Part shown: piece after piece, positions 1 through 64,000 of the stretch
Numbering within the stretch: the stretch's first letter is position 1
How the letters are laid out: the number at the start of each line of letters is the position of its first letter
NCBI GenBank assembly: GCA_951812625.1
Contig: CATOSP010000002.1
Location: 720,880 to 784,879, forward strand
From: an uncultured Dehalococcoidia bacterium
GTDB taxonomy: Bacteria > Chloroflexota > Dehalococcoidia > Lucifugimonadales > UBA3495
Reading direction: 5' to 3'
DNA: 64,000 nucleotides
Made by a program: the position numbers and the translations under genes
The notes under the pieces: generated by a model
What the model saw: only the letters and a program-made list of their open reading frames with translations
Database searches by the model: none
What the model was told of the DNA's origin: nothing

Positions 1-1
1 C

Positions 2-700
2 AACACCGAGCCGGGCAGATGCCAGATCAACACCGATACCAACCGGGCCGGTGGGTCCGGCCTGGGGCTCACCGGGACTGCGGGGGCTCTGCCAACCATC
101 AGCCCCGCCACCGGCTTCGTCGCCGCCAACTGCGACAACGCAGTTGGCGCCGTCTCGTCCATCTACAACGAGCAGGGCGCGGTGATCGGGGAGACCGACG
201 ATGCGGGAGTCGGGACCATCACCACCGGCATCGTGTGGAAGCAGCCGCCAGCCGCCTTCAGCCAGCTCAACTTCCTGAACCGCATCCTGGCCACGCTGCT
301 GGCCCTGGTCGCGGCCATCGGGCTGATCATGAAGACCAAGTCGGCCTACGACTCCTTCTCCCAGGGCGGGTTCGGGGACCTGGGCAAGACCGTGATGGTG
401 GAGGTCACGACCCTGGTGCTGGCGGTGGTGGCGGTCAACCTGGCCCCGACCACCCTGAACATCCTGGCCGGGACGGCCCAGACCTACACCAGCGGCCAGT
501 ACGACTTCAACTTCGTGGGGCTGATCCTCAAGATCGTCTTCGCAATCGTGCCCACCATGCTGCTGATCGGCATCATGGGCCTGATCAGCGGGATGCAGGT
601 CCAGAAGGCCGCCATCAGCGGCGTCGGCAACCTGGCTGGACGGGCGCGGGGATTCGCGGGCGGCGGACGCCGTCGCATGGGCATGATGTACGGGCGCTAG
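2..700 (+). CDS. polytopic membrane protein, 5'-truncated by the window edge (function unknown)
   Basis: Frame 2 is open from the window edge to TAG 698-700, so the listed ORF 182..700 is only its Met-initiated tail. It has three long hydrophobic segments (LATLLALVAAIGLIM, VTTLVLAVVAVNLAP, IVFAIVPTMLLIGIMGLI) and a Gly/Arg-rich tail. Composition is protein-like, unlike the Arg/Pro/Gly-rich overlapping frame 19..774. Confidence 0.55.
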   Translation, partial: NTEPGRCQINTDTNRAGGSGLGLTGTAGALPTISPATGFVAANCDNAVGAVSSIYNEQGAVIGETDDAGVGTITTGIVWKQPPAAFSQLNFLNRILATLLALVAAIGLIMKTKSAYDSFSQGGFGDLGKTVMVEVTTLVLAVVAVNLAPTTLNILAGTAQTYTSGQYDFNFVGLILKIVFAIVPTMLLIGIMGLISGMQVQKAAISGVGNLAGRARGFAGGGRRRMGMMYGR

Positions 701-798
701 GCCCGGCTGTGCCGCTTTCCCTGGAACCACTCCCAGGTGTGCCGTCCCGGACGCCTGGGAGTGGGCCTTACTGATTCTGGAGGTCCGAGGAGCTTTCC

Positions 799-1977
799 AT
801 GTCCGGCGGGAACGTCCTGGCCATTGCGCTGCTGGGGGTGATCATCATCACCATCCTGGCGCTGCTTGTGGCGGGCAACCTCACCGTCCGGGTGGACCCC
901 GAGGAGGACTACGCCGCCCTCTTCCCCGCGCCGGACTCCATCCCCTGGGGGAAGGGCCAGGAGGCAACCATGTGGCTGTCCACCAACCGCAACCACGCGG
1001 ACCTGCGCATCAGCTCCGTTGCCCTGGGCATCGGGCGGATCGACCGGGCATTGCCTGCGGCGGGGCGTGAGCGGTTGGGCCGGGGCGTGGGCTGCCTGGA
1101 CTTCGCGGTGGCCTCTCTCGCGGCCACCGCGATCAGCAGCGCCGCAGGCACCGCGACGCTCACGGGCGAGGTTGAGCGGGCTCCCAGCACCGGCGCGGTG
1201 GTGCTGTACCTGCGGGTCCGGGAGGCCGGGCAGACGGCCTGGAGCGCCGCCAGCGCCTGGACCGTGGGAACGTCCGGGTCCACCTTCTCCATCCCAGGCG
1301 TCGGCGGCTACGACTCCTTCGAGGTCGAGGTGTCCGACACCGGGGAGTTCCACGAGCCGACCACCAGGCGGATCAGCGTGGACACCATCGCCGGGACTGC
1401 CACCGCCGACGGCCGGCTGAGGCAGTTCACGGTGCTGCCGGACACCGTGATCGGCGTAATGGCCTGTTCCGAGCATGACGACGTGGTGATGAGCCTGCAC
1501 GGGGAGGACGGGCGGGAGATCGCCCGCTACGTCGTTGACATAGGCCCGGCCCCCGCGCCTGTGCCCCGGCCCACACCCACCATGTCTCCGGACGCGGGTT
1601 ACGCGGCCCGGCGGGTCTGCGTTGACGACGTGGCCTCCCGCGCCGCCTATCTGGACAGCGGCGAGCTGGCCGGAGCGCCCTTCACCCAGGCCGACTTCGG
1701 CGGCAGGCTGGGCGGGGCCATAGACTCGGCGGCCCTGGCCGCTGCGTCTCCGGGAGACCTGCACGTCCACCACTTCGACCACGAGTTGAGCGGCGGCGCG
1801 GTGCAGCTGAAGGTGAGCGCCCTGGGGTCCAGCGACACCCAGGGGCTGGACGCGGAGCGGGTCTACCCGGTCCGCCTGAACGCCAGGGACGGCGCGGGCG
1901 GGACGGCCTTCCTGGAAGTGGGCGTCTGGCTGGACACGTCGGCGGCATCTCCCGGCGGTGACGGTCAATGCCCGTAG
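799..1977 (+). CDS. N-terminally membrane-anchored protein, unknown function
   Basis: A GAGGAG RBS-like motif lies ~8 nt upstream of ATG 799. There is an N-terminal TM helix (VLAIALLGVIIITILALLVAG). The stop overlaps the next start by 10 nt. No family recognised. Confidence 0.6.
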   Translation: MSGGNVLAIALLGVIIITILALLVAGNLTVRVDPEEDYAALFPAPDSIPWGKGQEATMWLSTNRNHADLRISSVALGIGRIDRALPAAGRERLGRGVGCLDFAVASLAATAISSAAGTATLTGEVERAPSTGAVVLYLRVREAGQTAWSAASAWTVGTSGSTFSIPGVGGYDSFEVEVSDTGEFHEPTTRRISVDTIAGTATADGRLRQFTVLPDTVIGVMACSEHDDVVMSLHGEDGREIARYVVDIGPAPAPVPRPTPTMSPDAGYAARRVCVDDVASRAAYLDSGELAGAPFTQADFGGRLGGAIDSAALAAASPGDLHVHHFDHELSGGAVQLKVSALGSSDTQGLDAERVYPVRLNARDGAGGTAFLEVGVWLDTSAASPGGDGQCP

Positions 1978-2951
1978 CGGACCGCATACAGCGCAGGCGG
2001 CTTGCCCTCACGCTCCTGGCGGCGATGCTTGCCGTCCTGGTCCTGGCGGCGTCCGGGGCGGGGCTGGCCCGTGCCCAGCAGACCCAGCTCACCCTGGACG
2101 ACTTCGACGATGCGGGCCTGGACGTGGAGATCGCGGTCCTGGTCCAGGCGGACGACACCATAACCGGCAGTCTCCTGTGGGCGCGGGGCAGGTTCGGGGA
2201 CGCCGGGACACTCCTGGACGGGGGAAGTTCCGGCGTCATTCCCATGCTCTCAGACCCTGCCCATTCCGACGACCCCTCGGAAAACGGCGGCAACCTGATC
2301 CGCATCAGGAGGAACGATGGCGGGGCCGTCGTCATCAACGACGACGGGACTCTCGGACTCAGACCCTACTTCGGCACCGGCGGGGCGGGGAGTGACCTGC
2401 GCATCTACTTCCAGACCCAGGACGACGGCGCGGCCCACACCGCCGTCTCGGACTCCGGCGTCCGGGGGGACGGCGGCGGGGGCTACCAGGTCTTCAACCT
2501 GAACTCGGAGACGGAGGCGGTGGTCAACGCCATATCCGGGGGTGAGAGGTACATCTTCGCCCTGGCTAGGCCGGGGGCTCCCGCCTTCACCGCCGGGACC
2601 GCCGACCGGGAGGTTGCCGAGAACCAGCCCTCCGGGACCAACGTGGGAGCTGCGGTGACGGCCACGGACCCGCAGGGCGAGACCGTCAGCTACTCCATAA
2701 CCGGGAGCAACCCGGCGGGCTTCACCGTCACCAGCGCCGGGCAGATTCAGACCGGGCAGGAGCTGGACCATGAGGCCGCTCCCAGCTACACCGTCACGCT
2801 CCGGGCCGAGGACCCCGGCGGTCTCTACAGCACCATCGAAGTGACGGTCAGCGTCACCAACGTGAACGAAGTCCCGGCATTCGATTCGGATACGGCGACC
2901 CGCAGCGTCGATGAGAACTCGCCGGGCGGGACCAACGTGGGGGACCGGTGA
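1968..2951 (+). CDS. giant cadherin-repeat surface protein, N-terminal fragment (signal peptide plus first repeats); interrupted by a frame change
   Basis: Sec-type signal (RRRLALTLLAAMLAVLVLAASGAGLARAQQ) followed by cadherin-type repeats (VAENQPSGTNVGAAVTATDPQGETVSYSI; NEVPAFDSDTATRSVDENSPGGTNVG). It stops at TGA 2949-2951 in the middle of a repeat. The repeat consensus NVG-x-PVTATDPDSD continues in ORF 2948..7378, one base out of frame. Confidence 0.7.
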   Translation: MPVADRIQRRRLALTLLAAMLAVLVLAASGAGLARAQQTQLTLDDFDDAGLDVEIAVLVQADDTITGSLLWARGRFGDAGTLLDGGSSGVIPMLSDPAHSDDPSENGGNLIRIRRNDGGAVVINDDGTLGLRPYFGTGGAGSDLRIYFQTQDDGAAHTAVSDSGVRGDGGGGYQVFNLNSETEAVVNAISGGERYIFALARPGAPAFTAGTADREVAENQPSGTNVGAAVTATDPQGETVSYSITGSNPAGFTVTSAGQIQTGQELDHEAAPSYTVTLRAEDPGGLYSTIEVTVSVTNVNEVPAFDSDTATRSVDENSPGGTNVGDR

Positions 2952-5900
2952 CGGCCACCGACCCGGACTCGGACCCCCTGGAGTACGCCGTCAGCGGTTC
3001 CCTGTTCGACATCGACTCCGGCACGGGCCAGATCAGCGTGGCGGACGGCGCGTCACTGAACTACGAGGTTGCGGTGCGCCACACCGTTACGGTGACGGCC
3101 AGCGACCCGGATGCGGAGTCGGACACCATCGAGGTTACGGTTGACCTGGTCAACCTGGACGACGCCCCGGCCATCAGGCCCGACCCGTCGTCGCTGGAGG
3201 CGGGGCTCAACACGAACCAGCAGTTCACGGTATCGGCGCGGACCGGCGTACAGAACGTGCTGGTGACGGCCACCAGCTCAGGCATCGGCGAGATGAGGTT
3301 GCAGGCCACGGAGACGGGCCTGACCTGCACAGTCACCGCGACCGAGATTACCGTTGCCTCCGGGGGCAGCTTCTACGGGCGCTTCTGCGCCGAGGGCACG
3401 GTATTCCTCCGCGCTGCCGAGGCCGCCAGTGCGGTCGATGTGCGCAGCTACACGGTGTCCATCGGCCCGGAACCTGACACCGCGCCGGGGCAGGTGAGCG
3501 GACTGACAGCCGAGACCGGGCCGGGAGCCGGGGAGGTCACCCTGTCCTGGACCGCGCCCGGCGACGACGGCGGCAGCGAGATCACCCGCTACGAGTACGC
3601 GCTGTTCTATACGGGCTATGAGAACGTGGGCACCTGGACCTCCACGGGCGGCACGGCGGTCTCCCATGTGGTCACGGGCCTTACCAGATACGGGGTGGAG
3701 CACCAGTTCTGGGTGCGGGCCGTCAACGACATCGGAGAGGGGGCCAGCTCCACGTCCGCCAGGGCGACCCCGTCCGCCACGGCTATGGTCAACAACCCGC
3801 CGTCCTTCTCCCACGACTCCTACGAGTTCTCCGTGGCGGAGAACTCCCCCCAGGGGACCGAGGTGGGCACGGCGGCGGCAACCGACTCCGACGATGGGGC
3901 GACCATATCCTACAGCCTGTCCGGGACCGGGGCTGTCAACTTCAGCATCGGCAGCTCTGGCGGCATCACGGTGGCGGCAGGGGCGGCGCTTGACCACGAG
4001 ACGACGCCCAGCTACGCCCTGACCGCCACGGCAACGGACAACAGGAGCGCCACGGACACGGCCTCCATAACCATCGACGTGGACGATGTGAACGAGGCCC
4101 CGGCCTTCGCCACGGAGACCGCAACCCGGAGCGTTGCGGAGAACTCCGCTGCCGATACCAACGTGGGCGCTCCGGTGACGGCCAGCGACGAGGACCTGGA
4201 CAGCCTGGTCTACAGCCTCTCCGGTCCCACGGCCTTCACCATCGTAAGGGACACGGGCCAGATACGGGTTGCGGCCAACGCCGCCCTGGACCACGAGACG
4301 ACGGACAGCTACGACGTGACGGTGACGGCCACCGATCCGTCGGGCGCGGCGGGCTCCATCACCGTGACCATCGGCATAGACGACGTGAACGAGGCCCCGG
4401 CCTTCGCCACGGAGACCGCAACCCGGAACGTGGCGGAGAACTCCGCTGCCGATACCAACGTGGGCGCTCCGGTGGCGGCCACCGACCCGGACTCGGACAC
4501 CCTGGTCTACAGCCTCTCCGGTACCACGGCCTTCACCATCGCAAGGGACACCGGCCAGATACGGGTTGCGGCCAACGCCGCCCTGGACCACGAGACGACG
4601 GACAGCTACGACGTGACGGTGACGGCCACCGACCCGTCAGGCGCGGCGGACTCCATCACCGTGACCATTGACATAGACGACGTGAACGAGGCCCCGGCCT
4701 TCGCCACGGAGACCGCAACCCGGAGCGTTGCGGAGAACTCCGGCGCGGGTACGGACGTGGGCGCTCCGGTGACGGCCAGCGACCCGGACTCGGACACCCT
4801 GGTCTACAGCCTCTCCGGTCCCACGGCCTTCACCATCGTAAGGGACACGGGCCAGATACGGGTTGCCGCCAACGCCGCCCTGGACCACGAGACGACGGAC
4901 AGCTACGACGTGACGGTGACGGCCACCGACCCGTCAGGCGCGTCAGACTCCATCACCGTGACCATTGACATAGACGACGTGAACGAGACCCCGGCCTTCG
5001 GCTCCCGGACAGTGGCCCTTCGGGTAGACGAAGGGGCCGGGGCAGGGACCAGCGTGGGCGCTCCGGTGACGGCCACGGACCCGGACGGGGACACCCTGGT
5101 CTACAGCCTGAGCGGGGGTGACGCCGCCTCTTTCAGCATCTCCAGCGCCGGACAACTCACGGTGGCCACCGGAATCACCCTTGGGGCCAGGGGGACGATC
5201 TACTCCGTTACCGTCACGGCCAGGGACCCTTCCGGGGCCACCGCCGTCACCGCCGTCACCATCACCGCAACCAGGGTGAACCAGGCTCCGGCCTTCGGCT
5301 CGGAGACCACAAGCCGCAGCGTGGCGGAGAACTCCGGGGAAGGGACAGACGTGGGCGCTCCGGTGACGGCCACCGACATCGACAACGACACCCTGGAGTA
5401 CGGCCTGTCCGGTACCACGGCCTTCACCATCGTAAGGGGCACGGGCCAGATACAGGTTGCCGCCGGGGTTGATCTGGACCACGAAAGCACGGACAGCTAC
5501 GACGTGACGGTGACGGCCACCGACCCGTCGGGCGCGTCGGACTCCATCAGCGTGACCATCGGCGTGGACGACGTGAACGAGGCCCCGGCCTTCGCGTCCG
5601 CCACCACGTCCAGGGACATAAACGAGAACTCGCCTCCGGCCACCACCCTGGGAGAATCGGGCATCACCGCGACGGACCCCGAGGGCGACACCCTGGTATA
5701 CAGCCTGAGCGGGTCCGATGCGTTTGAGGTGGTGTCCGGGACGGGCGTGATCCGCGTGGCGGCGGGGGCCGTCCTGGACTTCGAGACCACCCCCTCATAC
5801 GGGCTGGCGCTGACGGCCACGGACCCCCTGGGACTCTCCGGCAGCATCACCGTCACCGCCAGCCTGAGCGACGTGAACGACGCCCCGGCCTTCGTCCCAA

Positions 5901-7378
5901 ACGCGGTTGACCGGGAGGTGGCGGAGAACTCCCCCGCCGATACCAACGTGGGCGCTCCCGTGACTGCCGTAGACCAGGACCTGGACACCCTGGTCTACAG
6001 CCTCTCCGGTCCCACGGCCTTCACCATCGCAAGGGACACGGGCCAGATTCGGGTCGCGTCCGGGGCTGACCTGGACCACGAGGGAACGTCCTCCTACAAC
6101 GTGACCGTCTCGGCCACCGACCCGTCCGGGGCGACGGGCGCGGCGACGGTCACGATCAGCGTCACCGACGCCAACGAAGCTCCGGCCTTCGCCCGGAAAG
6201 CGGTCGACCGGGAGGTGGCGGAGAACTCCGGGGCCGGGACGGACGTGGGCGCTCCGGTGACGGCCACCGACCCCGACAACGACGCCCTGGAATACAGCCT
6301 TGGCGGGGCCGGGGCTGTCAACTTCAGCATCGTGAGGGATACCGGCCAGGTACGGGTGGGAGTGGGGGTCCACCTGAATTTCGAGAGGAGGGATTCCTAC
6401 AGCGTCACGGTGACGGCGCGGGACCCGTCCGGGGCTACGGCGTCAATCAGAGTCAATGTCGCGGTCGGCGACGTGAACGAGGCCCCGGTGTTCATGCGGG
6501 ACAGCGTGGACCGTGACATCGACGAGAACTCCGCCGCCGGGACCGGCCTGGGCGCGGCCCTGACCGCCACGGACGAAGACGGGGACGGCCTGACCTACAG
6601 CCTGAGCGGTTCCCCCGCCTTCGAGCTGGCCCAGAACGGCCAGGTGCGGGTAGCTCCCGACGCCGTCCTGGACCACGAGGCGACGCCCCGCCACACCCTG
6701 ACCCTGACTGCCCGCGACCCGGAGGGGTTGAGCGGAAGCGCCAGGATCAATGTGGAGGTCAACGACGTGAATGACGCCCCCCGGTTCCGGTCCGGCTCGT
6801 TCAGCTTCTCCCTGCACGACAACACCGGGGGCGGGACCAACTTCGGAAGGCCGGTGATTGCCACGGACCAGGACGGGGACGCCCTGGACTACAGCCTGGG
6901 CGGTGCCGACGCCGTGACCTTCAGGATCAGCCCGGACGGGCAGCTCTCCGTGGCCCGTGGCACCACCATAGGGGCCGCTGGCAGCTCCTACAGCTTCACC
7001 ATCACGGCGAGAGACCCGTCGGGCGCAACGGTGACCGCCCTGGTGACGGTCGCCGTCACCGCCTACGTGCCGGAGGACCTGGACGGCCCGCCCACCAGGA
7101 GCGCCAGGTCCATGCTCTGCATGGGCTTCCCCGGCTGTCCTGACAGCTACCTGTTCCTGTTCCCGACCCTGGCGGTGGCCGGGGCTTCCACGGCGTCCTG
7201 GAAGTTCAGGAACCGGCGCAAGCTGCCCAGCGTCTACGCCCTGATAGGACTCTGGGGCGGCAGCGTCCTGGTCACCGCAGTCCTGGTGAAGGCGGACCCG
7301 CTGCTGGCCGGAGTGTTCATCATCGTGCCGGTATTCGTGGGAGTGATCTGGCTGGCCCTCGGAGGGGCCAGGCGATGA
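2948..7378 (+). CDS. giant cadherin-repeat / FN3 surface protein with C-terminal membrane anchor (continuation of 1968..2951)
   Basis: 1476-codon ORF with about a dozen ~99-aa cadherin-like repeats (NEAPAF..R.V.ENS..GT.VG.PV.A.D.D.D.L.Y.L.G..F.I....G.I.V....LDHE....Y.V.V.A.DP.G). There is one FN3 module (PGQVSGLTAETGPGAGEVTLSWTAPGDDGGSEITRYEY...WVRAVNDIGEG). C-terminal hydrophobic helices are present (LIGLWGGSVLVTAVLV, GVFIIVPVFVGVIWLALGG). The GTG 'start' is internal to a repeat. Confidence 0.85.
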   Translation: MTATDPDSDPLEYAVSGSLFDIDSGTGQISVADGASLNYEVAVRHTVTVTASDPDAESDTIEVTVDLVNLDDAPAIRPDPSSLEAGLNTNQQFTVSARTGVQNVLVTATSSGIGEMRLQATETGLTCTVTATEITVASGGSFYGRFCAEGTVFLRAAEAASAVDVRSYTVSIGPEPDTAPGQVSGLTAETGPGAGEVTLSWTAPGDDGGSEITRYEYALFYTGYENVGTWTSTGGTAVSHVVTGLTRYGVEHQFWVRAVNDIGEGASSTSARATPSATAMVNNPPSFSHDSYEFSVAENSPQGTEVGTAAATDSDDGATISYSLSGTGAVNFSIGSSGGITVAAGAALDHETTPSYALTATATDNRSATDTASITIDVDDVNEAPAFATETATRSVAENSAADTNVGAPVTASDEDLDSLVYSLSGPTAFTIVRDTGQIRVAANAALDHETTDSYDVTVTATDPSGAAGSITVTIGIDDVNEAPAFATETATRNVAENSAADTNVGAPVAATDPDSDTLVYSLSGTTAFTIARDTGQIRVAANAALDHETTDSYDVTVTATDPSGAADSITVTIDIDDVNEAPAFATETATRSVAENSGAGTDVGAPVTASDPDSDTLVYSLSGPTAFTIVRDTGQIRVAANAALDHETTDSYDVTVTATDPSGASDSITVTIDIDDVNETPAFGSRTVALRVDEGAGAGTSVGAPVTATDPDGDTLVYSLSGGDAASFSISSAGQLTVATGITLGARGTIYSVTVTARDPSGATAVTAVTITATRVNQAPAFGSETTSRSVAENSGEGTDVGAPVTATDIDNDTLEYGLSGTTAFTIVRGTGQIQVAAGVDLDHESTDSYDVTVTATDPSGASDSISVTIGVDDVNEAPAFASATTSRDINENSPPATTLGESGITATDPEGDTLVYSLSGSDAFEVVSGTGVIRVAAGAVLDFETTPSYGLALTATDPLGLSGSITVTASLSDVNDAPAFVPNAVDREVAENSPADTNVGAPVTAVDQDLDTLVYSLSGPTAFTIARDTGQIRVASGADLDHEGTSSYNVTVSATDPSGATGAATVTISVTDANEAPAFARKAVDREVAENSGAGTDVGAPVTATDPDNDALEYSLGGAGAVNFSIVRDTGQVRVGVGVHLNFERRDSYSVTVTARDPSGATASIRVNVAVGDVNEAPVFMRDSVDRDIDENSAAGTGLGAALTATDEDGDGLTYSLSGSPAFELAQNGQVRVAPDAVLDHEATPRHTLTLTARDPEGLSGSARINVEVNDVNDAPRFRSGSFSFSLHDNTGGGTNFGRPVIATDQDGDALDYSLGGADAVTFRISPDGQLSVARGTTIGAAGSSYSFTITARDPSGATVTALVTVAVTAYVPEDLDGPPTRSARSMLCMGFPGCPDSYLFLFPTLAVAGASTASWKFRNRRKLPSVYALIGLWGGSVLVTAVLVKADPLLAGVFIIVPVFVGVIWLALGGARR
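4088..4978 (+). repeat. three near-identical 297-bp tandem units (99-aa cadherin repeats) inside the adhesin gene
   Basis: The string gtgaacgaggccccggccttcgccacggagaccgcaacccgga recurs at 4088, 4385 and 4682 (a diverged copy at 4979), giving an exact 297-bp period. The units differ at only scattered positions. Confidence 0.9.
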
Positions 7379-10083
7379 GGCGGTACGGATGGGCAGCGCC
7401 TGGCGAAGGGCCAAGGACGGGAACTGTCCTGGTGCTTGCTGGGCTGCTGGCGCTCGTCTTGGGCGCACTGTTCCAGGCATCCGGTCCTCCACCTGTCAAG
7501 GCTGAACTCACTCAACTGACATGCAACACCAGCGCAATCACCTCTACCCGCCTTTCCGTATACATCCGTTACGACGTCAACGGAACAATCAATTATCGCT
7601 GGCGGGAAGCCGGCACCTCTTCCTGGGATAGCAGCGCATCGGTCGGCGGAGGCACTCCAGGTACCCTCCGCAACTTTGAACTTACCAGGAATGCCGAGCC
7701 TGACACAACCTACGAAATCCGGGCCCACCAGGGCGGCAGCTTCAGCGATCCCGATTTCGGGATCACCTGCCGCACGAAGCCAGTCCCCAACCACGCGCCC
7801 GTCTTCTCAGAAACAACCCTTTCCCTGGGCCTGCCCCACGACACGGCGGCTGGCGGCAGCTTTGGAGACGCGGTTACGGCCACAGACCAGGACGGCGACA
7901 CCCTCACGTACACACTTGGCGGGACCGACGCCTCCAGCTTCAGCATCAGCTCCGCCGGGCAACTCAGCCTGGCATCCGGGGTGTCTCCGGGCGCGGTCAA
8001 GACCACCTACAACATCATAGTCACGGTCAGGGACACCAAGAACGCCTCGGACACCATCTCCGTGACCATCACCGTAACCGGCCCCTTCGCTCCCGAAATA
8101 GCCGGTGTATCCTCGGCAGGCGTGGTCTCCGTCCCGGACTACTACTACGTCCCTGGCGTCACCAACACAATGTACATCCACGTCTGCGACACCCTCCAGG
8201 GCGGCGGCTGCGTCGTCTCCACCTTCACGCTTTCCAACGGTTCCCGGACCAGCTTCGACGTGTCGGACAACTCCAACTGGCCCGGAGGCGGCGTCGGGAC
8301 CAGGTACGTCCGCGCCCGGACCCTGAACGACGCGAGCTACACGGCCTACAGCGCGTATACGGAGTACGGCCTGCTGCCCACGACCCCGGTGATCAGCTCC
8401 GTGTCCGTGGCGGGCGTGGTGACGATGGGCCGGTACTTCTACCAGGCCGGGGCCAGCAACATCCTGTACCTCTACGTCTGCAACAACCTGGAGGCTGCGG
8501 GGTGCGTCTCCAGCAGCTTCACCCTCAGCGGCCCCTCCGAGACGGCCTTCGACATATCGGGCAACTCCAACTGGGACGGCCTCTCCACCCGGCACGTCCG
8601 GGCCAGGACGCTCAACAACGTCTTCAGCCAGTACAGCCCCTTCGTCTCCTTCATCGCCTCGGAGCAGCCCTGCCGGGAGGCCAACAACCCGCCCTACTTC
8701 CTGGGGGAGCTGCCCCTGGCCGCAGGCTCAGTGCTGACCCATTCCGGTTACGTTTCCGGCAGCGTGGACGACGCCCCCTGCACCGACGCCGACGGACATT
8801 CCGCGGTCTATCTCCGCTTCGCCGTCGCCGCCGGGGAGGACGGCGCGGTGAAGGTCGAGGCCAGGCGCGGCACCTCTGGCATGAAGCCGGACCTGCTCAT
8901 GCGCTCCGGCGACGCCTACACCGGCGCGGCCCTGTTCCGGGACATCCGAAGCTCGGAGGACGATGCCCTGGCGTCGGGCCTGGTGGACGCCGGGACCTAC
9001 ACCCTGCAGCTCAGGGCCGGGACCGCCCTGGCCGGTGAGCCGGAAGGGGCCGGAGGCCCGTACAGCGTCACCATCACCCGCCTCCAGCCGTCTCTCACAT
9101 CCAGCTCGGCCCAGGCCACGTCCATCTCCACCATGTGGGACGTTGGGGCCGCAACCTCAACCGGCTCCGGCAACCAGGCGGGGCTGGCCGTCAAGGTCGA
9201 GTACCGGGAAGACTCCGAACAGACCTGGACCACCGCAGATGCGTCCCTCATCCCGATGGACCAGACTCAGACAGTGACCAGCACCGTCACGGGGCTCACC
9301 TTCGGCTACACCTACCACGTCCGGGCCGCCTACACCAACTCCGGCCAGTACATCGAGACCGGCGGCATCCTGACGCGGGCCAACATCCTGCTGTCGGGAG
9401 CGCCCTACGGCGTGGAGGCCGACGCCGTGCTGGTGGACGAGGCAACGCACAAGTACGAGATACGGGCGGCGTGGGAGACCCCGCCCATAGTGGCCGACGA
9501 CAACATCCAGTGGGGCTACGCCACCAGGATCGACGGCGGGAGGACCGTTCCGAACGCGCCCATGCGGGAACACGTCCAGGAGACGGTGTTCCTGTACGAG
9601 GCAAGCGCGGTCCGGGGAGGCGTCCTGACCGTCGAGGTGATCAACGCCTTCGAGTGCCTGGCCCCGGACGAGTCCGAGGCCAACCCCTGGACCTCATGCA
9701 GCCTGACCTACAACGAGCGGGACTACATGCTGCCGGTGGGCTCCTACTGGTCAACCCCCTGGTCCGCCCCGGCCCTGGTGCAGATAGCGGCCCCGGCATT
9801 CACCGCCGGGACCACGGCGATGGACGAAGAACCGGAACAGGCCGTCACCCAGGCCATAGACCTTCTGCTCGGGATCGCCGGGGTGGACGAAGAGGACCGG
9901 CCCTCAAAGGCCCTCTCCGTGCTGCTCTGCACCGCCCTGGCGCTGTCGGCGGGGGTGGGCATAGCCCACAAGACCGGGGGCATGAAGCTGGCCCCGGTCT
10001 TGTGGGCACGGGGATCGGCTACACCATCTGGGGCGGACTGGGGCCGGTGCTGTTCGGCGTACCCGCAGCTCTGGTGGCGGTAA
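7375..10083 (+). CDS. large surface protein (FN3-like, cadherin repeat, paired 2-Cys modules, PPC-like module) with membrane segments
   Basis: ATGA start/stop overlap with the upstream gene. N-terminal anchor GTVLVLAGLLALVLGALF. One cadherin repeat (NHAPVFSETTLSL...VTATDQDGDTLTYTLGGTDASSFSI). Two paralogous ~100-aa modules (YIHVCDTLQGGGCVVSTFTLSNG / YLYVCNNLEAAGCVSSSFTLSGP). A TM helix (ALSVLLCTALALSAGVGIA) sits near the end. The last ~25 codons (WARGSATPSGADWGRCCSAYPQLWWR) look out of frame. Confidence 0.75.
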   Translation: MRRYGWAAPGEGPRTGTVLVLAGLLALVLGALFQASGPPPVKAELTQLTCNTSAITSTRLSVYIRYDVNGTINYRWREAGTSSWDSSASVGGGTPGTLRNFELTRNAEPDTTYEIRAHQGGSFSDPDFGITCRTKPVPNHAPVFSETTLSLGLPHDTAAGGSFGDAVTATDQDGDTLTYTLGGTDASSFSISSAGQLSLASGVSPGAVKTTYNIIVTVRDTKNASDTISVTITVTGPFAPEIAGVSSAGVVSVPDYYYVPGVTNTMYIHVCDTLQGGGCVVSTFTLSNGSRTSFDVSDNSNWPGGGVGTRYVRARTLNDASYTAYSAYTEYGLLPTTPVISSVSVAGVVTMGRYFYQAGASNILYLYVCNNLEAAGCVSSSFTLSGPSETAFDISGNSNWDGLSTRHVRARTLNNVFSQYSPFVSFIASEQPCREANNPPYFLGELPLAAGSVLTHSGYVSGSVDDAPCTDADGHSAVYLRFAVAAGEDGAVKVEARRGTSGMKPDLLMRSGDAYTGAALFRDIRSSEDDALASGLVDAGTYTLQLRAGTALAGEPEGAGGPYSVTITRLQPSLTSSSAQATSISTMWDVGAATSTGSGNQAGLAVKVEYREDSEQTWTTADASLIPMDQTQTVTSTVTGLTFGYTYHVRAAYTNSGQYIETGGILTRANILLSGAPYGVEADAVLVDEATHKYEIRAAWETPPIVADDNIQWGYATRIDGGRTVPNAPMREHVQETVFLYEASAVRGGVLTVEVINAFECLAPDESEANPWTSCSLTYNERDYMLPVGSYWSTPWSAPALVQIAAPAFTAGTTAMDEEPEQAVTQAIDLLLGIAGVDEEDRPSKALSVLLCTALALSAGVGIAHKTGGMKLAPVLWARGSATPSGADWGRCCSAYPQLWWR

Positions 10084-10532
10084 CGGCGGCCTTCCCGATA
10101 GCGGGAGGGGGGCTGCACCTGATGAACCGCTTCATGCCCGCCATGCCCCCCACCGCCAAGGTGATCGCGGTGCTGCTGCTGATCCACTTCGCCACCATGA
10201 TGGGCCACGTCATGGCCGGGGCCGAGCCCGCCGGTTGCGCGGGTTCCGCCGACTTCCTGTGCGGGACTCCCCTGGAAGGCATCTTCGGGCGGGCGCAGGG
10301 GATCGAGGTGTCGGCCAACCCGTTCAAGTTCGCGGGATCGGTGCTGACCCTGCTGCGCATCATGAAGGACTTCACCTGGTACGAGTACGAACTGCTAACC
10401 GCGTCTACGAACATCGTGGTCATGCTGTGGGTCTGGGTGGTCAGGGTGGTGGTCGTGGGGGTGGCGCTGTGGATGGCGCGGCAGGGGCTGGGAATCATCG
10501 CCCAGGCGGTGGGCCGGTTCTTCGGGCGGTAG
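10002..10532 (+). CDS. polytopic membrane protein or frameshifted C-terminal domain of 7375..10083 (start uncertain; alternatives GTG 10002 or ATG 10122)
   Basis: From ~10000 the frame-0 reading is strongly membrane-protein-like (GIGYTIWGGLGPVLFGVPAALVAVTAAFPIAGGG, VIAVLLLIHFATMMGHVMAG, IVVMLWVWVVRVVVVGVALWMA). Upstream of ~9990 the same frame is Arg/Gly-rich nonsense. GGGAGG lies ~10 nt before ATG 10122. Confidence 0.45.
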   Translation: MGTGIGYTIWGGLGPVLFGVPAALVAVTAAFPIAGGGLHLMNRFMPAMPPTAKVIAVLLLIHFATMMGHVMAGAEPAGCAGSADFLCGTPLEGIFGRAQGIEVSANPFKFAGSVLTLLRIMKDFTWYEYELLTASTNIVVMLWVWVVRVVVVGVALWMARQGLGIIAQAVGRFFGR

Positions 10533-10594
10533 CCGACTGCGGTCAAATCGGCAACGGTTGCCGAAATCGGAAACGAGTCTGAAGGGAGTCGAGC

Positions 10595-10936
10595 ATGGAA
10601 GAGACTGACTGCGGAGACCCGAAATACCTGATGTCCGGCCGTGACGTGGACTGGGTGGCGTTCTGGAGAATGGTCCAGTGGGCCGGAGTCGTGTCCGCGA
10701 TTACCGGCGTCCTGTGGGCGGGGTCGGCGCTCTTTGCTCCAGCCGTGGAACGGACGGGCCTGGAGAGGTCGTGGGTCGCCTACGGGTATCCCGTGGCCAT
10801 GATAGCCGCCTCGTGTGTGGCGGGGGCGTGCGTGGGCCGGGTCCTGGGAGTCCCGCTGGCCAGGAAGCTGGAGAATACCCGGGTCGCGTCCCCGGAGGGC
10901 GAAATGCAGGATTCAGAACAGCCCCTTACCCCGTGA
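10595..10936 (+). CDS. small membrane protein (2 predicted TM helices)
   Basis: GAAGGGAG RBS before ATG 10595. Hydrophobic helices VVSAITGVLWAGSALFAP and YPVAMIAASCVAGACVGRVLGV. Acidic C-terminus. Confidence 0.55.
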   Translation: MEETDCGDPKYLMSGRDVDWVAFWRMVQWAGVVSAITGVLWAGSALFAPAVERTGLERSWVAYGYPVAMIAASCVAGACVGRVLGVPLARKLENTRVASPEGEMQDSEQPLTP

Positions 10937-10969
10937 GGCAAGTGATTTGGCGATTTGGAGGAAAGCGAT

Positions 10970-11290
10970 ATGGAACAGATGGATGCCGGGGGAAAGACGT
11001 ACCGGATGACCGGAGACGACCTGGGTGTTTTCGCCGGGTGGCTCACCATCAACGTGCTGGCCGTGATTTTTGTGCTGGCCATCACGGTCTGGCTTGCCGA
11101 AGCCGTGTTCGGCGACCCTGAAGGCTGGAGCAGATGGTCAAGCCTTGGAGCCCTGGCCATCAGCCTGCCCCTCACGATGGCAACGGTCTGGGGCCTACAC
11201 CGTTTCTGGAAGCCGCGCTTGGCCCGCTGGCTGGACCAGCGCATGGCCCCGGAAGAAGACGACGCCAGCGAGACTTCTGAGGCCGCGTGA
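10970..11290 (+). CDS. small membrane protein (2 predicted TM helices)
   Basis: GGAGGAAAG RBS precedes ATG 10970, which I prefer over the TTG at 10955. Helices VFAGWLTINVLAVIFVLAITVWLA and LGALAISLPLTMATVWGL. Acidic tail. Confidence 0.55.
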   Translation: MEQMDAGGKTYRMTGDDLGVFAGWLTINVLAVIFVLAITVWLAEAVFGDPEGWSRWSSLGALAISLPLTMATVWGLHRFWKPRLARWLDQRMAPEEDDASETSEAA

Positions 11291-11910
11291 TGAGCCTGGG
11301 GATGGGCCGGTGCGTAACCCTGTTCATCATCGCCCTGCTGGGTGTGCTGGGCCGGATGGTCGCGCCGGAGACCGGGGGGGCGCTCCCCGACCTGGAGGGC
11401 CAACCCCTGGTCTCGGAATGGGGTCTGCTCTATTCGGCGGTCCGGCAGGCCGGAATCCTGGCCGCCATCGTCGGAGTGCTGGTGGCCTGCGCCATGCAGA
11501 ACCGGGAGGAAGTGGCCGGAGGGACCCTGGTGCTGGCCCCCCTGGCCGTCCTGGCCTACCTTGCGCTGCCCGCCGTGCTTCCGCCCGACTCGGGCGCGCT
11601 GGGGGCGCTCCTGGCGATGATGGCCCTGTTCGCCGTGTGCCTCGGGACCTGGACCGACCTCCAGCCCGACGACTATGGGCGTCCCGCCTTCTACAGCGCC
11701 CTGGGCGTCGTGCTGGCCCTGGTGGTCTACGTCGGGGGGCTGGAGCAGGCGGCGGCGGTGCCAAGGCTGGTTATGGGGGCCGACGCCGACCCCCGCGCCC
11801 TCTGGGGGCTGGAGCTGCTGGCCGTGCTGGTGGTCCCGGCGGCCCTTACCATCCTGCCCGGACTGAAGCTGGCCTGGAACCGCGCGCCCAGCGGGGCGTG
11901 GTGGTCGTGA
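11287..11910 (+). CDS. polytopic membrane protein (about 5-6 TM helices)
   Basis: The start overlaps the upstream stop (GTGATG at 11287-11292). The whole length is successive hydrophobic helices (VTLFIIALLGVLG, ILAAIVGVLVACAM, LVLAPLAVLAYLALPAVL, LGALLAMMALFAVCLG, ALGVVLALVVYVGG, LELLAVLVVPAALTILPG). Confidence 0.6.
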   Translation: MMSLGMGRCVTLFIIALLGVLGRMVAPETGGALPDLEGQPLVSEWGLLYSAVRQAGILAAIVGVLVACAMQNREEVAGGTLVLAPLAVLAYLALPAVLPPDSGALGALLAMMALFAVCLGTWTDLQPDDYGRPAFYSALGVVLALVVYVGGLEQAAAVPRLVMGADADPRALWGLELLAVLVVPAALTILPGLKLAWNRAPSGAWWS

Positions 11911-12053
11911 GGCGGGAGGAAACCCAACATGCCTACAGGCCCTTGTCAGCCCTGGAACCGTAGCCTCTCGCGCAAGCGCAATAATTTTATCAGACTAGGT
12001 TTTTCAAGACAGATTTTTCGACAGATAAGGAAATGAGAGGAGGCAGTGCGGTC
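11911..12053 (+). promoter_or_regulatory. AT-rich intergenic gap, probable operon boundary/promoter region
   Basis: This is the only sizeable non-coding gap in the first 31 kb and is conspicuously AT-rich (gcaataattttatcagactaggtttttcaagacagatttttcgacagataagg). It is followed by a GAGAGGAGG RBS 8 nt before ATG 12054. I could not assign exact -35/-10 boxes. Confidence 0.3.
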
Positions 12054-12908
12054 ATGACCCTATCCGACGTTCAGGAACACATCAACGGGGCCAGCGAAGC
12101 GCCCCCTCCCAACGCAGGGGAGGCTGCGGCCCAGGGATACAGCCCCGACCGGGCGCACCCCCTGGACCTGCGGAGCGAGTCCCGCCCCGGCAGCCACGAC
12201 GCCTACATGGGCATGGTCCGGTCGATGGTTGACCGGGAGATGCGGACCCTGGGCAGCTACATCCAGGCCGGGCGGTACAGGCATCAGAGGCTGCGGTCCT
12301 TGGTCACCCGGCTGTACCACCTGTCCCTCTGGCAGATCACCGCCCCTGCGGGCCTTCTGAACCACCGGCGCACTGAGCTGATCCGGGAGCGCAGCGCCAT
12401 ACAGGAGTTGCTCAGGGGCTTCGGCAAGCCCCTGGACCCCGAGGACGTGAGGAAGCTGGACGAAGACCAGCGGGAAGAGCTGTACGGGACTTCCCTCTTC
12501 TACGGGGAGGAGACGCTGAAGCAGTTCACCGGCTCCGCCTGGCTGGTCCCTATGGGCCTTCGGGACGCCTACGACCGCCTCGATGAGATCACCGCACGGG
12601 TAAAGAACCTCACCGTCCAGATACAGGAGGCCCAGCGCAACGGCCACTACTGGGACGGCGGGCCGCTGATCGAATACTTCAGGACTCCCTACAAGGACCG
12701 GGGGGACATCGACCTGATGGCCATCGCTCCCCCCTTCCTCCTGAAGCTCCAGGCGTACATCGACGTATCCATATCCGAGGTCTGGCGGCACCAGGCGCAG
12801 CGGATCACATCGCAGAGCGCCGACGGCGACGAGGCCTCCGACGTTGAGCCTGAAGCTGAACCAGGGAAGAAGAAGCGCAGCCTGTTCGGAAGGATGAGAG
12901 GGAAATGA
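12054..12908 (+). CDS. hypothetical soluble protein (284 aa), first gene of operon B
   Basis: A strong RBS precedes ATG 12054; the ATG at 12033 would sit on the RBS itself. Charged, helical-looking sequence with a basic C-terminal tail (PGKKKRSLFGRMRGK). The stop overlaps the next start (ATGA 12905-12908). Confidence 0.65.
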   Translation: MTLSDVQEHINGASEAPPPNAGEAAAQGYSPDRAHPLDLRSESRPGSHDAYMGMVRSMVDREMRTLGSYIQAGRYRHQRLRSLVTRLYHLSLWQITAPAGLLNHRRTELIRERSAIQELLRGFGKPLDPEDVRKLDEDQREELYGTSLFYGEETLKQFTGSAWLVPMGLRDAYDRLDEITARVKNLTVQIQEAQRNGHYWDGGPLIEYFRTPYKDRGDIDLMAIAPPFLLKLQAYIDVSISEVWRHQAQRITSQSADGDEASDVEPEAEPGKKKRSLFGRMRGK

Positions 12909-13360
12909 GAAGCATAGGCATAGGGCGAGACCTTGTTAAGACGTCGGAGGAAGACGCCCCGGTGACCATTGAACACCAGGACGGCTACCTGGAGGTGATT
13001 CCCGACGCCAAGCGGGAGCTGGGGCTGATCACCCACGAGGAGAGCCGCCAGGTACTGCCGGAGCGGGACCGGGTGCCCCAGTACCGGCTGAGTCTGGACG
13101 GGGATTTCGCGGAGCTGGACGGGGAGGTTGACTACTACGACGACGAGTTGACCGACCCGATCTTCAACCCCAGCTTCGCATTCGGAGCCTCGCTCGCAGC
13201 CTACGAAGCTGCGGAACGGGGGGAGCTGGGAGAGCCGGAGAACGTCAAGGCCCACGCCAAAGTCCAGTGGATCGCGGCGGCTGGCGGGGTGGCCTTCCTG
13301 GGCCTCTCCGCCCTGGCGGGGCTGGCGGTGCTGGGCGTACTGCCCTGGCAGGGAGGTTAG
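12905..13360 (+). CDS. hypothetical tail-anchored membrane protein (151 aa)
   Basis: ATGA-coupled start. Acidic N-terminal part and a single C-terminal TM helix (IAAAGGVAFLGLSALAGLAVLGVL). Confidence 0.6.
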   Translation: MRSIGIGRDLVKTSEEDAPVTIEHQDGYLEVIPDAKRELGLITHEESRQVLPERDRVPQYRLSLDGDFAELDGEVDYYDDELTDPIFNPSFAFGASLAAYEAAERGELGEPENVKAHAKVQWIAAAGGVAFLGLSALAGLAVLGVLPWQGG

Positions 13361-13362
13361 GG

Positions 13363-15165
13363 ATGGTCAGCAGCGTTCTTGTTGCCCGCATCCTGGTGCT
13401 TCTGGGAGTCCTGGCCCTGCTGGGGGCCGGGGGCGGATACGTGGGGTACGAGGAACCCTGGGCCTTCGGACTCCGCCCAGGGAGTCCCGACGCCCGTTAC
13501 GGCCCCCTGGTCGGCGCTGTGGCGGGAATTTGCCTTGGCATCGCAGCCACGCTGGTCGTCGCGGTAGTGCGCCAGCGGCGTGGGCGTCCGGCCAAGACCG
13601 CACTCCAACCCATCGACTGGCAGGAACTACACGACCCGGCTGACTCCCATGCCTCCCCCGCCGTGGTCGTCTGCGAGATGTGCCGCGCCACATCCGATTG
13701 CGAATGCCCCCAGTGTGACGTATGCGGCCAGAAGGGAGACCCCGGCTGCTACGTCTCCGGCAACCGGGTCAATCATGGGCTGATGATGTCTCCTGAGCTG
13801 CTGGAGCGCAGGGCCAGTCTTCCGGGCGCGGTACTCATGTGTAGCCTTTGCCGCTCAAGACGGGGCTGCGAATGCCCCCGGTGTGACTTTTGCGGCCAGA
13901 AGGGAGACCCCGGCTGCTACGTCTCCGGCAACCGGATCAATCATGGGCTGATGCGCCAGCCTGAGCCGGAAGACGCCGCCATTCCAGTGCCCGTTCTTGC
14001 GTCGGCGGACTGGCTGGAACTGCACGACCCCGGCCTCCAGGCATCCCACGAGGAAGAACCGGCCGACGCTCCGGTCTCAAAGTGGGAGGAACCGTCGAAG
14101 CTGCAAAGGCTCCTGCAAGGGCCGCTGCCCGGCCCGCGCTCCGGGAACTTCATCGGCCCCCGGATGCCCATGACCCTGGAGATGGTCGCGCAGCGGGCGC
14201 AGAACGACGACCAGCCCCTGCGGGCCAAGAGCGGCGGCAGGCTCACCGCCACCGAGTACCCCGAGGTCCTGGAGCGGCAATGGCGGGAGTGGACCGAGAT
14301 GTTCGGAGACGGCGGCGGCGGCGGACATCTCTCCCGGCCCGTTGTCATTGCAGGGCTGGCGCTGGCGGCGCTGGTGCTGACCGGGCTGGGGTACGCCTTC
14401 GGACCCTTGGTCCTGGGAGGGTTCCAGGGAGGGGCCGTGGCCGGGGCCAAGACCACCTGGCAGACTCTCACGCCCTTCGCGGGCGCGTTTGGCGGCCTGC
14501 TGTTGTCCGCAATCGCCGCCTGGTTTGTCCTGGTCAAGAAGGGCGCGGGGAAGGATGAGAGCAAGGTTGGCTCCAAGTACGAACAGGTCTATGCCCCGGC
14601 GCGCATTACCCAGGTGAAGTATATCGACGATTCCGGGCGAGAGGTTGAAAAGGATGCGCCCGACGCCCGGCGCTACGTGGTCCGCAGGATGATTACCGAC
14701 CTGATGAGAGCGCCCTTCGCCCACCGGCAGGAGGGAATCTTCGTCAGCGGGGAGAAGATGTCCAAGGACCAGCTCTTCCGCCAGGGGGAGATACGGCTGG
14801 AGACCACCAAGGACCTCTCGAAGCTGACCAGGCCCGAGGAACTCTACGACGCCGGACCCCTGACCGGAAGGTGGCGCGGCGTCTCCAGCCTGCGCTGGTA
14901 CGTGGGCCTCCGCAACCCGATTGAAACGGGCATGGCGGCCAGGGAGTGGGAGATCGAGGGAGAGTCCAACGGGGGGGCCGGGCGTTTCTTCACCAGCAAC
15001 GCGGGCTTCCTGGCCCTGGTGATCGGCGTGATTGGCGGGATCATATTCTTCTTCGCAGCCCTGGACCACCGGGGGAACCTGGACCAGGAAGTCAGCGAGC
15101 TTATGGATCGGACTCCCAGGGCGGTGCAGGAAGCGCAGTCCCGGACCCCGCCCGGATCGAACTGA
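13363..15165 (+). CDS. polytopic membrane protein with duplicated 7-Cys (zinc-ribbon-like) cytoplasmic modules
   Basis: GGGAGG RBS 7 nt before ATG 13363; the listed start 13267 lies inside the upstream gene. TM helices are present at the N-terminus, middle and C-terminus. Two paralogous modules are CEMCRATSDCECPQCDVCGQKGDPGCYVSGNRVNHGLM and CSLCRSRRGCECPRCDFCGQKGDPGCYVSGNRINHGLM. Confidence 0.7.
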   Translation: MVSSVLVARILVLLGVLALLGAGGGYVGYEEPWAFGLRPGSPDARYGPLVGAVAGICLGIAATLVVAVVRQRRGRPAKTALQPIDWQELHDPADSHASPAVVVCEMCRATSDCECPQCDVCGQKGDPGCYVSGNRVNHGLMMSPELLERRASLPGAVLMCSLCRSRRGCECPRCDFCGQKGDPGCYVSGNRINHGLMRQPEPEDAAIPVPVLASADWLELHDPGLQASHEEEPADAPVSKWEEPSKLQRLLQGPLPGPRSGNFIGPRMPMTLEMVAQRAQNDDQPLRAKSGGRLTATEYPEVLERQWREWTEMFGDGGGGGHLSRPVVIAGLALAALVLTGLGYAFGPLVLGGFQGGAVAGAKTTWQTLTPFAGAFGGLLLSAIAAWFVLVKKGAGKDESKVGSKYEQVYAPARITQVKYIDDSGREVEKDAPDARRYVVRRMITDLMRAPFAHRQEGIFVSGEKMSKDQLFRQGEIRLETTKDLSKLTRPEELYDAGPLTGRWRGVSSLRWYVGLRNPIETGMAAREWEIEGESNGGAGRFFTSNAGFLALVIGVIGGIIFFFAALDHRGNLDQEVSELMDRTPRAVQEAQSRTPPGSN

Positions 15166-18100
15166 TGGCCATTAACAGACCATGCCGGCGTGGCCGCGGC
15201 AGCCGGATATGCACCCATTCCCGGCGCGGCCGCAGGAGTGGCAGCCGCGAAACAGGCCAGTTGGGAGATGAACGATTGCTGAAGCACAGAGACGGGGAGA
15301 GCGGATTCCCGGCCCTTTGGGACCTTCGCGGATACTGGGGGGCCTGCTTCGACCGGCCCCAGGCGGACTCCGACGGGGACGGCATCTCAGACCAGGCCGA
15401 GGAATACTACGCCGACAACCCGGAGGAGTTCGAGGAGCTTCAGGACTGGCTTGAGGATATGGGTGTCGATCCCTACCCCGACGACGCCATCGGCGACAAC
15501 AGCGACGACGACAGCGACGGGGAGTCGCCTGCGTTCAATGAGCTGATGGGCCTGGCCGCAGGCTCCAACCGGCCGTCCAGCGGGGCAAGGCCGCGAGGCC
15601 AGCACCTGGGCGACCCGCGCCACGACCAGGACCACCCCGACTACGACGAAGAGCAAGACCCCGGCAGCGACGACTTCAACCCTGGCTCCTTGAACCCGCA
15701 GGAACAGGAGTCGCTGACCCTGGAGCAGATGCGCCAGGACCTCAGCCTGCTGACCGGCCAGGGACAACCCCCTGCCGGACAACAGGACCAGCCCAAGACC
15801 TACGATGAGGCCCTACAGGCGTCCTCTGACGCGAATATGGCCTACAACGAGGGATTGGCGTCGGGCGCGTCCCCAGAGGAGATGGCCAGGCTGGAGGCGG
15901 AACGGGACGCTGCGCAACAGGCTTTTAGTTCTGCCGCAGAACGGAACAGGCGATTGGGGCGCAGTTCCGCCCCCCGGCACCTCGGCGATCCCCGGATTGA
16001 GGAAGACCACCCTGACAACCTTCCATCGGAAGAGACCACGGAGGGCCTCTGGGCCGAGGCCCTGGATGTATTGACCGGGGCATCCCCTACCCCCCGGACT
16101 GCTGCCCCCCTGATTGGGCAACATCTCGGCGATCCCAGGACAGACCCCTCGCACCCCGGGTACACGGGCTTCCAGGACCCTGCCAGCCCCGGCTACGACC
16201 GCTCGGAGCTGGACCCAGGCGACGCGGTGGGCCTCTACTGGCACCGGCAGGACACTGACCCCGAGGAGGCCACATCCCAGCAGCGATGGGAGGCATGGCA
16301 GATCGAGCGGGAGGCGGTCGAGCGGCTCCTGGACCCGGAGAACCTTCCGGAAGACCCGGAGGAGCTGCGCCGCTACTACACGGAACGGGTTCAACCCCAC
16401 GTCGAGGCCGCTATCGGGAGGCACGGAGACCTGAGTTTCGAGTCCACCGAGGGAAAGACCTTCGACGCCGGGGAACAGCTTCGCGGCGCGGTGGACTACC
16501 ATGTCGCATCTCTTGACACCAGGCAGCACAACGAGGCCATCGCCGATCAGTTGGAGATTCCCGGTTACGAAGATATGTCCGACCGCGAGCTGGCGGACGC
16601 GATCCAGGACAGCACCATCAGCACGGCACAGGGCCAGGGCTTCACCTTCGTAAACAACCCTGGGGCCGGGTCAAGGTACGACCAGGCGGCGCGGTATCTC
16701 CAGCAGCAGAGATACCAGGGCGAACAGGACACGATCAACGCGGCCCTGGGCAGCGGATGGGACCGGGCGCTGGGAACGCCCACCTATGAGCAGGCGGTGG
16801 ACTTCCTGGAGGGCCAGAACCAGTACATTGAACGGCACAATGAGCAGGTCCAGGCCCAAAATCTTGCCCTCGCCATTGAACACGGCTACGTTCCGGACGG
16901 CCCGGACCGCACTCCAGTCACGCCCTATGAGTACCTCCAGCAGTTGCAGGCGGAGTCCCGTGCAGCCGGGACTCGCGCCGAGGAAGGAGCCCTGGAGGAC
17001 CTGGCCGTGACCGCCGCCGGAAATCTGGACTTCACCGAGACCGGCAGCCTTGAAGAGCAGGGCAACATCGCCGCCTACAACAGTTACTTTGTGCGGTTGA
17101 CGGGGCATGAACCTACCGGCGACCCGGACGCGGATACGGCCCTGATAGCCGCAGCAGTAACCAGGGGCGAGACCGGGGCGCTTGAAGACCAGGGCAACAT
17201 CGCCGCCTACAACCGATGGTTCCAGGACTTCACCGACGGACAACTTCCCACCGGCATCGGTTACCTGGACGAAGCGGCGATCAGGGCAGCGGCGGGGCGG
17301 CGACTCGACCGGGACAGGAGCATCGCGGGAGACGAGGAAAGCGGCATTGGCGTCGGAACGCTGGAGAGCCTGCTGGCCCGGTTCGATACTATGCAGCGCC
17401 AACAGGAGCTCGACGAGGGCATAGAGGGAGACGAGGAAAGCGGCATTGGGGCCGGAACGCTGGAGAGGCTCAGACAGAGGGCTTTCCTCGGGGGCCTGGG
17501 CGGGGAAGACGACCTCGCCGCCGAGGAGTCCGCCCAGGTGCGCGATTCATGGGAGAGGGAATGGGAGAGCGTTGGCATAGCTGCCCCTCCCCATCCCTCG
17601 GACTACACCAGCGCGGACGAATACCGGCACGACCTGGAGATATGGAAGGAACGCCAGGAGAACCGCGCTCTGATTAACCCCGGTCTGGAACAAGGACTGG
17701 ACAACCTGGCGCTGCACGAGGCGGGGTTGCAGCAGGCCCTTGCCGACAACGAGGCGATTGCCCAGCTCTTCCACAATGAACTGGCGGACTCCAGGTATTT
17801 CATCCCCGATGACGCCAGGACTCATGCCGACGACATGACCGGGCTTTCCCCCGGCCAACTGGAGAAGGCCACCCAGATAGCTGCCGGGGAAACCCTGTCC
17901 CCCGTGGTGGTGGGCCACGTCGTTCTGGACCCGATGCAGTCCTTCGACCGGGAATCCTATGAGCAGGCCGTCTTGATGGCCAGAAGCGACCCGGAACTGG
18001 ACCAGCAGGTCAGAGAGTACGCCCAGGGCTACGGCCTGTACCGCCTGGAGCTTCCCGAATCCGAGATGAACGCACGGCGACTCCGGCTGCTGGAGGTCCT

Positions 18101-21100
18101 GTCATACGGCGCTCCCATTCCAGCCCTCGGATTGGGGAAGGTCGCGGGACTGGCCGCAAGGCCGCTGGCCAGAGCGACGGGTCCAGCCATAACCCGGATC
18201 GGCACTTCCGCCCTGAAGCTGGTGCGACCTGGGGCCAGGGCCGTCCCTCCGGCCATGAACGTCGCGGACGATGCAGCCGCGACCCTGGCGCAGAACGTGG
18301 GAGAATTTACCAGGCTGCTGGACGCCGGAAAAACCCGCCAGGCCCGCCGCTTTATGCAGAAGCGCCCCGATTTCCAGAAATGGGCCGTGCAGGGCGGGCT
18401 GGACCCCGCCGACATTGAGAAGGCCGGGATCGCGTCCTACCTGAAGGACGTGGCCAGGCCCAACGTGCTGCAACGCGCCCTGGGCAACACCGCCTTCAAT
18501 GTCGCGGCGCATACCGGGAGGTCGGCAACCGTAGGCTCTGGACTCAGCGGTACGATCTCGACCGGCCTCGCGGCAGCTCCCTTCGGCGGGGAGGGCTGGG
18601 GTCAGATCAGCCCCGACGAAAGGAAAGGAATCCTTGACGCCCTGTGGCAAGGTGCCATCGGGGGAGGCACTGGATATGGTGCCTTGCGCGGCGTCAACAG
18701 GCTCAGGCGCGGCGCGGGGAAACCGGCTTTGGGCCGCTTCCGGCAGTACGGGCTGTCCGCAGCCGAGGGCGCGAGTACCGACACCGGCCTTGCCCTGGTC
18801 CCCGGATTCCAGGATCCCACGTTTGGACGCATAACGGGGGACGAACAACTGGGGATCGCCCTGTCCACGGTGGCAGACCCGGCTTTCGACGCCGCCAGGG
18901 GCATTATAGGCATTGTCCGCCACCCCAAGAGCCTGCTGCCCGGAACCGTCTCGGCCAAGGGGTTGCAGGGCGGCACTCAGAAGCTCCACTACTCCCAGGT
19001 GTCAGCCGGTGACGATGTGGAGCTGCGCGAGGTCACGTCCCTTGCCGACGATGGCATCACTCCGATTGCCACTCTCCAGCCGGAGAGCAGAATCCGCCTG
19101 GAGATAGACCGCAGGCTGGCGGTCCATCCCCAGCGCATCAGGCCGGGGGATGAATCGGGTCTGGCCTACGACCAGATACTCAGCTCCGGCCTTGACCCGG
19201 TAAGCGGCCTGAAGCTCAAGGAAGACATACTGGACGCTATGGCCAGGGGGGAAACGGACTTCCGTGGCGTGACTCCCAGCGGCATACCGTACCGCTTCAC
19301 GCTGCCAGCCGCCTACAGGACAGGGGTATTCGACCCCGGCGCGGCGGCGCACCTGTCACCGGACGCTTCATTTGCGGTCCTGGCCAAGGGAGAAGACCCG
19401 GGGGCCACCTTCGCCACGCGCAGCACCAACCCCAACTCGGTAGAGGAAGTGCTGTACTTCCAGCCGGGAGCGATGGCGCTGCGGTACTTCGGCGGGTCGG
19501 CCAGCGGCAACACCGGGGCTGACGCCACCAGGGAATCGTATCGGGAGACTATAGCCGGGTTCGCGGGCCTCCCCAACTTCGCCCGGAGAGCCATCGGCTT
19601 GCAACCCGTACAACCCGCAGCCCTGGTGCTGACTCCGGCAGAGGTGGAGGGTCTGACCGCCCGCAACGTCGTCGAGGACGGCCCGGACGAACTGCCGTCC
19701 AAGTCCTTCCCCGGCGCGGCTGAAACGGGAGGACGAGACCCGCTGCCCCAGGAAGTCTTCGGCAGACAGGGGGCCGAGGCCGAGGTCGTCATATCTCCGG
19801 GAGGGGACCTGGACAAGCGCAGACTCTCGACCCACATCCTTGGGGGAGGGCCGACCGCCGTTAATCCCGAATTGGCCGATCCCAGCTTCCGGGATGTATG
19901 GCGCACCAACCTGGTGAGCCTGTCTGATGCGCTTCCATTCGGCACCAGCATCGGTCTGCGCCTGGACAAATCGCCGGAGCAACTGGCCAAGGCCCGCGAG
20001 TTCTTCGAGAACAGCGGGGTAAGGCGCAGTACAGAGAACGATGGACGGTTTGAGGTTGACGCCGTGGTGGACGGCGCAAGGTACCGGGTACGCACCGACG
20101 ACGACCCTTCCAGGATGCTGGAGAGCGTCAGAAGCGGTCAGGGCGGCGATGTAACCAACGTGGTCATCCGCGACACCGAGACCGGGCGGGTGGAGCAGGT
20201 GAGCGCCCCGGACACCGCCGATGTGGACATAGGCACTACCCGCGCACCACGAGACGGCGACGGCTCTCTACGCACCAGGCAAGAACCCGGTGCAGACCCG
20301 GATACTACGCGAGTCAGACCCGATACGGCGAGGATAGCTAACGCCAGGGCAGACCGGGTTGACGCCGACCGCCTGGACACCGACAGGGTTGAGCGGGTTG
20401 ACACCGATCGCCTGGACACCGCCAGGGCAGACCGGGTTGATACCGACCGCCTGGACACCGCCAGGGTTGAGCGGGTTGACACCGACCGCCTGGACACCGC
20501 CAGGGCAGACCGGGTTGACGCCGAGCGTGTGGACACCGCCAGGGCAGACCGGGTTGATACCGACCGCCTGGACACCGCCAGGGCAGACCGGGTTGATACC
20601 GACCGCCTGGACACCGCCAGGGCAGACCGGGTTGAAACCGAGCGCCTCGACACCGCCAGGGCAGACCGGGTTGATACCGACCGCCTGGACACCGCCAGGG
20701 CAGACCGGGTTGACGCCGAGCGTGTGGACACCGCCAGGGCAGACCGGGTTGACGCCGAGCGCCTCGACACCGCCAGGGCAGACCGGGTTGAAACCGAGCG
20801 TGTGGACACGCCACGGACAGACCGGCCCAAGCCTGAGCGCATCCAGCGCCCTCCGGGGAAGACTCCCAGGCAACCCGGACGTGGCCGCACTACGCGGGAC
20901 GACCCCGGCAAGCCTCGGATTCGTCTACGCCTCGGTGGGCAAGGAGGCGAGGACAAAGCGGAGCAAAGGCCTCCGCACCTGAAGTATCCCAAGGTGGTGC
21001 GATTCCAAACCGTAGAAGATGTTGTAGTGGACCTGGAGACCGGGGACACGACGCGGACCCCGGTAGGCGACCTCCCGTCACAGACCCTTGAGGTCGTCAA

Positions 21101-21479
21101 GTACAACCCTCTACCCTTCTCGGAGCAGCACTATACCGGACGCATTACAGACGTGGCCACCGACGACCAGGGCCACCCCTTCATTCTCCAGAGAGGCCAG
21201 TTCCAGGGACAGCGGGAGAAAAAGATCAAGGCACCAACGGAACGTGACCCCAAGGAACGGGACCGAATCCAGAAGGGGTTGCAGAAGGACATTGCCGCAG
21301 CGGAGGCGGCGGACGCCAACCGTCAGAGCGGCAGCAGCGGCGTCGGCAAGCGGCGGGGAAGTGGCATTTCCACTCCCAAGCCAGGGCCAACGGTCAATCG
21401 CGGCCAAGGCCCCAAAAGCAGGTTTGGAAGCCGCACCACGGCAGACCGCTTCATGCGCACCCGGAAGCTGAAAGTCTAG
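15165..21479 (+). CDS. orphan giant protein (2104 aa) with internal repeats and a basic C-terminal tail shared with the next gene
   Basis: ATG 15165 overlaps the upstream stop (TGATG); the listed start 14946 lies inside the upstream gene. Acidic N-terminus, three HLGDPR-x5-HP(D/G) motifs, the pair GALEDQGNIAAYN / SLEEQGNIAAYN, and the pair GDEESGIG(V/A)GTLE. There is a 13-aa tandem array and the C-terminus ends GSRTTADRFMRTRKLKV. No enzymatic motif recognised. Confidence 0.8.
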   Translation: MAINRPCRRGRGSRICTHSRRGRRSGSRETGQLGDERLLKHRDGESGFPALWDLRGYWGACFDRPQADSDGDGISDQAEEYYADNPEEFEELQDWLEDMGVDPYPDDAIGDNSDDDSDGESPAFNELMGLAAGSNRPSSGARPRGQHLGDPRHDQDHPDYDEEQDPGSDDFNPGSLNPQEQESLTLEQMRQDLSLLTGQGQPPAGQQDQPKTYDEALQASSDANMAYNEGLASGASPEEMARLEAERDAAQQAFSSAAERNRRLGRSSAPRHLGDPRIEEDHPDNLPSEETTEGLWAEALDVLTGASPTPRTAAPLIGQHLGDPRTDPSHPGYTGFQDPASPGYDRSELDPGDAVGLYWHRQDTDPEEATSQQRWEAWQIEREAVERLLDPENLPEDPEELRRYYTERVQPHVEAAIGRHGDLSFESTEGKTFDAGEQLRGAVDYHVASLDTRQHNEAIADQLEIPGYEDMSDRELADAIQDSTISTAQGQGFTFVNNPGAGSRYDQAARYLQQQRYQGEQDTINAALGSGWDRALGTPTYEQAVDFLEGQNQYIERHNEQVQAQNLALAIEHGYVPDGPDRTPVTPYEYLQQLQAESRAAGTRAEEGALEDLAVTAAGNLDFTETGSLEEQGNIAAYNSYFVRLTGHEPTGDPDADTALIAAAVTRGETGALEDQGNIAAYNRWFQDFTDGQLPTGIGYLDEAAIRAAAGRRLDRDRSIAGDEESGIGVGTLESLLARFDTMQRQQELDEGIEGDEESGIGAGTLERLRQRAFLGGLGGEDDLAAEESAQVRDSWEREWESVGIAAPPHPSDYTSADEYRHDLEIWKERQENRALINPGLEQGLDNLALHEAGLQQALADNEAIAQLFHNELADSRYFIPDDARTHADDMTGLSPGQLEKATQIAAGETLSPVVVGHVVLDPMQSFDRESYEQAVLMARSDPELDQQVREYAQGYGLYRLELPESEMNARRLRLLEVLSYGAPIPALGLGKVAGLAARPLARATGPAITRIGTSALKLVRPGARAVPPAMNVADDAAATLAQNVGEFTRLLDAGKTRQARRFMQKRPDFQKWAVQGGLDPADIEKAGIASYLKDVARPNVLQRALGNTAFNVAAHTGRSATVGSGLSGTISTGLAAAPFGGEGWGQISPDERKGILDALWQGAIGGGTGYGALRGVNRLRRGAGKPALGRFRQYGLSAAEGASTDTGLALVPGFQDPTFGRITGDEQLGIALSTVADPAFDAARGIIGIVRHPKSLLPGTVSAKGLQGGTQKLHYSQVSAGDDVELREVTSLADDGITPIATLQPESRIRLEIDRRLAVHPQRIRPGDESGLAYDQILSSGLDPVSGLKLKEDILDAMARGETDFRGVTPSGIPYRFTLPAAYRTGVFDPGAAAHLSPDASFAVLAKGEDPGATFATRSTNPNSVEEVLYFQPGAMALRYFGGSASGNTGADATRESYRETIAGFAGLPNFARRAIGLQPVQPAALVLTPAEVEGLTARNVVEDGPDELPSKSFPGAAETGGRDPLPQEVFGRQGAEAEVVISPGGDLDKRRLSTHILGGGPTAVNPELADPSFRDVWRTNLVSLSDALPFGTSIGLRLDKSPEQLAKAREFFENSGVRRSTENDGRFEVDAVVDGARYRVRTDDDPSRMLESVRSGQGGDVTNVVIRDTETGRVEQVSAPDTADVDIGTTRAPRDGDGSLRTRQEPGADPDTTRVRPDTARIANARADRVDADRLDTDRVERVDTDRLDTARADRVDTDRLDTARVERVDTDRLDTARADRVDAERVDTARADRVDTDRLDTARADRVDTDRLDTARADRVETERLDTARADRVDTDRLDTARADRVDAERVDTARADRVDAERLDTARADRVETERVDTPRTDRPKPERIQRPPGKTPRQPGRGRTTRDDPGKPRIRLRLGGQGGEDKAEQRPPHLKYPKVVRFQTVEDVVVDLETGDTTRTPVGDLPSQTLEVVKYNPLPFSEQHYTGRITDVATDDQGHPFILQRGQFQGQREKKIKAPTERDPKERDRIQKGLQKDIAAAEAADANRQSGSSGVGKRRGSGISTPKPGPTVNRGQGPKSRFGSRTTADRFMRTRKLKV
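20343..20815 (+). repeat. ~12 tandem copies of a 39-bp unit (13-aa TARADRVDTDRLD repeat) inside the 2104-aa gene
   Basis: The unit gacaccgccagggcagaccgggttgataccgaccgcctg is repeated head-to-tail with point variants (ADRVD/VERVD, TDRLD/AERVD/TERLD). Confidence 0.9.
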
Positions 21480-21500
21480 GCTGAAACTCTAGGAGGAATC

Positions 21501-24500
21501 ATGCCCGATTACGTTGCAACCGGCACGGAGCTGCCGCAGACCGCCATAGCGCGTTGGGACGCCAACATTGACGCGATCCGGGTGCTGAAACGGTTGCAGG
21601 CCGAGGGCCGCGCCGCCACCCCGGAAGAGCAGAAAGTCCTGGCGAAATACTCCGGTTTCGGAGATTCGGCCTACGAGCAAGCCTTTGCCTACTACCAGCG
21701 CGACTCTGCCTGGAAGAAGCGCAAGGAAGAGCTGGAAGAACTGGTTACGCCCGAAGAACACGACGCCATCAAGAGGTCCCGGCTCAACGCCTTCTACACC
21801 ACGCCGGAGGTAATCCGGTCGATGTGGTCGGGGCTGCGGGACCTGGGCGCGGACAAACTCCCCAGGCCCAAGGTGCTGGAACCGTCTGCCGGATCGGGCC
21901 GCTTCCTGGCCTACCAGCCCCGCGATATGGCCGCATCCTCCGAGCGCACCGCCGTCGAGCTGGACAACCTGACGGCCGGGTTGCTCAAGGGCCAGTTCCC
22001 CGATGCCACGGTCTACAATGTCGGGTTCGAGGCCGCGCCGGTCCCGGACGGCCATTTCGACATAGCCGTCTCGAATGTTCCCTTCGGCAACTACGGAGTC
22101 CACGACCCCGAATACCTGGCGGAAGGGAAGAACTATCTCACCGGCAGCATCCATAACTACTTCTTCGCCAAATCAATGGACAAGCTGCGTCCGGGCGGCG
22201 TCCTGGCCTTCATCACCACGCATCACACGATGGACGCGCCCAAGGCGCGGAAAGTCCGGGAATACCTGGCGGACAAGGCCGACCTGGTGGGCGCGGTACG
22301 CCTGCCGGAAGACGCATTCCCCGATACCGAGGTTGTCACGGACATCATCTACCTGAGAAAACGCGCCCCCGGCGAACCGCCCGGCGACCGGACCTGGGTG
22401 AGTACGCAACCACTGGAAGTCCCGGATGCCAGGGGCGGTACTCATACGCACTCCGTCAACAGCTACTACTTGCAGAACCCCGATATGGTGCTGGGCAGAC
22501 AGACCGCCGAGGGGACGATGTACGCGGGCCAGTCCTATACCGTCAAGCACGACCCGGACAGCGCCCCGGTCCCGGACAAGCTGGCGGCGGCAACCAGCCG
22601 GGTATCCGCCTCTCCCCTGAAACTTGACCCGGCCACCGCCGCCGCGCCCAGCTCCGGCCAACGCCGGTCCCGCGCCGCTGGCCACCAGGAAACCGTCAAC
22701 GTGTGGGCAGAGCGGGTCGAGGCCGAAACCGGCGACACGGAGAGGCCGCGACGGTTGGCGGAGTTGGCCAACACCACCCGACGCCTCCTGAACGCGGAGA
22801 AGGGACGCATCGACGACGACCCGGAGCAGATAAGGGCCGAACTCAACAGCCAGTACCAGGATTACGTCGATGCCCACAAGCGCCTCAACCACAAGTCCAA
22901 CCGGGACCTGCTGAAGGGCATGGTTGACGAATCGCTGCTCATGGCCCTGGAGAACCACGACCCCGACACCAAGAAGTGGGAGCGGTCGTCGATCTTCAGC
23001 CGCCGCCTGGCCAGGGACAACCCGGAGCGGCACGTCACCAACGCCGCCGACGCCATGAGCGTTGTGCTGAACGAGTCCGGGGCTCTGGACTTCGAGCGCA
23101 TGGGCCAACTGCTGGGACAGGACGCCAGCGCCGTGCGGAACAGCCTGGCCAAGGACCGGCTGATATTCCGCAACCCGATGGGCAGTTGGGAAACGGCCAA
23201 CGAATATCTGACCGGAAGGGTCCGGGACAAGCTGGAGGTAGCCCGCAGGGTTGCCGGGAACAACCCGGCCTTCCAGGTCAACGTGGCCGCGCTGGAACAG
23301 GTCCAGCCGGAACCAGTACCGGCCAGCGACATTGAAACTCCCCTGGGAGCGCCCTGGATTCCCGACGACGTTGTGAATGATTGGGTGAAGCAGAACCTTG
23401 CGTCAAGCCGTTTTGGGCAACCTGACAGGTGGTTCCGGTACAACCCGGAGTCCGGCGAGTGGGGCTACAACAAGAAGGTGAGCGGCTACGAGGCGGTAAT
23501 GCGCTCCCAATGGGGCACCGAGGGCATGGCCGCAGACAAAATCCTGGAGGCCGTCCTTAAGGGCACTCCCATCAGCGTGACCATGCCCAACCCCGACGGC
23601 GAGGGGAGGGTCAGGGACCCGGCGGCAACCGAGGCGGCGCAGCAGAAGGCCCGCCAGATGCAGGACAGCTTTTCCGAGTGGATTTGGCAGGACGCAGACC
23701 GTGAAGAGCGCCTGGTCAAGCGGTACAACGAACTGCACAACTCCACACGGCCAAGGGTATTCGACGGGTCTCACCTGACCTTCCCCGGTATGTCCCCGAA
23801 ATGGGCGGAGAGGATGCGGCAGCGGCAGCACCAGATGGACGCATCCTTCCGGGTAGTCAGTGACGGCACCGCGCTCCTGGCCCATGAAGTGGGTTTCGGC
23901 AAGACGGCGGTGATGATCAGCTCGGCTATGGAACGGCAGCGGCTGGGACTGATCGACAAGCCCGTGTTCGTCGTTCCCAAGGCGACCCATGAGCAATTCG
24001 CCAGCGACTTCCGCGAGATGTATCCGGGGGCAACCCTGCTGGCCCCCAGCCCCTCGGAGTTCAGCAAGAAGAACCGGGAAGCCTTCCTGAACCGCGCGGC
24101 CACCGGCGATTGGGACGGCGTGGTCCTGACCACCAACCAGTTCCAGAGCATCCCGGTCAAGCCGGAGACGGAAGCCCGCTGGGTCGAGGCGCAGATTGCC
24201 GACCTGGAAGCGGCGTTGAGTGCCGCCAACGAGGAGAACGAGACCAGCAGGGAATCACAGACGCAGAAGCAAATCCAGAAGAAGCTGGAGAGAGAACAGA
24301 AGAGGCTCAAGGACCTGCGGGCGCAGATCAGCGCCGGGGCTGACAAGGGGGTTGTCTACTTCGAGGACCTGGGGATCGACCAGCTCTACGTTGACGAAGC
24401 CGACCAGTACAAGAACCTGCCCTTCGCAACGAAAATGGGGCAGGTGAAGGGTCTGCCCAACTCGGAGTCCAAGCGGGCCTGGGATATGTTCCTGAAGACC

Positions 24501-27500
24501 CAGCACATCCAGGGGCTGGCGGAGAGCCAGTCCGGGTCTTATGCGGGCCGGGGCGGTGTCGTGTTCGCCGCCAGGCCGAGCGACTTTGCCGACAACGGGG
24601 TGGTGTTCGCCACCGGGACGCCCATATCCAACACCATTGCCGAAGCCTGGACCATGATGCGCTATCTCCAACTGCCGGAGCTGAGGCGGCAGGGACTCCA
24701 GCACTTCGACGCCTGGGCCAAGACCTACGGCAAGATCACAATGGGGATGGAGCAGACCCCCCAGGGCAAGTACCGGAACACCCAGCGGTTCGCCAAGTTT
24801 GTGAACCTGCCGGAGTTGTCCCGGCTCTTCCAGAACGTGGCCGATGTGCGGGTGGCGTCCGAAGTCCCGGAGATGGTCGCCGTGCGCCCCCGCCTCGTAG
24901 ACGCCAGGGGAAACCCGAAACGGACCGGCATCAAGGCCCCCAACTACCCATTCCTGGAAGCCTACATGGAGCATCTGCGGGACCGGGTTGACAAACTGCC
25001 CGAAAAGCAGCCGGAAGAGGACAATATGCTGCTCATATCCAGCGACGCACGCAAAGCGTCCCTGGATATTCGGATGGTCTGGCCCGAAGCCGAACCCAAC
25101 CCCAACGGCAAGGTGCAGCTTGCCGCGTCGAAGATCGCGGAGATTCACAAGGCCGAGGAAGCCGACAAGGGAACGCAGTTGGTCTTCCTGGACCTGGGAA
25201 CGCCCAAGGCCAGCGACAAGCCGAAGGAAGGCGACGACGATTCTGAGGAAGAAGGCGGCGAGGGCCTGACCGCAGAGGAGTCGAAGATCGTCAACAACGT
25301 CTACGGCATCCTGAAACGGGAGCTGGTGAGGCGGGGCGTTCCCGAGAAGGACATCGCCTTTGTCCAGGACCACAAGACCAGGGATGCCAGGAAAAAGCTC
25401 TTCGATAATGTCCGCTCCGGCGATGTGCGGGTCCTGATCGGCTCGACCGAGACGGTCGGCGTAGGGGTCAACGTGCAGGACCGGGCGGCGGCGCTGCACC
25501 ACCTGGACGTTCCCTGGAGACCACGGGACATAGAGCAGCGGGAAGGTCGGATAATCCGCCAGGGCAACAAGGTCTACGGCCCCAGGATCGAGGAAGAGAC
25601 CGGCGAGGTCGTCAACCCTGGGCGCGGGGTGCAAATCTACCAGTACGTCCAGGAAGGCAGCTTCGACGAATTTATGTGGCAGGCGGTGGAGGTCAAGGGG
25701 CAGGCGGTCAAGGCCCTGATGAAGCGGAACATCACCGCCCGGTCTATGGACGATGCCGACCCCCTGGTGTTGAGCGCGGCTGAGGCCAAGGCGCTGGCCA
25801 GCGGCAACCCTATGGTGCTCCGGGCGGAACAGATCAAGAACCAGATCAATACGCTGCGCCTGGAACGCGCCGCCCACAGGAACCAGCAGGAGAACGCCAG
25901 AGGGCAGATCAGGCGGCTGGAAACGATGATTGAGGCTCACCGGGAGCGGCTTCCCATTCTGGAGGTTGACGCCCAACACGCCCTGGAAAACGACGGCGAG
26001 GACAAGCTGAGGGTGAGCGGCCAGCCCATTGAGAAGCGGGCCGATGCGGGGAAAGCAATCGAGACCCGGTTGTCCCGGCTGAACGTGGGCGATGTGACCG
26101 GGATCGGCACGTACAAGGGTTTCGACGTAAGCGCGGCCAACAGCGACCGGGGCTATCAGCTTGCCGTGACCAACCCGGCCACAAAGATTCCCTACAGCTC
26201 CGCCTACATCGAGGAAGTCAATCCCGCTGGCCTGATGTCCCGGCTGGACAACCTGGTAAACGGCATACCCAGGTCCCTGGAAAGCTCCAGGGACCTGTTG
26301 AATCAGCACGAAACATCCCTGGAACTCTACCGGGAACAGGCCGGCAAGCCGTTTGAAGGGACGCCGGAGTTGGCCAAGAAGGAACGCCACCTGGCCTACG
26401 TCCAGGCCCTCCTGAGCGATGCCAAGGACGCCGTGCGTCCGCCGGACTTCGACGAAGACCCGTCCGGGACGGTCGAATACGACACGCCGGAACTGGAAGC
26501 GGAGACGGCTGCGCCAGGCCCGGCAGCAACCCAGCCGGGACCGGAGACGGTTGCCGTCGCGGAAGCCCCGGTTGCCGGACCTTCCCCGGTCGATGATGCC
26601 CCGGCGCAGCCGGAGACGGCGGCGGTCGCGGCAGACGTGGCCACACCAGAGCCAGAGGCGGTTGCTGAACCTTCCCCGGTCGATGATGCACCGGCAGAGC
26701 CGGAGACGGCGGCGGTCGCGGCAGACGTGGCCACACCAGAGCCAGAGGCGGTTGCTGAACCTTCCCCGGTCGATGATGCACCGGCAGAGCCGGAGACGGC
26801 GGCGGCCGCGGAGGCGGTAGCCCAGCAGGAACCGGAGACCGTTGCTGAACCTTCCCCGGTCGATGATTACCCCGCAGAACCGGAGACGGCGGCAGTCGCG
26901 GAGGCGGTAGCCCAGCAGGAACCGGAGACGGTTGCTGAACCTTCCCCGGTCGATGATTACCCCGCGCAGCCGGAGACGGCGGCGGTCGCGGAAGATGCGC
27001 CCGCGCGAAGTCAGGAAAACACGGCCCCCTATATCCCGCCCTACGACCCAGCCATTGACGATGCGCCGGTCAGCCCGGAGCAGGAAGAAGCGGAACGGCT
27101 GGCCAGGGACACACGGCTCGCAGCCATGCGTGAGGAGAAGCGGGCCAATAACGAGCAACTAAAGGAATGGGCGCTGGGAAAGCTGGCCCAGGGACAGGAT
27201 TTGCTTTTCCAGACCGAAGGGATTGGGCCGGCCGTGATTCTCAGGGCCAAGGTGGTTGCGGATTGGCAGTCGAAAGGGCATCAACCGATCCTGGTGGGTT
27301 CGGAGGGGAATCTGCGTATCCTCGGTGGCCAAAGGCAGGGCCGTCCCAAGTACGACACGGTTTTGTCCGGGGGGATCGTGTCCGGCGATGGGCAACACAT
27401 GATTATCAACAAACCCATGCCGGAAACCCCTGAACCTTCCGGGGAGGTTGCCGAGCCAACCCCGATTGAGGAAGCCAAGGTTCAGACGGAGACGGCGGCG

Positions 27501-29156
27501 GTCGCGGAAGACGTGGCCACACCGGAATCAGAGGCCGTAACTGAACCTTCCCCGGTCCAGGATTACCCCGCAGAGCCGGAGACGGCGGCGGTCGCGGCAG
27601 ACGACGCCCAAGTTGAGCCGGTGACGGAACGACCACCTAGCGTAGAGCCTGAAAAGAAGCAGTCCAGCGTGATGGGGCTGCATATAACGCGGAACCCCGA
27701 CGGCACCTGGGGTTTTGCCGGTTCGATTCCCGATGAGTTGGCTTTCCGGCAGTATGACGGGTCTCCGCTTACAGAAGAACAAGCTGCAAGCGTGCAAGAA
27801 ACCTCACCTCTCAGTGTTCCCGGAGTGCGTATTGCCAAGTTCGAGACGGAAGCGGAAGCACTGGCCGCTGCCAGTGACGCGGGTTATGCGGAGGTATGGC
27901 GCAGCGGGGACATAGTATCAACCACGCCAGATACTCCACCGCCCTCCGAGAGACAGTTGGGCAAACTACCTCCGGCAAGCCTGACTGAGGAACAGAAGCT
28001 CGCCTTCTATCGCGGGGATATATACCCGGTCGTAACGCCCAGACGGGGAGACCCCGACGCTGTCGTGATGGACCCAGCAGATGAATCCTGGCTGGAAGCC
28101 GTCAGCCTCAAATACAAGGGGGTTCTGGATCGGCCCGACTCCAAATCGGTAGATGTCGGTAGGGCTCTGTCCTGGTTCCACAGGGCGGGAATTGACCATA
28201 GCGAGATTCCCAGCTACCAAGACCATGCCCCTTCAGAAGTGGAGAAAGATGCCCGTACTCAAGACGAAAGGCGGGAATCCCCGGAACCAACCGAGTCCGA
28301 GACCGAAGAACTGGTTGAGCAGGTAATGGCGGTCAAGGACGATGGGCATATCAGCCCGGAAGAGGCCGAGGACACCGCCAGCGCAGCGGGCAAGCTGTTG
28401 CAGAAGGCCGAGGAAGAAACCCCTGACCCGCCCAGCGTCACCCGGACGTATGAGAACGCCAGGGAACTCGATGCCCTGCTTGAAGAGCTGTGCGACGACC
28501 CCGAAGAACTGGCCGCGCTCCGGGAAAGAGTTGCCCAGGCCCAGGCCCGCTCCGAACATCAGGCGCGGGCCAAGGGAGAGGAACCCGACGAAGTACCGGC
28601 TGAAGTCCGCCGTGTCGCTGGCGAGATTCTCGCCGCCAAGGAACAGGCCACACCGGACGGACCGAAGGAGAAGGGCAGACCTCGCCGGGTGCGGGAAGAA
28701 GATGCGGAACTCCTGGCACGGGTAGAGGAGGAATGCGACGAAGACACCCTGGCACAGGGGCAAGAGCAAGCCGATGGGCAGAACGGCAAAGCCCCTCTGC
28801 CCATGAGGAAGCCGAAGGCCCGGACCGGCGGCGACGAGAGCAAGGACCGGGAACAGGACCAGGACAAAGAACCTGTACCTGTGCTGGCCAAGAAGCCGAT
28901 AACGCCCATCAAGGAACGCTGCCCGGAGGAACGGGAGAACATCCGCAAGGAGCTACAGCGAGAAATAGCCGTGGCTGATGCGTCTGCCGAGACCGCTGAA
29001 AGGCGTAGGCGCGTCAAGGGCCATAAGGGGAGCGTGGGCATTGTCTCTCCAGCTCCAGGCCCCGGACGCATCGGCGGCAAGGTCAAGAGGACCAGGTACG
29101 GCAACCGTACCACGGCAGACCGCTTCATGCGGACCCGCAAGGTCAAGTCGCGCTGA
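21501..29156 (+). CDS. giant 'polyvalent' protein: N-terminal N6-adenine DNA methyltransferase fused to SF2 (SNF2/DEAD-like) helicase, long repeat-rich C-terminal extension
   Basis: AGGAGG RBS at 21491-21496. MTase motif I VLEPSAGSGRF (~21873-21905) and motif IV SNVPFG (22071-22088). Helicase motif I GFGKTA (23891-23908), motif II DEAD (24393-24404), motif III-like FATGTPISN, and motif VI QREGRIIRQGN (25536-25568). E/P/A-rich 30-aa repeats follow. The C-terminus ends GNRTTADRFMRTRKVKSR. Confidence 0.92.
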   Translation: MPDYVATGTELPQTAIARWDANIDAIRVLKRLQAEGRAATPEEQKVLAKYSGFGDSAYEQAFAYYQRDSAWKKRKEELEELVTPEEHDAIKRSRLNAFYTTPEVIRSMWSGLRDLGADKLPRPKVLEPSAGSGRFLAYQPRDMAASSERTAVELDNLTAGLLKGQFPDATVYNVGFEAAPVPDGHFDIAVSNVPFGNYGVHDPEYLAEGKNYLTGSIHNYFFAKSMDKLRPGGVLAFITTHHTMDAPKARKVREYLADKADLVGAVRLPEDAFPDTEVVTDIIYLRKRAPGEPPGDRTWVSTQPLEVPDARGGTHTHSVNSYYLQNPDMVLGRQTAEGTMYAGQSYTVKHDPDSAPVPDKLAAATSRVSASPLKLDPATAAAPSSGQRRSRAAGHQETVNVWAERVEAETGDTERPRRLAELANTTRRLLNAEKGRIDDDPEQIRAELNSQYQDYVDAHKRLNHKSNRDLLKGMVDESLLMALENHDPDTKKWERSSIFSRRLARDNPERHVTNAADAMSVVLNESGALDFERMGQLLGQDASAVRNSLAKDRLIFRNPMGSWETANEYLTGRVRDKLEVARRVAGNNPAFQVNVAALEQVQPEPVPASDIETPLGAPWIPDDVVNDWVKQNLASSRFGQPDRWFRYNPESGEWGYNKKVSGYEAVMRSQWGTEGMAADKILEAVLKGTPISVTMPNPDGEGRVRDPAATEAAQQKARQMQDSFSEWIWQDADREERLVKRYNELHNSTRPRVFDGSHLTFPGMSPKWAERMRQRQHQMDASFRVVSDGTALLAHEVGFGKTAVMISSAMERQRLGLIDKPVFVVPKATHEQFASDFREMYPGATLLAPSPSEFSKKNREAFLNRAATGDWDGVVLTTNQFQSIPVKPETEARWVEAQIADLEAALSAANEENETSRESQTQKQIQKKLEREQKRLKDLRAQISAGADKGVVYFEDLGIDQLYVDEADQYKNLPFATKMGQVKGLPNSESKRAWDMFLKTQHIQGLAESQSGSYAGRGGVVFAARPSDFADNGVVFATGTPISNTIAEAWTMMRYLQLPELRRQGLQHFDAWAKTYGKITMGMEQTPQGKYRNTQRFAKFVNLPELSRLFQNVADVRVASEVPEMVAVRPRLVDARGNPKRTGIKAPNYPFLEAYMEHLRDRVDKLPEKQPEEDNMLLISSDARKASLDIRMVWPEAEPNPNGKVQLAASKIAEIHKAEEADKGTQLVFLDLGTPKASDKPKEGDDDSEEEGGEGLTAEESKIVNNVYGILKRELVRRGVPEKDIAFVQDHKTRDARKKLFDNVRSGDVRVLIGSTETVGVGVNVQDRAAALHHLDVPWRPRDIEQREGRIIRQGNKVYGPRIEEETGEVVNPGRGVQIYQYVQEGSFDEFMWQAVEVKGQAVKALMKRNITARSMDDADPLVLSAAEAKALASGNPMVLRAEQIKNQINTLRLERAAHRNQQENARGQIRRLETMIEAHRERLPILEVDAQHALENDGEDKLRVSGQPIEKRADAGKAIETRLSRLNVGDVTGIGTYKGFDVSAANSDRGYQLAVTNPATKIPYSSAYIEEVNPAGLMSRLDNLVNGIPRSLESSRDLLNQHETSLELYREQAGKPFEGTPELAKKERHLAYVQALLSDAKDAVRPPDFDEDPSGTVEYDTPELEAETAAPGPAATQPGPETVAVAEAPVAGPSPVDDAPAQPETAAVAADVATPEPEAVAEPSPVDDAPAEPETAAVAADVATPEPEAVAEPSPVDDAPAEPETAAAAEAVAQQEPETVAEPSPVDDYPAEPETAAVAEAVAQQEPETVAEPSPVDDYPAQPETAAVAEDAPARSQENTAPYIPPYDPAIDDAPVSPEQEEAERLARDTRLAAMREEKRANNEQLKEWALGKLAQGQDLLFQTEGIGPAVILRAKVVADWQSKGHQPILVGSEGNLRILGGQRQGRPKYDTVLSGGIVSGDGQHMIINKPMPETPEPSGEVAEPTPIEEAKVQTETAAVAEDVATPESEAVTEPSPVQDYPAEPETAAVAADDAQVEPVTERPPSVEPEKKQSSVMGLHITRNPDGTWGFAGSIPDELAFRQYDGSPLTEEQAASVQETSPLSVPGVRIAKFETEAEALAAASDAGYAEVWRSGDIVSTTPDTPPPSERQLGKLPPASLTEEQKLAFYRGDIYPVVTPRRGDPDAVVMDPADESWLEAVSLKYKGVLDRPDSKSVDVGRALSWFHRAGIDHSEIPSYQDHAPSEVEKDARTQDERRESPEPTESETEELVEQVMAVKDDGHISPEEAEDTASAAGKLLQKAEEETPDPPSVTRTYENARELDALLEELCDDPEELAALRERVAQAQARSEHQARAKGEEPDEVPAEVRRVAGEILAAKEQATPDGPKEKGRPRRVREEDAELLARVEEECDEDTLAQGQEQADGQNGKAPLPMRKPKARTGGDESKDREQDQDKEPVPVLAKKPITPIKERCPEERENIRKELQREIAVADASAETAERRRRVKGHKGSVGIVSPAPGPGRIGGKVKRTRYGNRTTADRFMRTRKVKSR
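26577..27000 (+). repeat. ~5 tandem copies of a 90-bp unit (30-aa EPSPVDDAPAEPETAAVAADVATPEPEAVA repeat) in the polyvalent protein
   Basis: The string gaaccttccccggtcgatgat recurs at 26667, 26757, 26847 and 26937 (exact 90-bp period), with a first variant copy at ~26577. A diverged extra copy lies at ~27540-27600. Confidence 0.9.
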
Positions 29157-29169
29157 ATTGGAGGACAGG

Positions 29170-29742
29170 ATGAACAAGACGAACGCGCTCAAACAGAAGC
29201 AGTACGAGAAACCGCCGGGCATGGCTATAGACCCGGCCGATAGCTGCACCGCAACCATCGAGACCAGTCTTGGCGATATGGTGTTGCAGCTCTGGCCCGT
29301 GACGGCCCCCGTCACGGTCAACAACTTCGTCTTCCTGGCCAGGGACGGGTTCTACGACGACAGTTGCTTTCACCGGGTAATCCGGGGATTCATGGTCCAG
29401 GGCGGCTGTCCTGAGAGGACAGGACGGGGAGGGCCTGGCTACAGCTTTCAGGACGAACCCGTAACCCAGCCCTACACCAAGGGAGTGCTGGCTATGGCCA
29501 ACTCCGGTCCCAACACCAACGGAAGCCAGTTCTTCATCGTCCACGCGCCGGAGGTGGAGCTGCCGCCCAAGTACAGCATCTTCGGGAACCTGGTCTCCGG
29601 GGAAGATGTGCTGGACGCCCTGGCCGGATCGCCGGTCACCGCAGGGGCCGGAGGGGAGAGGTCCAGGCCCACGGACTGGCTGGTGATCCGCACGGTCAGA
29701 ATCTCGGAATCTGGGGAAACGGCGGAAGCGCCGGAGGAGTAG
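29170..29742 (+). CDS. cyclophilin-type peptidyl-prolyl cis-trans isomerase
   Basis: GGAGGA RBS before ATG 29170; the listed start 28978 lies inside the upstream gene. Cyclophilin signatures are present: FHRVIRGFMVQGGCP and GVLAMANSGPNTNGSQFFIV. Confidence 0.92.
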   Translation: MNKTNALKQKQYEKPPGMAIDPADSCTATIETSLGDMVLQLWPVTAPVTVNNFVFLARDGFYDDSCFHRVIRGFMVQGGCPERTGRGGPGYSFQDEPVTQPYTKGVLAMANSGPNTNGSQFFIVHAPEVELPPKYSIFGNLVSGEDVLDALAGSPVTAGAGGERSRPTDWLVIRTVRISESGETAEAPEE

Positions 29743-29745
29743 CCC

Positions 29746-31056
29746 ATGCCCGTCTTGGCCGTAACCCCCGACATACTCCGCCAGGGGAGGCAGGACCTGG
29801 ACGCCGCCTTTGGCATTACCGGCACGGCGGACGTGCGCTACGGCCCGCCCCAGCCGCCCCTGGAGGAACTGCACGGCAACACCTTCACCCCCGACATGGT
29901 CGGGGATATGGGGAAGGACCCCTTTGACGACGACGATTTCTCAATCGACCAGCGAGTGAAGGCAGCCCAATACCTGCTGGCCTGCTACGACGCCAACCGG
30001 GAGAGGCCGGTGTACCCGCCGATCTGGTTCACCCCCGGCCTGTATATCCTGTCCGGCGACGTGGGAGACGGCAAGACTCTGACCGCCGTTTCCGTGGCCG
30101 TCAAGTTTATGATGTGCGGCTGGCCCGCCTACTCCGCCAACGGCGGTCTCCTGTTCGGCAAGATGCTGGAGGATGCCCAGGTCTACGCCTTCCCGGAGTT
30201 CCTGTCCCGTGGCAGCGTCTGTGTGGCGGATGAAATACACGCCATCTACGGGCGCTATGAGGGCCAGACCGTCCGGGGCCGGACGATGGCCCAGGCCACC
30301 GCATCCTTCCGCAAGGAACGAATCTACGCCTTCGGCGCGACGGCCAGGGAACACCTGTTGGGACAGGACCTGAAGGCGGCGGTCAGGGGCGTTGGCTACC
30401 CCTTCCGCACCTATCCCAATGGAAAGCCCATTGCGCCGCCCTGGGCCTACCGGGGCATAAGCTGGTACTACCCCGACCCCTGGCGCGGCACACAGTACCG
30501 GGAAATCCACGACAAGGAAGAAAGCCACCGCGAGCCCTGCCGGAAGTACGTCGCTGAACTTCATGCTTACGACCTCTACACCGCCGCCAAGCACTACAAC
30601 TCCTGGGAGAAGATCACCCTGGACTTCGGCGGCAAGCTGGGGGCCGGTAAGTTCCGGGACGCGATCTCCGGAGACGGGGAGAGTGGTGAAACCGAGGGAG
30701 ACCGCCCGCGAACTCCCTGGGCTTCTTCGCGGCGCGGGCCTAGCGATGAAGCCGTCGGGCTGACGGTCTTGAGCTGGTACGAGGATGGCCACTTCAACGC
30801 GGAGGTCGAGGCGTACAACAGCGCCATCAGCGCAGCCCGCACCACCGAAAGGGGCGATATGCTCATATCCCTGAAGGACCTCGCCGAGCGGTTCACCCAT
30901 ACTACCGGGGTCAAGACCACTGTTGCCCGGATGAAGCGGGGGCTTGACGCTGCCGGGATCGAGTATTCGTACCGCAGCTTGAACGTGGAAGCCCTGGAAA
31001 CGGCGCTCAGGGACAGGGAGCAGACCCTACAGGACAGCTTCGCAGGCGGTGAGTGA
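29746..31056 (+). CDS. P-loop NTPase (Walker A/B), possibly Zot/pI-like; function unknown
   Basis: Begins 3 nt after the PPIase stop. Walker A GDVGDGKT (30055-30078) and Walker B VCVADEIH (Asp-Glu at 30229-30234). No TM helix. The remainder is unrecognised. Confidence 0.7.
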   Translation: MPVLAVTPDILRQGRQDLDAAFGITGTADVRYGPPQPPLEELHGNTFTPDMVGDMGKDPFDDDDFSIDQRVKAAQYLLACYDANRERPVYPPIWFTPGLYILSGDVGDGKTLTAVSVAVKFMMCGWPAYSANGGLLFGKMLEDAQVYAFPEFLSRGSVCVADEIHAIYGRYEGQTVRGRTMAQATASFRKERIYAFGATAREHLLGQDLKAAVRGVGYPFRTYPNGKPIAPPWAYRGISWYYPDPWRGTQYREIHDKEESHREPCRKYVAELHAYDLYTAAKHYNSWEKITLDFGGKLGAGKFRDAISGDGESGETEGDRPRTPWASSRRGPSDEAVGLTVLSWYEDGHFNAEVEAYNSAISAARTTERGDMLISLKDLAERFTHTTGVKTTVARMKRGLDAAGIEYSYRSLNVEALETALRDREQTLQDSFAGGE

Positions 31057-31057
31057 G

Positions 31058-31228
31058 ATGCGGTGCGGCAGGTGCGACAAGGTGGTCCCGAAAACGGTAA
31101 ACTTCTGTGCCTACTGCGGGGAAGAAACCAGGAGGAGGGTTAGGCCCGATGAAACGCTGCCCCAGGTGCAAGCTCTGGCTCACCGTCCGGGAAGTCTCCA
31201 TTCACCAGTCACTCGGCTGCAAGGCTAA
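31058..31228 (+). CDS. small zinc-ribbon protein (56 aa), tentative
   Basis: ATG lies 1 nt after the upstream stop. MRCGRCDKVVPKTVNFCAYCGEE carries a CxxC-x11-CxxC motif. It is below the ORF-track length cut-off. An overlapping alternative mini-ORF 31149..31250 (MKRCPRCKLW...) also exists. Confidence 0.35.
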   Translation: MRCGRCDKVVPKTVNFCAYCGEETRRRVRPDETLPQVQALAHRPGSLHSPVTRLQG

Positions 31229-31292
31229 GGAAGCGGCCCGTCATGGGTAATGCGGTGCCCATAGCCGAGGGAGTAACGAAGGGGGTGTCCGT

Positions 31293-32078
31293 TTGAGTAC
31301 ACCGGGAGAGATCGCAGTAGAGCAGCAGTTCGCACAGGTCGTGTCCTATCTGGACTCCGGTTACTCACGTCAACAGATGATTGACCTGTTGGTGGAATCG
31401 GGCCTGGAGCGTGAATCGGCTGCCCTGTTTGTGCGTACAGCACACGCGGCCGTGATGCACGAGCGCAGGGTGAGGGGCGCGCGAATGTTCCTCGGGGGCG
31501 TCGGATTAGCCTTGCTGGGCGGTTTGGTCACGCTGGGCGCATGGTTTTGGGCTGGGCCGGGGGGGACCTACATCGTCACTTACGGGTTGATCATAGTGGG
31601 CGCACTGTACGCCCTGTGGGGCGTGTTCAAGACCCTGATTAGCTACAGCGGGATCGTATCGGCCCTCAAGTGGCTGACAGCCTACGCGGTGGTGATAACG
31701 CTGCTGGTATTGGGAGGCGCGGTCGTACTCAACAAGACAATCAATGCTCCGCTGCCGGACGTGCCCGACGATTCCAAGGTCAAATGGGAACAACACGAGC
31801 TGGGCATCCCTCCGGGAGGGTTGCGGGCAGGCGGGGCGGTCACGATCAGCGGGGAAGTCACGAACCTGGACGATCTGTGGTACATAGACGACGCCGTTAT
31901 CCGGCTGACAGAGGTAGACAGGACTGGAGGGACGTTGGTGAACTCCAGGAAGGAAATTCCGGTCACGCCGGACAGCATCGCGCCTGGTGAAAGTGGTGTC
32001 TACTCGTTGCGTCTCACCCCACGAGAGCGGACCACCGGATTTGACACCGAAATAATCTGGTCGTGGGCCATGCGCTGA
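31293..32078 (+). CDS. membrane protein (3-4 TM helices) with C-terminal beta-rich extracytoplasmic domain
   Basis: TTG start with an AAGGGGG RBS 6 nt upstream. TM helices LGGVGLALLGGLVTLGAWFWA, YGLIIVGALYALWGVF and LTAYAVVITLLVLGGAVVL. Confidence 0.6.
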   Translation: MSTPGEIAVEQQFAQVVSYLDSGYSRQQMIDLLVESGLERESAALFVRTAHAAVMHERRVRGARMFLGGVGLALLGGLVTLGAWFWAGPGGTYIVTYGLIIVGALYALWGVFKTLISYSGIVSALKWLTAYAVVITLLVLGGAVVLNKTINAPLPDVPDDSKVKWEQHELGIPPGGLRAGGAVTISGEVTNLDDLWYIDDAVIRLTEVDRTGGTLVNSRKEIPVTPDSIAPGESGVYSLRLTPRERTTGFDTEIIWSWAMR

Positions 32079-32316
32079 TGGTGCGGAATGTACCAGTGCT
32101 GGGCCTCCGGAGCGGATCCGCGGACTCCCATAATGTACCAGTCCCATGCCCAGGACCTGAACGATTAGCCCCTCGATGTGAGCGGCCGCATGGATCAATG
32201 TACCCATAACCTGCACCAAGCCGACGTGACCGGCGGCAAATGAATGGCCATTTGGGAATAGCAGGGGCCATCGACGTGGCTGAGGGAATCTGCAAGTTCA
32301 CTCATAGGGGGAGACG

Positions 32317-32706
32317 ATGTACCTCGGGCCTAGCGGCGAACAGACGGAACGCACCGCCCTTACCCCGGAAATGACAAACGGGTTAATTGCCCTTGGCGTC
32401 GTTCTGCTGGTGCTCATAATCATCGTCACAGTGTCGAACTTCATCGCTGAGAATAAGAGCCGCGCCGGGCAGGGCCGTCAAACACGGCTACGGTCCCGAC
32501 GCCAGGGGCGGACGGCCCGAACTGACAGCGGCACAGTTCCTCGGCCTGAAGACGCTCGAGTACGAGGCCATGCGGCAACAGAGGGATTCCGACGCCGAGT
32601 TAGCTGCCGAAATGGAGGCCGGTATCGGGCGGGGGACTCTCGAAGAGCGGGTTGCCCGCCTGGAACGCGAGCAACGGGCCGACCAGGACGACGATGCTTC
32701 CAGTAG
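32317..32706 (+). CDS. small membrane-anchored protein, probably frame-disrupted after ~50 codons
   Basis: GGGGGAG RBS before ATG 32317, and a TM helix LIALGVVLLVLIIIVTV. After ~32460 this frame turns Arg-rich. A protein-like reading (KHGYGPDARGGRPELTAAQFLGLKTLEYEAMRQQRDSDAELAAEMEAG...) continues one base out of frame to 32752. Confidence 0.3.
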   Translation: MYLGPSGEQTERTALTPEMTNGLIALGVVLLVLIIIVTVSNFIAENKSRAGQGRQTRLRSRRQGRTARTDSGTVPRPEDARVRGHAATEGFRRRVSCRNGGRYRAGDSRRAGCPPGTRATGRPGRRCFQ

Positions 32707-32999
32707 TGGTCTGGGCCGGGTTGGTCACCGTTGTCATGGCGGGTATGGCTAAGACACTTGGCAAGAGGGGGGAAGCCCCGCCGCGATGCTTGGATTTAGG
32801 GTTAGCATTTGCCTTGATGTGGATGGCGGGGCTGTCCATAACCGGCGATCTCGTCCAGGTATTCCCTGGAGTCGTTTCCGTGGGCCTTCCCGGACGGTTG
32901 TTGGAGTGGCTGTCCACCTTCGGTGCGACAGAGGCCCTGCCAGTGGCCGCTGTGGTGGGGGCAATACACCAAGGATTGAAGCTCCGGCTTGACTACTGA
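32694..32999 (+). CDS. small membrane protein (about 3 TM helices)
   Basis: ATG 32694 lies within ORF 32652..32999. Helices VVVWAGLVTVVMAGMA, LGLAFALMWMAGLSI and LPVAAVVGAI. Confidence 0.45.
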   Translation: MLPVVVWAGLVTVVMAGMAKTLGKRGEAPPRCLDLGLAFALMWMAGLSITGDLVQVFPGVVSVGLPGRLLEWLSTFGATEALPVAAVVGAIHQGLKLRLDY

Positions 33000-33180
33000 T
33001 GACGTGGAGGGAGCGTGACAGATAGCGACTGGCCATCAAACCCTTGACCGCAATTGTCTCCACTTCCCCGTTGTCTCCAGGGTTGATTACCACCCGGTCC
33101 AGCTACGAAAACGCGGCCCTGGGCGGAGTGGCAATCAACCAGATGTTTGATTACCATCTTGTGAGAACCGAGCCCTTATG

Positions 33181-33384
33181 TCAGGGCGCAGACCTCTGCT
33201 CTGCCCGTTGCTTCCGCTCGGCAATGGCTTGGCCGACTTTGGTGCCGACTACGCTCCCCAGCCCTCCACCTATGACCCCGCCGATGGCACCAGATATGAC
33301 GCTGAATCCCCCAAGTGCGATTCCGGCGACCACAGCGCCGATGATGATTCCGATTGCGATTCCAACCCATCTTCCGACCTTCAT
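33181..33384 (-). CDS. glycine-zipper small membrane protein (67 aa)
   Basis: AGGAGGG RBS 5 nt upstream of the ATG on the minus strand. GxxxG-rich helices (GIAIGIIIGAVVAGIALGG, GAIGGVIGGGLGSVVG) are typical of the glycine-zipper membrane protein class. Confidence 0.7.
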   Translation of the reverse strand: MKVGRWVGIAIGIIIGAVVAGIALGGFSVISGAIGGVIGGGLGSVVGTKVGQAIAERKQRAEQRSAP

Positions 33385-33509
33385 AATGCCCTCCTACTGG
33401 CAATATAACACCTGTTTTGTTACCACTCCACCTCGGGCCTCGCTGTGCATCAGCCGGTACACTTACTTCAGCCTTCCCACATATGTGAGCCTAATAATCA
33501 GGAAGGCGA

Positions 33510-33538
33510 TTGACACTATTCACCATTCCGACTACCAT
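33510..33538 (+). promoter_or_regulatory. sigma70-like promoter candidate (TTGACA-N17-TACCAT)
   Basis: A perfect -35 TTGACA at 33510-33515, a 17-nt spacer, then TACCAT at 33533-33538 (GATAAT follows immediately). It lies in an AT-rich intergenic region upstream of gene 33787. Confidence 0.3.
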
Positions 33539-33631
33539 GATAATGAACATCAATCTCACCCATAGTAACGAACACAGATTGTCTTCGGTCTGACGTATGC
33601 CGATACCGGAATCTAGTCGTCAGACTATCGG

Positions 33632-33659
33632 TTGTCTTCCAGACTAGCCCTTGTATAAT
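33632..33659 (+). promoter_or_regulatory. sigma70-like promoter candidate (TTGTCT-N16-TATAAT)
   Basis: A perfect TATAAT at 33654-33659 preceded by TG, with TTGTCT at 33632-33637. It lies ~130 nt upstream of ATG 33787. A nearby 8-bp inverted repeat gtctgacg/cgtcagac could be an operator. Confidence 0.35.
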
Positions 33660-33786
33660 GGTGCGTGTCCCAGAAACTCCGGAGAGTTGAGCATAAAGGG
33701 CTACTGTCGCAGTCAGTATCCGGTAGTGCAATTCATTCATATCCCGGTGAGAAGCCCACAGAGAATGCAAGAAGGGTGCAATCCTC

Positions 33787-34389
33787 ATGGGTCCTGTAGA
33801 ACTATTCACAACTACTGTAGCTATCACCTTTGACCCGATACAGCCACGGCCCTTGGCCCAAGAGTCGCTTCAAGAGTTTATGAGAACTCCGTTAACTGTG
33901 TCCCAAGGACTAGATGGGTCTACGGTAGTTACCAGTAATCGGGACCAAGTGGCGGTTTCACTATGGAACAACAAGATAGACGTTAGGGTGATCGGTGATT
34001 CTGTTGACGCGGCAGCGACCAAGGTGCCACAAGTTCTGCTGTCCTTCTTGAAAATCCTCCCCGAACTGAAGATAAGGTCATATGGGATCAACTTCTTGTT
34101 CGAGTCTTCGTCTGATGCAGGACCTGTTTGGCTCGGGGAGACATTCCTAAACCAAGCCCTCAGGGAACTAGGACCGGGCCTCTCCACCGACAACGTGAAG
34201 TTCTCGTTTGAGAACCATCCCAAGCTACAAACCGTCGTGTTGCAAATCGGCGGCGGGGCGAAGCTCATCGTGAACACCAACGCTAGTCAGCAGGCTACTG
34301 ATCTACCTAATGGAGAATCTCTTGGTAGCGATATTTCCTCTCAGCATGAATTCATGATGACATTGCTGAAGGGATGGGGATTTGCGTAG
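33787..34389 (+). CDS. hypothetical protein (200 aa), low-G+C island
   Basis: Clean ORF with balanced composition in an AT-richer region. It is coupled to the next gene (stop 34387-34389, next ATG 34391). No family recognised. Confidence 0.65.
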   Translation: MGPVELFTTTVAITFDPIQPRPLAQESLQEFMRTPLTVSQGLDGSTVVTSNRDQVAVSLWNNKIDVRVIGDSVDAAATKVPQVLLSFLKILPELKIRSYGINFLFESSSDAGPVWLGETFLNQALRELGPGLSTDNVKFSFENHPKLQTVVLQIGGGAKLIVNTNASQQATDLPNGESLGSDISSQHEFMMTLLKGWGFA

Positions 34390-34390
34390 G

Positions 34391-35536
34391 ATGTTTTTTT
34401 TCTTCGCCAATTCTGAGACCGACGATTCCTCTACCCCGTTCAGGGTGGGATCAGGCCATGAACCGTCCCGTGGCAGAGATGACATGGTTCTCCTAGTAGA
34501 GCGTGGTCATCATATCAGCAGTATGGTCGCGCCCCCTAATCCCGAACAGGGTATTGGTAACGTTGCAGTGGTAGCTGGAAGTTTCCCGTTGACACATCCT
34601 ATCAAGGTTGGGGATCTCCAATTAATGGGCGTTGAACCATCGGATATGTATGGGCACCAGCAGTGGACCAATCCTTGGTTTCGACCCAGTATAGATCGCA
34701 CCCCCGCCGCTAACTGGTCGATGTCTCGAATGCAGCTCGGTGTGATGGAGCCTGTCGTCGAGGTCGTGATGGGCGAGATTGGCGACCAGCCATACAGCTA
34801 CTTCAAGCCACATACTGGCCGAATGCTGGAATTGTCCACTTCGTCGTCCACTGGGGTTGCTTGGTCGCCTGAAGATGTCCAGGAGTTCCACTTAGACCTT
34901 GCGCTCGTAGCGCCGAGTGATGACACCGTTCGCTTCGATAACCGGATGTTCGATATGGTCGCCCCACCTCCCACTCCCACAATTGACTTATCTGAGGAAG
35001 TCCAGGAGTTCCACTTAGACCTTGCGCTCGTAGCGCCGAGTGATGACACCGTTCGCTTCGATAACCGGATGTTCGATATGGTCGCCCCACCTCCCACTCC
35101 CACAATTGACTTATCTGAGGAAGTCCAGGAGTTCCACTTAGACCTTGCGCTCGTAGCGCCGAGTGATGACACCGTTCGCTTCGATAACCGGATGTTCGAT
35201 ATGGTCGCCCCACCTCCCACTCCCACAATTGACTTATCTGAGGAAGTCCAGGAGTTTTCTCGAGGATTCAGAGGAGTAGCGCCAAGCGATGATACTGTTC
35301 GCATGGCAGGTCGGATTGTCGACGCAGCCCGCATTCAAGAGCTTGTGGCGGAGTTCTATGTAGACGATTCCGATGGCTCGTTCGGTATCATGTTGAGATT
35401 GCCGAACCGCTTGCTACTGTTGGCTGAACTGTCAATTGATGGGACTTTGTCTGGTGGGACCTACAACGATGTGGAGGGAACCCAGGTCGAGTTCTTGGCC
35501 AAGACTACTGTGGAACAGATAACCAGCTTATTCTAG
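34391..35536 (+). CDS. hypothetical protein with three perfect 41-aa tandem repeats (start uncertain: ATG 34391 or 34484)
   Basis: ATG lies 1 nt after the upstream stop and is followed by a T8 run (34394-34401). The repeat EVQEFHLDLALVAPSDDTVRFDNRMFDMVAPPPTPTIDLSE occurs three times, plus a degenerate fourth copy. Confidence 0.65.
   Translation: MFFFFANSETDDSSTPFRVGSGHEPSRGRDDMVLLVERGHHISSMVAPPNPEQGIGNVAVVAGSFPLTHPIKVGDLQLMGVEPSDMYGHQQWTNPWFRPSIDRTPAANWSMSRMQLGVMEPVVEVVMGEIGDQPYSYFKPHTGRMLELSTSSSTGVAWSPEDVQEFHLDLALVAPSDDTVRFDNRMFDMVAPPPTPTIDLSEEVQEFHLDLALVAPSDDTVRFDNRMFDMVAPPPTPTIDLSEEVQEFHLDLALVAPSDDTVRFDNRMFDMVAPPPTPTIDLSEEVQEFSRGFRGVAPSDDTVRMAGRIVDAARIQELVAEFYVDDSDGSFGIMLRLPNRLLLLAELSIDGTLSGGTYNDVEGTQVEFLAKTTVEQITSLF
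34874..35242 (+). repeat. three 123-bp tandem repeats, perfect from the second codon on
   Basis: Unit boundaries at 34874, 34997 and 35120 (exact 123-bp period). Copies 2 and 3 are identical, and copy 1 differs only in its first codon (gat vs gaa). A diverged partial copy follows to ~35300. Confidence 0.95.
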
Positions 35537-35550
35537 ATCGTCATTTGTAT

Positions 35551-36012
35551 ATGGCCCTATTGCTGAGCGACATATTGTGTCGATTCATCCGTCCTAAGGA
35601 TTGGAGCAAGGCACACAAACGACCCACTCCTCAGGCATTTAAGCAAATAGGTCTGTCCGTATGGCACAAGGGTCTATTGGACAAGCGATCAGTTCCGTTA
35701 GAAGACTTGCTTATTGGCAGCCTAGAAGGAGCGGGCCAAGCTCACCATACAGTTCAGGATTACTACAAATGCGCCGAAGAAGTGACGGAGAAGTGTAAGG
35801 ATCAACCACCTTACCCGTCTCTCTCAGTGGACATACGATGGAGTCCTGACCATGTTGAAGAGCCATGGCAACAATGGAAGGACGCTCATTTCGAGGTGGA
35901 CGTGTCGGGAGGTCCTCAGACGGATGCGTCAGAATGCTTGAAGATGTTCCGCAACCTGCTCGTGGTGAAGGCCAGAACCAAGATTCCTCCCGACCAATAT
36001 AGAGACCTGTAG
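35551..36012 (+). CDS. hypothetical protein (153 aa), low-G+C island
   Basis: ATG 35551 (TTG 35545 is an alternative) lies 12 nt after the upstream stop. Soluble, mixed-charge sequence. No family recognised. Confidence 0.6.
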   Translation: MALLLSDILCRFIRPKDWSKAHKRPTPQAFKQIGLSVWHKGLLDKRSVPLEDLLIGSLEGAGQAHHTVQDYYKCAEEVTEKCKDQPPYPSLSVDIRWSPDHVEEPWQQWKDAHFEVDVSGGPQTDASECLKMFRNLLVVKARTKIPPDQYRDL

Positions 36013-36362
36013 CTCTACCTCCGCCCTATCTTTTACGGCTAGGATTCCGAAAAAGCCACTCAGACTCAAGGGATGTGGATTCTGAGTTAGTTCCCAATCT
36101 CAGATCAATTTCATACAGGTAGTGGTTGCCCGGCTGATCACAATTAGGTATGGGAAACGCTACAGTGGCGTGGCGGTAGGTCGATGGTAGGGAGCATCTG
36201 TAGAGGTGTGGGTGGCTATCCACTTAAACAGTCCCAGCAATGATTATTCGTGCTATTCGCGGTCGCCGTGGACCACCAACCCGTCGCCGTCCCAGTACGC
36301 CATACTGTCCACAATCTCCATAGTCCGCACACTGACGGTGCAAACCCGTTGCAGCAGGTTAA

Positions 36363-37691
36363 TCACCCTTTCCTTGTGGTCCGCAAAGCGGTAGGTGTTG
36401 AACCTCTCGGCAATCGTTGGATCCCTGGGCTTCTTTTCCTTGTACTGGTCCAGCACCATTCCAGCGCCGACCGGTTCCCCAGTTGGTAACGCCAGGCGTC
36501 GGGCGGAACGCCAGTTAGAGTGGTCTTGTCGTCCAGGACGATGGCTCCCCGTTCTTTGTCAGCCCGCAGGATGGTGCGGGCTGAGTCTTCGCTTCGGTCG
36601 GTGCGCTGAAGAGGGTAGGGGTCGGCTGACTCAAACCCGATGTGCAAGTCCAGAAGCTCTTGGCCCATCCGTGCCCAGGCGTTGAAATCGCGGTACAAGG
36701 GCAGGCGCGGGAACTCTCTCAACAGGTCAACGACGTAGTCCCGGCGGTAAACTGGGTCGTGGAGGACGGCGTAGGTGTAGGCGAAAATGTCGCCTGAGCC
36801 TATTCCTTCCGTAAACATGCCTTCGAACTCAGCACCCAACTCCCGGCGGTAGTGTTCGTTGATCTGCTTCATCCCCCACTCGGTGATGTTGGTGACACGT
36901 TCACCTTCCTCGGTGTAGCAGTACAGCGGTAGGCATTGAGTGTCGCCAGTGAAGTGGTAGTCAACCAGCCTATCCGAGGCTAGCACGTAGGAGTCCTTCC
37001 CGTTGACGCAGACATTGATGACCTTGTTAAGCTGTTTCAGGTCTGGACCGAAGATTTCGTAGTGGTTCCGAGTGAGGACATCGTTCATTGTAAAGTCGGC
37101 GAAATGGTGCTTCACAACAAACGGACGGAATAGTGATTGAATGCGATGTGCCTCGCTATAGGTTATGCGGCGACCACGTTGGAACTCATTACGCAAGTCA
37201 CGGCTCCACTTGATCACTGGATTATACGTCGTGTCGCCTTTGTCTAGAGCCTCGTTGTATGAGTCTGCGAAGAACAACGCTTTGTCCCTAAGAGTGTTCA
37301 CGCTGAAGTCATACACCCAATCATCGCGGTTCGATTTTGCCGCGTTTGCGAACATCCTAAACGCAGTCCCTTGTCCGCCTCCATCACCGGCAGACTTAAC
37401 CCGCCGGTTTATGAGACTCATTAACTGTCTGAAACGGAATCTCTGAGCGGACCGATTTAGCCACTCTCCAGATTCATCGGGGGCAATCCGGTCAAAGTCA
37501 ATGTCCTCTAGGATCGCCCTCCTCAGATAGGTCAGAGTTTCTGTGGCGCGTTCCGAGTCATCTCGGCTGGAATAATGAACGCGGCACTCACCTTGCTTAG
37601 ACTTATCCCTTACAAAGAAACCGATGGCGACGCCTGTCTGTATGCCGAATACATTGTGCGTGGTCCCAGAAATCTTGGGGTTGCGCCGCAC
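36363..37691 (-). CDS. type IIG R-M enzyme, C-terminal fragment (target-recognition region)
   Basis: The frame is open upstream of the listed Met back to the junction with fragment 1. GTTHNVFGIQTGVAIGFFV and the downstream region are colinear with MTase-TRD fusions of this class. It ends in out-of-frame residues after LGNRSALEW. Confidence 0.8.
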   Translation of the reverse strand: MRRNPKISGTTHNVFGIQTGVAIGFFVRDKSKQGECRVHYSSRDDSERATETLTYLRRAILEDIDFDRIAPDESGEWLNRSAQRFRFRQLMSLINRRVKSAGDGGGQGTAFRMFANAAKSNRDDWVYDFSVNTLRDKALFFADSYNEALDKGDTTYNPVIKWSRDLRNEFQRGRRITYSEAHRIQSLFRPFVVKHHFADFTMNDVLTRNHYEIFGPDLKQLNKVINVCVNGKDSYVLASDRLVDYHFTGDTQCLPLYCYTEEGERVTNITEWGMKQINEHYRRELGAEFEGMFTEGIGSGDIFAYTYAVLHDPVYRRDYVVDLLREFPRLPLYRDFNAWARMGQELLDLHIGFESADPYPLQRTDRSEDSARTILRADKERGAIVLDDKTTLTGVPPDAWRYQLGNRSALEWCWTSTRKRSPGIQRLPRGSTPTALRTTRKG

Positions 37692-37746
37692 GTCCGAACC
37701 TAGGTCGAGAATGAATATGTCCGAGAACTCCGTGGCGGCGACTTTT

Positions 37747-39351
37747 CTAAACCCATCGTCCTGTCGAGCTTCTTAGGTAGGCGCGGTTGGTAACGAAAGC
37801 GATTATCCCGTCGTCATCCAACCTGTCCGATGCCCAACGCAGGAAGCGCTTGTACATATCGTACTGGTGGGTCTTTTGGGCGTTGCTTCGGGAGATGTAT
37901 GTCTCGCGGATTCGCCTATCAATCTCCGGGTACGGACGGTTAGGGTTAAATTCGTTCCAGTTGGTCTGGCTGTCGTTGTAAGGTGGGTTGCCGATGATGA
38001 CGCTGATGGGCTTCTCGTTCTGCTCCTGGACACGGACCCAATTCTCTACGGACACTGCGCCCAGGTCCAGCGTTCCTTGCCGCTGCACCGCGCCGCCGGT
38101 GGCACCGGCCTGCTGCCAGCCCATGTTGTCCAGCGTGTCCACGAAGCACAGATTGGGGAACTCTAGGTAGCGGCCGGTCCGCTCCTTGTACGTGTACTCG
38201 ATGTTCAGGTTGGCGATGTAGTAAGGGAGGATCGCTACCTCGTTGGCGTGAATCTCATGGCGGTACTTGCGCTCCAGCCTATCCTCCGGAAGGTACTCGA
38301 TGAGGCTGGTTACGAATGTGCCCGTACCGGTGGCTGGGTCGAGAATCTGTACATGGTCGTCGGCCAAGGTGCGTCCGAAGTGCTTCCGCAGCAGATAGTC
38401 GACACCTCGGATGATGAAGTCCACCACCTCGTTGGGAGTGTAGACGACCCCGAGGCGGTCTGCGGCGGCTGGGTTGTACGCCTTATAGAAGTCCTCATAG
38501 ATCGCCTTCAGGAACTTCTGCTTTTCCGCAAAGTCAGATATGTCGTAGGCGGCTCGGCCAATTGCGCCGTAGTAGGTCAATAGCCGATCGATGGTTTCCC
38601 TGCGAGCGTCGCCGGTGAAGAAAGTCTCCTCCAGCTTGCTCAGTTGGCTGGCGATGTTGTTCTCCCTGTGGAACTGGTCCTCGCTAAACACCCGCAGGAA
38701 GATATCCTCAGTGAGGATATGCTGGAGCAGCATCTCCCGCACGTCCTCGGGGGTTACAGCGGGGCCGATACTCTGTCGGCACAGGTCGAGGAAGTCAGCG
38801 GTAGCAACCTGATAGTCCGGGTTCCGAGCCTCGGCAGTCTCCACAGTCTGACGCAGGTTCTGGAGCACTGCGGGCAGGTCTGCCTTGAACTGTTCCTGCG
38901 CTGCACGGAACTCTTCGATGTTGGGAAGTTCATAGTCCAGGAAGTGGCGGATGAGCCTGTCAAGCTCGCTAGGGCGGGTCATGTCCACCCGCATCGCCAC
39001 TTCCCGGTTCTGGACCAAGACGGCAATGCGGGAGTCCTCGAATAGAATGTTGTCCTGCGGATAACCCCTAGCGAACTTTTTCTGAATCTCGTCGTCTAGG
39101 TCGTCGTCGGTATCCTTGGCTTCCCAGTAACCCCGAGCCATACGTAGGGAGTCCTTGATCGTACCGTCGGGAACACCCCCGGGACCGGGGAGTTCCGGCA
39201 CCAGCACAAACCTCTCCCTGTGGCCTCGGCAATAGGCGTCCAGGCAAGTCTGGAAGGCCGACCTGATGTTCAACTCATTGCCTGAACCGCCGAACTCAAT
39301 GAGGCGGTTCAGGTCCTCGTAATACCGGTCAATGTGCGGGTATGTGGGCAT
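37747..39351 (-). CDS. type IIG R-M enzyme, N-terminal fragment (nuclease-like domain + N6-adenine methyltransferase)
   Basis: 534-codon ORF containing the PD-ExK-like motif, DPATGTGTF and NPPY. It terminates prematurely just after FVTNRAYLRSS because of a one-base frame change near 37765-37775. Confidence 0.85.
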   Translation of the reverse strand: MPTYPHIDRYYEDLNRLIEFGGSGNELNIRSAFQTCLDAYCRGHRERFVLVPELPGPGGVPDGTIKDSLRMARGYWEAKDTDDDLDDEIQKKFARGYPQDNILFEDSRIAVLVQNREVAMRVDMTRPSELDRLIRHFLDYELPNIEEFRAAQEQFKADLPAVLQNLRQTVETAEARNPDYQVATADFLDLCRQSIGPAVTPEDVREMLLQHILTEDIFLRVFSEDQFHRENNIASQLSKLEETFFTGDARRETIDRLLTYYGAIGRAAYDISDFAEKQKFLKAIYEDFYKAYNPAAADRLGVVYTPNEVVDFIIRGVDYLLRKHFGRTLADDHVQILDPATGTGTFVTSLIEYLPEDRLERKYRHEIHANEVAILPYYIANLNIEYTYKERTGRYLEFPNLCFVDTLDNMGWQQAGATGGAVQRQGTLDLGAVSVENWVRVQEQNEKPISVIIGNPPYNDSQTNWNEFNPNRPYPEIDRRIRETYISRSNAQKTHQYDMYKRFLRWASDRLDDDGIIAFVTNRAYLRSSTGRWV

Positions 39352-39561
39352 AACGTGTCGGACCTGTGTTGCTTTGCGCCATCATACCAAGGCAACCCGT
39401 CATCACGCCAATCCATCTACGAAGGGCGGTGTCTGTGGGAGACTGTCTGGTTGATTAGCAGCCGTGCTGTGGTGGGGTCGCATGGCAGTTGCGTCTACCC
39501 CGTTGCGATAGAGTGGTGTGCTCATTGGTCCTGGAGCTACCGTTTCGCCACCAGCGAGATC

Positions 39562-39589
39562 GTGACAGTCGCACAGTCTCTGTTAGAAT
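39562..39589 (+). promoter_or_regulatory. sigma70-like promoter candidate (GTGACA-N16-TAGAAT)
   Basis: Lies in the divergent 330-bp intergenic region between the R-M gene and gene 39682. -35-like GTGACA at 39562-39567, a 16-nt spacer, and TAGAAT at 39584-39589. Confidence 0.3.
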
Positions 39590-39681
39590 TTCGATGCTGA
39601 TCGTTCGAGTGATGTGAGCCAGGGCTAGGAGTGTCACAGGGTGAGCAATTAGCAACGTAGGCCAATGTAGGGGAGTGATAT

Positions 39682-41175
39682 ATGGAGCGGCGGCGATGGA
39701 TTGGGGTGGCTGCTGTGGTTGTCGGGATCGGCGTTATCGTGTTGGCTGCGTTCTTAGCATTGAGAGTCGGGACCGAGGAGGCGAGTCCAGAGGACTTGGC
39801 ACGGCAGTGGGTTGCCGGGAGCGTGGACGCCGTGGGTGAAGATATTGCCGGCTGGATGTCGGCCGAGAATACCATCCTCAGGGAACTGGGCGGGGAGTAC
39901 GTCGAGGATCGAATCCACGATGTTATCAGGTGGGAGTATTCAACCGCCGAGCGCCGTTCGGACGGGCTGTACGACCTGACCGCGACAGCACGGGTGCGCT
40001 TCGATATTCCTGGGGGGATTGGGGAGGTCGACGTGGCAGTTCCGTGGGAGATGGTGATAGACGTGGGCACGGAGTCGGTTTCGGCACGTCCCCGGTGGAC
40101 CGGAGCGTCCCTGGGGCTCCCAGGTATCCCTGACGGCTTAGACCAAGTTAGACAGTTGGCTACGGGCGTACCAGCCATCGAAGACAGAACGCGAGGAGAG
40201 CTTCTGAAGAAGGACAGCGGTCAGACGGAGGCAACTTTGAGTCCAAGTGGCCTGTTGGGCTCCGATCCTACGCCCGCTGCCGACCAGATTGAGAAGGTCG
40301 TCGGGGTTGACGCCCCCAGCACAGCAACCCCCACTCTAGAGGGGAAACTGACTTCTGATCCTGTTTCCTGGCCCGAGGGGTCGTCATATGCGGGGTGTTT
40401 GGATGATGTTTACCTGAGAGCTGGGGACGACTACGGTATTGAGCATTGGCTACCTGCGGCGGTCTGGTACTGCCGGGGTCTTGCCCCTGTGCCAGAGGGT
40501 GGGGTTTCAAGCAGGCGGTGTGTCTTGGACCAGATGGCTGATGTTGAGAAGCGATACTCCGCCTCGGGGGAGCGGTGGGGATGGTGGTATGCGATAGCCT
40601 TCTGCAAGCCGTTGCCGTCGGCGGATGAGTTACAGGTCGTTGTTAGGTCCGGGGTCCAGGTCACAGTGTACGGAGCCTGTCTGGACAATGCATATCTCGC
40701 CAACAAAGAGCTTGTTGATAATGGAGAGGTTCTGATTGGCGTGAGTGCATGGCTGTGCCGGGACTATTTGCCCGAGCCTCCCGGAATCCACCTGCGGCGG
40801 TGTGACCTGGAGCGGGCTGGAGAAACTAAACAATTGTATCCTGAGTGGCCTGAAAGGTTGCATGACTGGCACGCCATAATGCAGTGCCTTCCCGAATGGC
40901 GTCCGAATGAAGTCCCGGGGGAGAGCCCGTACACGACCTGCTTGAGTGACGTGTACGCGCAGGTTGGAGACAGTTACGACCGTAAGGACCGGGCTATCCC
41001 GGCCGCAGTGTGGCGGTGTCAGGACCATATGCCGGAGCCCCCCGCTTTCTATAACCCTCGTTGCGAGATCAACCACCGGAGGCGGGACGAAGATTCCCAG
41101 CTAGGATGGCCGGGTGAGTTGTATGCTTGGAATGCTATTGTTCAGTGCTACCCGGCATACGGCGGTTCCCGGTAA
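39682..41175 (+). CDS. membrane-anchored/secreted protein with three ~95-aa four-cysteine repeats
   Basis: GGGGAG RBS, and an N-terminal TM/signal anchor (IGVAAVVVGIGVIVLAAFLAL). Three paralogous modules are each of the form C-L-(D/S)-(D/N)-(V/A)-Y ... W-(Y/L/R)-C ... R-C ... (F/Q)-C (YAGCLDDVYLRAGDDYG..., YGACLDNAYLANKELV..., YTTCLSDVYAQVGDSYD...). Confidence 0.7.
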   Translation: MERRRWIGVAAVVVGIGVIVLAAFLALRVGTEEASPEDLARQWVAGSVDAVGEDIAGWMSAENTILRELGGEYVEDRIHDVIRWEYSTAERRSDGLYDLTATARVRFDIPGGIGEVDVAVPWEMVIDVGTESVSARPRWTGASLGLPGIPDGLDQVRQLATGVPAIEDRTRGELLKKDSGQTEATLSPSGLLGSDPTPAADQIEKVVGVDAPSTATPTLEGKLTSDPVSWPEGSSYAGCLDDVYLRAGDDYGIEHWLPAAVWYCRGLAPVPEGGVSSRRCVLDQMADVEKRYSASGERWGWWYAIAFCKPLPSADELQVVVRSGVQVTVYGACLDNAYLANKELVDNGEVLIGVSAWLCRDYLPEPPGIHLRRCDLERAGETKQLYPEWPERLHDWHAIMQCLPEWRPNEVPGESPYTTCLSDVYAQVGDSYDRKDRAIPAAVWRCQDHMPEPPAFYNPRCEINHRRRDEDSQLGWPGELYAWNAIVQCYPAYGGSR

Positions 41176-41203
41176 GTTCTGGCTTTGGGGGAGTCGGAAG
41201 GGT

Positions 41204-41227
41204 GGAGACAAACATCTGTTTGTCTCC
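41204..41227 (+). terminator. perfect 10-bp stem / 4-nt loop hairpin downstream of gene 39682..41175
   Basis: ggagacaaac-atct-gtttgtctcc. No U-tract follows, so its assignment as an intrinsic terminator is weak. Confidence 0.35.
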
Positions 41228-41237
41228 AGTCTCAAAA

Positions 41238-41274
41238 GTGGAACCGTGTCATCAGGTCCACACGGTTCCACTTT
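41238..41274 (+). terminator. intrinsic-terminator-like hairpin (11-bp perfect stem) followed by TTT
   Basis: gtggaaccgtg-(12-nt loop)-cacggttccac followed by tttgattg. It lies 63 nt after the stop at 41175. Confidence 0.5.
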
Positions 41275-41771
41275 GATTGCCACTTTCCAACTGGTACATA
41301 ACCCCATGCCGGCGCGTCCGGGCTGGTGCGGCTAGTGGGTTCAATAGGTATATTCCCACTGTCCGCAAAATTGGCCAACACTCCCACTATGTACCATTCG
41401 ACAGCACCAGACGGTACCTGCAGGTGGCCGGGAAAGGTACATTGCTCTCATATTCGCTGTAATACGCATATCTTTTCGATGCAAATACCGTCGATGTGTG
41501 ATCAAACTTACCCAGCGGCAACCAGAACGGTGACATTATACCGCTTGGAGGAAGTATGTACCCCCGGAAATACCTGTTTCCAGGGCGCAGCCTGCGCGGG
41601 GATGATGAAGTGGGGGGGTATATCAGACTCAAGGGGGACAGGGACAGGTCAAAGGCGCGTGGCCAGACGGTTACCGGGAGCCCGAGGGCGCTCGTCAGCG
41701 AGCGCCCTCGGAGAATGAAGAAGGAGGTATCGAAGAACCTGGCGCACCACGCGCAGGAAGGGAGGTAGCAC

Positions 41772-43305
41772 GATGCTTGTCCCCGAAGTCTGCGCGGTGA
41801 GCTACAGCCGGGTATCCAGTGACCGCCAGGACGTGGAGCTGTCGATCTCAGGTTAGCAGCGGGCAATCCGGGAGTGGTCAGAAAAGAATGGCTACACCCT
41901 GGTCGGTGAGTACGTCGATGAGGCCGAGAGTGGGCGCATCGACACCAGGGACGGGTTTTCCCAGATGATCCGCGACGCCTGCGCTCCCAACCCAGGGTTC
42001 AGGACGATCCTGGTGTGGAAGCATGACAGGTTCAGCCGCCGGAGGGAGCACGCTGTCGTCTACAAGGCCCGCCTTCGGGACCGTGGCGTCAGGCTTGTCT
42101 CGATCAGTGAGCCTTCCGACGACACCCCGAGCGGGAGACTGCTGGAGGCCATCATCGAGGGGCTGGTCGAGTATTACTCGGAGAATCTTTCAGAGGACGT
42201 TGCCAGGGGAATGCGCGAGGCCGCACTTCGCGGCAACTTCTTCGGCCCCAAGGCTCCCTTCGGTTACAGGAGGGTCAAGACCCTGGACAGTAGTGGACGT
42301 GTACGCAACACGCTGGAGGTGGTCACGGAAGAGGCCGTGACGGTCCTGTACGTGTTCCAGTGTTCACTGGAGGGTAGAGGACTCAAGGAGATCGGCAAGG
42401 ACCTTGACTCCCGTGGCATCACCAACAGGGGGAGGCGATGGCACCGCAACAGTTTGCACTGGCTCCTGACCAACGAAGCCAGCACCGGGATGCTGGTCTG
42501 GGGACGGAGGCCAACGAGGGTGAGAAACCGGGACCCAGTACGCGTCGAGGGGGCTTGGCCCGCCATCGTCTCCAGGGAGATGTTCGACCAGGTCCAGCAG
42601 TGCCTGGCAGAGCGGGCTCCGGTGAAGAGGCCTGTCAGCCAAAGGCCCGTGTTCCTGCTGACCGGGCTGCTGACCTGTGGGAGTTGCGGCAACCAGTACA
42701 TGGTCCACGCGGCCAAGAGCAACCGCTACTTCTATTACGTTTGCAGGACATTACATCACTGGGGCGCGGGGGCCTGCCAGACCAATTACTTCAACGCTCC
42801 GGTGACGGACCAGGAGTTTGTCCGCCGGTTCACTCAGAGCTTGTCAAGCACTTCCGGCCTGTCGTGGCTGGCCGACTCCGCCACTGCTGAGGTGCGCGCT
42901 GCGGCCAATGACTACTCCAGCGTTCTGGACGAAGTAAAGACCACACTGGCAGGCATCGACCAACTCCTGGAGGAGAGCCGCGAACGGTTGGAGTCCCAAT
43001 CCCTGTCCACGGCGAGTACCCTGCCCCCTCTCTCCTTCCTGCAAAGCCGCAAAGAGCAGTTGACTGCCTTGCAGAATGAAGTCTCCCGGTCAGCAAGACG
43101 AATCGACCAGATGGCCGCATCTTACGGGGCCGATGGCGAGAAATACAGCATGGACGGGATGCTCCAGGAGTTCCTGGAGCGCTTGGCTGACGGCCCGGTC
43201 CTGGAACAGCGGGAGGCCATCAAACTGCTGGTCGAGCGGATTGTGGTCGATTGCAACGGCGAGTTTGACATCCAGACCAAGGTTCCCCTCTACATCCCAC
43301 CCTGA
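41772..43305 (+). pseudogene. large serine recombinase (resolvase-type catalytic domain, recombinase domain, zinc ribbon, coiled coil), inactivated at the 5' end
   Basis: The 5' end reads MLVPEVCAVSYSRVSS (catalytic-Ser motif YSRVSSDRQ). An extra G at 41820/41821 then shifts the frame. The continuing frame (DRQDVELSISG*QRAIREW) has an in-frame TAG at 41854-41856 where the conserved Gln of the S-I-x-x-Q motif is expected. The intact remainder (ORF 41965..43305) has the zinc ribbon CGSCGNQYMVH...YYVCRTLHHWGAGAC. Confidence 0.85.
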
Positions 43306-43337
43306 CCAGCCCGGTCGTATCCAGGGTGTTTTAATTG

Positions 43338-44169
43338 TCATGGTAGTCGGAACCCGAGGAGGTTCAGGGCGGCTAATGGTTTCCGAGCGTAGTGGCGTAA
43401 AGCGACGGTTATGTTCCGTGTCCCGGTCCGGTGAAGCAGGCCGGTCACCGAGTTGCGGAAGGCGGCCATTACTTGGGGAACCGCTCCGGTTAGCACTTGG
43501 CTCCGGTCTTCTATCGAAAGTCACATCCCGCACCCAATGCAGCCGGTTTTCAATTCGCCAGTGGCCCCCCGCCACAACCTGAGCAGTCTAGCCGGCCCTG
43601 CTTCCTCCGGAGTCAAGCCGGTGATGGCATAGGCCAGTTCCACCGTCCTTGTCCCCTTGCGGATGCGAGTCCGTTCCATACAACAGACTTCCCCCAAGCA
43701 TGGCCACTCCAATCAGCCGTTCAGGGCGGACGATTCTCGCAACCGGCGCCGTTCCTGCCGGTCCCCGTGCCTTCGCCTCTGGCCGGCCTTGGAGAATTCC
43801 TCGCCCCAGGAGGTTCGGCAAAAAGCAGGGATACCGCCTCTTTCACCGTGGGTTGATTATCTTTGAGCACCCATAAATAGCTTCCTCCCTGCTCTACCAC
43901 CTGACGACTCAAATCCCGCTGTGCGTACAGAGCGTCCCCAGTCACTACTTTCCCGGTCAGGTCCAAGCGGGACAGCAGGGCCGGGGCTGCCGTCTGTTCA
44001 CTCTCCTTGCGTTGGCTCCCCACCCCCCTTTTTGACCCAGAACCAAGCCGCTGCGGTGCCCGTAGGGCGCCACCAACCTGACCCCCGGCAGTTCATCCCC
44101 ATGAATCCCCCGCGCGCTTCTGGGGTCTGGCACCTCTTCCATCCCTTCTTCGTTCACTGTCCCCTCCAC
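43338..44169 (-). pseudogene. ISAs1-family DDE transposase remnant (several frame changes and an internal deletion)
   Basis: Minus-strand fragments appear in different frames. These include N-terminal EEVPDPRSARGIH and central ESEQTAAPALLSRLDLTGKVVTGDALYAQRDLSRQVVEQGGSYLWVLKDNQP. They also include VELAYAITGLTPEEAGPARLLRLWRG, C-terminal GHWRIENRLHWVRDVTF and EDRSQVLTGAVPQVMAAFRNSVTGLL...LNLLGFRLP*, with the stop (43338-43340) inside IRL. The total length is too short for an intact transposase. Confidence 0.7.
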
Positions 44170-44429
44170 TGCGTCAACTATCGGCTATTCATTCACCACT
44201 CTCTTATCCTCTCACCACAATTAGAAGACCCTGGGTTTACGCGGATTCCAACCTATTGTCTGGAGTTCAAAGATTCCTGCCCCGAAATGTTCCAATGGCC
44301 TGCCCAGTCTTTACACTCCACACAGGACAGGTGCAGAATTAACAGCAGAAGCACAACCAGCCCGGTCCAAAAAGACGCTGTAAGTCTCTGGCGTAGGACT
44401 TTCAAGAATTGAATTACGGAAGGGATGAC

Positions 44430-47400
44430 ATGAGACTCGACGGAGCAGGATCAGTCATTGCCATCGCACTGTTGAGCGTAACGCTGGTGACACTGGTCGC
44501 CAGCCTGGTCTTGACTTCCGAAACCCTAGCGGCGGGACATGCGCCGGATGTTTCGGTTACCCATGCAACCTCAGGCGCGACGGTACAGGTGAGAATTGAC
44601 TCTCCGGTGCCCTTGAGGGCCTCATTCAGCGAACCGGTCTTCGGGTTCGAAGTGAATGACATCACGGTGGTCAACGGCTCTGCCAGCGACTTTGCCGGTA
44701 GTGATGGCGACTCCGTCTATACCTTCAGTGTTACTCCGAACGCGGTCGGGACGGTGAGGGTTGATGTTGCCGCCGGAGTTGCCGAAGACGCCGACAGCAA
44801 TGGCAACACTGCGGCCGCTAGTTTCTACCTGGGTCTACCCTACGACGACGACCACGACGGCAAGATCGGTCGCCCAGAGGTCATTGAGGCGGTGGTGGAC
44901 TATTTCTCGGGGCATGTCACGAGGGATCATGTGATTGATCTGATCATACGCTACTTCAATGGGACCGCATCCCCCTCCGACCTAGTCGTCGGGATACCGT
45001 CGGTCAGTGACAGCAACCCGGCGGCGGGCGCCCCATTCACGCTGAGTGCTATGGTCGAGAATACTGGGGACGGGGAGTCGGAGGCAACGACGCTCCGTTA
45101 CTACCGGTCGACGGACGCGACGATCGATGGGTCGGACACGGAGGAGGGCACGGACGAGGTCGACGCGCTCGCGGCGGCGGGCGAGAGCACCCAATCAATT
45201 GATCTGACCGCGCCGTCGACACCCGGCGCCTACTACTACGGCGCGTGCGTAGACTCGGTGGCGGATGAGTCCGACACGACAAACAACTGTTCGGCGCCGG
45301 TGAAAGTGGATGTACAGGGTCTGGCGCCCAACCTACAAGTGGAGACGCCGTCGGTGAACGACGCGATCCCGGCTCCAAGTGGATCGTTTACGCTGTCGGC
45401 CACGGTGATCAACACGGGCAATGGAGCGTCGGTTTCCACGACGCTGCGTTACTATCGCTCCACCGATTCCACCATATCCACCGGCGATACGCAGGTGGGT
45501 ACAGACTCTATCGGCGCGCTCGCGGCTGCTGGCACGAGTGCGGAGTCGATCAATCTGACCGCGCCATCGACGGCGGGAACATACTACTACGGCTCGTGCG
45601 TGGACGCGGTGACCGACGAGTCCGACACGACAAACAACTGCTCGTCGTCGGTTAAGGTGGATGTGCTGGAAGTGCAGCAGCAGTCACAGGGCCAACCCGA
45701 TTTACATGTGGGTCCGCCGTCGGTGAGCGACAACTCCCCGACCGCGGGGGCGACATTCACGCTGTCAGCCACGGTGACCAATGCGGGCGACGGAGCGTCT
45801 GCGGCCACGACGCTCCGTTACTACCGCTCTACGGACTCAACGATCTCGACATCGGACACGCAGGCGGGAACGGATGCGGTTGGGGCGCTGGCGGCGTCCG
45901 GCACGAGCCCGGAATCGATCTCGCTGACCGCGCCGTCGACACCCGGCGCCTACTACTACGGCGCGTGCGTGGACTCGGTTACGGACGAGTCCGACACCAA
46001 CAACAACTGCTCGTCGTCTGTGACGGTCACGGTCGAGCCGCAGAGCAGCCCGGACCTGGTGGTGAGCAAGCCGGGTAGCGCTATGAATGTGAGGCCGGGG
46101 ACGACCTTCACCCTGTCGCCGACGGTGACGAACATCGGCGACGCGGAATCGTCTGCGACGACCCTGCGCTACTACAGCCGCTACTCCGGCAGGGAGGAGT
46201 ACGGGCAGGCCCCTATGGGGCAGGACACGGAGGTGGGTACCGACGCAATCGGCCCGCTGGCGCCGGGTGGCCAGAGTGACCAGTCCATAGAGTTGACCGC
46301 GCCTGTGACACTCGGCGACTACAATGGTGCCTACTACTACGGCGCTTGCGTGGACAAGGTGGCGGGCGAGCCCGCCACGACGAACAACTGCTCGAATCGC
46401 GTAGAGGTCTGGGTTCGGTTCCGGCCGGACCTGACGGTGTCGGTTTCGGCGCCTGCGAGGGTGAGTCCTGGGGCGTGGTTCCGTTTGTGGGCGACGATAA
46501 CCAACGAGGGCGACGCGGACGCCAGGAAATCTCCCAGGATACCGGTCCGCTACTATCAGTCGACCGACGCGACGATCACGACTTCGGATACGGACCTGTC
46601 AGGAGTGATTAGCTTCGGCACAGAACTCGCTGCCGGGAGTTCCAACACCGATGACTCCGGTGAGTACTTAAGAGCGTCTTCGACACCCGGCACTTACTAC
46701 TTCGGGGCGTGCGTAGGCACGGTGGCGAACGAATGGAGCACGACGAACAACTGCTCGGAGGCCGTGGAGGTGACGGTCAAGGGGTATCCAGACCTGGATA
46801 TCCTGGGTGGGAGCGGGTACACTCCTCCCCTTGTGCCAAGTGGGTCGTTCTACCTGACAGCGCGCCTGGAGAACGAGGGTGATGGCGAAGCCGCGGCCAC
46901 AACCCTCCGAGCCTACCGGTCCACGGATACTACTATCACGACATCTGACACGGAGCTGGCCACAAAGGAAATCGAGGCACACGCGCCTGGAGACATCACC
47001 CACCACCGGATCAACCTGACTGCGCCGGATACAGCCGGCACGTACTACTACGGCTCGTGTGTGGACGCGGTGACGGATGAGTCGGACACGACCAACAACT
47101 GTACGTTCGCTACAACGCTGGTAGTGCCGGTGCCCGCTCCGGACCTGACTGTGTGGGCCAAGCTGAGCAGAGTCCATAGCATTCTGGCCCCGGGAACACC
47201 CGTCACCCTATCGGCGACGGTGTTCAACGTGGGCGCCGAGGATACGGAGGCGACGACGCTCCGATACTACCGGTCGGATGACGGCCAGACGATCTCGAGT
47301 TCGGACACAGAGTTGGGCACCGAGTCGGTCGGCGCACTCGAAAGCGCCAATAATAGCGAGCATTCGATCGATATTACCGCTCCATTGAAGCCCGGCGACT

Positions 47401-48185
47401 ACGACTACGGCGCTTGTGTGGACACGGTTACGGGTGAGTTGGTCACCGATAACAACTGCTCGACGGGCAGGTGGATGAGGGTGACGGCGCCCGACCTGGA
47501 AGTGGGAACGCCGTCAGTGGATGACGCAAGCCCGGCCACGGGGGGGACCTTCACGCTGTCGGCCACGGTGACCAACACGGGTTACAGGGAGTCTGCGGAG
47601 ACGACGCTCCGCTACTACCGGTCTACGGACGCAACGGTCTCGACTTCGGACACGGGAGTGGGCACGGATTCGGTAGGCGCGCTCGACTGGTCCGACACCA
47701 GCGGCCAGTCAATCAATCTGACCGCGCCTGCGACGGCGAGGACGTACTACTACGGTGCGTGCGTGGACACGGTGACGTATGAGTACTACACGACTGACAA
47801 CTGCTCGTCGCCGGTGAAGGTGGATGTGGGGAATCCCACGCCCGATCTGGAGGTGGGGACGCCGTCCGTGAACAACGCGACCCTGGGGACGGAGGCGGCG
47901 TTTACCTTGTCTGCCACGGTGACCAATTCCGGCAACGGGGAGTCCCCCGGGACGACGCTGCGTTATTACCGGTCCACGGATGCGACGATCACGAGCGCGG
48001 ACACTGCGGTTGGCACCGACGCCGTGGGTATCCTCGTGCCGGCGGGCACCAGCGGCCAGTCAATCGATCTGACCGCGCCATCGACGGCGGGAACGTACTA
48101 CTACGGGGCGTGCATCGACTCGGTGACGGATGAGTCCGACACGACGGACAACTGTTCCGCATCGGTGCAGGTCGCGGTGACATAG
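44430..48185 (+). CDS. secreted/anchored protein with nine CARDB-like modules, an N-terminal Ig-like domain and an EF-hand/dockerin-like motif (passenger of the ISAs1 element)
   Basis: GGAAGGGA RBS before ATG 44430 (TTG 44409 is an alternative). Signal anchor VIAIALLSVTLVTLVASLVL. Nine ~115-aa modules of the form PDL.V..P.V.........FTLSATV.N.G...S..TTLRYYRSTD.TI...DT..GTD.V..L...G.S..SI.LTAP...G.YYYGACVD.V..ESDT.NNCS. The motif YDDDHDGKIGRPEVIEAVVDYFSG lies at 44841-44964. Confidence 0.85.
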   Translation: MRLDGAGSVIAIALLSVTLVTLVASLVLTSETLAAGHAPDVSVTHATSGATVQVRIDSPVPLRASFSEPVFGFEVNDITVVNGSASDFAGSDGDSVYTFSVTPNAVGTVRVDVAAGVAEDADSNGNTAAASFYLGLPYDDDHDGKIGRPEVIEAVVDYFSGHVTRDHVIDLIIRYFNGTASPSDLVVGIPSVSDSNPAAGAPFTLSAMVENTGDGESEATTLRYYRSTDATIDGSDTEEGTDEVDALAAAGESTQSIDLTAPSTPGAYYYGACVDSVADESDTTNNCSAPVKVDVQGLAPNLQVETPSVNDAIPAPSGSFTLSATVINTGNGASVSTTLRYYRSTDSTISTGDTQVGTDSIGALAAAGTSAESINLTAPSTAGTYYYGSCVDAVTDESDTTNNCSSSVKVDVLEVQQQSQGQPDLHVGPPSVSDNSPTAGATFTLSATVTNAGDGASAATTLRYYRSTDSTISTSDTQAGTDAVGALAASGTSPESISLTAPSTPGAYYYGACVDSVTDESDTNNNCSSSVTVTVEPQSSPDLVVSKPGSAMNVRPGTTFTLSPTVTNIGDAESSATTLRYYSRYSGREEYGQAPMGQDTEVGTDAIGPLAPGGQSDQSIELTAPVTLGDYNGAYYYGACVDKVAGEPATTNNCSNRVEVWVRFRPDLTVSVSAPARVSPGAWFRLWATITNEGDADARKSPRIPVRYYQSTDATITTSDTDLSGVISFGTELAAGSSNTDDSGEYLRASSTPGTYYFGACVGTVANEWSTTNNCSEAVEVTVKGYPDLDILGGSGYTPPLVPSGSFYLTARLENEGDGEAAATTLRAYRSTDTTITTSDTELATKEIEAHAPGDITHHRINLTAPDTAGTYYYGSCVDAVTDESDTTNNCTFATTLVVPVPAPDLTVWAKLSRVHSILAPGTPVTLSATVFNVGAEDTEATTLRYYRSDDGQTISSSDTELGTESVGALESANNSEHSIDITAPLKPGDYDYGACVDTVTGELVTDNNCSTGRWMRVTAPDLEVGTPSVDDASPATGGTFTLSATVTNTGYRESAETTLRYYRSTDATVSTSDTGVGTDSVGALDWSDTSGQSINLTAPATARTYYYGACVDTVTYEYYTTDNCSSPVKVDVGNPTPDLEVGTPSVNNATLGTEAAFTLSATVTNSGNGESPGTTLRYYRSTDATITSADTAVGTDAVGILVPAGTSGQSIDLTAPSTAGTYYYGACIDSVTDESDTTDNCSASVQVAVT

Positions 48186-48641
48186 CAGTCCGACATTGTT
48201 GCATTGACGGGTAAACCGGGAGTCCTTTCGTGGTGAGCTTGTCGAACCATGGGTGGACTGGGCTGATGATCCGGGACAATCAAAATCCCCTGCGGTCGTA
48301 TCCCGTTGCTGATGCTACCCGTGACGCTCGTGGTATGCTTCATGGGGAGCCCCAACTCAAAGCTCAGGAGGGTTTAGACCTCTACCATAACTCACCAGGA
48401 CCGCGAGTCTCCCTGCACTGCACAGTCCACTTTATGTAAATTCCCCAAGTTCGCCCCAATGTATGGTCGCCTGGCAGTAGATCAGAGTGAGAATCCCTAT
48501 ATGCCCAGTTTCGGGAAGCGCCCCTAGTAATCGGTCGAGTTCGAAAACAAAATTAGGAAATGGGTTAACTCGAGAGTCTCAATATGGTTGCAGCTTAGCC
48601 TCCCAGGCACACCCTTCTTTTGCAGACTTGACTGGGCACTA

Positions 48642-49860
48642 GTACTGGATCAAGTCAGGAATTAATGGGATAGAGGCGATTGAGTTTAGTTCGGGCGTCC
48701 TGGATGCCGAAGTGCCAGTTGACTCGGACTTGAGCCCGGTTTCTCTCTTGTTCCAGGGCGTGAATCTCCCTGCAGAGGGACTCCTCATCGGGGATGCGCT
48801 TTTTGAGGCAGCCGCGGGAGAAGACACTGAATTCGATCTCCGCCATATTGAGCCAGCTGCCATGCTTGGGGGTGTAGTGGAACTCCAGTCGCCGCGCCAT
48901 GCGCCGGGCCTCCTCCGCCGGAAAGGCCTGGTACAAAGACGCCTTGCGATGGGTATTGAGATTGTCCAATACCACCCGGACCACCGGCACATCGGGGTAG
49001 GCCTCGTCCACCAGCCAGCGCATCTGGTGAGCGAAGTCCACCGCGGTGCGCCGCTCCGTGACCGCCACATGCCGCCAGCCCGCCAGGGGCTCGATGCAAA
49101 GGAACAGGTTGCGGGTGCCCTCGCGCCGGTACTCGTAGTCCTCACGCTTGGGACGTCCCGGTTCTACCGGGATGGGCGGCCGGGCGTCGGACAGCAACTG
49201 GGTGGAGGTCTCGTCGAAGCAGACCACCGGCCTCTGGGGGTCGTAGGGTTCGGCGTAGAGGTCCAGGACATCCTCCATGGCCGCCACGAAGTCGGCGCTC
49301 ACCTCGGGAATGCACCACTGTTTCTTCCGCCACGGCTTGATTGTATTTTTTTCAAGTGCAGCCGCACCGTCTCGTACGACAGGGACTCAACCACCCCCAG
49401 TTCAACCATCCGGTCTGCCAGCAGGCGCAGGTTCCAGTGGTCGTGGCCCTCCGGGGCCGGACTGCAGGCCAAGGCAATCAGGCGGCCCTCGGCCCGGTCA
49501 TCCATCTTGCGGTACCGGTGGGCCTGGGGCCGGTCCTTGAGCACACCGTCCAGCCCGCCCTCGGCAAAGCGCCGCTTGACGTTGAACACCGTTCCCTGGG
49601 CCACGTCCAAGGCTTGGGCCACCTTGGGTGCCGACCAGCCCTCGTCGGTCTTCAGCAGGATGCGGGCCCGGTTGATAACTCTGGCGGAACCCTTTCCCGC
49701 CCGGATCATATGCTCCAGTTGGTTGCGCTCCTCCGGCGTCAACTGGACCGCAAACTTCTCCCTGACCACACCACCACCTCGCAACAGCACCTATTGCCAG
49801 CAGATTAGCACTGCCACCCGGTCCCCGGCTACAACTTCAAGACCAAGTTTGATTGAGTAC
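48642..49860 (-). mobile_element. IS630-family insertion sequence (1219 bp) flanked by TA
   Basis: Terminal inverted repeats are gtactggatcaa (48642...) and ttgattgagtac (...49860). TA lies immediately outside both ends (48640-48641 and 49861-49862). It encodes an IS630-type transposase. Confidence 0.8.
48655..49790 (-). CDS. IS630-family transposase (two overlapping frames joined by a -1 shift at an A7 run)
   Basis: OrfA (49299..49790) has a HTH region and ends ...RLHLKK. At the A7 run (T7 on the plus strand, 49346-49352) a -1 shift gives LKKNTIKPWRKKQWCIPEVSADFVAAMEDVLDLY..., continuous with OrfB (48655..49302, DDE region). The total length of 1136 nt equals 3n-1. Confidence 0.85.
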
Positions 49861-49907
49861 TAGGTCGACTCATGAGCGGCCCCTAATTCCCCACGAAGGA
49901 CAGGATA

Positions 49908-50411
49908 ATGAGTACACCAGAGGAGATTGAAGGGCGGGTGCGGGCGGTACTGGAAGAATTGGGCATCGCAGGCTGGGAGTGGATCGAGATCGATCCCCAG
50001 TACGGCGACACCGCGGACTTCTGCCAACAGTACGGGTATGACCTGCCCCATTCCGCCAATACGATCATCGTGGCCAGCAAGCGGGGGCCTGCGGTCTACT
50101 GCGCGGGTATCGTGCGGGCGTGCGACCGGCTGGATATCAACAAGCGGGTGCGTGGGCTGATGGGGGTGTCGAGGGCGTCGTTCGCCTCGGCGGAGGAGAC
50201 CCGTGAAGTAACGGGAATGATGATCGGCGGGGTTACGGCACTGGCGCTGCCGGAGGGGTTACCGATCTACGCTGACGTGCGCCTGCTGGAGATGGACTAC
50301 ATCATCCTTGGAGCGGGCAGCCGATCTGGTAAGCTGAAAATGGCGCCCCGGGAGCTGGAGAAACTTCCAGGTTTGGAGTTCATCGAGAGGTTGTCGATTT
50401 CGGTGGAGTGA
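49908..50411 (+). CDS. YbaK/EbsC-family aminoacyl-tRNA editing (deacylase) domain protein
   Basis: GAAGGACAGG RBS. The 167-aa sequence has the family-typical layout (...TIIVASKRGPAVYCAGIVRACDRLDINKRVRGLMG...REVTGMMIGGVTALALPEGLPIYAD...ILGAGSRSGKLKMAP). Confidence 0.7.
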   Translation: MSTPEEIEGRVRAVLEELGIAGWEWIEIDPQYGDTADFCQQYGYDLPHSANTIIVASKRGPAVYCAGIVRACDRLDINKRVRGLMGVSRASFASAEETREVTGMMIGGVTALALPEGLPIYADVRLLEMDYIILGAGSRSGKLKMAPRELEKLPGLEFIERLSISVE

Positions 50412-50517
50412 CGGCGGCGTGTTCGGGAATGCGTTCCGTTCAATCTGATTCAGTTTCGGCTCAAGGCAATATCGCCCCCACAACTACTCCGACTCGGGTC
50501 CCGCTAGCCTGTTAGGT

Positions 50518-50952
50518 CTGGCCGACTCCGCCACTGCTGAGGTGAGAGTTGCGGCCGGTCCCTACGCCAGCGTTCTGGACGAGGTGAAGACCACACTGGC
50601 GGGCATGGACCAGAGCCTGGGGGTGAGCCGCGAGACCGTGGAGTCCCATCCACACTCCTGGTGCCCCTTTTGCCCCGTATCTTCTTCCTGAGAAGCCGCA
50701 GGGAGCAGTTGGCGGCCTTGCAGAATGAGGTCCATCGCTCCTTTAGGATAGTCGACCAGATAGCCGCCCAATACGGGTTGGATGGCGGGAAACACAGCAT
50801 AGCCACGATGCTCCAGGAGTTCCGGGATGGCCTCGTTGATAGCCCGGTCCCTGATAAGCGAGACATCATCAAGCTGTTGGTCGAGCGGATTGTGGTCGAT
50901 TGCAGCGGCGAGTTTGACATCCAGACCAGAGTTCCCCTCTACATCCCACCCT
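50518..50952 (+). pseudogene. truncated second copy of the serine-recombinase 3' end
   Basis: Colinear at DNA level with 42868..43305, by eye roughly four-fifths identical. Identical blocks include ctggccgactccgccactgctgaggtg and ctggtcgagcggattgtggtcgattgca, and the encoded tail is KLLVERIVVDCSGEFDIQTRVPLYIPP. It lacks all upstream domains, and the stop TGA is changed to TGG. Confidence 0.75.
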
Positions 50953-51256
50953 GGCCAGGCTCGGTCGTGCCCTTCGCCAATGCTGCCCGTGACGATCGTG
51001 GTATGCTTAATGGGTAGCCCCCAAACTCGAAGCTCAGGAGGGTTTGAAGCTCTACCAAACTCATCTGCCTCCGAGTTCTTACATGCTCTGCACTGCCCAC
51101 CATCCTTGCGCAGTTCGATCGACAGAAGTCTGTTGGTCTCTAAATCCGTCGGTGGTTCGTGCCGGGGCACCACACCATGCGGCAAGAGTGACCGCCAAGG
51201 CATACTTAACTTTCGGAGAACGCAAGAACTCTTCATCTCGATGAAAGGGAGTTGAC

Positions 51257-52099
51257 ATGAACTCATCCGGAAAACCAGTCGCCGTCGTGATCGGGGCGAC
51301 ATCGAAGTGGCAATCAGACGGCCGCAACACCCACTTGGTCCACGGCATGGCGCTCGACGACAGCAATCTGCCTGTAGGAGTGCGCTGGGGTGTCGGGGGA
51401 GCGATCTCTCAGAAGTTTGCGCAAGAGGGCTTCTTCACGGTGTTGACCACCCGCACAGCCGCCAATGCAACTCCGTTGGAGGCAGCCATCAGGGAACAGG
51501 GTGGCGACAGCATGATCGTCGAGCTGGACCTCTCGTCCCGAGACTCGATATCGGATGCCTTCGCTCAGATCAGGGAACAGGCCGGCGACCCAAACGTCCT
51601 GGTCTACAACGCGGGCTACCTGGAAGGGCGTGACCTTCCGCCGGAAAAAGAACTACTGGAGCACATTCCTTTCGAGATACTCGAGACCGCACAGCACATA
51701 TCCAGCAGCGGTCCCTTCCTGGTAGCGCAGGAAGTACTGCCCGCTATGCGGGAGCGGGGCGAGGGCACAATTCTGATTTCCAACAACTCGTCGTCTTTGC
51801 GGGGGAGAAAACGGTACACCGGGCAGTCTCTGTACTATCCGAGGGTGCTGATGCGCACGTTGGCGCAGGCACTGACCGAGGAATATTCCGAGTACGGGGT
51901 TCATGTAGCCAACGTGGTGATCGACGGCACCATTGATTCTCCAGGTACCCGTGCCCTCCCCCGTTCCCAACAGCAGCCTGAACTGCTGATTAATCCGGTT
52001 AAGATTGCAGAGGCTTTCTATTACCTGTACACACAGGACAAGTCCTGCTGGACCCATGAACTCCAGTTGACACCTTTTGCCAGCAGGCCGAGCTTCTGA
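51257..52099 (+). CDS. SDR-like Rossmann-fold oxidoreductase (atypical motifs)
   Basis: AGGGAG RBS. N-terminal VAVVIGATS...GGAISQKFAQEGF, the NAG motif (LVYNAGY), and a later SLYYPRV...GVHVANVVIDGTIDSP arrangement resembling short-chain dehydrogenases. The canonical YxxxK is not obvious. Confidence 0.6.
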   Translation: MNSSGKPVAVVIGATSKWQSDGRNTHLVHGMALDDSNLPVGVRWGVGGAISQKFAQEGFFTVLTTRTAANATPLEAAIREQGGDSMIVELDLSSRDSISDAFAQIREQAGDPNVLVYNAGYLEGRDLPPEKELLEHIPFEILETAQHISSSGPFLVAQEVLPAMRERGEGTILISNNSSSLRGRKRYTGQSLYYPRVLMRTLAQALTEEYSEYGVHVANVVIDGTIDSPGTRALPRSQQQPELLINPVKIAEAFYYLYTQDKSCWTHELQLTPFASRPSF

Positions 52100-52152
52100 G
52101 GCCCATTGCCCGGTGCGGGGAGTAACTTCAGCAGCACGGAAGGAGACTTTCG

Positions 52153-53217
52153 ATGGATGTCGGAATGATGATGATCTTTTCCAGCTACGGTTGGGAAGAC
52201 GGCTCGGACGGCCAGATGTGGGAGGAGGAGCTACGCTTGGCCGAAATCGCCGCTGACTCCGGGTTCGATTGCCTCTGGTCTGCGGAGCACCATTTTAACG
52301 ATTACTCCTTCGTGCCGGACAATCTCCAACTGATGACTCACATCGCGGCCAAGCACTCCGACATCGATGTGGGAACAGCCGCCGTGATCCTCCCATGGCA
52401 CAATCCGTTGCGGGTGGCGGAAAACGCTGCTGTTCTCGACTTGTTAAGCAATGGTCGGCTCCGGCTGGGGTTCGGGCGAGGTCTGGCGCGGCGCGAGTTC
52501 GAGACCTTTGGCATCAGCATGGACGAATCGCGTGAACGATTCGACGAAGCTGCGCCTATGATTGTCAATGCTCTGAGGACAGGCTTCATCGAGGGAAACG
52601 GGACCTACTACAAACAGGCCCGTACGGAGATCCGGCCACGACCTCAGCATTCCTTTGACGGGCGTATCTACGCGGTTGCTGCTAGCGACGAGTCTGTGCT
52701 CTCGGCGGCCAAGCTGGGTGCCCACATAGTCATGTTCGCCGACCGTCCATGGGAGATGCGGATGCCTGGCATCGAGCGCGGGCGGGCCCTGCACCGCGAA
52801 TTTCACGGTACCGAACCGCCGGCTCTGATGCTCACCGAGTTCGTGATTTGCGGAGCTGACATCACCCAGTGCGAAGAAGAGGCGCGCCAATACCAGGGCA
52901 AGTTTGTAGAGAGCAATTTCTACCACTACGAGTTCCTTGGCGATCACTTCCGGTCTGTGAAGGGCTACGATGCTTATCAGCAGAAAGCCGAGATCGCTCG
53001 CTCGGCAGGTCTCGAAGGTGCGGTTGAAGGTTTCATGAAGGCAGCCAGTTGGGGCACGCCGGACAAGATTCTACGGGGTCTTGAGGAACGCCGCGCCTTG
53101 CTCGGCGATTTCGAGTGGAATGTCGCTTTCCGCTTCGGCGGCACGCCCATGCATGTCGCGGAGCGCGGCCTCAAGCTCTTTGCCGAAGAAGTGCTGCCGG
53201 TACTGAAGTCTTGGTAG
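52153..53217 (+). CDS. LLM-class (luciferase-like) flavin-dependent oxidoreductase
   Basis: GGAAGGAG RBS. Family-typical N-terminal region FDCLWSAEHHFNDYSFVPDNLQLMTHIAAKHSDIDVGTAAVILPWHNPLRVAENAAVLDLLSNGRLRLGFGRG. Confidence 0.8.
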   Translation: MDVGMMMIFSSYGWEDGSDGQMWEEELRLAEIAADSGFDCLWSAEHHFNDYSFVPDNLQLMTHIAAKHSDIDVGTAAVILPWHNPLRVAENAAVLDLLSNGRLRLGFGRGLARREFETFGISMDESRERFDEAAPMIVNALRTGFIEGNGTYYKQARTEIRPRPQHSFDGRIYAVAASDESVLSAAKLGAHIVMFADRPWEMRMPGIERGRALHREFHGTEPPALMLTEFVICGADITQCEEEARQYQGKFVESNFYHYEFLGDHFRSVKGYDAYQQKAEIARSAGLEGAVEGFMKAASWGTPDKILRGLEERRALLGDFEWNVAFRFGGTPMHVAERGLKLFAEEVLPVLKSW

Positions 53218-53707
53218 CAATCGGCCTTGCCGGTACAGGTTGAGGTTTGTCAGTTGGTTCGCTGGTGCGGTTGCCGTAATCGGGCACGCCCATCATCCAC
53301 ATGGTTTCGGAAGACCGTGGAAATTCATTAAGCAAGGCTTCCCAGGTCTACCCGCCGCTCTGCATTCCGCGCTGACATCGCTCGCCAGATGTATTGGTCT
53401 TCTCTTGTCAACGCTGCGTGTAGTGTATGCACTTAATTGACGATACGGTTACCAAGAATGCTTCGGTTAAGTGGACCCCACCTGAATGATGAATAGGGAC
53501 AGATCATCGATTCCAGCAGGTAGATTGGTCGAATGAGTATTCATCATCGCCGACCGCCCCTACTTGGATGTCGAGGCTAGTATCATTCTGGATGGTGGTC
53601 CAGTCTGGGCCTCTGGGCAAGGCGCGGAAAACCGCCGGTCACATAAGGCCAAGGCCCAGTACCGGCGGCTTCATATTTCCCTCAGTTGCTTCGGTGTTCA
53701 GGTTGCC

Positions 53708-53908
53708 TTAAGCAGTCCCGACCAAGAGTCCATCCAACTTCAATTCCACTAACTCGGATATCCGGTCGATATTGTTCAGGCAGCGCCCACAGGCATCAGA
53801 GTCGTCGAACCCCCAAGTGTCCGTGAGGTCGTCTGGTGAACTGCCGCATCGCTTCGCTAGTTCGACGGCCTCGGATAATTTGACTTGCTTGCACAGGCAA
53901 ACGTACAC
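53708..53908 (-). CDS. Bfd-like [2Fe-2S]-binding domain protein (66 aa)
   Basis: GTG start with a GGAGG RBS ~9 nt upstream on the minus strand. MYVCLCKQV...ACGRCL matches the C-x-C ... C-x2-C pattern of bacterioferritin-associated ferredoxin-type domains. Confidence 0.6.
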   Translation of the reverse strand: MYVCLCKQVKLSEAVELAKRCGSSPDDLTDTWGFDDSDACGRCLNNIDRISELVELKLDGLLVGTA

Positions 53909-54224
53909 AGTGTTTACCTCCGCTCCTGTTGCGTTAACCCGAGAGATTTGGACGACTTTACACTAACCCTGTAGAGGTGTCAACCACCTACGCAGAATAT
54001 GTTTGTACTTATTGTCACAGAACATGTGCACTCCCTGAGCATCAGGAGTAGGACACTCGGCGGGGCTGTGCGGTAGCCCCGCGACAGGAAGCAATTGACG
54101 CGGCTACATCCGGCCAAGTACGATACGGGTATGACGAACAGAACATGCGTTTGCGTTCCGGAGTCAACCCTGTTGCCGAGTTGCAGGTAGCGTTGCACCT
54201 GGAACCTAATGAGACTGGAAACTT

Positions 54225-54773
54225 ATGACCACAACCTATGAATACTCCATGACAGGCAACGGCGATCTGATATGCACACGCACTCAGCCGGCCAACGAGC
54301 AGACTCGCGGCCTTCTTATTTATGATCAGGACGATGGTTATGGCGCATCCGGAATTACCCAGGACTGGGTGTTGCCAGCCAACGCAGTCGGTGGCTTCGG
54401 GTTCTTTAAGCTTTATCGAGGAGGCACGGAAACTTATCACCAAATCCTGGTCCCGGAAATCTTGAGCGCCATTGACTCGGATCAGCACGTGGAAGATCCT
54501 CCCCCTCTGGATGTTCGCCACCGTGCTTGGCCAGGCATGGACAAGCGGGAAATCGAACTGGAAATCCTCGCCCGTCGCCAGCGCGCCATCGAGGACGCAC
54601 TGAGACTCGGATGGGAGACGAAGGCCCGCGAGGAACTCGAGCGCCTGAGGCTGGGGCAGGAAGAGCGTTGGCGTGCCGAGGTGGAGGCCGCGATCGAACG
54701 GGAATACGGGCCGTTGGAAGCTCAGATCACGAAGGCTCTCGAAGCCGAGTTCGGCCCCGGCTTTCGATTGTAG
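54225..54773 (+). CDS. hypothetical protein with charged coiled-coil C-terminus
   Basis: 182-codon ORF whose C-terminal half is helical and charged (EIELEILARRQRAIEDALRLGWETKAREELERLRLGQEERWRAEVEAAIEREYG). I prefer it over the antisense ORF 54042..54818, whose composition is less protein-like. Confidence 0.45.
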   Translation: MTTTYEYSMTGNGDLICTRTQPANEQTRGLLIYDQDDGYGASGITQDWVLPANAVGGFGFFKLYRGGTETYHQILVPEILSAIDSDQHVEDPPPLDVRHRAWPGMDKREIELEILARRQRAIEDALRLGWETKAREELERLRLGQEERWRAEVEAAIEREYGPLEAQITKALEAEFGPGFRL

Positions 54774-54775
54774 GA

Positions 54776-55066
54776 ATGGCTGGCCCCACGGGAAACTCGG
54801 CCCCGTCTTATCTGTCAAATTTCCGAAGTTACTGGCGTGAACATCTGGTTCACCTGAACGTAGGCGGTTTGGCAGGTGTGCTCCTTCTCACAGGCGAACC
54901 GTGGGCCGGGGCAGTCATCATGGGGACTGTGTGGGTGAGACAGACCCTTGAGTTCAAGAAGCGGCGTGACACCCCAGGGATCGATTTGTCCTATCACCTC
55001 GCTGGACTTGTCGTTGGGGTGTGCGCCGTGACCTCCTTAAAGGTGTTGGGCCTGTTCCCATTGTAG
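54776..55066 (+). CDS. small membrane protein (96 aa)
   Basis: ATG lies 3 nt after the upstream stop. Helices VGGLAGVLLLTGEPWAGAVIMGTVWV and LAGLVVGVCAVTSLKVLGLF. Confidence 0.45.
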   Translation: MAGPTGNSAPSYLSNFRSYWREHLVHLNVGGLAGVLLLTGEPWAGAVIMGTVWVRQTLEFKKRRDTPGIDLSYHLAGLVVGVCAVTSLKVLGLFPL

Positions 55067-55264
55067 CCTGCTCTAGGGTCAGGAACCGGAGACCGGCAAT
55101 TGAGGTGCAGCATGTCGTAGGTATGTGGGATCTGGGTGTCTCAGGTGGCCGGGTGTGTCGTTTTCGTTAGCTGTGAGTTTGGAGTACACTGGCCGTCGAC
55201 ATTCTGCAAGTTAGCACGGGACACACGATCCCTCCCATCGTGCCGGGGAGACTGGAGCCTGACA

Positions 55265-58237
55265 ATGAAGCTGTTACCTTGCCGCGTTCCATTGCGATTT
55301 GCAGCTGCAATAGGATCTCTTGCTCTAGTGATTGGCCTGGCGGTAGTGGCCAATTCTGCCTACGCCCAAAGCGGGGGCCAGTGTGCTACCGGAGCGGCAG
55401 TAACGGAAGCAGTCAACAATCCGGGTCTGGTTTCAGACTGCGAAGTATTGCTGGCGGCCCAGGACAACCTCTCCGGTGGTGCCGGGTTGAACTGGTCGCT
55501 CGGCGTTCCCATTGACGAATGGGACGGCATCACCGTTAGTGAGGCTGCGGAGGACACCGTTGATGGCGAACCGCAGCGTGTCATTGAGCTAGAACTCGGT
55601 GCCAAAGGGCTGTCGGGAGAAATACCCCCGGAACTCTCCAACCTCGAAAACTTGCAATCGCTCGACCTGAGCAATAACGATTTCACTGGTTCGATCCCGG
55701 ACTGGCTCCCCACCCTTTCCATTCTGCGACAACTGGACCTGCGTGGTAACGACCTCTCAGGCGCAATCCCGGCTTGGATCGGAAGCATGACCCACTTGTC
55801 AGACCTCCACCTCGAAAATAACCGGTTGACAGGCGAGATCCCGTCTGAGATCGGCCACTTGGTCAACTTGCTGCACTTCCACCTGGACAACAACCAACTG
55901 ACCGGTCAGATACCCCCTGAACTGGGTAAGCTTCGGAGGCTTTTGGGGTTCGATTTCAGCGATAACAGGTTGACCGGCGAACTACCGCCGGAACTGGCCA
56001 ACCTGACCCGCCTGTACAGGATGGACCTTCGCAGAAACCAGTTGACCGGTCCTATTCCTTCCTGGGTCGGCGACCTCCGTGGGCTGCATGACCTGCACCT
56101 GGAGGATAACCTCTTTACCGGCACGATCCCCACTGAGATCGGTAACATACCTCACTTGACGGACTTCCATCTGGACAACAACCAGTTGACCGGCGAAATA
56201 CCAGGCGAAATAGGCAATCTGACTAGGCTGATAGGGTTCGACTTCAGCGATAACCAGTTGACCGGCGACATTCCGGCCGAGGTGCGGAATCTGACCCGGT
56301 TAGTCCGGGTGGACCTCAGTAGTAACCGGCTGACCGGCGGTATACCCGCACAACTGGGCGACCTTCCTAGGCTGCGTGATGTCCACCTGGACAACAACGA
56401 GCTGACCGGCCCAATTCCACCGTCCCTCGGCAACGCCGCCACTCTGCAACATCTGAAGCTTAACGGCAACAGGTTGACCGGAGAGATACCGCCGGACTTG
56501 GGCAAGCTGACCGGGCTGGTGGTCCTGCATCTCGAGGACAACCGACTGACCGGTGAGATACCGGCAGAACTGGCTAACCTCGCCGACCTGGAAGAACTAT
56601 ACCTGTCCGAGAACCGGTTGGCCGGTCAGGTCCCGTCGTCGCTTGGGGACTTGGGAAACCTCCTGCATCTCTACCTCGAGGATAATCTGCTGACCGGGGA
56701 GATACCGTCGGAGCTCGGCGGACTGACCAACCTTCAACACCTTTATCTCTCCAGGAACCAGCTAGGCGGCGAGATTCCACCGGAACTCGGCAGACTGACC
56801 AACCTGCAACACCTGTACATCGCGGGAAACCGGCTGACCGGGCGTATACCAACGCAACTGGGTCGCCTTACCAACCTGCAGCGCATACACCTTAACCACA
56901 ACCAGTTGACCGGATGGATACCGACGCAGCTAGGGAACCTGCTTAACCTGCGGGACCTGATTCTTTGGGACAACAGCCTGTCCGGAGAAATTCCGGTGGA
57001 ACTGGCCCGCCTCCGGGAGTTGCGTCGACTGCACCTTGACCAAAACCAGTTGTCTGGGCCCATACCACCACAGTTGGGTTACCTCTTCAACCTGCGAGAC
57101 CTGTATCTTTGGGACAACCAGTTGACCGGTCAGATACCTCCCGATCTGGGCAATCTTGCCGAGCTGCGATTCCTACACCTGGACCGTAACGAGTTGACAG
57201 GAACTATACCACCGCAACTCGAGAACCTGACTAGCCTGCTCGAACTGTACCTCTCCCGAAACGAACTCATCGGGTGCATTCCCCAAGGCTTGCGGGACAT
57301 CGGTATCAATGACTTGCACCGTGTCGGTCTGCCCTTCTGCGATGTAGTCTTGAGTTCACTGACCGTAACACCGGGATCGCTGAACCCTCCCTTCGATCCG
57401 TTTGAGACCGGCTACACCGTGGATGTGTACCAGCCGCGAATCACCGTGATCCCGACGAACGCTCACGGGGCTAGAATCGAGTTCCTAGACGCGGGCTATG
57501 GCCCGGTCTCGGACATCGACGACTCGCTGGACGGCCTACAGATTGACGTGATGGCCAACATCACAGTGATCAAGTTTGCCGTTACCTCCCAGGATGAAGA
57601 GGCGGCCCATGCATACGTCCTAGACGTCAGGCGACCGGACTTGAACACCGCCCCTGCGTTCTTCGACGGAGAGGGCAATGCGATCACGGATACCGAGAGG
57701 AGCGTGGCCGAGAACACTCCTGCTCGCCGGAGAATAGGCGAACCAGTCGCAGCCACCGATGCTGAAGACGACTCCCTGACCTATACCCTGAACGGTACGG
57801 ATGCCGAGGCCTTCAGCATCGTCCCGTCAACAGGCCAACTGGTTACGAAAGCGCCCCTCAACTATGAGACAAAGGCCGAATACACGGTTGAGGTCTCGGT
57901 GCAAGACCCTTTCGATATCGGCACGACAATCACGGTGACTATCCTGGTGACCGATGTGACCACCGGTAGCGCAGTGGGCGACCGGTATGACTTAGACGAG
58001 AACGGGGTTATCGACAGGGAAGAGGTTATCGCGGCCATAACCGACTACTTCGACGGCCTTCTGACCAGGGAAGAAGTCATAACCATTATCAGCCTGTACT
58101 TCTTGGGGGCATCTTCGAACAGTGACGCTACAGGCACAAATGATGCCGCCGCGGCCGCTGAGACCACCAAGGCGGACGGTGCCGATAAGACAGGAAAAAG
58201 GTCTGAGGACATAGTGGTCAAGCACCGGAAGCGGTGA
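55265..58237 (+). CDS. secreted plant-type leucine-rich-repeat protein (~23 LRRs) with cadherin-like modules and an EF-hand/dockerin-like C-terminal motif
   Basis: ATG 55265 follows GGAG, and there is a signal peptide (LRFAAAIGSLALVIGLAVVANSAYAQ). About 23 consecutive 24-aa repeats fit LxxLxxLxLxxNxLTGxIPxxLGx. These are followed by LSSLTVTPGSLNPPFDPFETGYTV (cadherin-like beta-sandwich type) and one cadherin repeat (VAENTPARRRIGEPVAATDAEDDSLTYTLNGTDAEAFSI). The protein ends with YDLDENGVIDREEVIAAITDYFDG. Confidence 0.9.
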   Translation: MKLLPCRVPLRFAAAIGSLALVIGLAVVANSAYAQSGGQCATGAAVTEAVNNPGLVSDCEVLLAAQDNLSGGAGLNWSLGVPIDEWDGITVSEAAEDTVDGEPQRVIELELGAKGLSGEIPPELSNLENLQSLDLSNNDFTGSIPDWLPTLSILRQLDLRGNDLSGAIPAWIGSMTHLSDLHLENNRLTGEIPSEIGHLVNLLHFHLDNNQLTGQIPPELGKLRRLLGFDFSDNRLTGELPPELANLTRLYRMDLRRNQLTGPIPSWVGDLRGLHDLHLEDNLFTGTIPTEIGNIPHLTDFHLDNNQLTGEIPGEIGNLTRLIGFDFSDNQLTGDIPAEVRNLTRLVRVDLSSNRLTGGIPAQLGDLPRLRDVHLDNNELTGPIPPSLGNAATLQHLKLNGNRLTGEIPPDLGKLTGLVVLHLEDNRLTGEIPAELANLADLEELYLSENRLAGQVPSSLGDLGNLLHLYLEDNLLTGEIPSELGGLTNLQHLYLSRNQLGGEIPPELGRLTNLQHLYIAGNRLTGRIPTQLGRLTNLQRIHLNHNQLTGWIPTQLGNLLNLRDLILWDNSLSGEIPVELARLRELRRLHLDQNQLSGPIPPQLGYLFNLRDLYLWDNQLTGQIPPDLGNLAELRFLHLDRNELTGTIPPQLENLTSLLELYLSRNELIGCIPQGLRDIGINDLHRVGLPFCDVVLSSLTVTPGSLNPPFDPFETGYTVDVYQPRITVIPTNAHGARIEFLDAGYGPVSDIDDSLDGLQIDVMANITVIKFAVTSQDEEAAHAYVLDVRRPDLNTAPAFFDGEGNAITDTERSVAENTPARRRIGEPVAATDAEDDSLTYTLNGTDAEAFSIVPSTGQLVTKAPLNYETKAEYTVEVSVQDPFDIGTTITVTILVTDVTTGSAVGDRYDLDENGVIDREEVIAAITDYFDGLLTREEVITIISLYFLGASSNSDATGTNDAAAAAETTKADGADKTGKRSEDIVVKHRKR

Positions 58238-58281
58238 TCAATCTCCCGGGTGGAAAAGTAAGCGCTTCAACACGACGTCAA

Positions 58282-58318
58282 GGCGGCCCTGGTCATTATC
58301 CTGATCGACCGGGCCGCC
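58282..58318. terminator. GC-rich hairpin between convergent genes (candidate bidirectional terminator)
   Basis: ggcggccctggtc-(12-nt loop)-gaccgggccgcc, a 12-bp stem with one bulged base, lying between the stops at 58237 (+) and 58392 (-). No clear U-tract. Confidence 0.35.
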
Positions 58319-58391
58319 ACTATTGAACGATGAGGTTGTCCAAGTTTACATCCAGAGCGGACGTCTATAACCAGGTTAACGGACTTCGAGA

Positions 58392-61300
58392 TTACGGTTC
58401 CACGGGTTGGGGCCACCGCCGCCGGTAGTCACCAAGGAGAAAGATCAGCAGCAGCGCGAGAGCTGCAAGGACCGCAGTGGCTACATAGTGGGGAATCCAC
58501 GTGCCCCGGTTCTCTGAAAGGAGTGGGGCCGGAGCTGTCGTGACAACCTCCGTTCCCTCGCTAGCCTCGGCCTCGGATGCCGGAGTTTGTGTCGGCTGTG
58601 GGTCAGACCCGTCGTCCAGGGACATCCCTTGTCCGAAAGCAGGTGTTGGGAAAGGAACCGACGCTGACACAACACTTGTGGCTTTGATGATGCACTTAGG
58701 CGTGCTCGCGCCGGACTTCGACCGAGATTCCTGCAAGTTAGCCACCTGCTGGCACGATTCCTCCTCTGGCGTCGGCTGCACAGAGACCACCGGGGACTGG
58801 CAGGACTCAGTGTCCGGGCTCGTCTGCTCAGTGGCAATCGGCAACGGGCACGCTTCCTCCTCCGGGGACGACGGGTCCTGGGGCGGTAGGTCCGGGACCA
58901 CCAGCAACTGGCATGATTCCATCCCCGGAAGCGGCAGGTCCGAAATCACTAGGAGCCGACACGGCATCCTCTCTGGAAGCGGCAGGTCCGGAAGCCACGA
59001 CCGCCAGGCGACATTGGTCGCTGTGATTCCTGTGTTCGTCTCCCTGACCTCGGTTATACTGGAGTCCTCAGTCGAGTCCGGTAACGTCATGGCGTAATCG
59101 CCGAAGTGGGTCATGGTTGATACGGCCCAAACGTTGCCGTCATTGTCGGTCTCGCAGCGGCGTTCCAGCACGTTCCAGGTCTCCCCATCCACGCGGTATA
59201 CCTTCGCGCCGCCGCTCTCGCATTCGGATTTCTGGTCTTCCGTCAGACGCATCCAAATCTCCGCGTCGGGAGAGTAATTCGTCGGCTGGGGATTCTCTCC
59301 GCTATCGCTGGGGCTGTCCACCTCCCCCGCCAGTACAACGCCTTCCTGGTCCGGAGGGGACGAACCGGGGTCATCGTCTTCCAGCCTCTCAACTTCAACA
59401 TCAATGATGCCGGAAGCAGAGTCAGGCTGTATGACCACCCGGATCATACCGTCGTCCGTCTCTATGATCGTGGGCAGATCGTCTGAGTCTTCGTCGGAAT
59501 CGTCACTCGTGACCGGCTCAGTCACAGTCAAGCTCACTGAGATCTCTTGGGGAGAGTTGCTGGCCGTACTGCCGCTGACCTCGATCGTTGCAGTATAGGA
59601 TCCAACTTCAAGACCGGATATGTCAGCTGAGACTCTGATCAGCTTCTTATTCGCGGGGCCGTTGGAAGCGCCCGAAACAGGGGACAGGGACAGCCAGTCC
59701 TCATCCCCGGACACTTCGAAGTCCATTCCACCAATTTCCCTGTTCCAGACTGCCATCCACAGGTCTGCAGGGTTCTCGCCGTCTTTGGCGGCCGAGAATG
59801 ACAGGGTCCCCGGACGCAACCCAAGCGCCGGAGTGTTTAGTGAAGGAAGCGGAACGGCCCCGCCGCCTCCACCGTAGAAACCACCACCACCACCTCCTGC
59901 GGCTTTATTGTCGACTACGGGAGTCTGCGGAACTAGCGGTGGGCCCACCCTGCTGTCGACTGAACTGCCGGTGCTCCCACTTCCAGGTTCCGACCAGGAA
60001 CCACTCCCTTCGTCGTTCGTGGCCTGGACCTGCACATCGTGTTCAGTGCTGGGGTTCAGCCCACTGATCTGCGCGCTCGTGCCGGTGACGCCCTGTGGTC
60101 CATTGGTCCATGATCCACTGGTCCCTTCCCGGTACTGCAAGTTGTAGCCGGTAATGTCCGGACCGGTGTTGGTAGGCGCACTCCAGGACACTGACAGGGT
60201 GTTATGGCCGTTGGTGGGTGCTGAGGTTACTGTAGGTGCATCGGGCTTGCCCGGCGGTTCGTTCACATCCGTAACCGTGATGGTAACAGTGATGGTGTCG
60301 GAAGCGCTTGCCGTGTCCGTCGCGGTCACCGTCACCGTGTAGGTGTCCTTGGCCTCAAAGTCCAGGGCAGCACCGGTCTGCAACTGTCCTGACGATGCAA
60401 CTATCCCGAAGGACGCAGCATCTGTTCCGCCCAGGGTATACGTGAGGCTGTCCCCGTTGTCCGGGTCATTCGCCGCAACCGGAGCGCCAATGTTCCGGCC
60501 CGATGGCGTGTTCTCCCCAACCTCCCTGGTCTGGTCGCCCTGTATGCCGGGAGTGTTAGGGTCCTGATCAGGGAACGCAGGGTCTGTGTTCACCGCCACG
60601 ATATTGACGGAGACCGCCTGAGCGCTCTTGCCTGAAGCGAACTTGTCAGTGTAGGACACTGTCGCCCGCAGGTAATTGCCCACATCGGCAGCAACCGGGG
60701 TATATGTGGCGGAGGTCGCGCTTATGGGCGTCCAGGTATTCTTATTCGAAGAACTCTCCCACACCCATGTGACACCTGTGACGGGAACATCAGGCTCATC
60801 AAGCGTGGCAGTAAACGGGGCTCCAACCCGAGGCCATTCAGAGGACAGAGTGACGACCCCTGCTTCGTCCAGGTCGTTTACAGAGATGGTAACCGTTATT
60901 GTGGCCGAGGCGTCTGATTGGTCCGTGGCAGTAACCGTCACCGTGTACGAATTCTTGGTCTCGTAGTCCAGGGCGGCTTTGGTCTGCAACTGGCCTGACG
61001 TTGTCACGAATGCAAACGAAGCGGCATCAGTCCCGCCCAGGGAGTAGGTCAACACGTCGGACGTGTCCTGGTCGGTGGCCGCCACCGGATCGCCTATGTC
61101 AACCCCCGCTGACGTGTTCTCATCCACCGTTCTTGTCTGTGCGGTCTGGACGCCGGGTGTGTTGGAGTCCTGGTCCGGGAACTCAGGCGTCCTGTTGGGT
61201 TGCTTCACCGCATTGGCCGAGACAGCGTTCGCGCTCTTGCCGGAACCGAGCCTGTCAGTATAGGCCGCCGTCGCCCGCAGGAACTTGTCCACGTCACCAG

Positions 61301-64000
61301 GGACTGGCGTGTACGAGGCCGATGTGGCCCCATTGATGTTGGTATATGTGCCCTGGGCCGTATTGGAACTGGCCCACTGCCAGGTGATGCCGGACAGACC
61401 TCCGTCTGGGTCTTCCAGGGTGGCGGTCAGCGCAGTATCAACGAAGGGTTGGTCCTCCGACAGGGTTACCGCTCCAGCCTCCTCCACGTTCGTGATCTGG
61501 ATGGTCACCGAAATCGAGGCATCGGCAGCCGTATCAGGATTGCCTCTCGAGTTCTTGCTGTCACGGACCGATACAGTGACGGAATGCCTGCTCTTGGCCT
61601 CGTAGTCCAGCGTAGCCTTGGTCCGCAACTGTCCCGAAGTCGTCACAATGTCGAAGTTTGCAGCATCCCTGCCACCCAGGGAGTAGGTCAGCGTGTCGAT
61701 ACTGTTCGGGTCGCTCGCAGATATTGGGTCTCCGATGTTTTCACCCGCCCCCGTGTTCTCGGCAACCTCGCGGGTCTGAGTCCCAGAAGACGTGAACGAC
61801 GGCGGGCGGTTAGGCCCAGCCACGACGGCATGGGAGGATATCCCATTTGCGTTCTTGCCGGTTCCCTCTCCATCGGTGTAGGTCGCCGTGGCGCGCAGGT
61901 ACCTCTCAAAGTCATCGGCGCGCGGAGTGTAGGAGGCTGATACGGCTCCAGAGATTGTGGTCCACGTGTCCTTGTCGAGGGAACGCTCCCACGTCCACAT
62001 CTCGTTGGAAATGTTGCCGTCAGGGTCATCGACCCTGGCTGCAACCGCGTTATCGAGCTGCGGTCTGATGGGTGACAGGATGACCGTACCGTCCTCGTCG
62101 ACGTTGTTAACGACGATATGCACCGTAACGGTGTCAGAACGGCTTGTCGTGTCTGTAGCGATTACCTCCACCGTATACCTGTCCTTGTCCTCAAAGTTCA
62201 GCGCGGCATACGTCAGTAACTGTCCGGATGACCGGTCAATGCGGAAGGACGACGCATCCGTCCCTCGCAGTGTATAGGCAAGCGTATCGTTGGTGTCCTG
62301 GTCGGTGGCTGTGACAGGAGGACCGACGTTCTCGCCTCTCTGGGTGTTCTCATCGACATTCCGCGTAACCGAATCGTCAGCGAAGACCGGGTTCTCATCA
62401 ACGTTGGTAACGGTGATGGTCACCGTGATCGTGTCAGAATCGAGTGACGGGTCCTTCGCCTTTACCGTAACCGTGTAGGAGCCCTTGGTCTCAAAGTCCA
62501 GCGCGGCCTTGGTCTGCAACTGCCCGGTCTCTGGAACGATGCTGAAAGACGCGGCATCCGTCCCTTCCAGAGAGTAAGTCAGGGGGTCAGTATCGTCATC
62601 AGTGGCCGTGACCGGCGCGCCGATGTTCTGCCCCGCCGTCGTGTTCTCCGCGATGGTGCGCTGGGCCGTTGCCGTGGCGAACACCGGGGCCACGTTGCTC
62701 GCCGGCGCTGCCTCAACCTTGGCAGTCTGCGCCTGGACTCTCTTGCCGGACCCTTCCCCATCTGTATAGGTGACAGTGACTCTCAGGTGATTCTCATAGT
62801 CACTGTCGAGGGGTACATAGGTGCCTGTCGTAGCCCCGTCAATGTCGCTCCAGGTACCGTTCCCCGAAATCTCCCACTGCCAGCTCTGATAGGACTGGAT
62901 AATATCGTCGTCGACCAGGGTGGCAACCAGCCCGGTGCGGGCCTGGGGCTGCACCGATGAGAAAATGATCCTCCCGGGCTCCTCCACGTTGGTGACGGTG
63001 ACGGTAACGTCCAACTCATCGGACAGATGCCCGTCCGAAGCTATCACGGTCACCTCGTAATCGTTGCTGGTGTCCTTGTCCGCCGGGTCCTCGAAGTTGG
63101 GCGACGCCCTGAACCTCAGCACTCCGCCCGTTATGGAAAAGAATGCGCCATCATCCCCTCCCAGAGACCAGATGATGCTCTGGGTCTCCGGGTCGGTGGC
63201 AGTGTATGTCGCCACATCCCCGGTGCCGTTCTCCGCGTAGTCCTTAGTGGCTGGTCCAGCAGTAATCTCTGGCGCCTCGTTGGCCCCTGTTACCGTGATC
63301 GTAACCGTTATGGTGTTGTCTACCACAGGGTTGGGAGTGTCGGGAGTTCCGTCATCACCCTTGCTGTCGCTGACCGACACCGTAACCGTATAGGTGTCAT
63401 TGTCCTCATGGTCCAGTGTCACGCCGGTAGCCAGCTTAATCTGCCCGGTGCCGGTGTCGAGCATGAAGGACGCCGAGTCCGTACCATCCAGAGAGTAGGT
63501 AAGGCTATCCTCCTCCGGATCGGTCGCGTTGATCGGAGCGCCGATGGCCATTCCATCTGCAATGTTTTCGGCGATACTGCGGGCCGCAGTTGCCCCCTCG
63601 TCAAACTCCGGCTTTTCGTTGACGTTTGTCAGGTTGATGGTCACCGGCTTGGTGGCGGTTCCGCCTTTGCTGTCATCAGCTTTGACCGTAACCGAGTAGC
63701 TGGACTTGGCTTCGTAGTTATAGGTCACGTCCGCCTTGGTTTGTATCTGGCCGGAGGTGGAAACGATCTTGAAGGAATCCTTGTCCGTACCCTCCAGGGT
63801 GTAGGTCAGCGAATCGCCCGTATCCGTATCAGTGGCCGTAACCGCGGTGCCAACATTGGTATCCGCCGGTGAGTTTTCAGCAACCTCACGGGTCACGGCC
63901 CCGTCGGCGAATGTCGGCGCGTCGTTAGCGTCAGTGACTGTGATGGTTACAGTTTTTTCGTCATCTACGGTCGTGTCGTTATTCCCAGCAGCGTCCTTGC
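58392..64000 (-). CDS. giant cadherin/FN3 surface adhesin with C-terminal membrane anchor; 5' end lies beyond the window
   Basis: The minus-strand frame is open from 64000 to the stop at 58392; the listed Met at 63896 is internal. Cadherin repeats (REVAENSPADTNVGTAVTATDTDTGDSLTYTLEGTDKDSFKI...) alternate with ~95-aa modules ending in the Y(T/V)D..G.GK motif. There is one FN3 domain (PGKPDAPTVTSAP...YNLQYREGTSGSW...VQATNDEGSGSWS), a Gly-run, an Ig-like module, Cys-containing short repeats and a final TM helix (VATAVLAALALLLIFLLG). Confidence 0.9.
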   Translation of the reverse strand, partial: KDAAGNNDTTVDDEKTVTITVTDANDAPTFADGAVTREVAENSPADTNVGTAVTATDTDTGDSLTYTLEGTDKDSFKIVSTSGQIQTKADVTYNYEAKSSYSVTVKADDSKGGTATKPVTINLTNVNEKPEFDEGATAARSIAENIADGMAIGAPINATDPEEDSLTYSLDGTDSASFMLDTGTGQIKLATGVTLDHEDNDTYTVTVSVSDSKGDDGTPDTPNPVVDNTITVTITVTGANEAPEITAGPATKDYAENGTGDVATYTATDPETQSIIWSLGGDDGAFFSITGGVLRFRASPNFEDPADKDTSNDYEVTVIASDGHLSDELDVTVTVTNVEEPGRIIFSSVQPQARTGLVATLVDDDIIQSYQSWQWEISGNGTWSDIDGATTGTYVPLDSDYENHLRVTVTYTDGEGSGKRVQAQTAKVEAAPASNVAPVFATATAQRTIAENTTAGQNIGAPVTATDDDTDPLTYSLEGTDAASFSIVPETGQLQTKAALDFETKGSYTVTVKAKDPSLDSDTITVTITVTNVDENPVFADDSVTRNVDENTQRGENVGPPVTATDQDTNDTLAYTLRGTDASSFRIDRSSGQLLTYAALNFEDKDRYTVEVIATDTTSRSDTVTVHIVVNNVDEDGTVILSPIRPQLDNAVAARVDDPDGNISNEMWTWERSLDKDTWTTISGAVSASYTPRADDFERYLRATATYTDGEGTGKNANGISSHAVVAGPNRPPSFTSSGTQTREVAENTGAGENIGDPISASDPNSIDTLTYSLGGRDAANFDIVTTSGQLRTKATLDYEAKSRHSVTVSVRDSKNSRGNPDTAADASISVTIQITNVEEAGAVTLSEDQPFVDTALTATLEDPDGGLSGITWQWASSNTAQGTYTNINGATSASYTPVPGDVDKFLRATAAYTDRLGSGKSANAVSANAVKQPNRTPEFPDQDSNTPGVQTAQTRTVDENTSAGVDIGDPVAATDQDTSDVLTYSLGGTDAASFAFVTTSGQLQTKAALDYETKNSYTVTVTATDQSDASATITVTISVNDLDEAGVVTLSSEWPRVGAPFTATLDEPDVPVTGVTWVWESSSNKNTWTPISATSATYTPVAADVGNYLRATVSYTDKFASGKSAQAVSVNIVAVNTDPAFPDQDPNTPGIQGDQTREVGENTPSGRNIGAPVAANDPDNGDSLTYTLGGTDAASFGIVASSGQLQTGAALDFEAKDTYTVTVTATDTASASDTITVTITVTDVNEPPGKPDAPTVTSAPTNGHNTLSVSWSAPTNTGPDITGYNLQYREGTSGSWTNGPQGVTGTSAQISGLNPSTEHDVQVQATNDEGSGSWSEPGSGSTGSSVDSRVGPPLVPQTPVVDNKAAGGGGGGFYGGGGGAVPLPSLNTPALGLRPGTLSFSAAKDGENPADLWMAVWNREIGGMDFEVSGDEDWLSLSPVSGASNGPANKKLIRVSADISGLEVGSYTATIEVSGSTASNSPQEISVSLTVTEPVTSDDSDEDSDDLPTIIETDDGMIRVVIQPDSASGIIDVEVERLEDDDPGSSPPDQEGVVLAGEVDSPSDSGENPQPTNYSPDAEIWMRLTEDQKSECESGGAKVYRVDGETWNVLERRCETDNDGNVWAVSTMTHFGDYAMTLPDSTEDSSITEVRETNTGITATNVAWRSWLPDLPLPERMPCRLLVISDLPLPGMESCQLLVVPDLPPQDPSSPEEEACPLPIATEQTSPDTESCQSPVVSVQPTPEEESCQQVANLQESRSKSGASTPKCIIKATSVVSASVPFPTPAFGQGMSLDDGSDPQPTQTPASEAEASEGTEVVTTAPAPLLSENRGTWIPHYVATAVLAALALLLIFLLGDYRRRWPQPVEP

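Follow-up and report, generated by a model that had tools for sequence, protein, structure and literature searches.

The question raised by this locus is whether three consecutive genes of an uncultured Dehalococcoidia bacterium (A, B, and C, hereafter the trio), located in the 64,000-nucleotide stretch of DNA that we analysed (the window), form a system of biological conflict and, if so, of which kind. The preliminary description, made from the letters alone, presented them as a candidate novel defence or accessory cassette. The results below make an immunity or toxin-antitoxin (TA) module plausible, and they connect the trio to a defence candidate already on record.

Layout and distribution of the trio

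We recovered the three tightly linked ORFs with the coordinates and sizes first described (Table 1). The 1-nt spacer between A and B was also reproduced, the one between B and C being in fact 14 nt instead of about 12. The ORF list contains an alternative TTG start for gene B at 34382; homologues of the trio proteins start at matching positions, which supports the ORF starts. The trio does lie in a low-G+C island (0.52-0.53 over 33-36 kb versus 0.60-0.69 upstream). The boxes in front of it, previously called strong promoter-like elements, are present, but two sigma-70-like sites in the upstream region compare with 2.7 +/- 1.7 expected by chance, so that they are no evidence of a promoter. The dN/dS values indicate purifying selection on the trio genes, and all three ORFs of the window keep every family-invariant residue.

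Table 1. Features of the trio and its surroundings in the window (positions count from the first letter of the window).
Feature	Position	Strand	Size or composition	Remark
Sigma-70-like hexamer pair 5' of gene A	33510-33538	+	TTGACA-17-TACCAT	candidate
Sigma-70-like hexamer pair 5' of gene A	33632-33659	+	TTGTCT-16-TATAAT	candidate
Gene A	33787-34389	+	200 aa	intact ORF
Gene B	34391-35536	+	381 aa counted from ATG	intact ORF
Gene B, N-terminal hypervariable region	34391-34876	+		unalignable with the L003 homologue
Gene B, exact tandem repeat	34877-35256	+	123 bp x ~3.1, 41-aa unit	
Gene B, C-terminal alpha+beta domain	35237-35536	+	~100 aa	alignment of 16 loci
Gene C	35551-36012	+	153 aa counted from ATG	intact ORF
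Type IIG / ISP-like methyltransferase-specificity gene	36253-39351	-		at least two frameshifts; probably outside the system

No motif had been nameable in the trio beforehand, in agreement with the absence of any family match for A, B, and C in Pfam, NCBIfam, PHROGs, and PADLOC (hmmscan, E<=0.1). At least 30 trio homologues were likewise without match in these four collections, the sole exception being PDC-M32, matched by relatives (see below). Sequence and profile searches of the PDB with the alignments A1, A2, and A4 returned nothing significant.

Some twelve loci of Chloroflexota and Spirochaetia keep the trio together as a unit (L003, L004, L005/6/7, L008, L009/10, L012-15, L016, L017, L023, L024, and L026). 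In a sample of 400 genomes of the phylum, an A-family gene was followed by B-like and C-like genes in 8 of 9 further loci. Lack of conservation as a unit, named at the outset as an observation that would speak against the proposed cassette, is thus not what we found. The trio genes are 1-14 nt apart or overlap in all loci. Members of the C family occur in 2 of 401 genomes of the phylum and members of the A family in 10 of 401, the trio being absent from the 40 relatives examined, six of them from the same genus. The C family comprises 108 cluster representatives among 1.84e9 proteins. No match was obtained when A and C were compared by tblastn with phage and plasmid collections, nor when C of locus L034 was compared with phages. 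Decay of a single component is frequent (L003, L012-15, and L025). The distribution of the trio family is sporadic and accessory.

Predicted folds and conservation of the three proteins

Homologues of gene A were found at about 60% identity (61% between the window and L003), with dN/dS of 0.15-0.20 at larger distances. Its AF2 model (pLDDT 86.3) exhibits a duplicated S1-H1-S2-S3-S4-S5-H2 topology arranged in two lobes. The 35 matches of this model in the PDB with E<1e-3 (Foldseek) were all TATA-binding proteins (TBPs) or AdoMetDC, the best one being 1ais_A (E 5.5e-6, prob 1.0). As the TM scores to TBP reach only 0.35-0.44, the comparison supports the topology alone, not DNA binding, and the arrangement of the lobes differs from that of TBPs. 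Gene A is predicted to encode a conserved hub protein with a TBP-like two-lobed fold. It shares the duplicated lobe topology with the TBP-domain superfamily (TATA-binding protein, N-terminal domain of RNase HIII) but no sequence similarity. Proteins that bind DNA or RNA/DNA are the best-known bearers of the TBP-like fold, and a TBP-like domain is fused as a nucleic-acid-binding add-on to RNase LS-type HEPN toxins in one toxin family (PMC3710099), whereas gene A encodes a separate protein that may be a nucleic-acid binder.

The assignment of gene A to TIGR04255 was considered and rejected at the sequence level: 11 A-family members did not match the TIGR04255 model in an HMM scan, and hhalign gave a probability of 0.07% for the A family against three TIGR04255 members. 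The TIGR04255 proteins ("sporadically distributed protein") are similar in size to A (about 250 aa) and share its sporadic occurrence. Two genomes from the same order have, next to the TIGR04255 gene and following it, genes with motifs resembling those of the B C-terminus and of C ("GLSVNW...SH"), so that the architecture of these operons is analogous to that of the trio.

Gene C is the most constrained part of the trio (dN/dS 0.08-0.16; 60% identity between the window and L003). H113 is invariant and C10, R11, F12, W18, P25, F30, S36, W109, A112, and R134 are nearly so. The AF2 model (pLDDT 90.6) found no fold match with Foldseek (best E 0.5 in the PDB and 0.045 in BFVD, TM<0.35), on which grounds we rejected the ART, GNAT, nucleotidyltransferase, and RNase folds. 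The structure searches recommended in the preliminary description thus produced a TBP-like fold for A and no PDB or BFVD fold for C. The fold of C offers no hint of an enzymatic activity. Since its predicted structure is confident and lacks any solved relative, C may represent a new toxic or signalling activity. We regard it as a putative effector, with catalytic-looking Arg, Ser, and His residues.

Gene B combines two very different parts. Its N-terminal region, which contains a T8 tract (34393-34400), could not be aligned with the L003 homologue (BLASTP E 0.33), whereas identity between the same two loci is 60-73% outside the B N-terminal half (A, B C-terminal domain, and C); dN/dS in this region is 0.43-1.05 among close relatives. 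The perfect tandem repeats reported in the middle gene were confirmed, the period-123 identity being unbroken and in frame. The copies are 100% identical, which indicates that the repeat is very recent. At the same place, L016 carries an unrelated repeat (about 38 aa, four copies) and L003/4/5/8 carry one to three copies of "GEA.G.AGVTIS.GGFF", so that variation in length at this position is either tolerated or selected. Judged from its sequence, the 41-aa unit is itself an older paralogue of helix 1 of the C-terminal domain (EEVQEF..APSDDTVR).

The C-terminal domain of B has seven invariant residues in the alignment of 16 loci (F16, G19, D53, D55, G56, L64, and G78) and shows 67-73% identity between the window and L003. 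It also stands alone, as a 106-186-aa "mini-B" directly 5' of C (L011, L018-L022, and L025; dN/dS of mini-B 0.24-0.28), and mini-B and C form a self-contained two-gene unit that occurs in unrelated contexts with its own start codons. In 70 of 78 locus pairs, C is better conserved than the B C-terminal domain (49.4% versus 40.8%), and the divergences of the two are correlated (r = 0.82). This correlation and their joint exchange (see below) are indirect signs of pairing between B and C. The C-terminal domain of B would be the part of B that is the cognate partner of C.

Cassette exchange, genomic neighbourhoods, and the link to PDC-M32

The comparison of L003 and L005 illustrates the mosaic evolution of the trio. 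The two loci correspond over A (about 80%) and over the N-terminal half of B (52%), and then, at a conserved "AWPSEE" junction, the B C-terminal domain and C are swapped for unrelated sequences. These two elements are always exchanged together and were replaced jointly in L004/5/8. Two types of cassettes can be distinguished behind a conserved A and B N-terminal half; compared as narrow profiles (hhalign), types 1 and 2 reach only 0.25% for C and 0.2% for the B C-terminal domain. Gene A, the B N-terminal half, and the B C-terminal domain together with C are three independently recombining modules.

The alternative cassette provides a link to PDC-M32, a PADLOC phage defence candidate composed of PDC-M32A (about 375 aa) and PDC-M32B (about 125 aa) which, like other PDCs, owes its definition to its occurrence inside BREX, DISARM, or type I R-M loci (Payne et al., bioRxiv 10.1101/2024.01.29.577857). 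We found no test of toxicity or phage defence in the literature for PDC-M32 or for any member of the family. Among relatives of the trio, L034 matches the PADLOC HMMs with both proteins (B to PDC-M32A at 5.7e-32, C to PDC-M32B at 1.4e-43), and L034, L038, L037, and L040 match the PDC-M32A HMMs at values ranging from 5.7e-32 to 0.02. C of L034 and the type-2 C found in the closest trio relatives of the window are homologues (BLASTP 1e-12). Via L034, the type-2 cassette of L004/5/8 can be assigned, at the sequence level, to PDC-M32.

The window cassette is more distant. At E<=0.1, its B did not match the PDC-M32A HMMs (PDLC04574-6), its C did not match the PDC-M32B HMMs (PDLC04578-81), and a whole-genome search of G000 with PDLC04579 returned nothing. 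Profile-profile comparisons, with broad alignments only, gave a probability of 56% (E 1.1e-4, 116 colinear columns) for the window C family against a PDC-M32B-like set, the two aligning end to end, and of 36% (E 3.9e-4, 66 columns) for the B C-terminal domain against PDC-M32A-like C-termini. On these values, the window cassette may be a remote relative of PDC-M32. Both consist of two co-directional genes that overlap or abut, with canonical PDC-M32 pairs of 377+143 and 373+140 aa and a window pair of 381+153 aa, 14 nt apart; both combine a protein of about 300-380 aa, ending in a conserved beta-rich domain of ~100 aa, with one of 125-155 aa showing the motif order R...AF...LSV...AH...L..A. They differ in that the window trio has the extra 5' TBP-fold gene A, which the canonical pairs, carried by Rhodococcus and Rhizobium plasmids, lack, and in their setting: the window copy is not embedded in a BREX, DISARM, or type I R-M locus and lies beside, not inside, a broken type IIG gene.

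This R-M gene matches ISP_coupler, N6_Mtase, Eco57I, and Type_ISP_C in Pfam and REase_MTase_IIG in PADLOC. Comparison with the intact 873-aa homologue of L012 locates frameshifts near 37770-37785 and near 36459 and places its true 3' end at 36253, the last 68 aa being in a third frame (ORF 36253-36459). The gene thus looks like a pseudogene or the product of assembly errors. Since it is broken, cooperation with the trio in this genome is unlikely, and the window copy of the trio may itself be heading for decay although its three ORFs are intact.

At the level of the family, about two-thirds of the trio loci adjoin R-M, McrBC/Mrr fragments, Shedu/Dnd, TA genes, or transposases, the neighbours across loci including R-M genes, McrBC and Mrr fragments, Shedu SduA_C, DndB, BrnA, PaREP1, and transposases. 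Some relatives abut R-M genes, and a Mod methylase is also among the neighbours, 18 nt downstream. A 1215-aa neighbour in L025 has no relative in the PDB. Metabolic neighbourhoods surround roughly half of the loci at greater distance, above all the two-gene pairs, and some trios as well; these contexts fit selfish TA and not specifically defence.

The initial proposal can be evaluated in the light of these data. The trio does converge on a type IIG R-M gene, not an intact one, and its homologues are not found mainly outside defence or mobile contexts, as about two-thirds of the trio loci are inside them. Conservation and context agree with a defence or accessory cassette, the defence reading remaining that of a candidate, while "novel" needs qualifying, since PADLOC already contains a related candidate family. 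The PADLOC search that had been recommended did not detect the window genes, only their relatives L034, L037, L038, and L040 through PDC-M32.

A possible conflict system and competing readings

We consider that the trio may be a single operon encoding a modular conflict system of the TA or abortive-infection type, a highly diverged three-gene relative of PDC-M32, a reading to which we tentatively attach a probability of about 45%. C would be a small enzyme-like effector with a new fold and conserved Arg, Ser, and His. The C-terminal ~100-aa domain of B would bind C and hold it inactive, the pair being a self-sufficient core. The N-terminal half of B and the TBP-fold A would form an add-on; it would sense or bind a trigger, which might be a nucleic acid or some phage product, and would then release or activate C. 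That the toxin is C and not B we infer from conservation and gene order only.

The core resembles type II TA systems, such as those of hyperpromiscuous networks (PMC10440598), in being a small pair of genes of which the first encodes the putative antitoxin, in its sporadic and mobile character, in its enzyme-like conserved 3' gene, in the swapping of partner domains as units, and in the decay of single genes. It differs from them because B and C contain no toxin or antitoxin family or fold (Pfam, NCBIfam, and PADLOC, and for C also the PDB), because B has no recognisable DNA-binding domain, and because it comes with a TBP-fold gene and a hypervariable repeat region in addition.

Alternatively, the trio could be a regulatory or nucleic-acid-handling operon of mobile elements, for instance a TBP-fold protein that binds DNA and two partners, involved in maintenance, replication control, or transcription and carried as ordinary cargo. 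The nucleic-acid-binding proteins from which the fold of A is best known, the lack of a recognisable toxin, nuclease, or NTPase domain in Pfam, PADLOC, NCBIfam, and PHROGs, and the metabolic neighbourhoods of some loci would agree with such a role. We nevertheless consider it unlikely, as cassette swapping, a hypervariable adaptor, sporadic distribution, and single-component decay are typical of conflict systems, the relatives belong to a defence candidate identified by guilt by embedding, and the core pair moves without element genes.

The modular exchange is also reminiscent of polymorphic toxins, with the roles reversed: the B tip (~100 aa) would be toxic, C would confer immunity, the mini-B/C pairs would be orphan cassettes recombining at "AWPSEE", and A would assist as a chaperone or in delivery. 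A conserved N-terminal part followed, at a fixed junction, by a swapped C-terminal tip and a swapped small 3' gene is what such toxins exhibit. Several unrelated cassette types are indeed found downstream of A-family genes, and in L019 an A fragment and a mini-B/C pair directly 3' of a complete trio carrying another cassette resemble an orphan array. However, Pfam domain scans detected no signal peptide and no LXG/WXG, Rhs, CDI, or trafficking domain in B or in the A variants, B is short, and mini-B/C pairs with their own starts stand alone in metabolic neighbourhoods, a long way from any full-length B. Furthermore, C, and not the B tip, is the more conserved partner and holds the invariant Arg, Ser, and His, which is unusual for an immunity protein; we judge this scenario improbable. 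Still less credible is that the window copy is a decaying, non-functional remnant in which the triplication in B is a disabling recent slippage or an assembly artefact, as the frameshifted R-M gene of the island and the identical repeat copies might suggest, because the three ORFs are intact with all their invariant residues, the repeat is in frame, other lineages have different repeats at the same position, and the argument concerns the window copy only, not the family.

A broader version of the conflict-system reading is somewhat more doubtful than the reading itself, namely that the trio belongs to an undescribed superfamily of modular three-gene immune systems in which a TBP-fold A and a hypervariable adaptor with expanding repeats sense infection and control interchangeable cassettes, C being an Arg/Ser/His enzyme of new fold and PDC-M32 and the TIGR04255-linked operons being branches.

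Should the conflict-system reading prove wrong, what is left is a conserved mobile operon that merits a family description but is not remarkable. If it is correct, our results would provide a first anatomy of PDC-M32, consisting of a keeper-effector core, an optional TBP-fold/hypervariable sensor, and cassette exchange at a fixed junction. To our knowledge, the immune repertoire of Chloroflexota is poorly explored. The PDC-M32 candidate would then extend to lineages missed by defence-finding tools, such as the one studied here, whose trio escapes PADLOC, Pfam, and NCBIfam.

The three genes in the window

The preliminary description had reported three tightly linked ORFs of 200, 381 and 153 aa (hereafter the trio A, B and C, names that also designate their families), the middle one carrying perfect tandem repeats. 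Both points were confirmed, and the predicted starts are supported since homologues begin at the same positions. The 1-nt spacer between A and B was recovered, but that between B and C measured 14 nt instead of about 12. The trio lies in a low-G+C island as described (52-53%, against 60-69% upstream). In contrast, the two sigma-70-like sites found upstream of A, previously taken for strong promoter-like boxes, are the number expected by chance, and no terminator-like site was found. None of the three proteins matched Pfam, NCBIfam, PHROGs or PADLOC at E<=0.1, in agreement with the lack of nameable motifs.

Features of the trio and its surroundings in the window
Feature	Position	Strand	Description
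67-aa ORF	33181-33384	-	Gly/Ile/Val-rich, glycine-zipper-like; shortly before the trio within the low-G+C stretch; small membrane protein likely
Gene A	33787-34389	+	ORF, 200 aa, TAG stop
Gene B	34391-35536	+	ORF, 381 aa, TAG stop
T8 tract	34393-34400		Right behind the ATG of B (MFFFF...)
Tandem repeat in B	34877-35256	+	Exact period 123, ~3.1 copies of a 41-aa unit
Gene C	35551-36012	+	ORF, 153 aa, TAG stop
R-M gene	36253-39351	-	Convergent with the trio; ISP-coupler / N6-methyltransferase / Type_ISP_C; PADLOC "REase_MTase_IIG"
497-aa ORF	39682-41175	+	Hydrophobic N-terminal segment, three ~85-aa Cys-containing repeats ("C..D.VY...W.C"); sole NCBIfam match weak, to the Rv0361 membrane-protein N-terminus

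The T8 tract and the exact 123-bp triplication in B might allow phase or length variation. The family and convergent direction of the type IIG R-M neighbour were as described, but the gene is not intact: judged against an intact 873-aa homologue at locus L012 (L numbers denote homologous loci on other contigs), 60-74% identical, it has at least two frameshifts, near 37770-37785 and near 36459, and its coding sequence occupies three frames. The L012 homologue itself precedes another A/B/C locus by about 2 kb, and the same R-M family thus adjoins the system twice, in differing orientations.

Conservation and modular structure

We recovered homologues of A (n=4, at about 60% identity), B (n=2, partial) and C (n=11), the matches in named genomes belonging to Dehalococcoidia/Chloroflexi MAGs and two Spirochaetia MAGs. 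The A-B-C order, with spacers of 1-2 nt or overlaps, was the same in L003, L004, L005/6/7, L008, L009/10 and L016, and in L017, L023, L024 and L026 from species-representative genomes; in L012-15 the trio is also present, the uncalled A gene being recovered by tblastn. When 400 other genomes of the phylum were searched with a profile, nine proved to contain the A family, and eight of these nine A genes precede a 226-313-aa and then a 135-170-aa gene, overlapping or abutting. The trio is thus conserved as a unit. Searches of 40 relatives, six of them congeneric, gave no trio, and members of the C family are scarce (108 clusters among 1.84 billion representatives; 2 of 401 phylum genomes). All parts of the trio are under purifying selection, with dN/dS of 0.15-0.20 for A (at larger distances), 0.08-0.16 for C, 0.43-1.05 for the N-terminal half of B and 0.24-0.28 for mini-B, the separate short gene described below. 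Single components are often damaged in L003, L012-L015 and L025: L003 and L012-15 have a C truncated at its N-terminus, the latter loci also having an interrupted or uncalled A, and the C of L025 is cut off at 82 aa and joined to a methylase remnant.

B ends in a conserved alpha+beta domain of ~100 residues (alignment A7), which is encoded alone as a mini-B of 106-186 aa directly 5' of C in L011, L018-L022 and L025, giving a two-gene version. The tandem repeats just before this domain differ between lineages; the repeat unit of the window is, as judged from its sequence, an old paralogue of the first helix of the domain (EEVQEF..APSDDTVR), recently triplicated. The N-terminal half of B is hypervariable and could not be aligned between the window and L003 (E 0.33), whereas A, the B C-terminal domain and C share 61%, 67-73% and 60% identity, respectively. 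Conversely, L003 and L005 are similar in A (~80%) and in the B N-terminal half (52%), but past a conserved "AWPSEE" junction unrelated sequences, the type-2 cassette, take the place of the B C-terminal domain and the third gene. These comparisons indicate three recombining modules: A, the N-terminal half of B, and the B C-terminal domain with C. The two components of the third module always move jointly and diverge in a correlated manner (r = 0.82), C being the more conserved in 70 of 78 locus pairs.

Other cassette types follow A-family genes in L019, L012, L026 and L035-L042. At L019:2969-6411 and L012:12337-14450 (minus strand), the cassette encodes a HEAT-repeat-like protein and a 161-165-aa protein starting "ARKITRAKW...LSFW"; downstream of this complete trio, L019 carries an A fragment with a mini-B and C pair, resembling an orphan-cassette array. 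In L029 and L030 (genomes G115 and G055, same order), genes of the NCBIfam family TIGR04255 precede genes with B-like ("DNGNLRAVW..", C-terminal) and C-like ("GLSVNW...SH") motifs, an architecture analogous to that of the trio although A has no sequence similarity to TIGR04255.

Predicted structures and relation to PDC-M32

The model of A (pLDDT 86.3) has the duplicated S1-H1-S2-S3-S4-S5-H2 topology of TATA-binding protein (TBP), and Foldseek returned 35 matches at E<1e-3, TBPs foremost (probability 1.0); the TM of only 0.35-0.44 indicates differently arranged lobes. DNA or RNA/DNA hybrids are the ligands of TBP-like domains, one of which is known as a fusion with an RNase LS-type toxin (PMC3710099); this is only a lead for the role of A. 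The confident model of C (pLDDT 90.6), an alternating beta/alpha protein, had no match in PDB (best E 0.5, TM<0.3) or BFVD. Over 77 C-family members, H113 is invariant and C10, R11, F12, W18, P25, F30, S36, W109, A112 and R134 nearly so, which points to an enzyme or a highly specific binding site.

In the PADLOC scan, the A, B and C proteins of the window fell short of the models for PDC-M32, a candidate phage-defence gene pair, but a relative matched: in L034, a trio of the phylum sample, the B C-terminus hit PDC-M32A (5.7e-32) and C hit PDC-M32B (1.4e-43). Three further B-like proteins matched PDC-M32A weakly. By BLASTP (1e-12), the L034 C and the type-2 C proteins of the closest relatives of the window trio are homologues. 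Broad profiles tentatively link the window cassette itself to the PDC-M32-like set by hhalign, for C (A4 vs A11; probability 56%, E 1.1e-4, 116 columns, end to end and colinear, pairing R-R, AF-AF, LSV-LSV and AH-AH) and for the B C-terminal domain (A7 vs A12; probability 36%, E 3.9e-4, 66 columns). Canonical PDC-M32-like pairs on Rhodococcus and Rhizobium plasmids consist of two genes (377+143 and 373+140 aa) and, unlike the window system, have no separate A gene or detectable A-like region. The PDC-M32B model also found a match in Thermotoga maritima, a named control genome, which makes a cultured carrier of the family available for experiments.

Genomic contexts and possible function

Besides the window with its broken R-M gene, defence or mobile genes accompany the trios of L003 (MORC-like ATPases, transposase), L004/L008 (McrBC fragment, BrnA, PaREP1), L005/6 (Mrr-DEAD, Eco57I fragment, HsdR, transposases), L012-15 (Shedu, DndB and resolvase in addition to the ISP-like R-M family), L019 (PDC-S19/S20-like and HmaC-like genes somewhere among the neighbours), L023 (Mod methylase 18 nt downstream) and L026 (upstream 324-aa ORF, assigned by eye to an IS1595-type transposase). 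Trios L009/10, L016, L017 and L024, like most two-gene pairs, lie in metabolic or unclear neighbourhoods. These mixed contexts fit a mobile, selfish module and are compatible with defence, but no proof of it.

The best-supported interpretation is that of a toxin-antitoxin-like or abortive-infection-type module, in which C would be the effector, the B C-terminal domain its cognate keeper, and A with the hypervariable half of B an optional part for sensing or regulating. These roles were inferred from gene order, the stand-alone pair, and the stronger constraint and catalytic-looking invariant residues of C. The main rival reverses these roles in polymorphic-toxin style: B would carry a toxic tip, against which C would give immunity. 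The constant position of the swap junction and the gene arrangement at L019 favour this rival, but the lack of any recognised export signal, the existence of isolated pairs and the conservation of C argue against it. A role outside conflict, or decay of the window copy, is also possible.

The word novel in the proposal of a novel defence or accessory cassette needs qualifying, because the related candidate PDC-M32 is already in PADLOC. It is one of 145 "phage defence candidates", selected on the grounds that members occur within BREX, DISARM or type I R-M loci (bioRxiv 10.1101/2024.01.29.577857), and we found no published test of PDC-M32 in the literature. The system is best filed as a three-gene form, undetectable by sequence, of a kind known so far only as a bioinformatic candidate.

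Follow-up and report, generated by a model that had tools for sequence, protein, structure and literature searches.

Within the 64-kb window (the whole stretch of 64,000 nucleotides analyzed), a 4971-bp insert downstream of a serine-recombinase (pseudo)gene is probably a transposition unit driven by an insertion sequence (IS) and not one oversized IS. Read along the minus strand, the unit would comprise an outer end R (48292-48271), 4059 bp of genomic DNA with an intact surface-protein gene, an internal end M (44233-44212), and an IS body ending in the second outer end, L (43343-43322). This layout is set by three ISAs1-type inverted repeats (IRs), by a target-site duplication found around the outer pair only, and by a paralogous copy of the target that lacks the insert.

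The left outer end, L (43322-43343, plus strand; CAGGGTGTTTTAATTGTCATGG), is the right IR (IRR) of the IS and is identical to the IRR of canonical copies. The right outer end, R (48271-48292, minus strand; CAGGGGATTTTGATTGTCCCGG), is a solo IR that agrees with L at 17 of 22 positions. Immediately outside them lie the left and right copies of a perfect 10-bp duplication, CGGTCGTATC (43312-43321 and 48293-48302, no strand); the window has no further exact copy, and the left one begins 7 nt past the recombinase stop codon (43303-43305). On its own the IR match was weak evidence, since 17/22 was reached by 0.34 CAGGG...CCCTG pairs per simulated window when pairs within 10 kb were counted. Per simulated window, an IR of at least 15/22 combined with flanks of at least 8/10 was seen 0.005 times; the flanks of the real pair agree at 10/10, and this flank identity plus the IR is expected approximately 5e-7 times per window, an analytic estimate from the simulation.

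The 3' end of a paralogous recombinase and approximately 92 nt downstream of it (50867-51063, plus strand) provided the empty-site reference, aligning at 87%, collinear over the reconstructed empty site (CCAGCCCGGTCGTATCCCGTTGC) and carrying one target copy only. A recombinase-based search of metagenome_contigs for orthologous empty sites returned no relatives. The sequence-only reading had already proposed CAGGG-type ends at 43322 and 48292, the 10-bp duplication, the uninterrupted paralogous target, and 4971 bp inserted relative to it, all of which held, as did the joint significance of ends and repeat on which that reading depended. That the whole arrived as one unit, as it also claimed, is the most likely reading of the outer ends, the duplication, and the paralogous site. 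A chance resemblance or an assembly chimera of no biological meaning could draw on the frequency of 17/22 matches between CAGGG-anchored sites and on a source that is probably a long-read metagenome assembly, but it is extremely improbable in light of the expectation for 10/10 flanks plus IR, the clean empty site in the paralog, the match of all three ends to the family profile from other genomes, and an unbroken 3.75-kb ORF across the segment. Approximately 340 bp to the right of the unit lies an IS630-family element, whose terminal repeats were sought and were not definable, and the region is an IS hotspot.

The third end, M (44212-44233, minus strand; CAGGGTCTTCTAATTGTGGTGA), had been overlooked in the first reading. 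It is the left IR (IRL) of the IS itself, lies 64 bp upstream of where the remnant transposase starts, and agrees with L at 17/22; both begin CAGGG and fit the profile of 25 validated ends. Scored with a PWM built from these 25 family ends of other genomes, whose own scores were 13.4-34.3, L reached 29.7 bits and M 25.6 bits, the latter above R (18.4 bits), and M carries C at position 10, where T occurs in 25/25 validated ends. No target duplication was found at M, its flank (GGTTTACGCG) being unrelated to the CGGTCGTATC at L. Hence, no 8-10-bp duplication directly encloses the two IRs of the IS, and the 10-bp duplication brackets L and R instead. Homology to independent copies of the same IS, L007-L010 (92-96% identity) and L002-L006 (92.7%), with a canonical length of 1221 bp, ends exactly at 43322 and 44233, which delimits the IS proper (43322-44233, minus strand) as a decayed copy of 912 bp. 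The IS proper is therefore best read as a decayed copy of a normal-sized ISAs1-family element.

The internal IR therefore shifts the class from transporter IS to a module of IS plus surrogate end. The sequence-only reading is supported on the ISAs1 family, the intact outer ends, the duplication, and the 4971 bp. Its claim of one IS of three to four times the usual size is not supported, as the copies end at the limits of the IS proper, nor is that of a transporter IS with an internal passenger, as the CARDB gene lies outside the IS, between M and the solo R. A true transporter IS, that is, a single ISAs1 element with L and R as its only ends and the CARDB gene inside it, would fit the outer ends and the duplication. 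It is nevertheless highly improbable, as a canonical IRL stands 64 bp upstream of the transposase remnant at the point where at least four independent 1221-bp copies end, M outscores R at 25.6 bits, and 747 nt of the cargo match, at 90.5% identity, a chromosomal region without IS ends.

The transposase gene of the IS is a pseudogene (43338-44169, minus strand) consisting of an orfA remnant and orfB, with two deletions, four frameshifts, and one stop. The deletions, of approximately 33 and 279 bp, account for a window copy of 912 bp against canonical copies of 1221 bp; most of orfA is gone, and the junction lies near 44103-44136. The frameshifts are +1 A at 44029-44033, -1 C at 43808/9, +2 G at 43569-70, and +1 A at 43512, and the stop codon is TGA at 43715-43713. 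The family assignment made in the first reading agrees with the stitched pseudo-protein, which scored 148.1 bits on NF033564 transpos_ISAs1 (cut-off 70; model positions 99-313) and was 93% identical to P0121, while the closest intact relative, P0122, scored 142 bits on the same model. In intact relatives the transposase is encoded not by one ORF but by two that overlap, orfA (151 aa) and orfB (240 aa); orfA of L008 spans NF033564 model positions 1-115, and across this Dehalococcoidia clade the orfA/orfB split is a +1 one at a conserved A4G6 motif. Transposases of the clade share at most approximately 50% protein identity with the ISAs1 transposases listed for annotated plasmids. We considered mere long-read homopolymer errors as the source of the frameshifts and excluded them, since a deletion of 279 bp, a TGA stop, and a +1 insertion outside any homopolymer are lesions of another type. 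The unbroken 3.75-kb cargo ORF beside seven lesions in a 0.9-kb IS likewise speaks for genuine lesions and against errors of assembly.

R was well separated from the background of the window, the next best of 325 CAGGG sites scoring 10.9 bits. It keeps every position that is invariant among the 25 validated ends (1-5, 10, and 17), departs from them at position 7 (A, in 0/25) and nearly so at position 6 (G, in 1/25), and exactly equals no known IS end. Distally, with C at 18 and GG at 21-22, it is like the right IRs of the family, and its likeness to the IS stops at 22 nt, with none further inward. A scan of the R 20-mer against genome_contigs and metagenome_contigs gave 0 matches, so R does not terminate any multi-copy element catalogued in those collections, and no inner IR that would make it part of a MITE was present within 48000-48292. 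R may be what is left of a diverged family member or MITE, which is likelier than a fortuitous look-alike.

The distal likeness of R to right IRs would also suit a compound transposon, in which two full ISAs1-family copies flanked the CARDB gene and the right copy was later deleted to its outermost 22 bp, and the left IS shows that such elements do undergo deletions. Yet the deletion would have had to take a whole 1.2-kb IS plus its inner IR and stop right where the outer IR starts on its inner side, and 48186-48270 contains no transposase-like remnant. Moreover, R differs from the ends of the left copy at 5/22 positions and is therefore not from a sister copy. We regard this origin as quite unlikely.

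The captured segment begins with the 5' non-coding region of the CARDB gene (44234-44429, plus strand), in which 44234-44408 has a GC content of 50% and a single promoter-like site was found at 44310-44339. The gene itself (44430-48185, plus strand) is intact, with a Shine-Dalgarno-like GGAAGGG directly upstream of the ATG at 44430 and an alternative TTG start at 44409. The earlier description of a 1251-aa CARDB-repeat protein was accurate: its 1251 aa include a predicted hydrophobic signal or anchor at the N terminus, a Big_12 domain, an Asp-rich stretch resembling a calcium site, and nine CARDB repeats. The protein is plausibly expressed and useful. In the 3' tail (48186-48270, plus strand), a palindromic repeat is represented by a single arm, GTGAGCTTGTCGAACC (48233-48248); L022 and L052 also have the other arm, which is missing here and whose place is occupied by the solo IR. 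Compared with 90 related loci, the tail and spacer matched nothing except this short arm.

From 44351 onward, the segment was 90.5% identical at the DNA level over 747 nt to L091, an ordinary chromosomal gene region with no IS ends nearby. The match covers the N-terminal module of the cargo and begins 79 nt upstream of the ATG, short of the IS junction. The closest full-length CARDB relative, P0085, was 73% identical in the repeat region only and is uninformative on context because no flanks are shared. The cargo protein cluster has a single member on a single contig, and neither the cargo protein, taken from either candidate start, nor the recombinase had an exact protein match on record. At 90% identity or above, the collections searched contained neither the unit nor R nor the cargo gene a second time. 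In the source genome, read here within the window, no donor site and no intact transposase copy came to light. Hence, the further copies of the unit for which the first reading had suggested looking did not appear, the R 20-mer being absent and the cargo cluster one-membered, and the mobility of the block rests on one insertion.

Neither inverted nor direct repeats delimit the cargo segment (44234-48270); the best candidate scored 19, and shuffles gave a mean of 14.8 with a maximum of 22. This bears on a two-step history, in which a plain IS inserted and made the duplication and the CARDB segment with a second left end was added inside it later, by recombination or insertion. The IS hotspot with its IS630-family neighbor is a setting for such events, and nested insertions are known in relatives, e.g., a 2062-bp unit in L013. 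However, the crossover or insertion of the second step would have to fall at precisely the point where a 22-bp IR ends on its inner side, and to leave a complete second IRL in canonical register, with neither duplication nor repeat bounding the added segment and no IS homology in R beyond 22 nt. Such a history is very unlikely.

Under the preferred reading of an IS-driven unit, an ISAs1-family DDE transposase would have paired the right IR of the IS (L) with the distal solo IR (R) and not with its own left IR. The enzyme may have been supplied by the window copy while it was intact or by another copy acting in trans. Everything between L and R, the IS together with the 4059 bp, would then have been excised or copied as one unit, presumably in a single event, and inserted into CGGTCGTATC just downstream of the serine-recombinase (pseudo)gene, duplicating the 10 bp. 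The transposase gene would have decayed afterwards, while the cargo ORF stayed intact.

The relatives place the duplication within the habits of this clade. Approximately 30 of them, from Dehalococcoidia genomes and 1.18-1.32 kb in length, are directly flanked by 9-10-bp duplications that are perfect or nearly so, and the 10-bp duplication of the unit can thus be read as the signature of an ISAs1-clade transposase. A 134-bp MITE of the family with a perfect 10-bp duplication was found in L085. In L036, an IS, approximately 2 kb of cargo, and a MITE are bracketed by CCGGAAGACC and CCGGGAAGACC, which is possibly a similar composite, while the 2062-bp unit of L013 is a nested insertion. Systematic scanning of 55 IS-sized copies in related loci, with the window unit (WINrc) as positive control, revealed no further clean case in which a matching duplication enclosed an alternative end.

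The ISAs1 family is generally portrayed as simple IS with one gene each, and full-text literature searches turned up, among the papers listed, no account of an ISAs1 unit with cargo. The window offers a clean case of an ISAs1-family element capturing and moving a complete 3.8-kb surface gene, with the empty-site control in the same window, and it illustrates how calling an oversized IS from outer repeats alone can mislead. For Dehalococcoidia, which are rich in giant surface proteins, it supplies one concrete mechanism of gene relocation. The principle is already familiar from compound transposons and from the modules of the IS1380 family, and no new mechanistic question is opened. A broader proposal, that the Dehalococcoidia ISAs1 clade is a routine shuttle for large surface-protein genes and that the A4G6 split is an undescribed ISAs1 recoding control, seems unlikely on present evidence. 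If true, an IS end could be paired with any nearby spare family end, from abundant MITEs or relic ends, and IS-driven modules would be a significant route for reshuffling CARDB, cadherin, and LRR surface-protein repertoires.

Among known systems, canonical ISAs1 elements (ISAs1, IS1358, H-repeat elements, ISArsp11) share with the IS proper an NF033564-type DDE transposase and CAGGG termini, both of which it carries, and the 9-10-bp duplications and length of approximately 1.2-1.3 kb recur in its intact relatives. Unlike them, the clade has a split orfA/orfB, and the window copy is internally deleted and dead. ISArsp11, a member of the ISAs1 family, has 1306 bp, CAGGG ends, 10-bp direct repeats, and 0 passenger genes (PMC6305408). 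In transporter IS (tIS), e.g., ISArsp9, ISArsp12, and ISArsp14, passenger genes lie between the only two IRs of the IS (PMC6305408). The unit shares with tIS a passenger between the outermost IRs and direct repeats around the whole, but no internal IR exists in tIS, whereas here a canonical IRL divides the transposase module from the passenger, which is not inside a single IS. Compound transposons (Tn10, Tn5, Tn9) likewise have inverted IS-type outer ends and one target duplication and move as a unit. Instead of two IS copies, each with a transposase and two IRs, the unit has one IS body, its other arm being a bare 22-bp IR without transposase remnant.

In MITE-assisted mobilization, an IS and a MITE, or a pair of MITEs, flank genes, e.g., in integron mobilization units. 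Nonautonomous spare family ends provide the second terminus there as in the unit, and MITEs of the family occur in related genomes; the spare end here, however, is a single IR and not a two-ended MITE. ISEcp1 units are mobilized by a single IS, the target duplication brackets the whole unit, and the surrogate ends are typically weak look-alikes. In transposable modules (TMo), too, one IS mobilizes adjacent genomic DNA through its own end and a distant surrogate IR-like sequence (PMC3281130). The same arrangement was found in the window, where the target duplication encloses a single IS, the DNA next to it, and an IR-like sequence at the far end, and does not occur at the internal end. The likeness to TMo and ISEcp1 units (IS1380: ISPme1, IS1247a, ISEcp1) is one of mechanism, with the duplication around the whole unit, and not of family, as the transposase is IS1380 there and ISAs1 here. 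In addition, the DNA taken up by the unit is situated past the left IR, on the upstream side of the transposase gene and divergent from it, with the right IR retained, and the surrogate end, unlike those of ISEcp1, is a good family-type IR (17/22, 18.4 bits). Overall, the unit resembles a transposable module, or a one-armed composite transposon, and not a true transporter IS.

The left outer end of the 4971-bp unit (L; 43322-43343) reads CAGGGTGTTTTAATTGTCATGG and the right outer end (R; 48271-48292) reads CAGGGGATTTTGATTGTCCCGG on the reverse complement, the two being identical at 17 of 22 positions. They are flanked by CGGTCGTATC at 43312-43321 and 48293-48302, with no further exact copy in the 64-kb window. 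Direct sequence checks confirmed these ends, their match and positions, and the perfect 10/10 flanking repeat, all of which had been described in a sequence-only reading of the window. For significance, CAGGG...CCCTG pairs no more than 10 kb apart were counted in first-order-Markov simulated windows. A 17/22 inverted repeat (IR) pair was not rare alone (0.34 pairs per simulated window); IRs of at least 15/22 together with at least 8/10 identical flanks occurred at 0.005 per simulated window. An empty site, rebuilt by joining 41900-43321 to 48303-49300, aligned to a paralog elsewhere in the window (50507-51063) at 79.5% over 565 nt, and at 87% over the 199 nt spanning the junction. Consistent with the uninterrupted paralogous target that had been proposed, the alignment ran collinear and unbroken across the junction, where the target is present once. 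Chance resemblance or mis-assembly fits less well, being contradicted by both the IR/flank statistics and the empty site. Hence, the 4971 bp, together with one copy of the repeat, are a true insertion, and the target-site duplication is real as well.

A pattern search with the terminal consensus revealed a third terminal site inside the unit (44216-44233, - strand, CAGGGTCTTCTAATTGTG). This end (M; 44212-44233) matches L at 17/22 positions, the same similarity as R. Since all transposase remnants are on the - strand and confined to 44169-43338, the third site, which lies 64 bp ahead of the start codon of the remnant, is in the expected position of a left IR. The stitched transposase translation scored 148 bits on the NCBIfam model NF033564 'ISAs1 family transposase' (cut-off 70), bearing out its earlier ISAs1 assignment; the closest of hundreds of relatives were P0121 (93% identity) and P0122 (89%). 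Among contigs encoding these two proteins, four independent short contigs (L007-L010) matched the window at 96% over 44113-43322 and 92% over 44233-44132, and five long-read contigs (L002-L006) at 92.7%. Homology ended at 43322 and 44233 in every compared contig, and the sequence outside varied among them. The canonical element is 1221 bp long, with CAGGGTCTTTTAATTGTGGTGA as its left and CAGGGTGTTTTAATTGTCATGG as its right IR. The IS proper (43322-44233, - strand) is evidently an element of normal size in decay: the window copy is 912 bp, with orfA shortened by deletions of ~33 and ~279 bp, the latter lying between two CGGGGGATTC repeats. Given these deletions, indels of +1, -1, +2, and +1, and a TAC to TGA stop in orfB, the transposase gene is dead. 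Assembly noise is an unlikely source of the lesions, since the neighboring 3.75-kb ORF is unbroken. The sequence-only reading had taken the whole unit for one oversized 'transporter' IS; the genuine insertion, ends, and duplication stand, whereas a true transporter IS fits less well, contradicted by the internal IR and the 1221-bp canonical copies.

ISAs1 elements are usually described as single-ORF. Almost every Dehalococcoidia copy in this clade (loci L002-L012 and L025-L048) has the transposase gene split into orfA (PF13808) and orfB (PF01609); orfB is invariably read in the +1 frame, and the overlap contains a conserved AAAAGGGGGG run (for example, at IS position 513 in L002, 5519-6739). 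Split and motif are common to subgroups 62 to 70% identical in protein sequence, in Illumina and long-read assemblies alike, and may reflect programmed recoding. The window copy reads A5G6 at 44024-44033; L064, a Chloroflexia relative, lacks the motif and has a single 421-aa ORF.

The cargo ORF between M and R (44430-48185) encodes 1251 aa, comprising a hydrophobic segment at the N-terminus, a Big_12 domain, a stretch rich in Asp, and nine CARDB repeats at intervals of 345 to 381 nt, in agreement with the CARDB-repeat gene noted previously. Its 90%-identity cluster has one member, on one 2.28-Mb contig, and the protein family, with matches in the thousands, is a very large one in this lineage. 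P0085, the nearest full-length relative (73% identity), has the repeats in common with the cargo and not the flanks. A 258-aa chromosomal gene in locus L091, within a PKD/LRR/cadherin surface-protein cluster, matched window positions 44351-45097 (L091 9922-10777; 90.5% DNA and 87% protein identity) across a 79-nt leader, the N-terminal module, and the first CARDB repeat. Similarity is lost directly past a conserved ATTLR motif, and the gene stops a short way on, upstream of an HNH_3 gene, which points either to truncation of this copy or to a modular, swappable CARDB array. No IS ends were found near it. Given the large lineage family, the L091 match lacking IS ends, and a GC content (62.7%) equal to that of the window (62.1%), the cargo looks like ordinary lineage-native DNA rather than IS-specific sequence.

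We scanned GTDB genomes with a degenerate pattern, using an alignment of 15 homologs, and recovered 80 loci, nearly all in Dehalococcoidia MAGs. Together with the earlier contigs, these yielded ~30 IS copies of 1.18 to 1.32 kb with perfect or one-mismatch duplications at their own ends, mostly of 10 bp and some of 9 bp, which identifies the 10-bp duplication as the footprint of this transposase. MITE-like derivatives with ISAs1-type CAGGG ends, spanning 124 to 240 bp, were found at L085 8732-8865 (134 bp; perfect 10-bp duplication CCGCCGGGAC), L036 10800-11039 (240 bp) and 11051-11181, L050 7337-7460, and L066 7315-7457. Nesting provides another route to an oversized IS: a 2062-bp copy (L013 6677-8738; perfect 10-bp duplication TCTATTGTGT) owes its extra length entirely to a nested two-ORF IS5-like element. 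L036 (7492-11181) is plausibly a second composite or cargo unit, comprising an IS (7492-8723), a segment of ~2 kb whose three ORFs lie on the - strand and include one with a HELGxxxxLxH metalloprotease-like motif, and the 240-bp MITE. CCGGAAGACC and CCGGGAAGACC flank the whole, with no duplication at the inner IS end, though these two repeats do not match perfectly and another MITE adjoins. A third near-copy of the bracketing sequence follows this second MITE, suggesting repeated insertion into one target. Scanning 55 IS-sized copies for alternative ends with a flank matching an IS end returned only the window, as positive control, and a trivial 290-bp case (L087); the imperfect repeat of L036 fell outside the scan's criteria.

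A position weight matrix built from 25 distinct duplication-validated ends (range 13.4 to 34.3 bits) scored L at 29.7, M at 25.6, and R at 18.4 bits. Of the window's 325 CAGGG sites (median -14.7 bits), the one ranking next scored 10.9 bits; this site, CAGGGGAGTTTCAATGTC (23328-23345, - strand), lies inside a 2551-aa ORF with neither partner nor duplication and is probably a chance match. R retains every invariant position (1-5, 10, and 17), with GA for the usual TC at positions 6-7. M has C at position 10, where 25/25 validated ends have T, which could reflect a weakened left end or later decay. R showed no similarity to the IS past 22 nt, no inner IR that would make it part of a MITE was found, and its 20-mer had zero occurrences in the genome and metagenome collections searched. 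The 107-bp tail from the CARDB stop to R contains one arm, GTGAGCTTGTCGAACC, of a palindromic repeat (GTGAGCYTGTCGAACC ... TTCGACAAGCTCAGG; window 48225-48249) that is complete in loci L022 (14702-14812, where part is tandemly multiplied) and L052 (9488-9658). In both, the inverted partner comes after the arm; the window has a single arm, with R directly adjoining it in the partner's place, a hint of an old breakpoint at R. Since spare ends are common in these genomes, R is a priori more likely to be what is left of a diverged family member than a fortuitous match, of which ~0.002 would be expected within 5 kb.

The duplication brackets L and R only; M has none, and no repeats bounding the M-R segment were found. 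The simplest history is therefore that transposase, supplied by the window copy before its decay or by another copy, would have synapsed L with R and inserted the entire 4971 bp in a single step, 16 nt beyond the stop codon of the recombinase. The evidence base is one insertion, with no second copy found. A full compound transposon eroded afterward fits less well, as the deletion would need an endpoint precisely on the inner boundary of a 22-bp IR, and so does a two-step origin, which calls for recombination at the same boundary.

The adjoining large serine recombinase ORF (41965-43305) begins at Resolvase profile position 58 and hence seems to be missing the N-terminus with the catalytic serine. 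Another fragment (50507-50955) retains only the last ~450 nt and, with downstream sequence to 51063, is 79.5% identical; both look like remnants in a rearranged, IS-rich region. An IS630-family element (48635-49792, - strand) lies ~340 bp right of the unit, with orfA (49790-49299; HTH_32/HTH_23) and orfB (49302-48655; DDE_3), both on the - strand; a 383-aa + strand ORF (48712-49863) is probably spurious antisense. Terminal repeats were sought for this element and none was definable; it recurs at 74 to 84% nucleotide identity in the Dehalococcoidia loci L053, L040, L037, L057, L055, L021, and L085 (three matches). The wider flexible region (2948-7378, 55136-58237, 58392-63896 (-), 21501-29156, and 36363-39351 (-)) encodes giant cadherin/Big_9/fn3 and LRR surface proteins, a 2551-aa helicase-methylase protein, and a Type ISP restriction-modification enzyme as two ORFs (N6_Mtase plus coupler; Type_ISP_C specificity domain).

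The IS proper is assigned to the ISAs1 family, since the NF033564 match, CAGGG ends, 9- to 10-bp duplications, and ~1.2 kb canonical length are all concordant; its transposase clade is divergent, at most ~50% identical to ISAs1 transposases listed for annotated plasmids. ISArsp11, a comparable ISAs1 case, has 1306 bp, CAGGG ends, a 10-bp direct repeat, and no passenger genes (PMC6305408). In the literature searched, of incomplete coverage and thus weak evidence of novelty, no ISAs1-driven cargo unit was described. Unlike a transporter IS, defined by having no internal IR, the unit contains M, and unlike a compound transposon it lacks two IS copies, resembling instead one with an arm cut down to its IR. 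In its working it is like the transposable modules defined for the IS1380 family, where a single IS copy mobilizes an adjacent DNA segment (PMC3281130). The unit is probably a variant of a well-known kind of event, in an IS family where that had gone unnoted.
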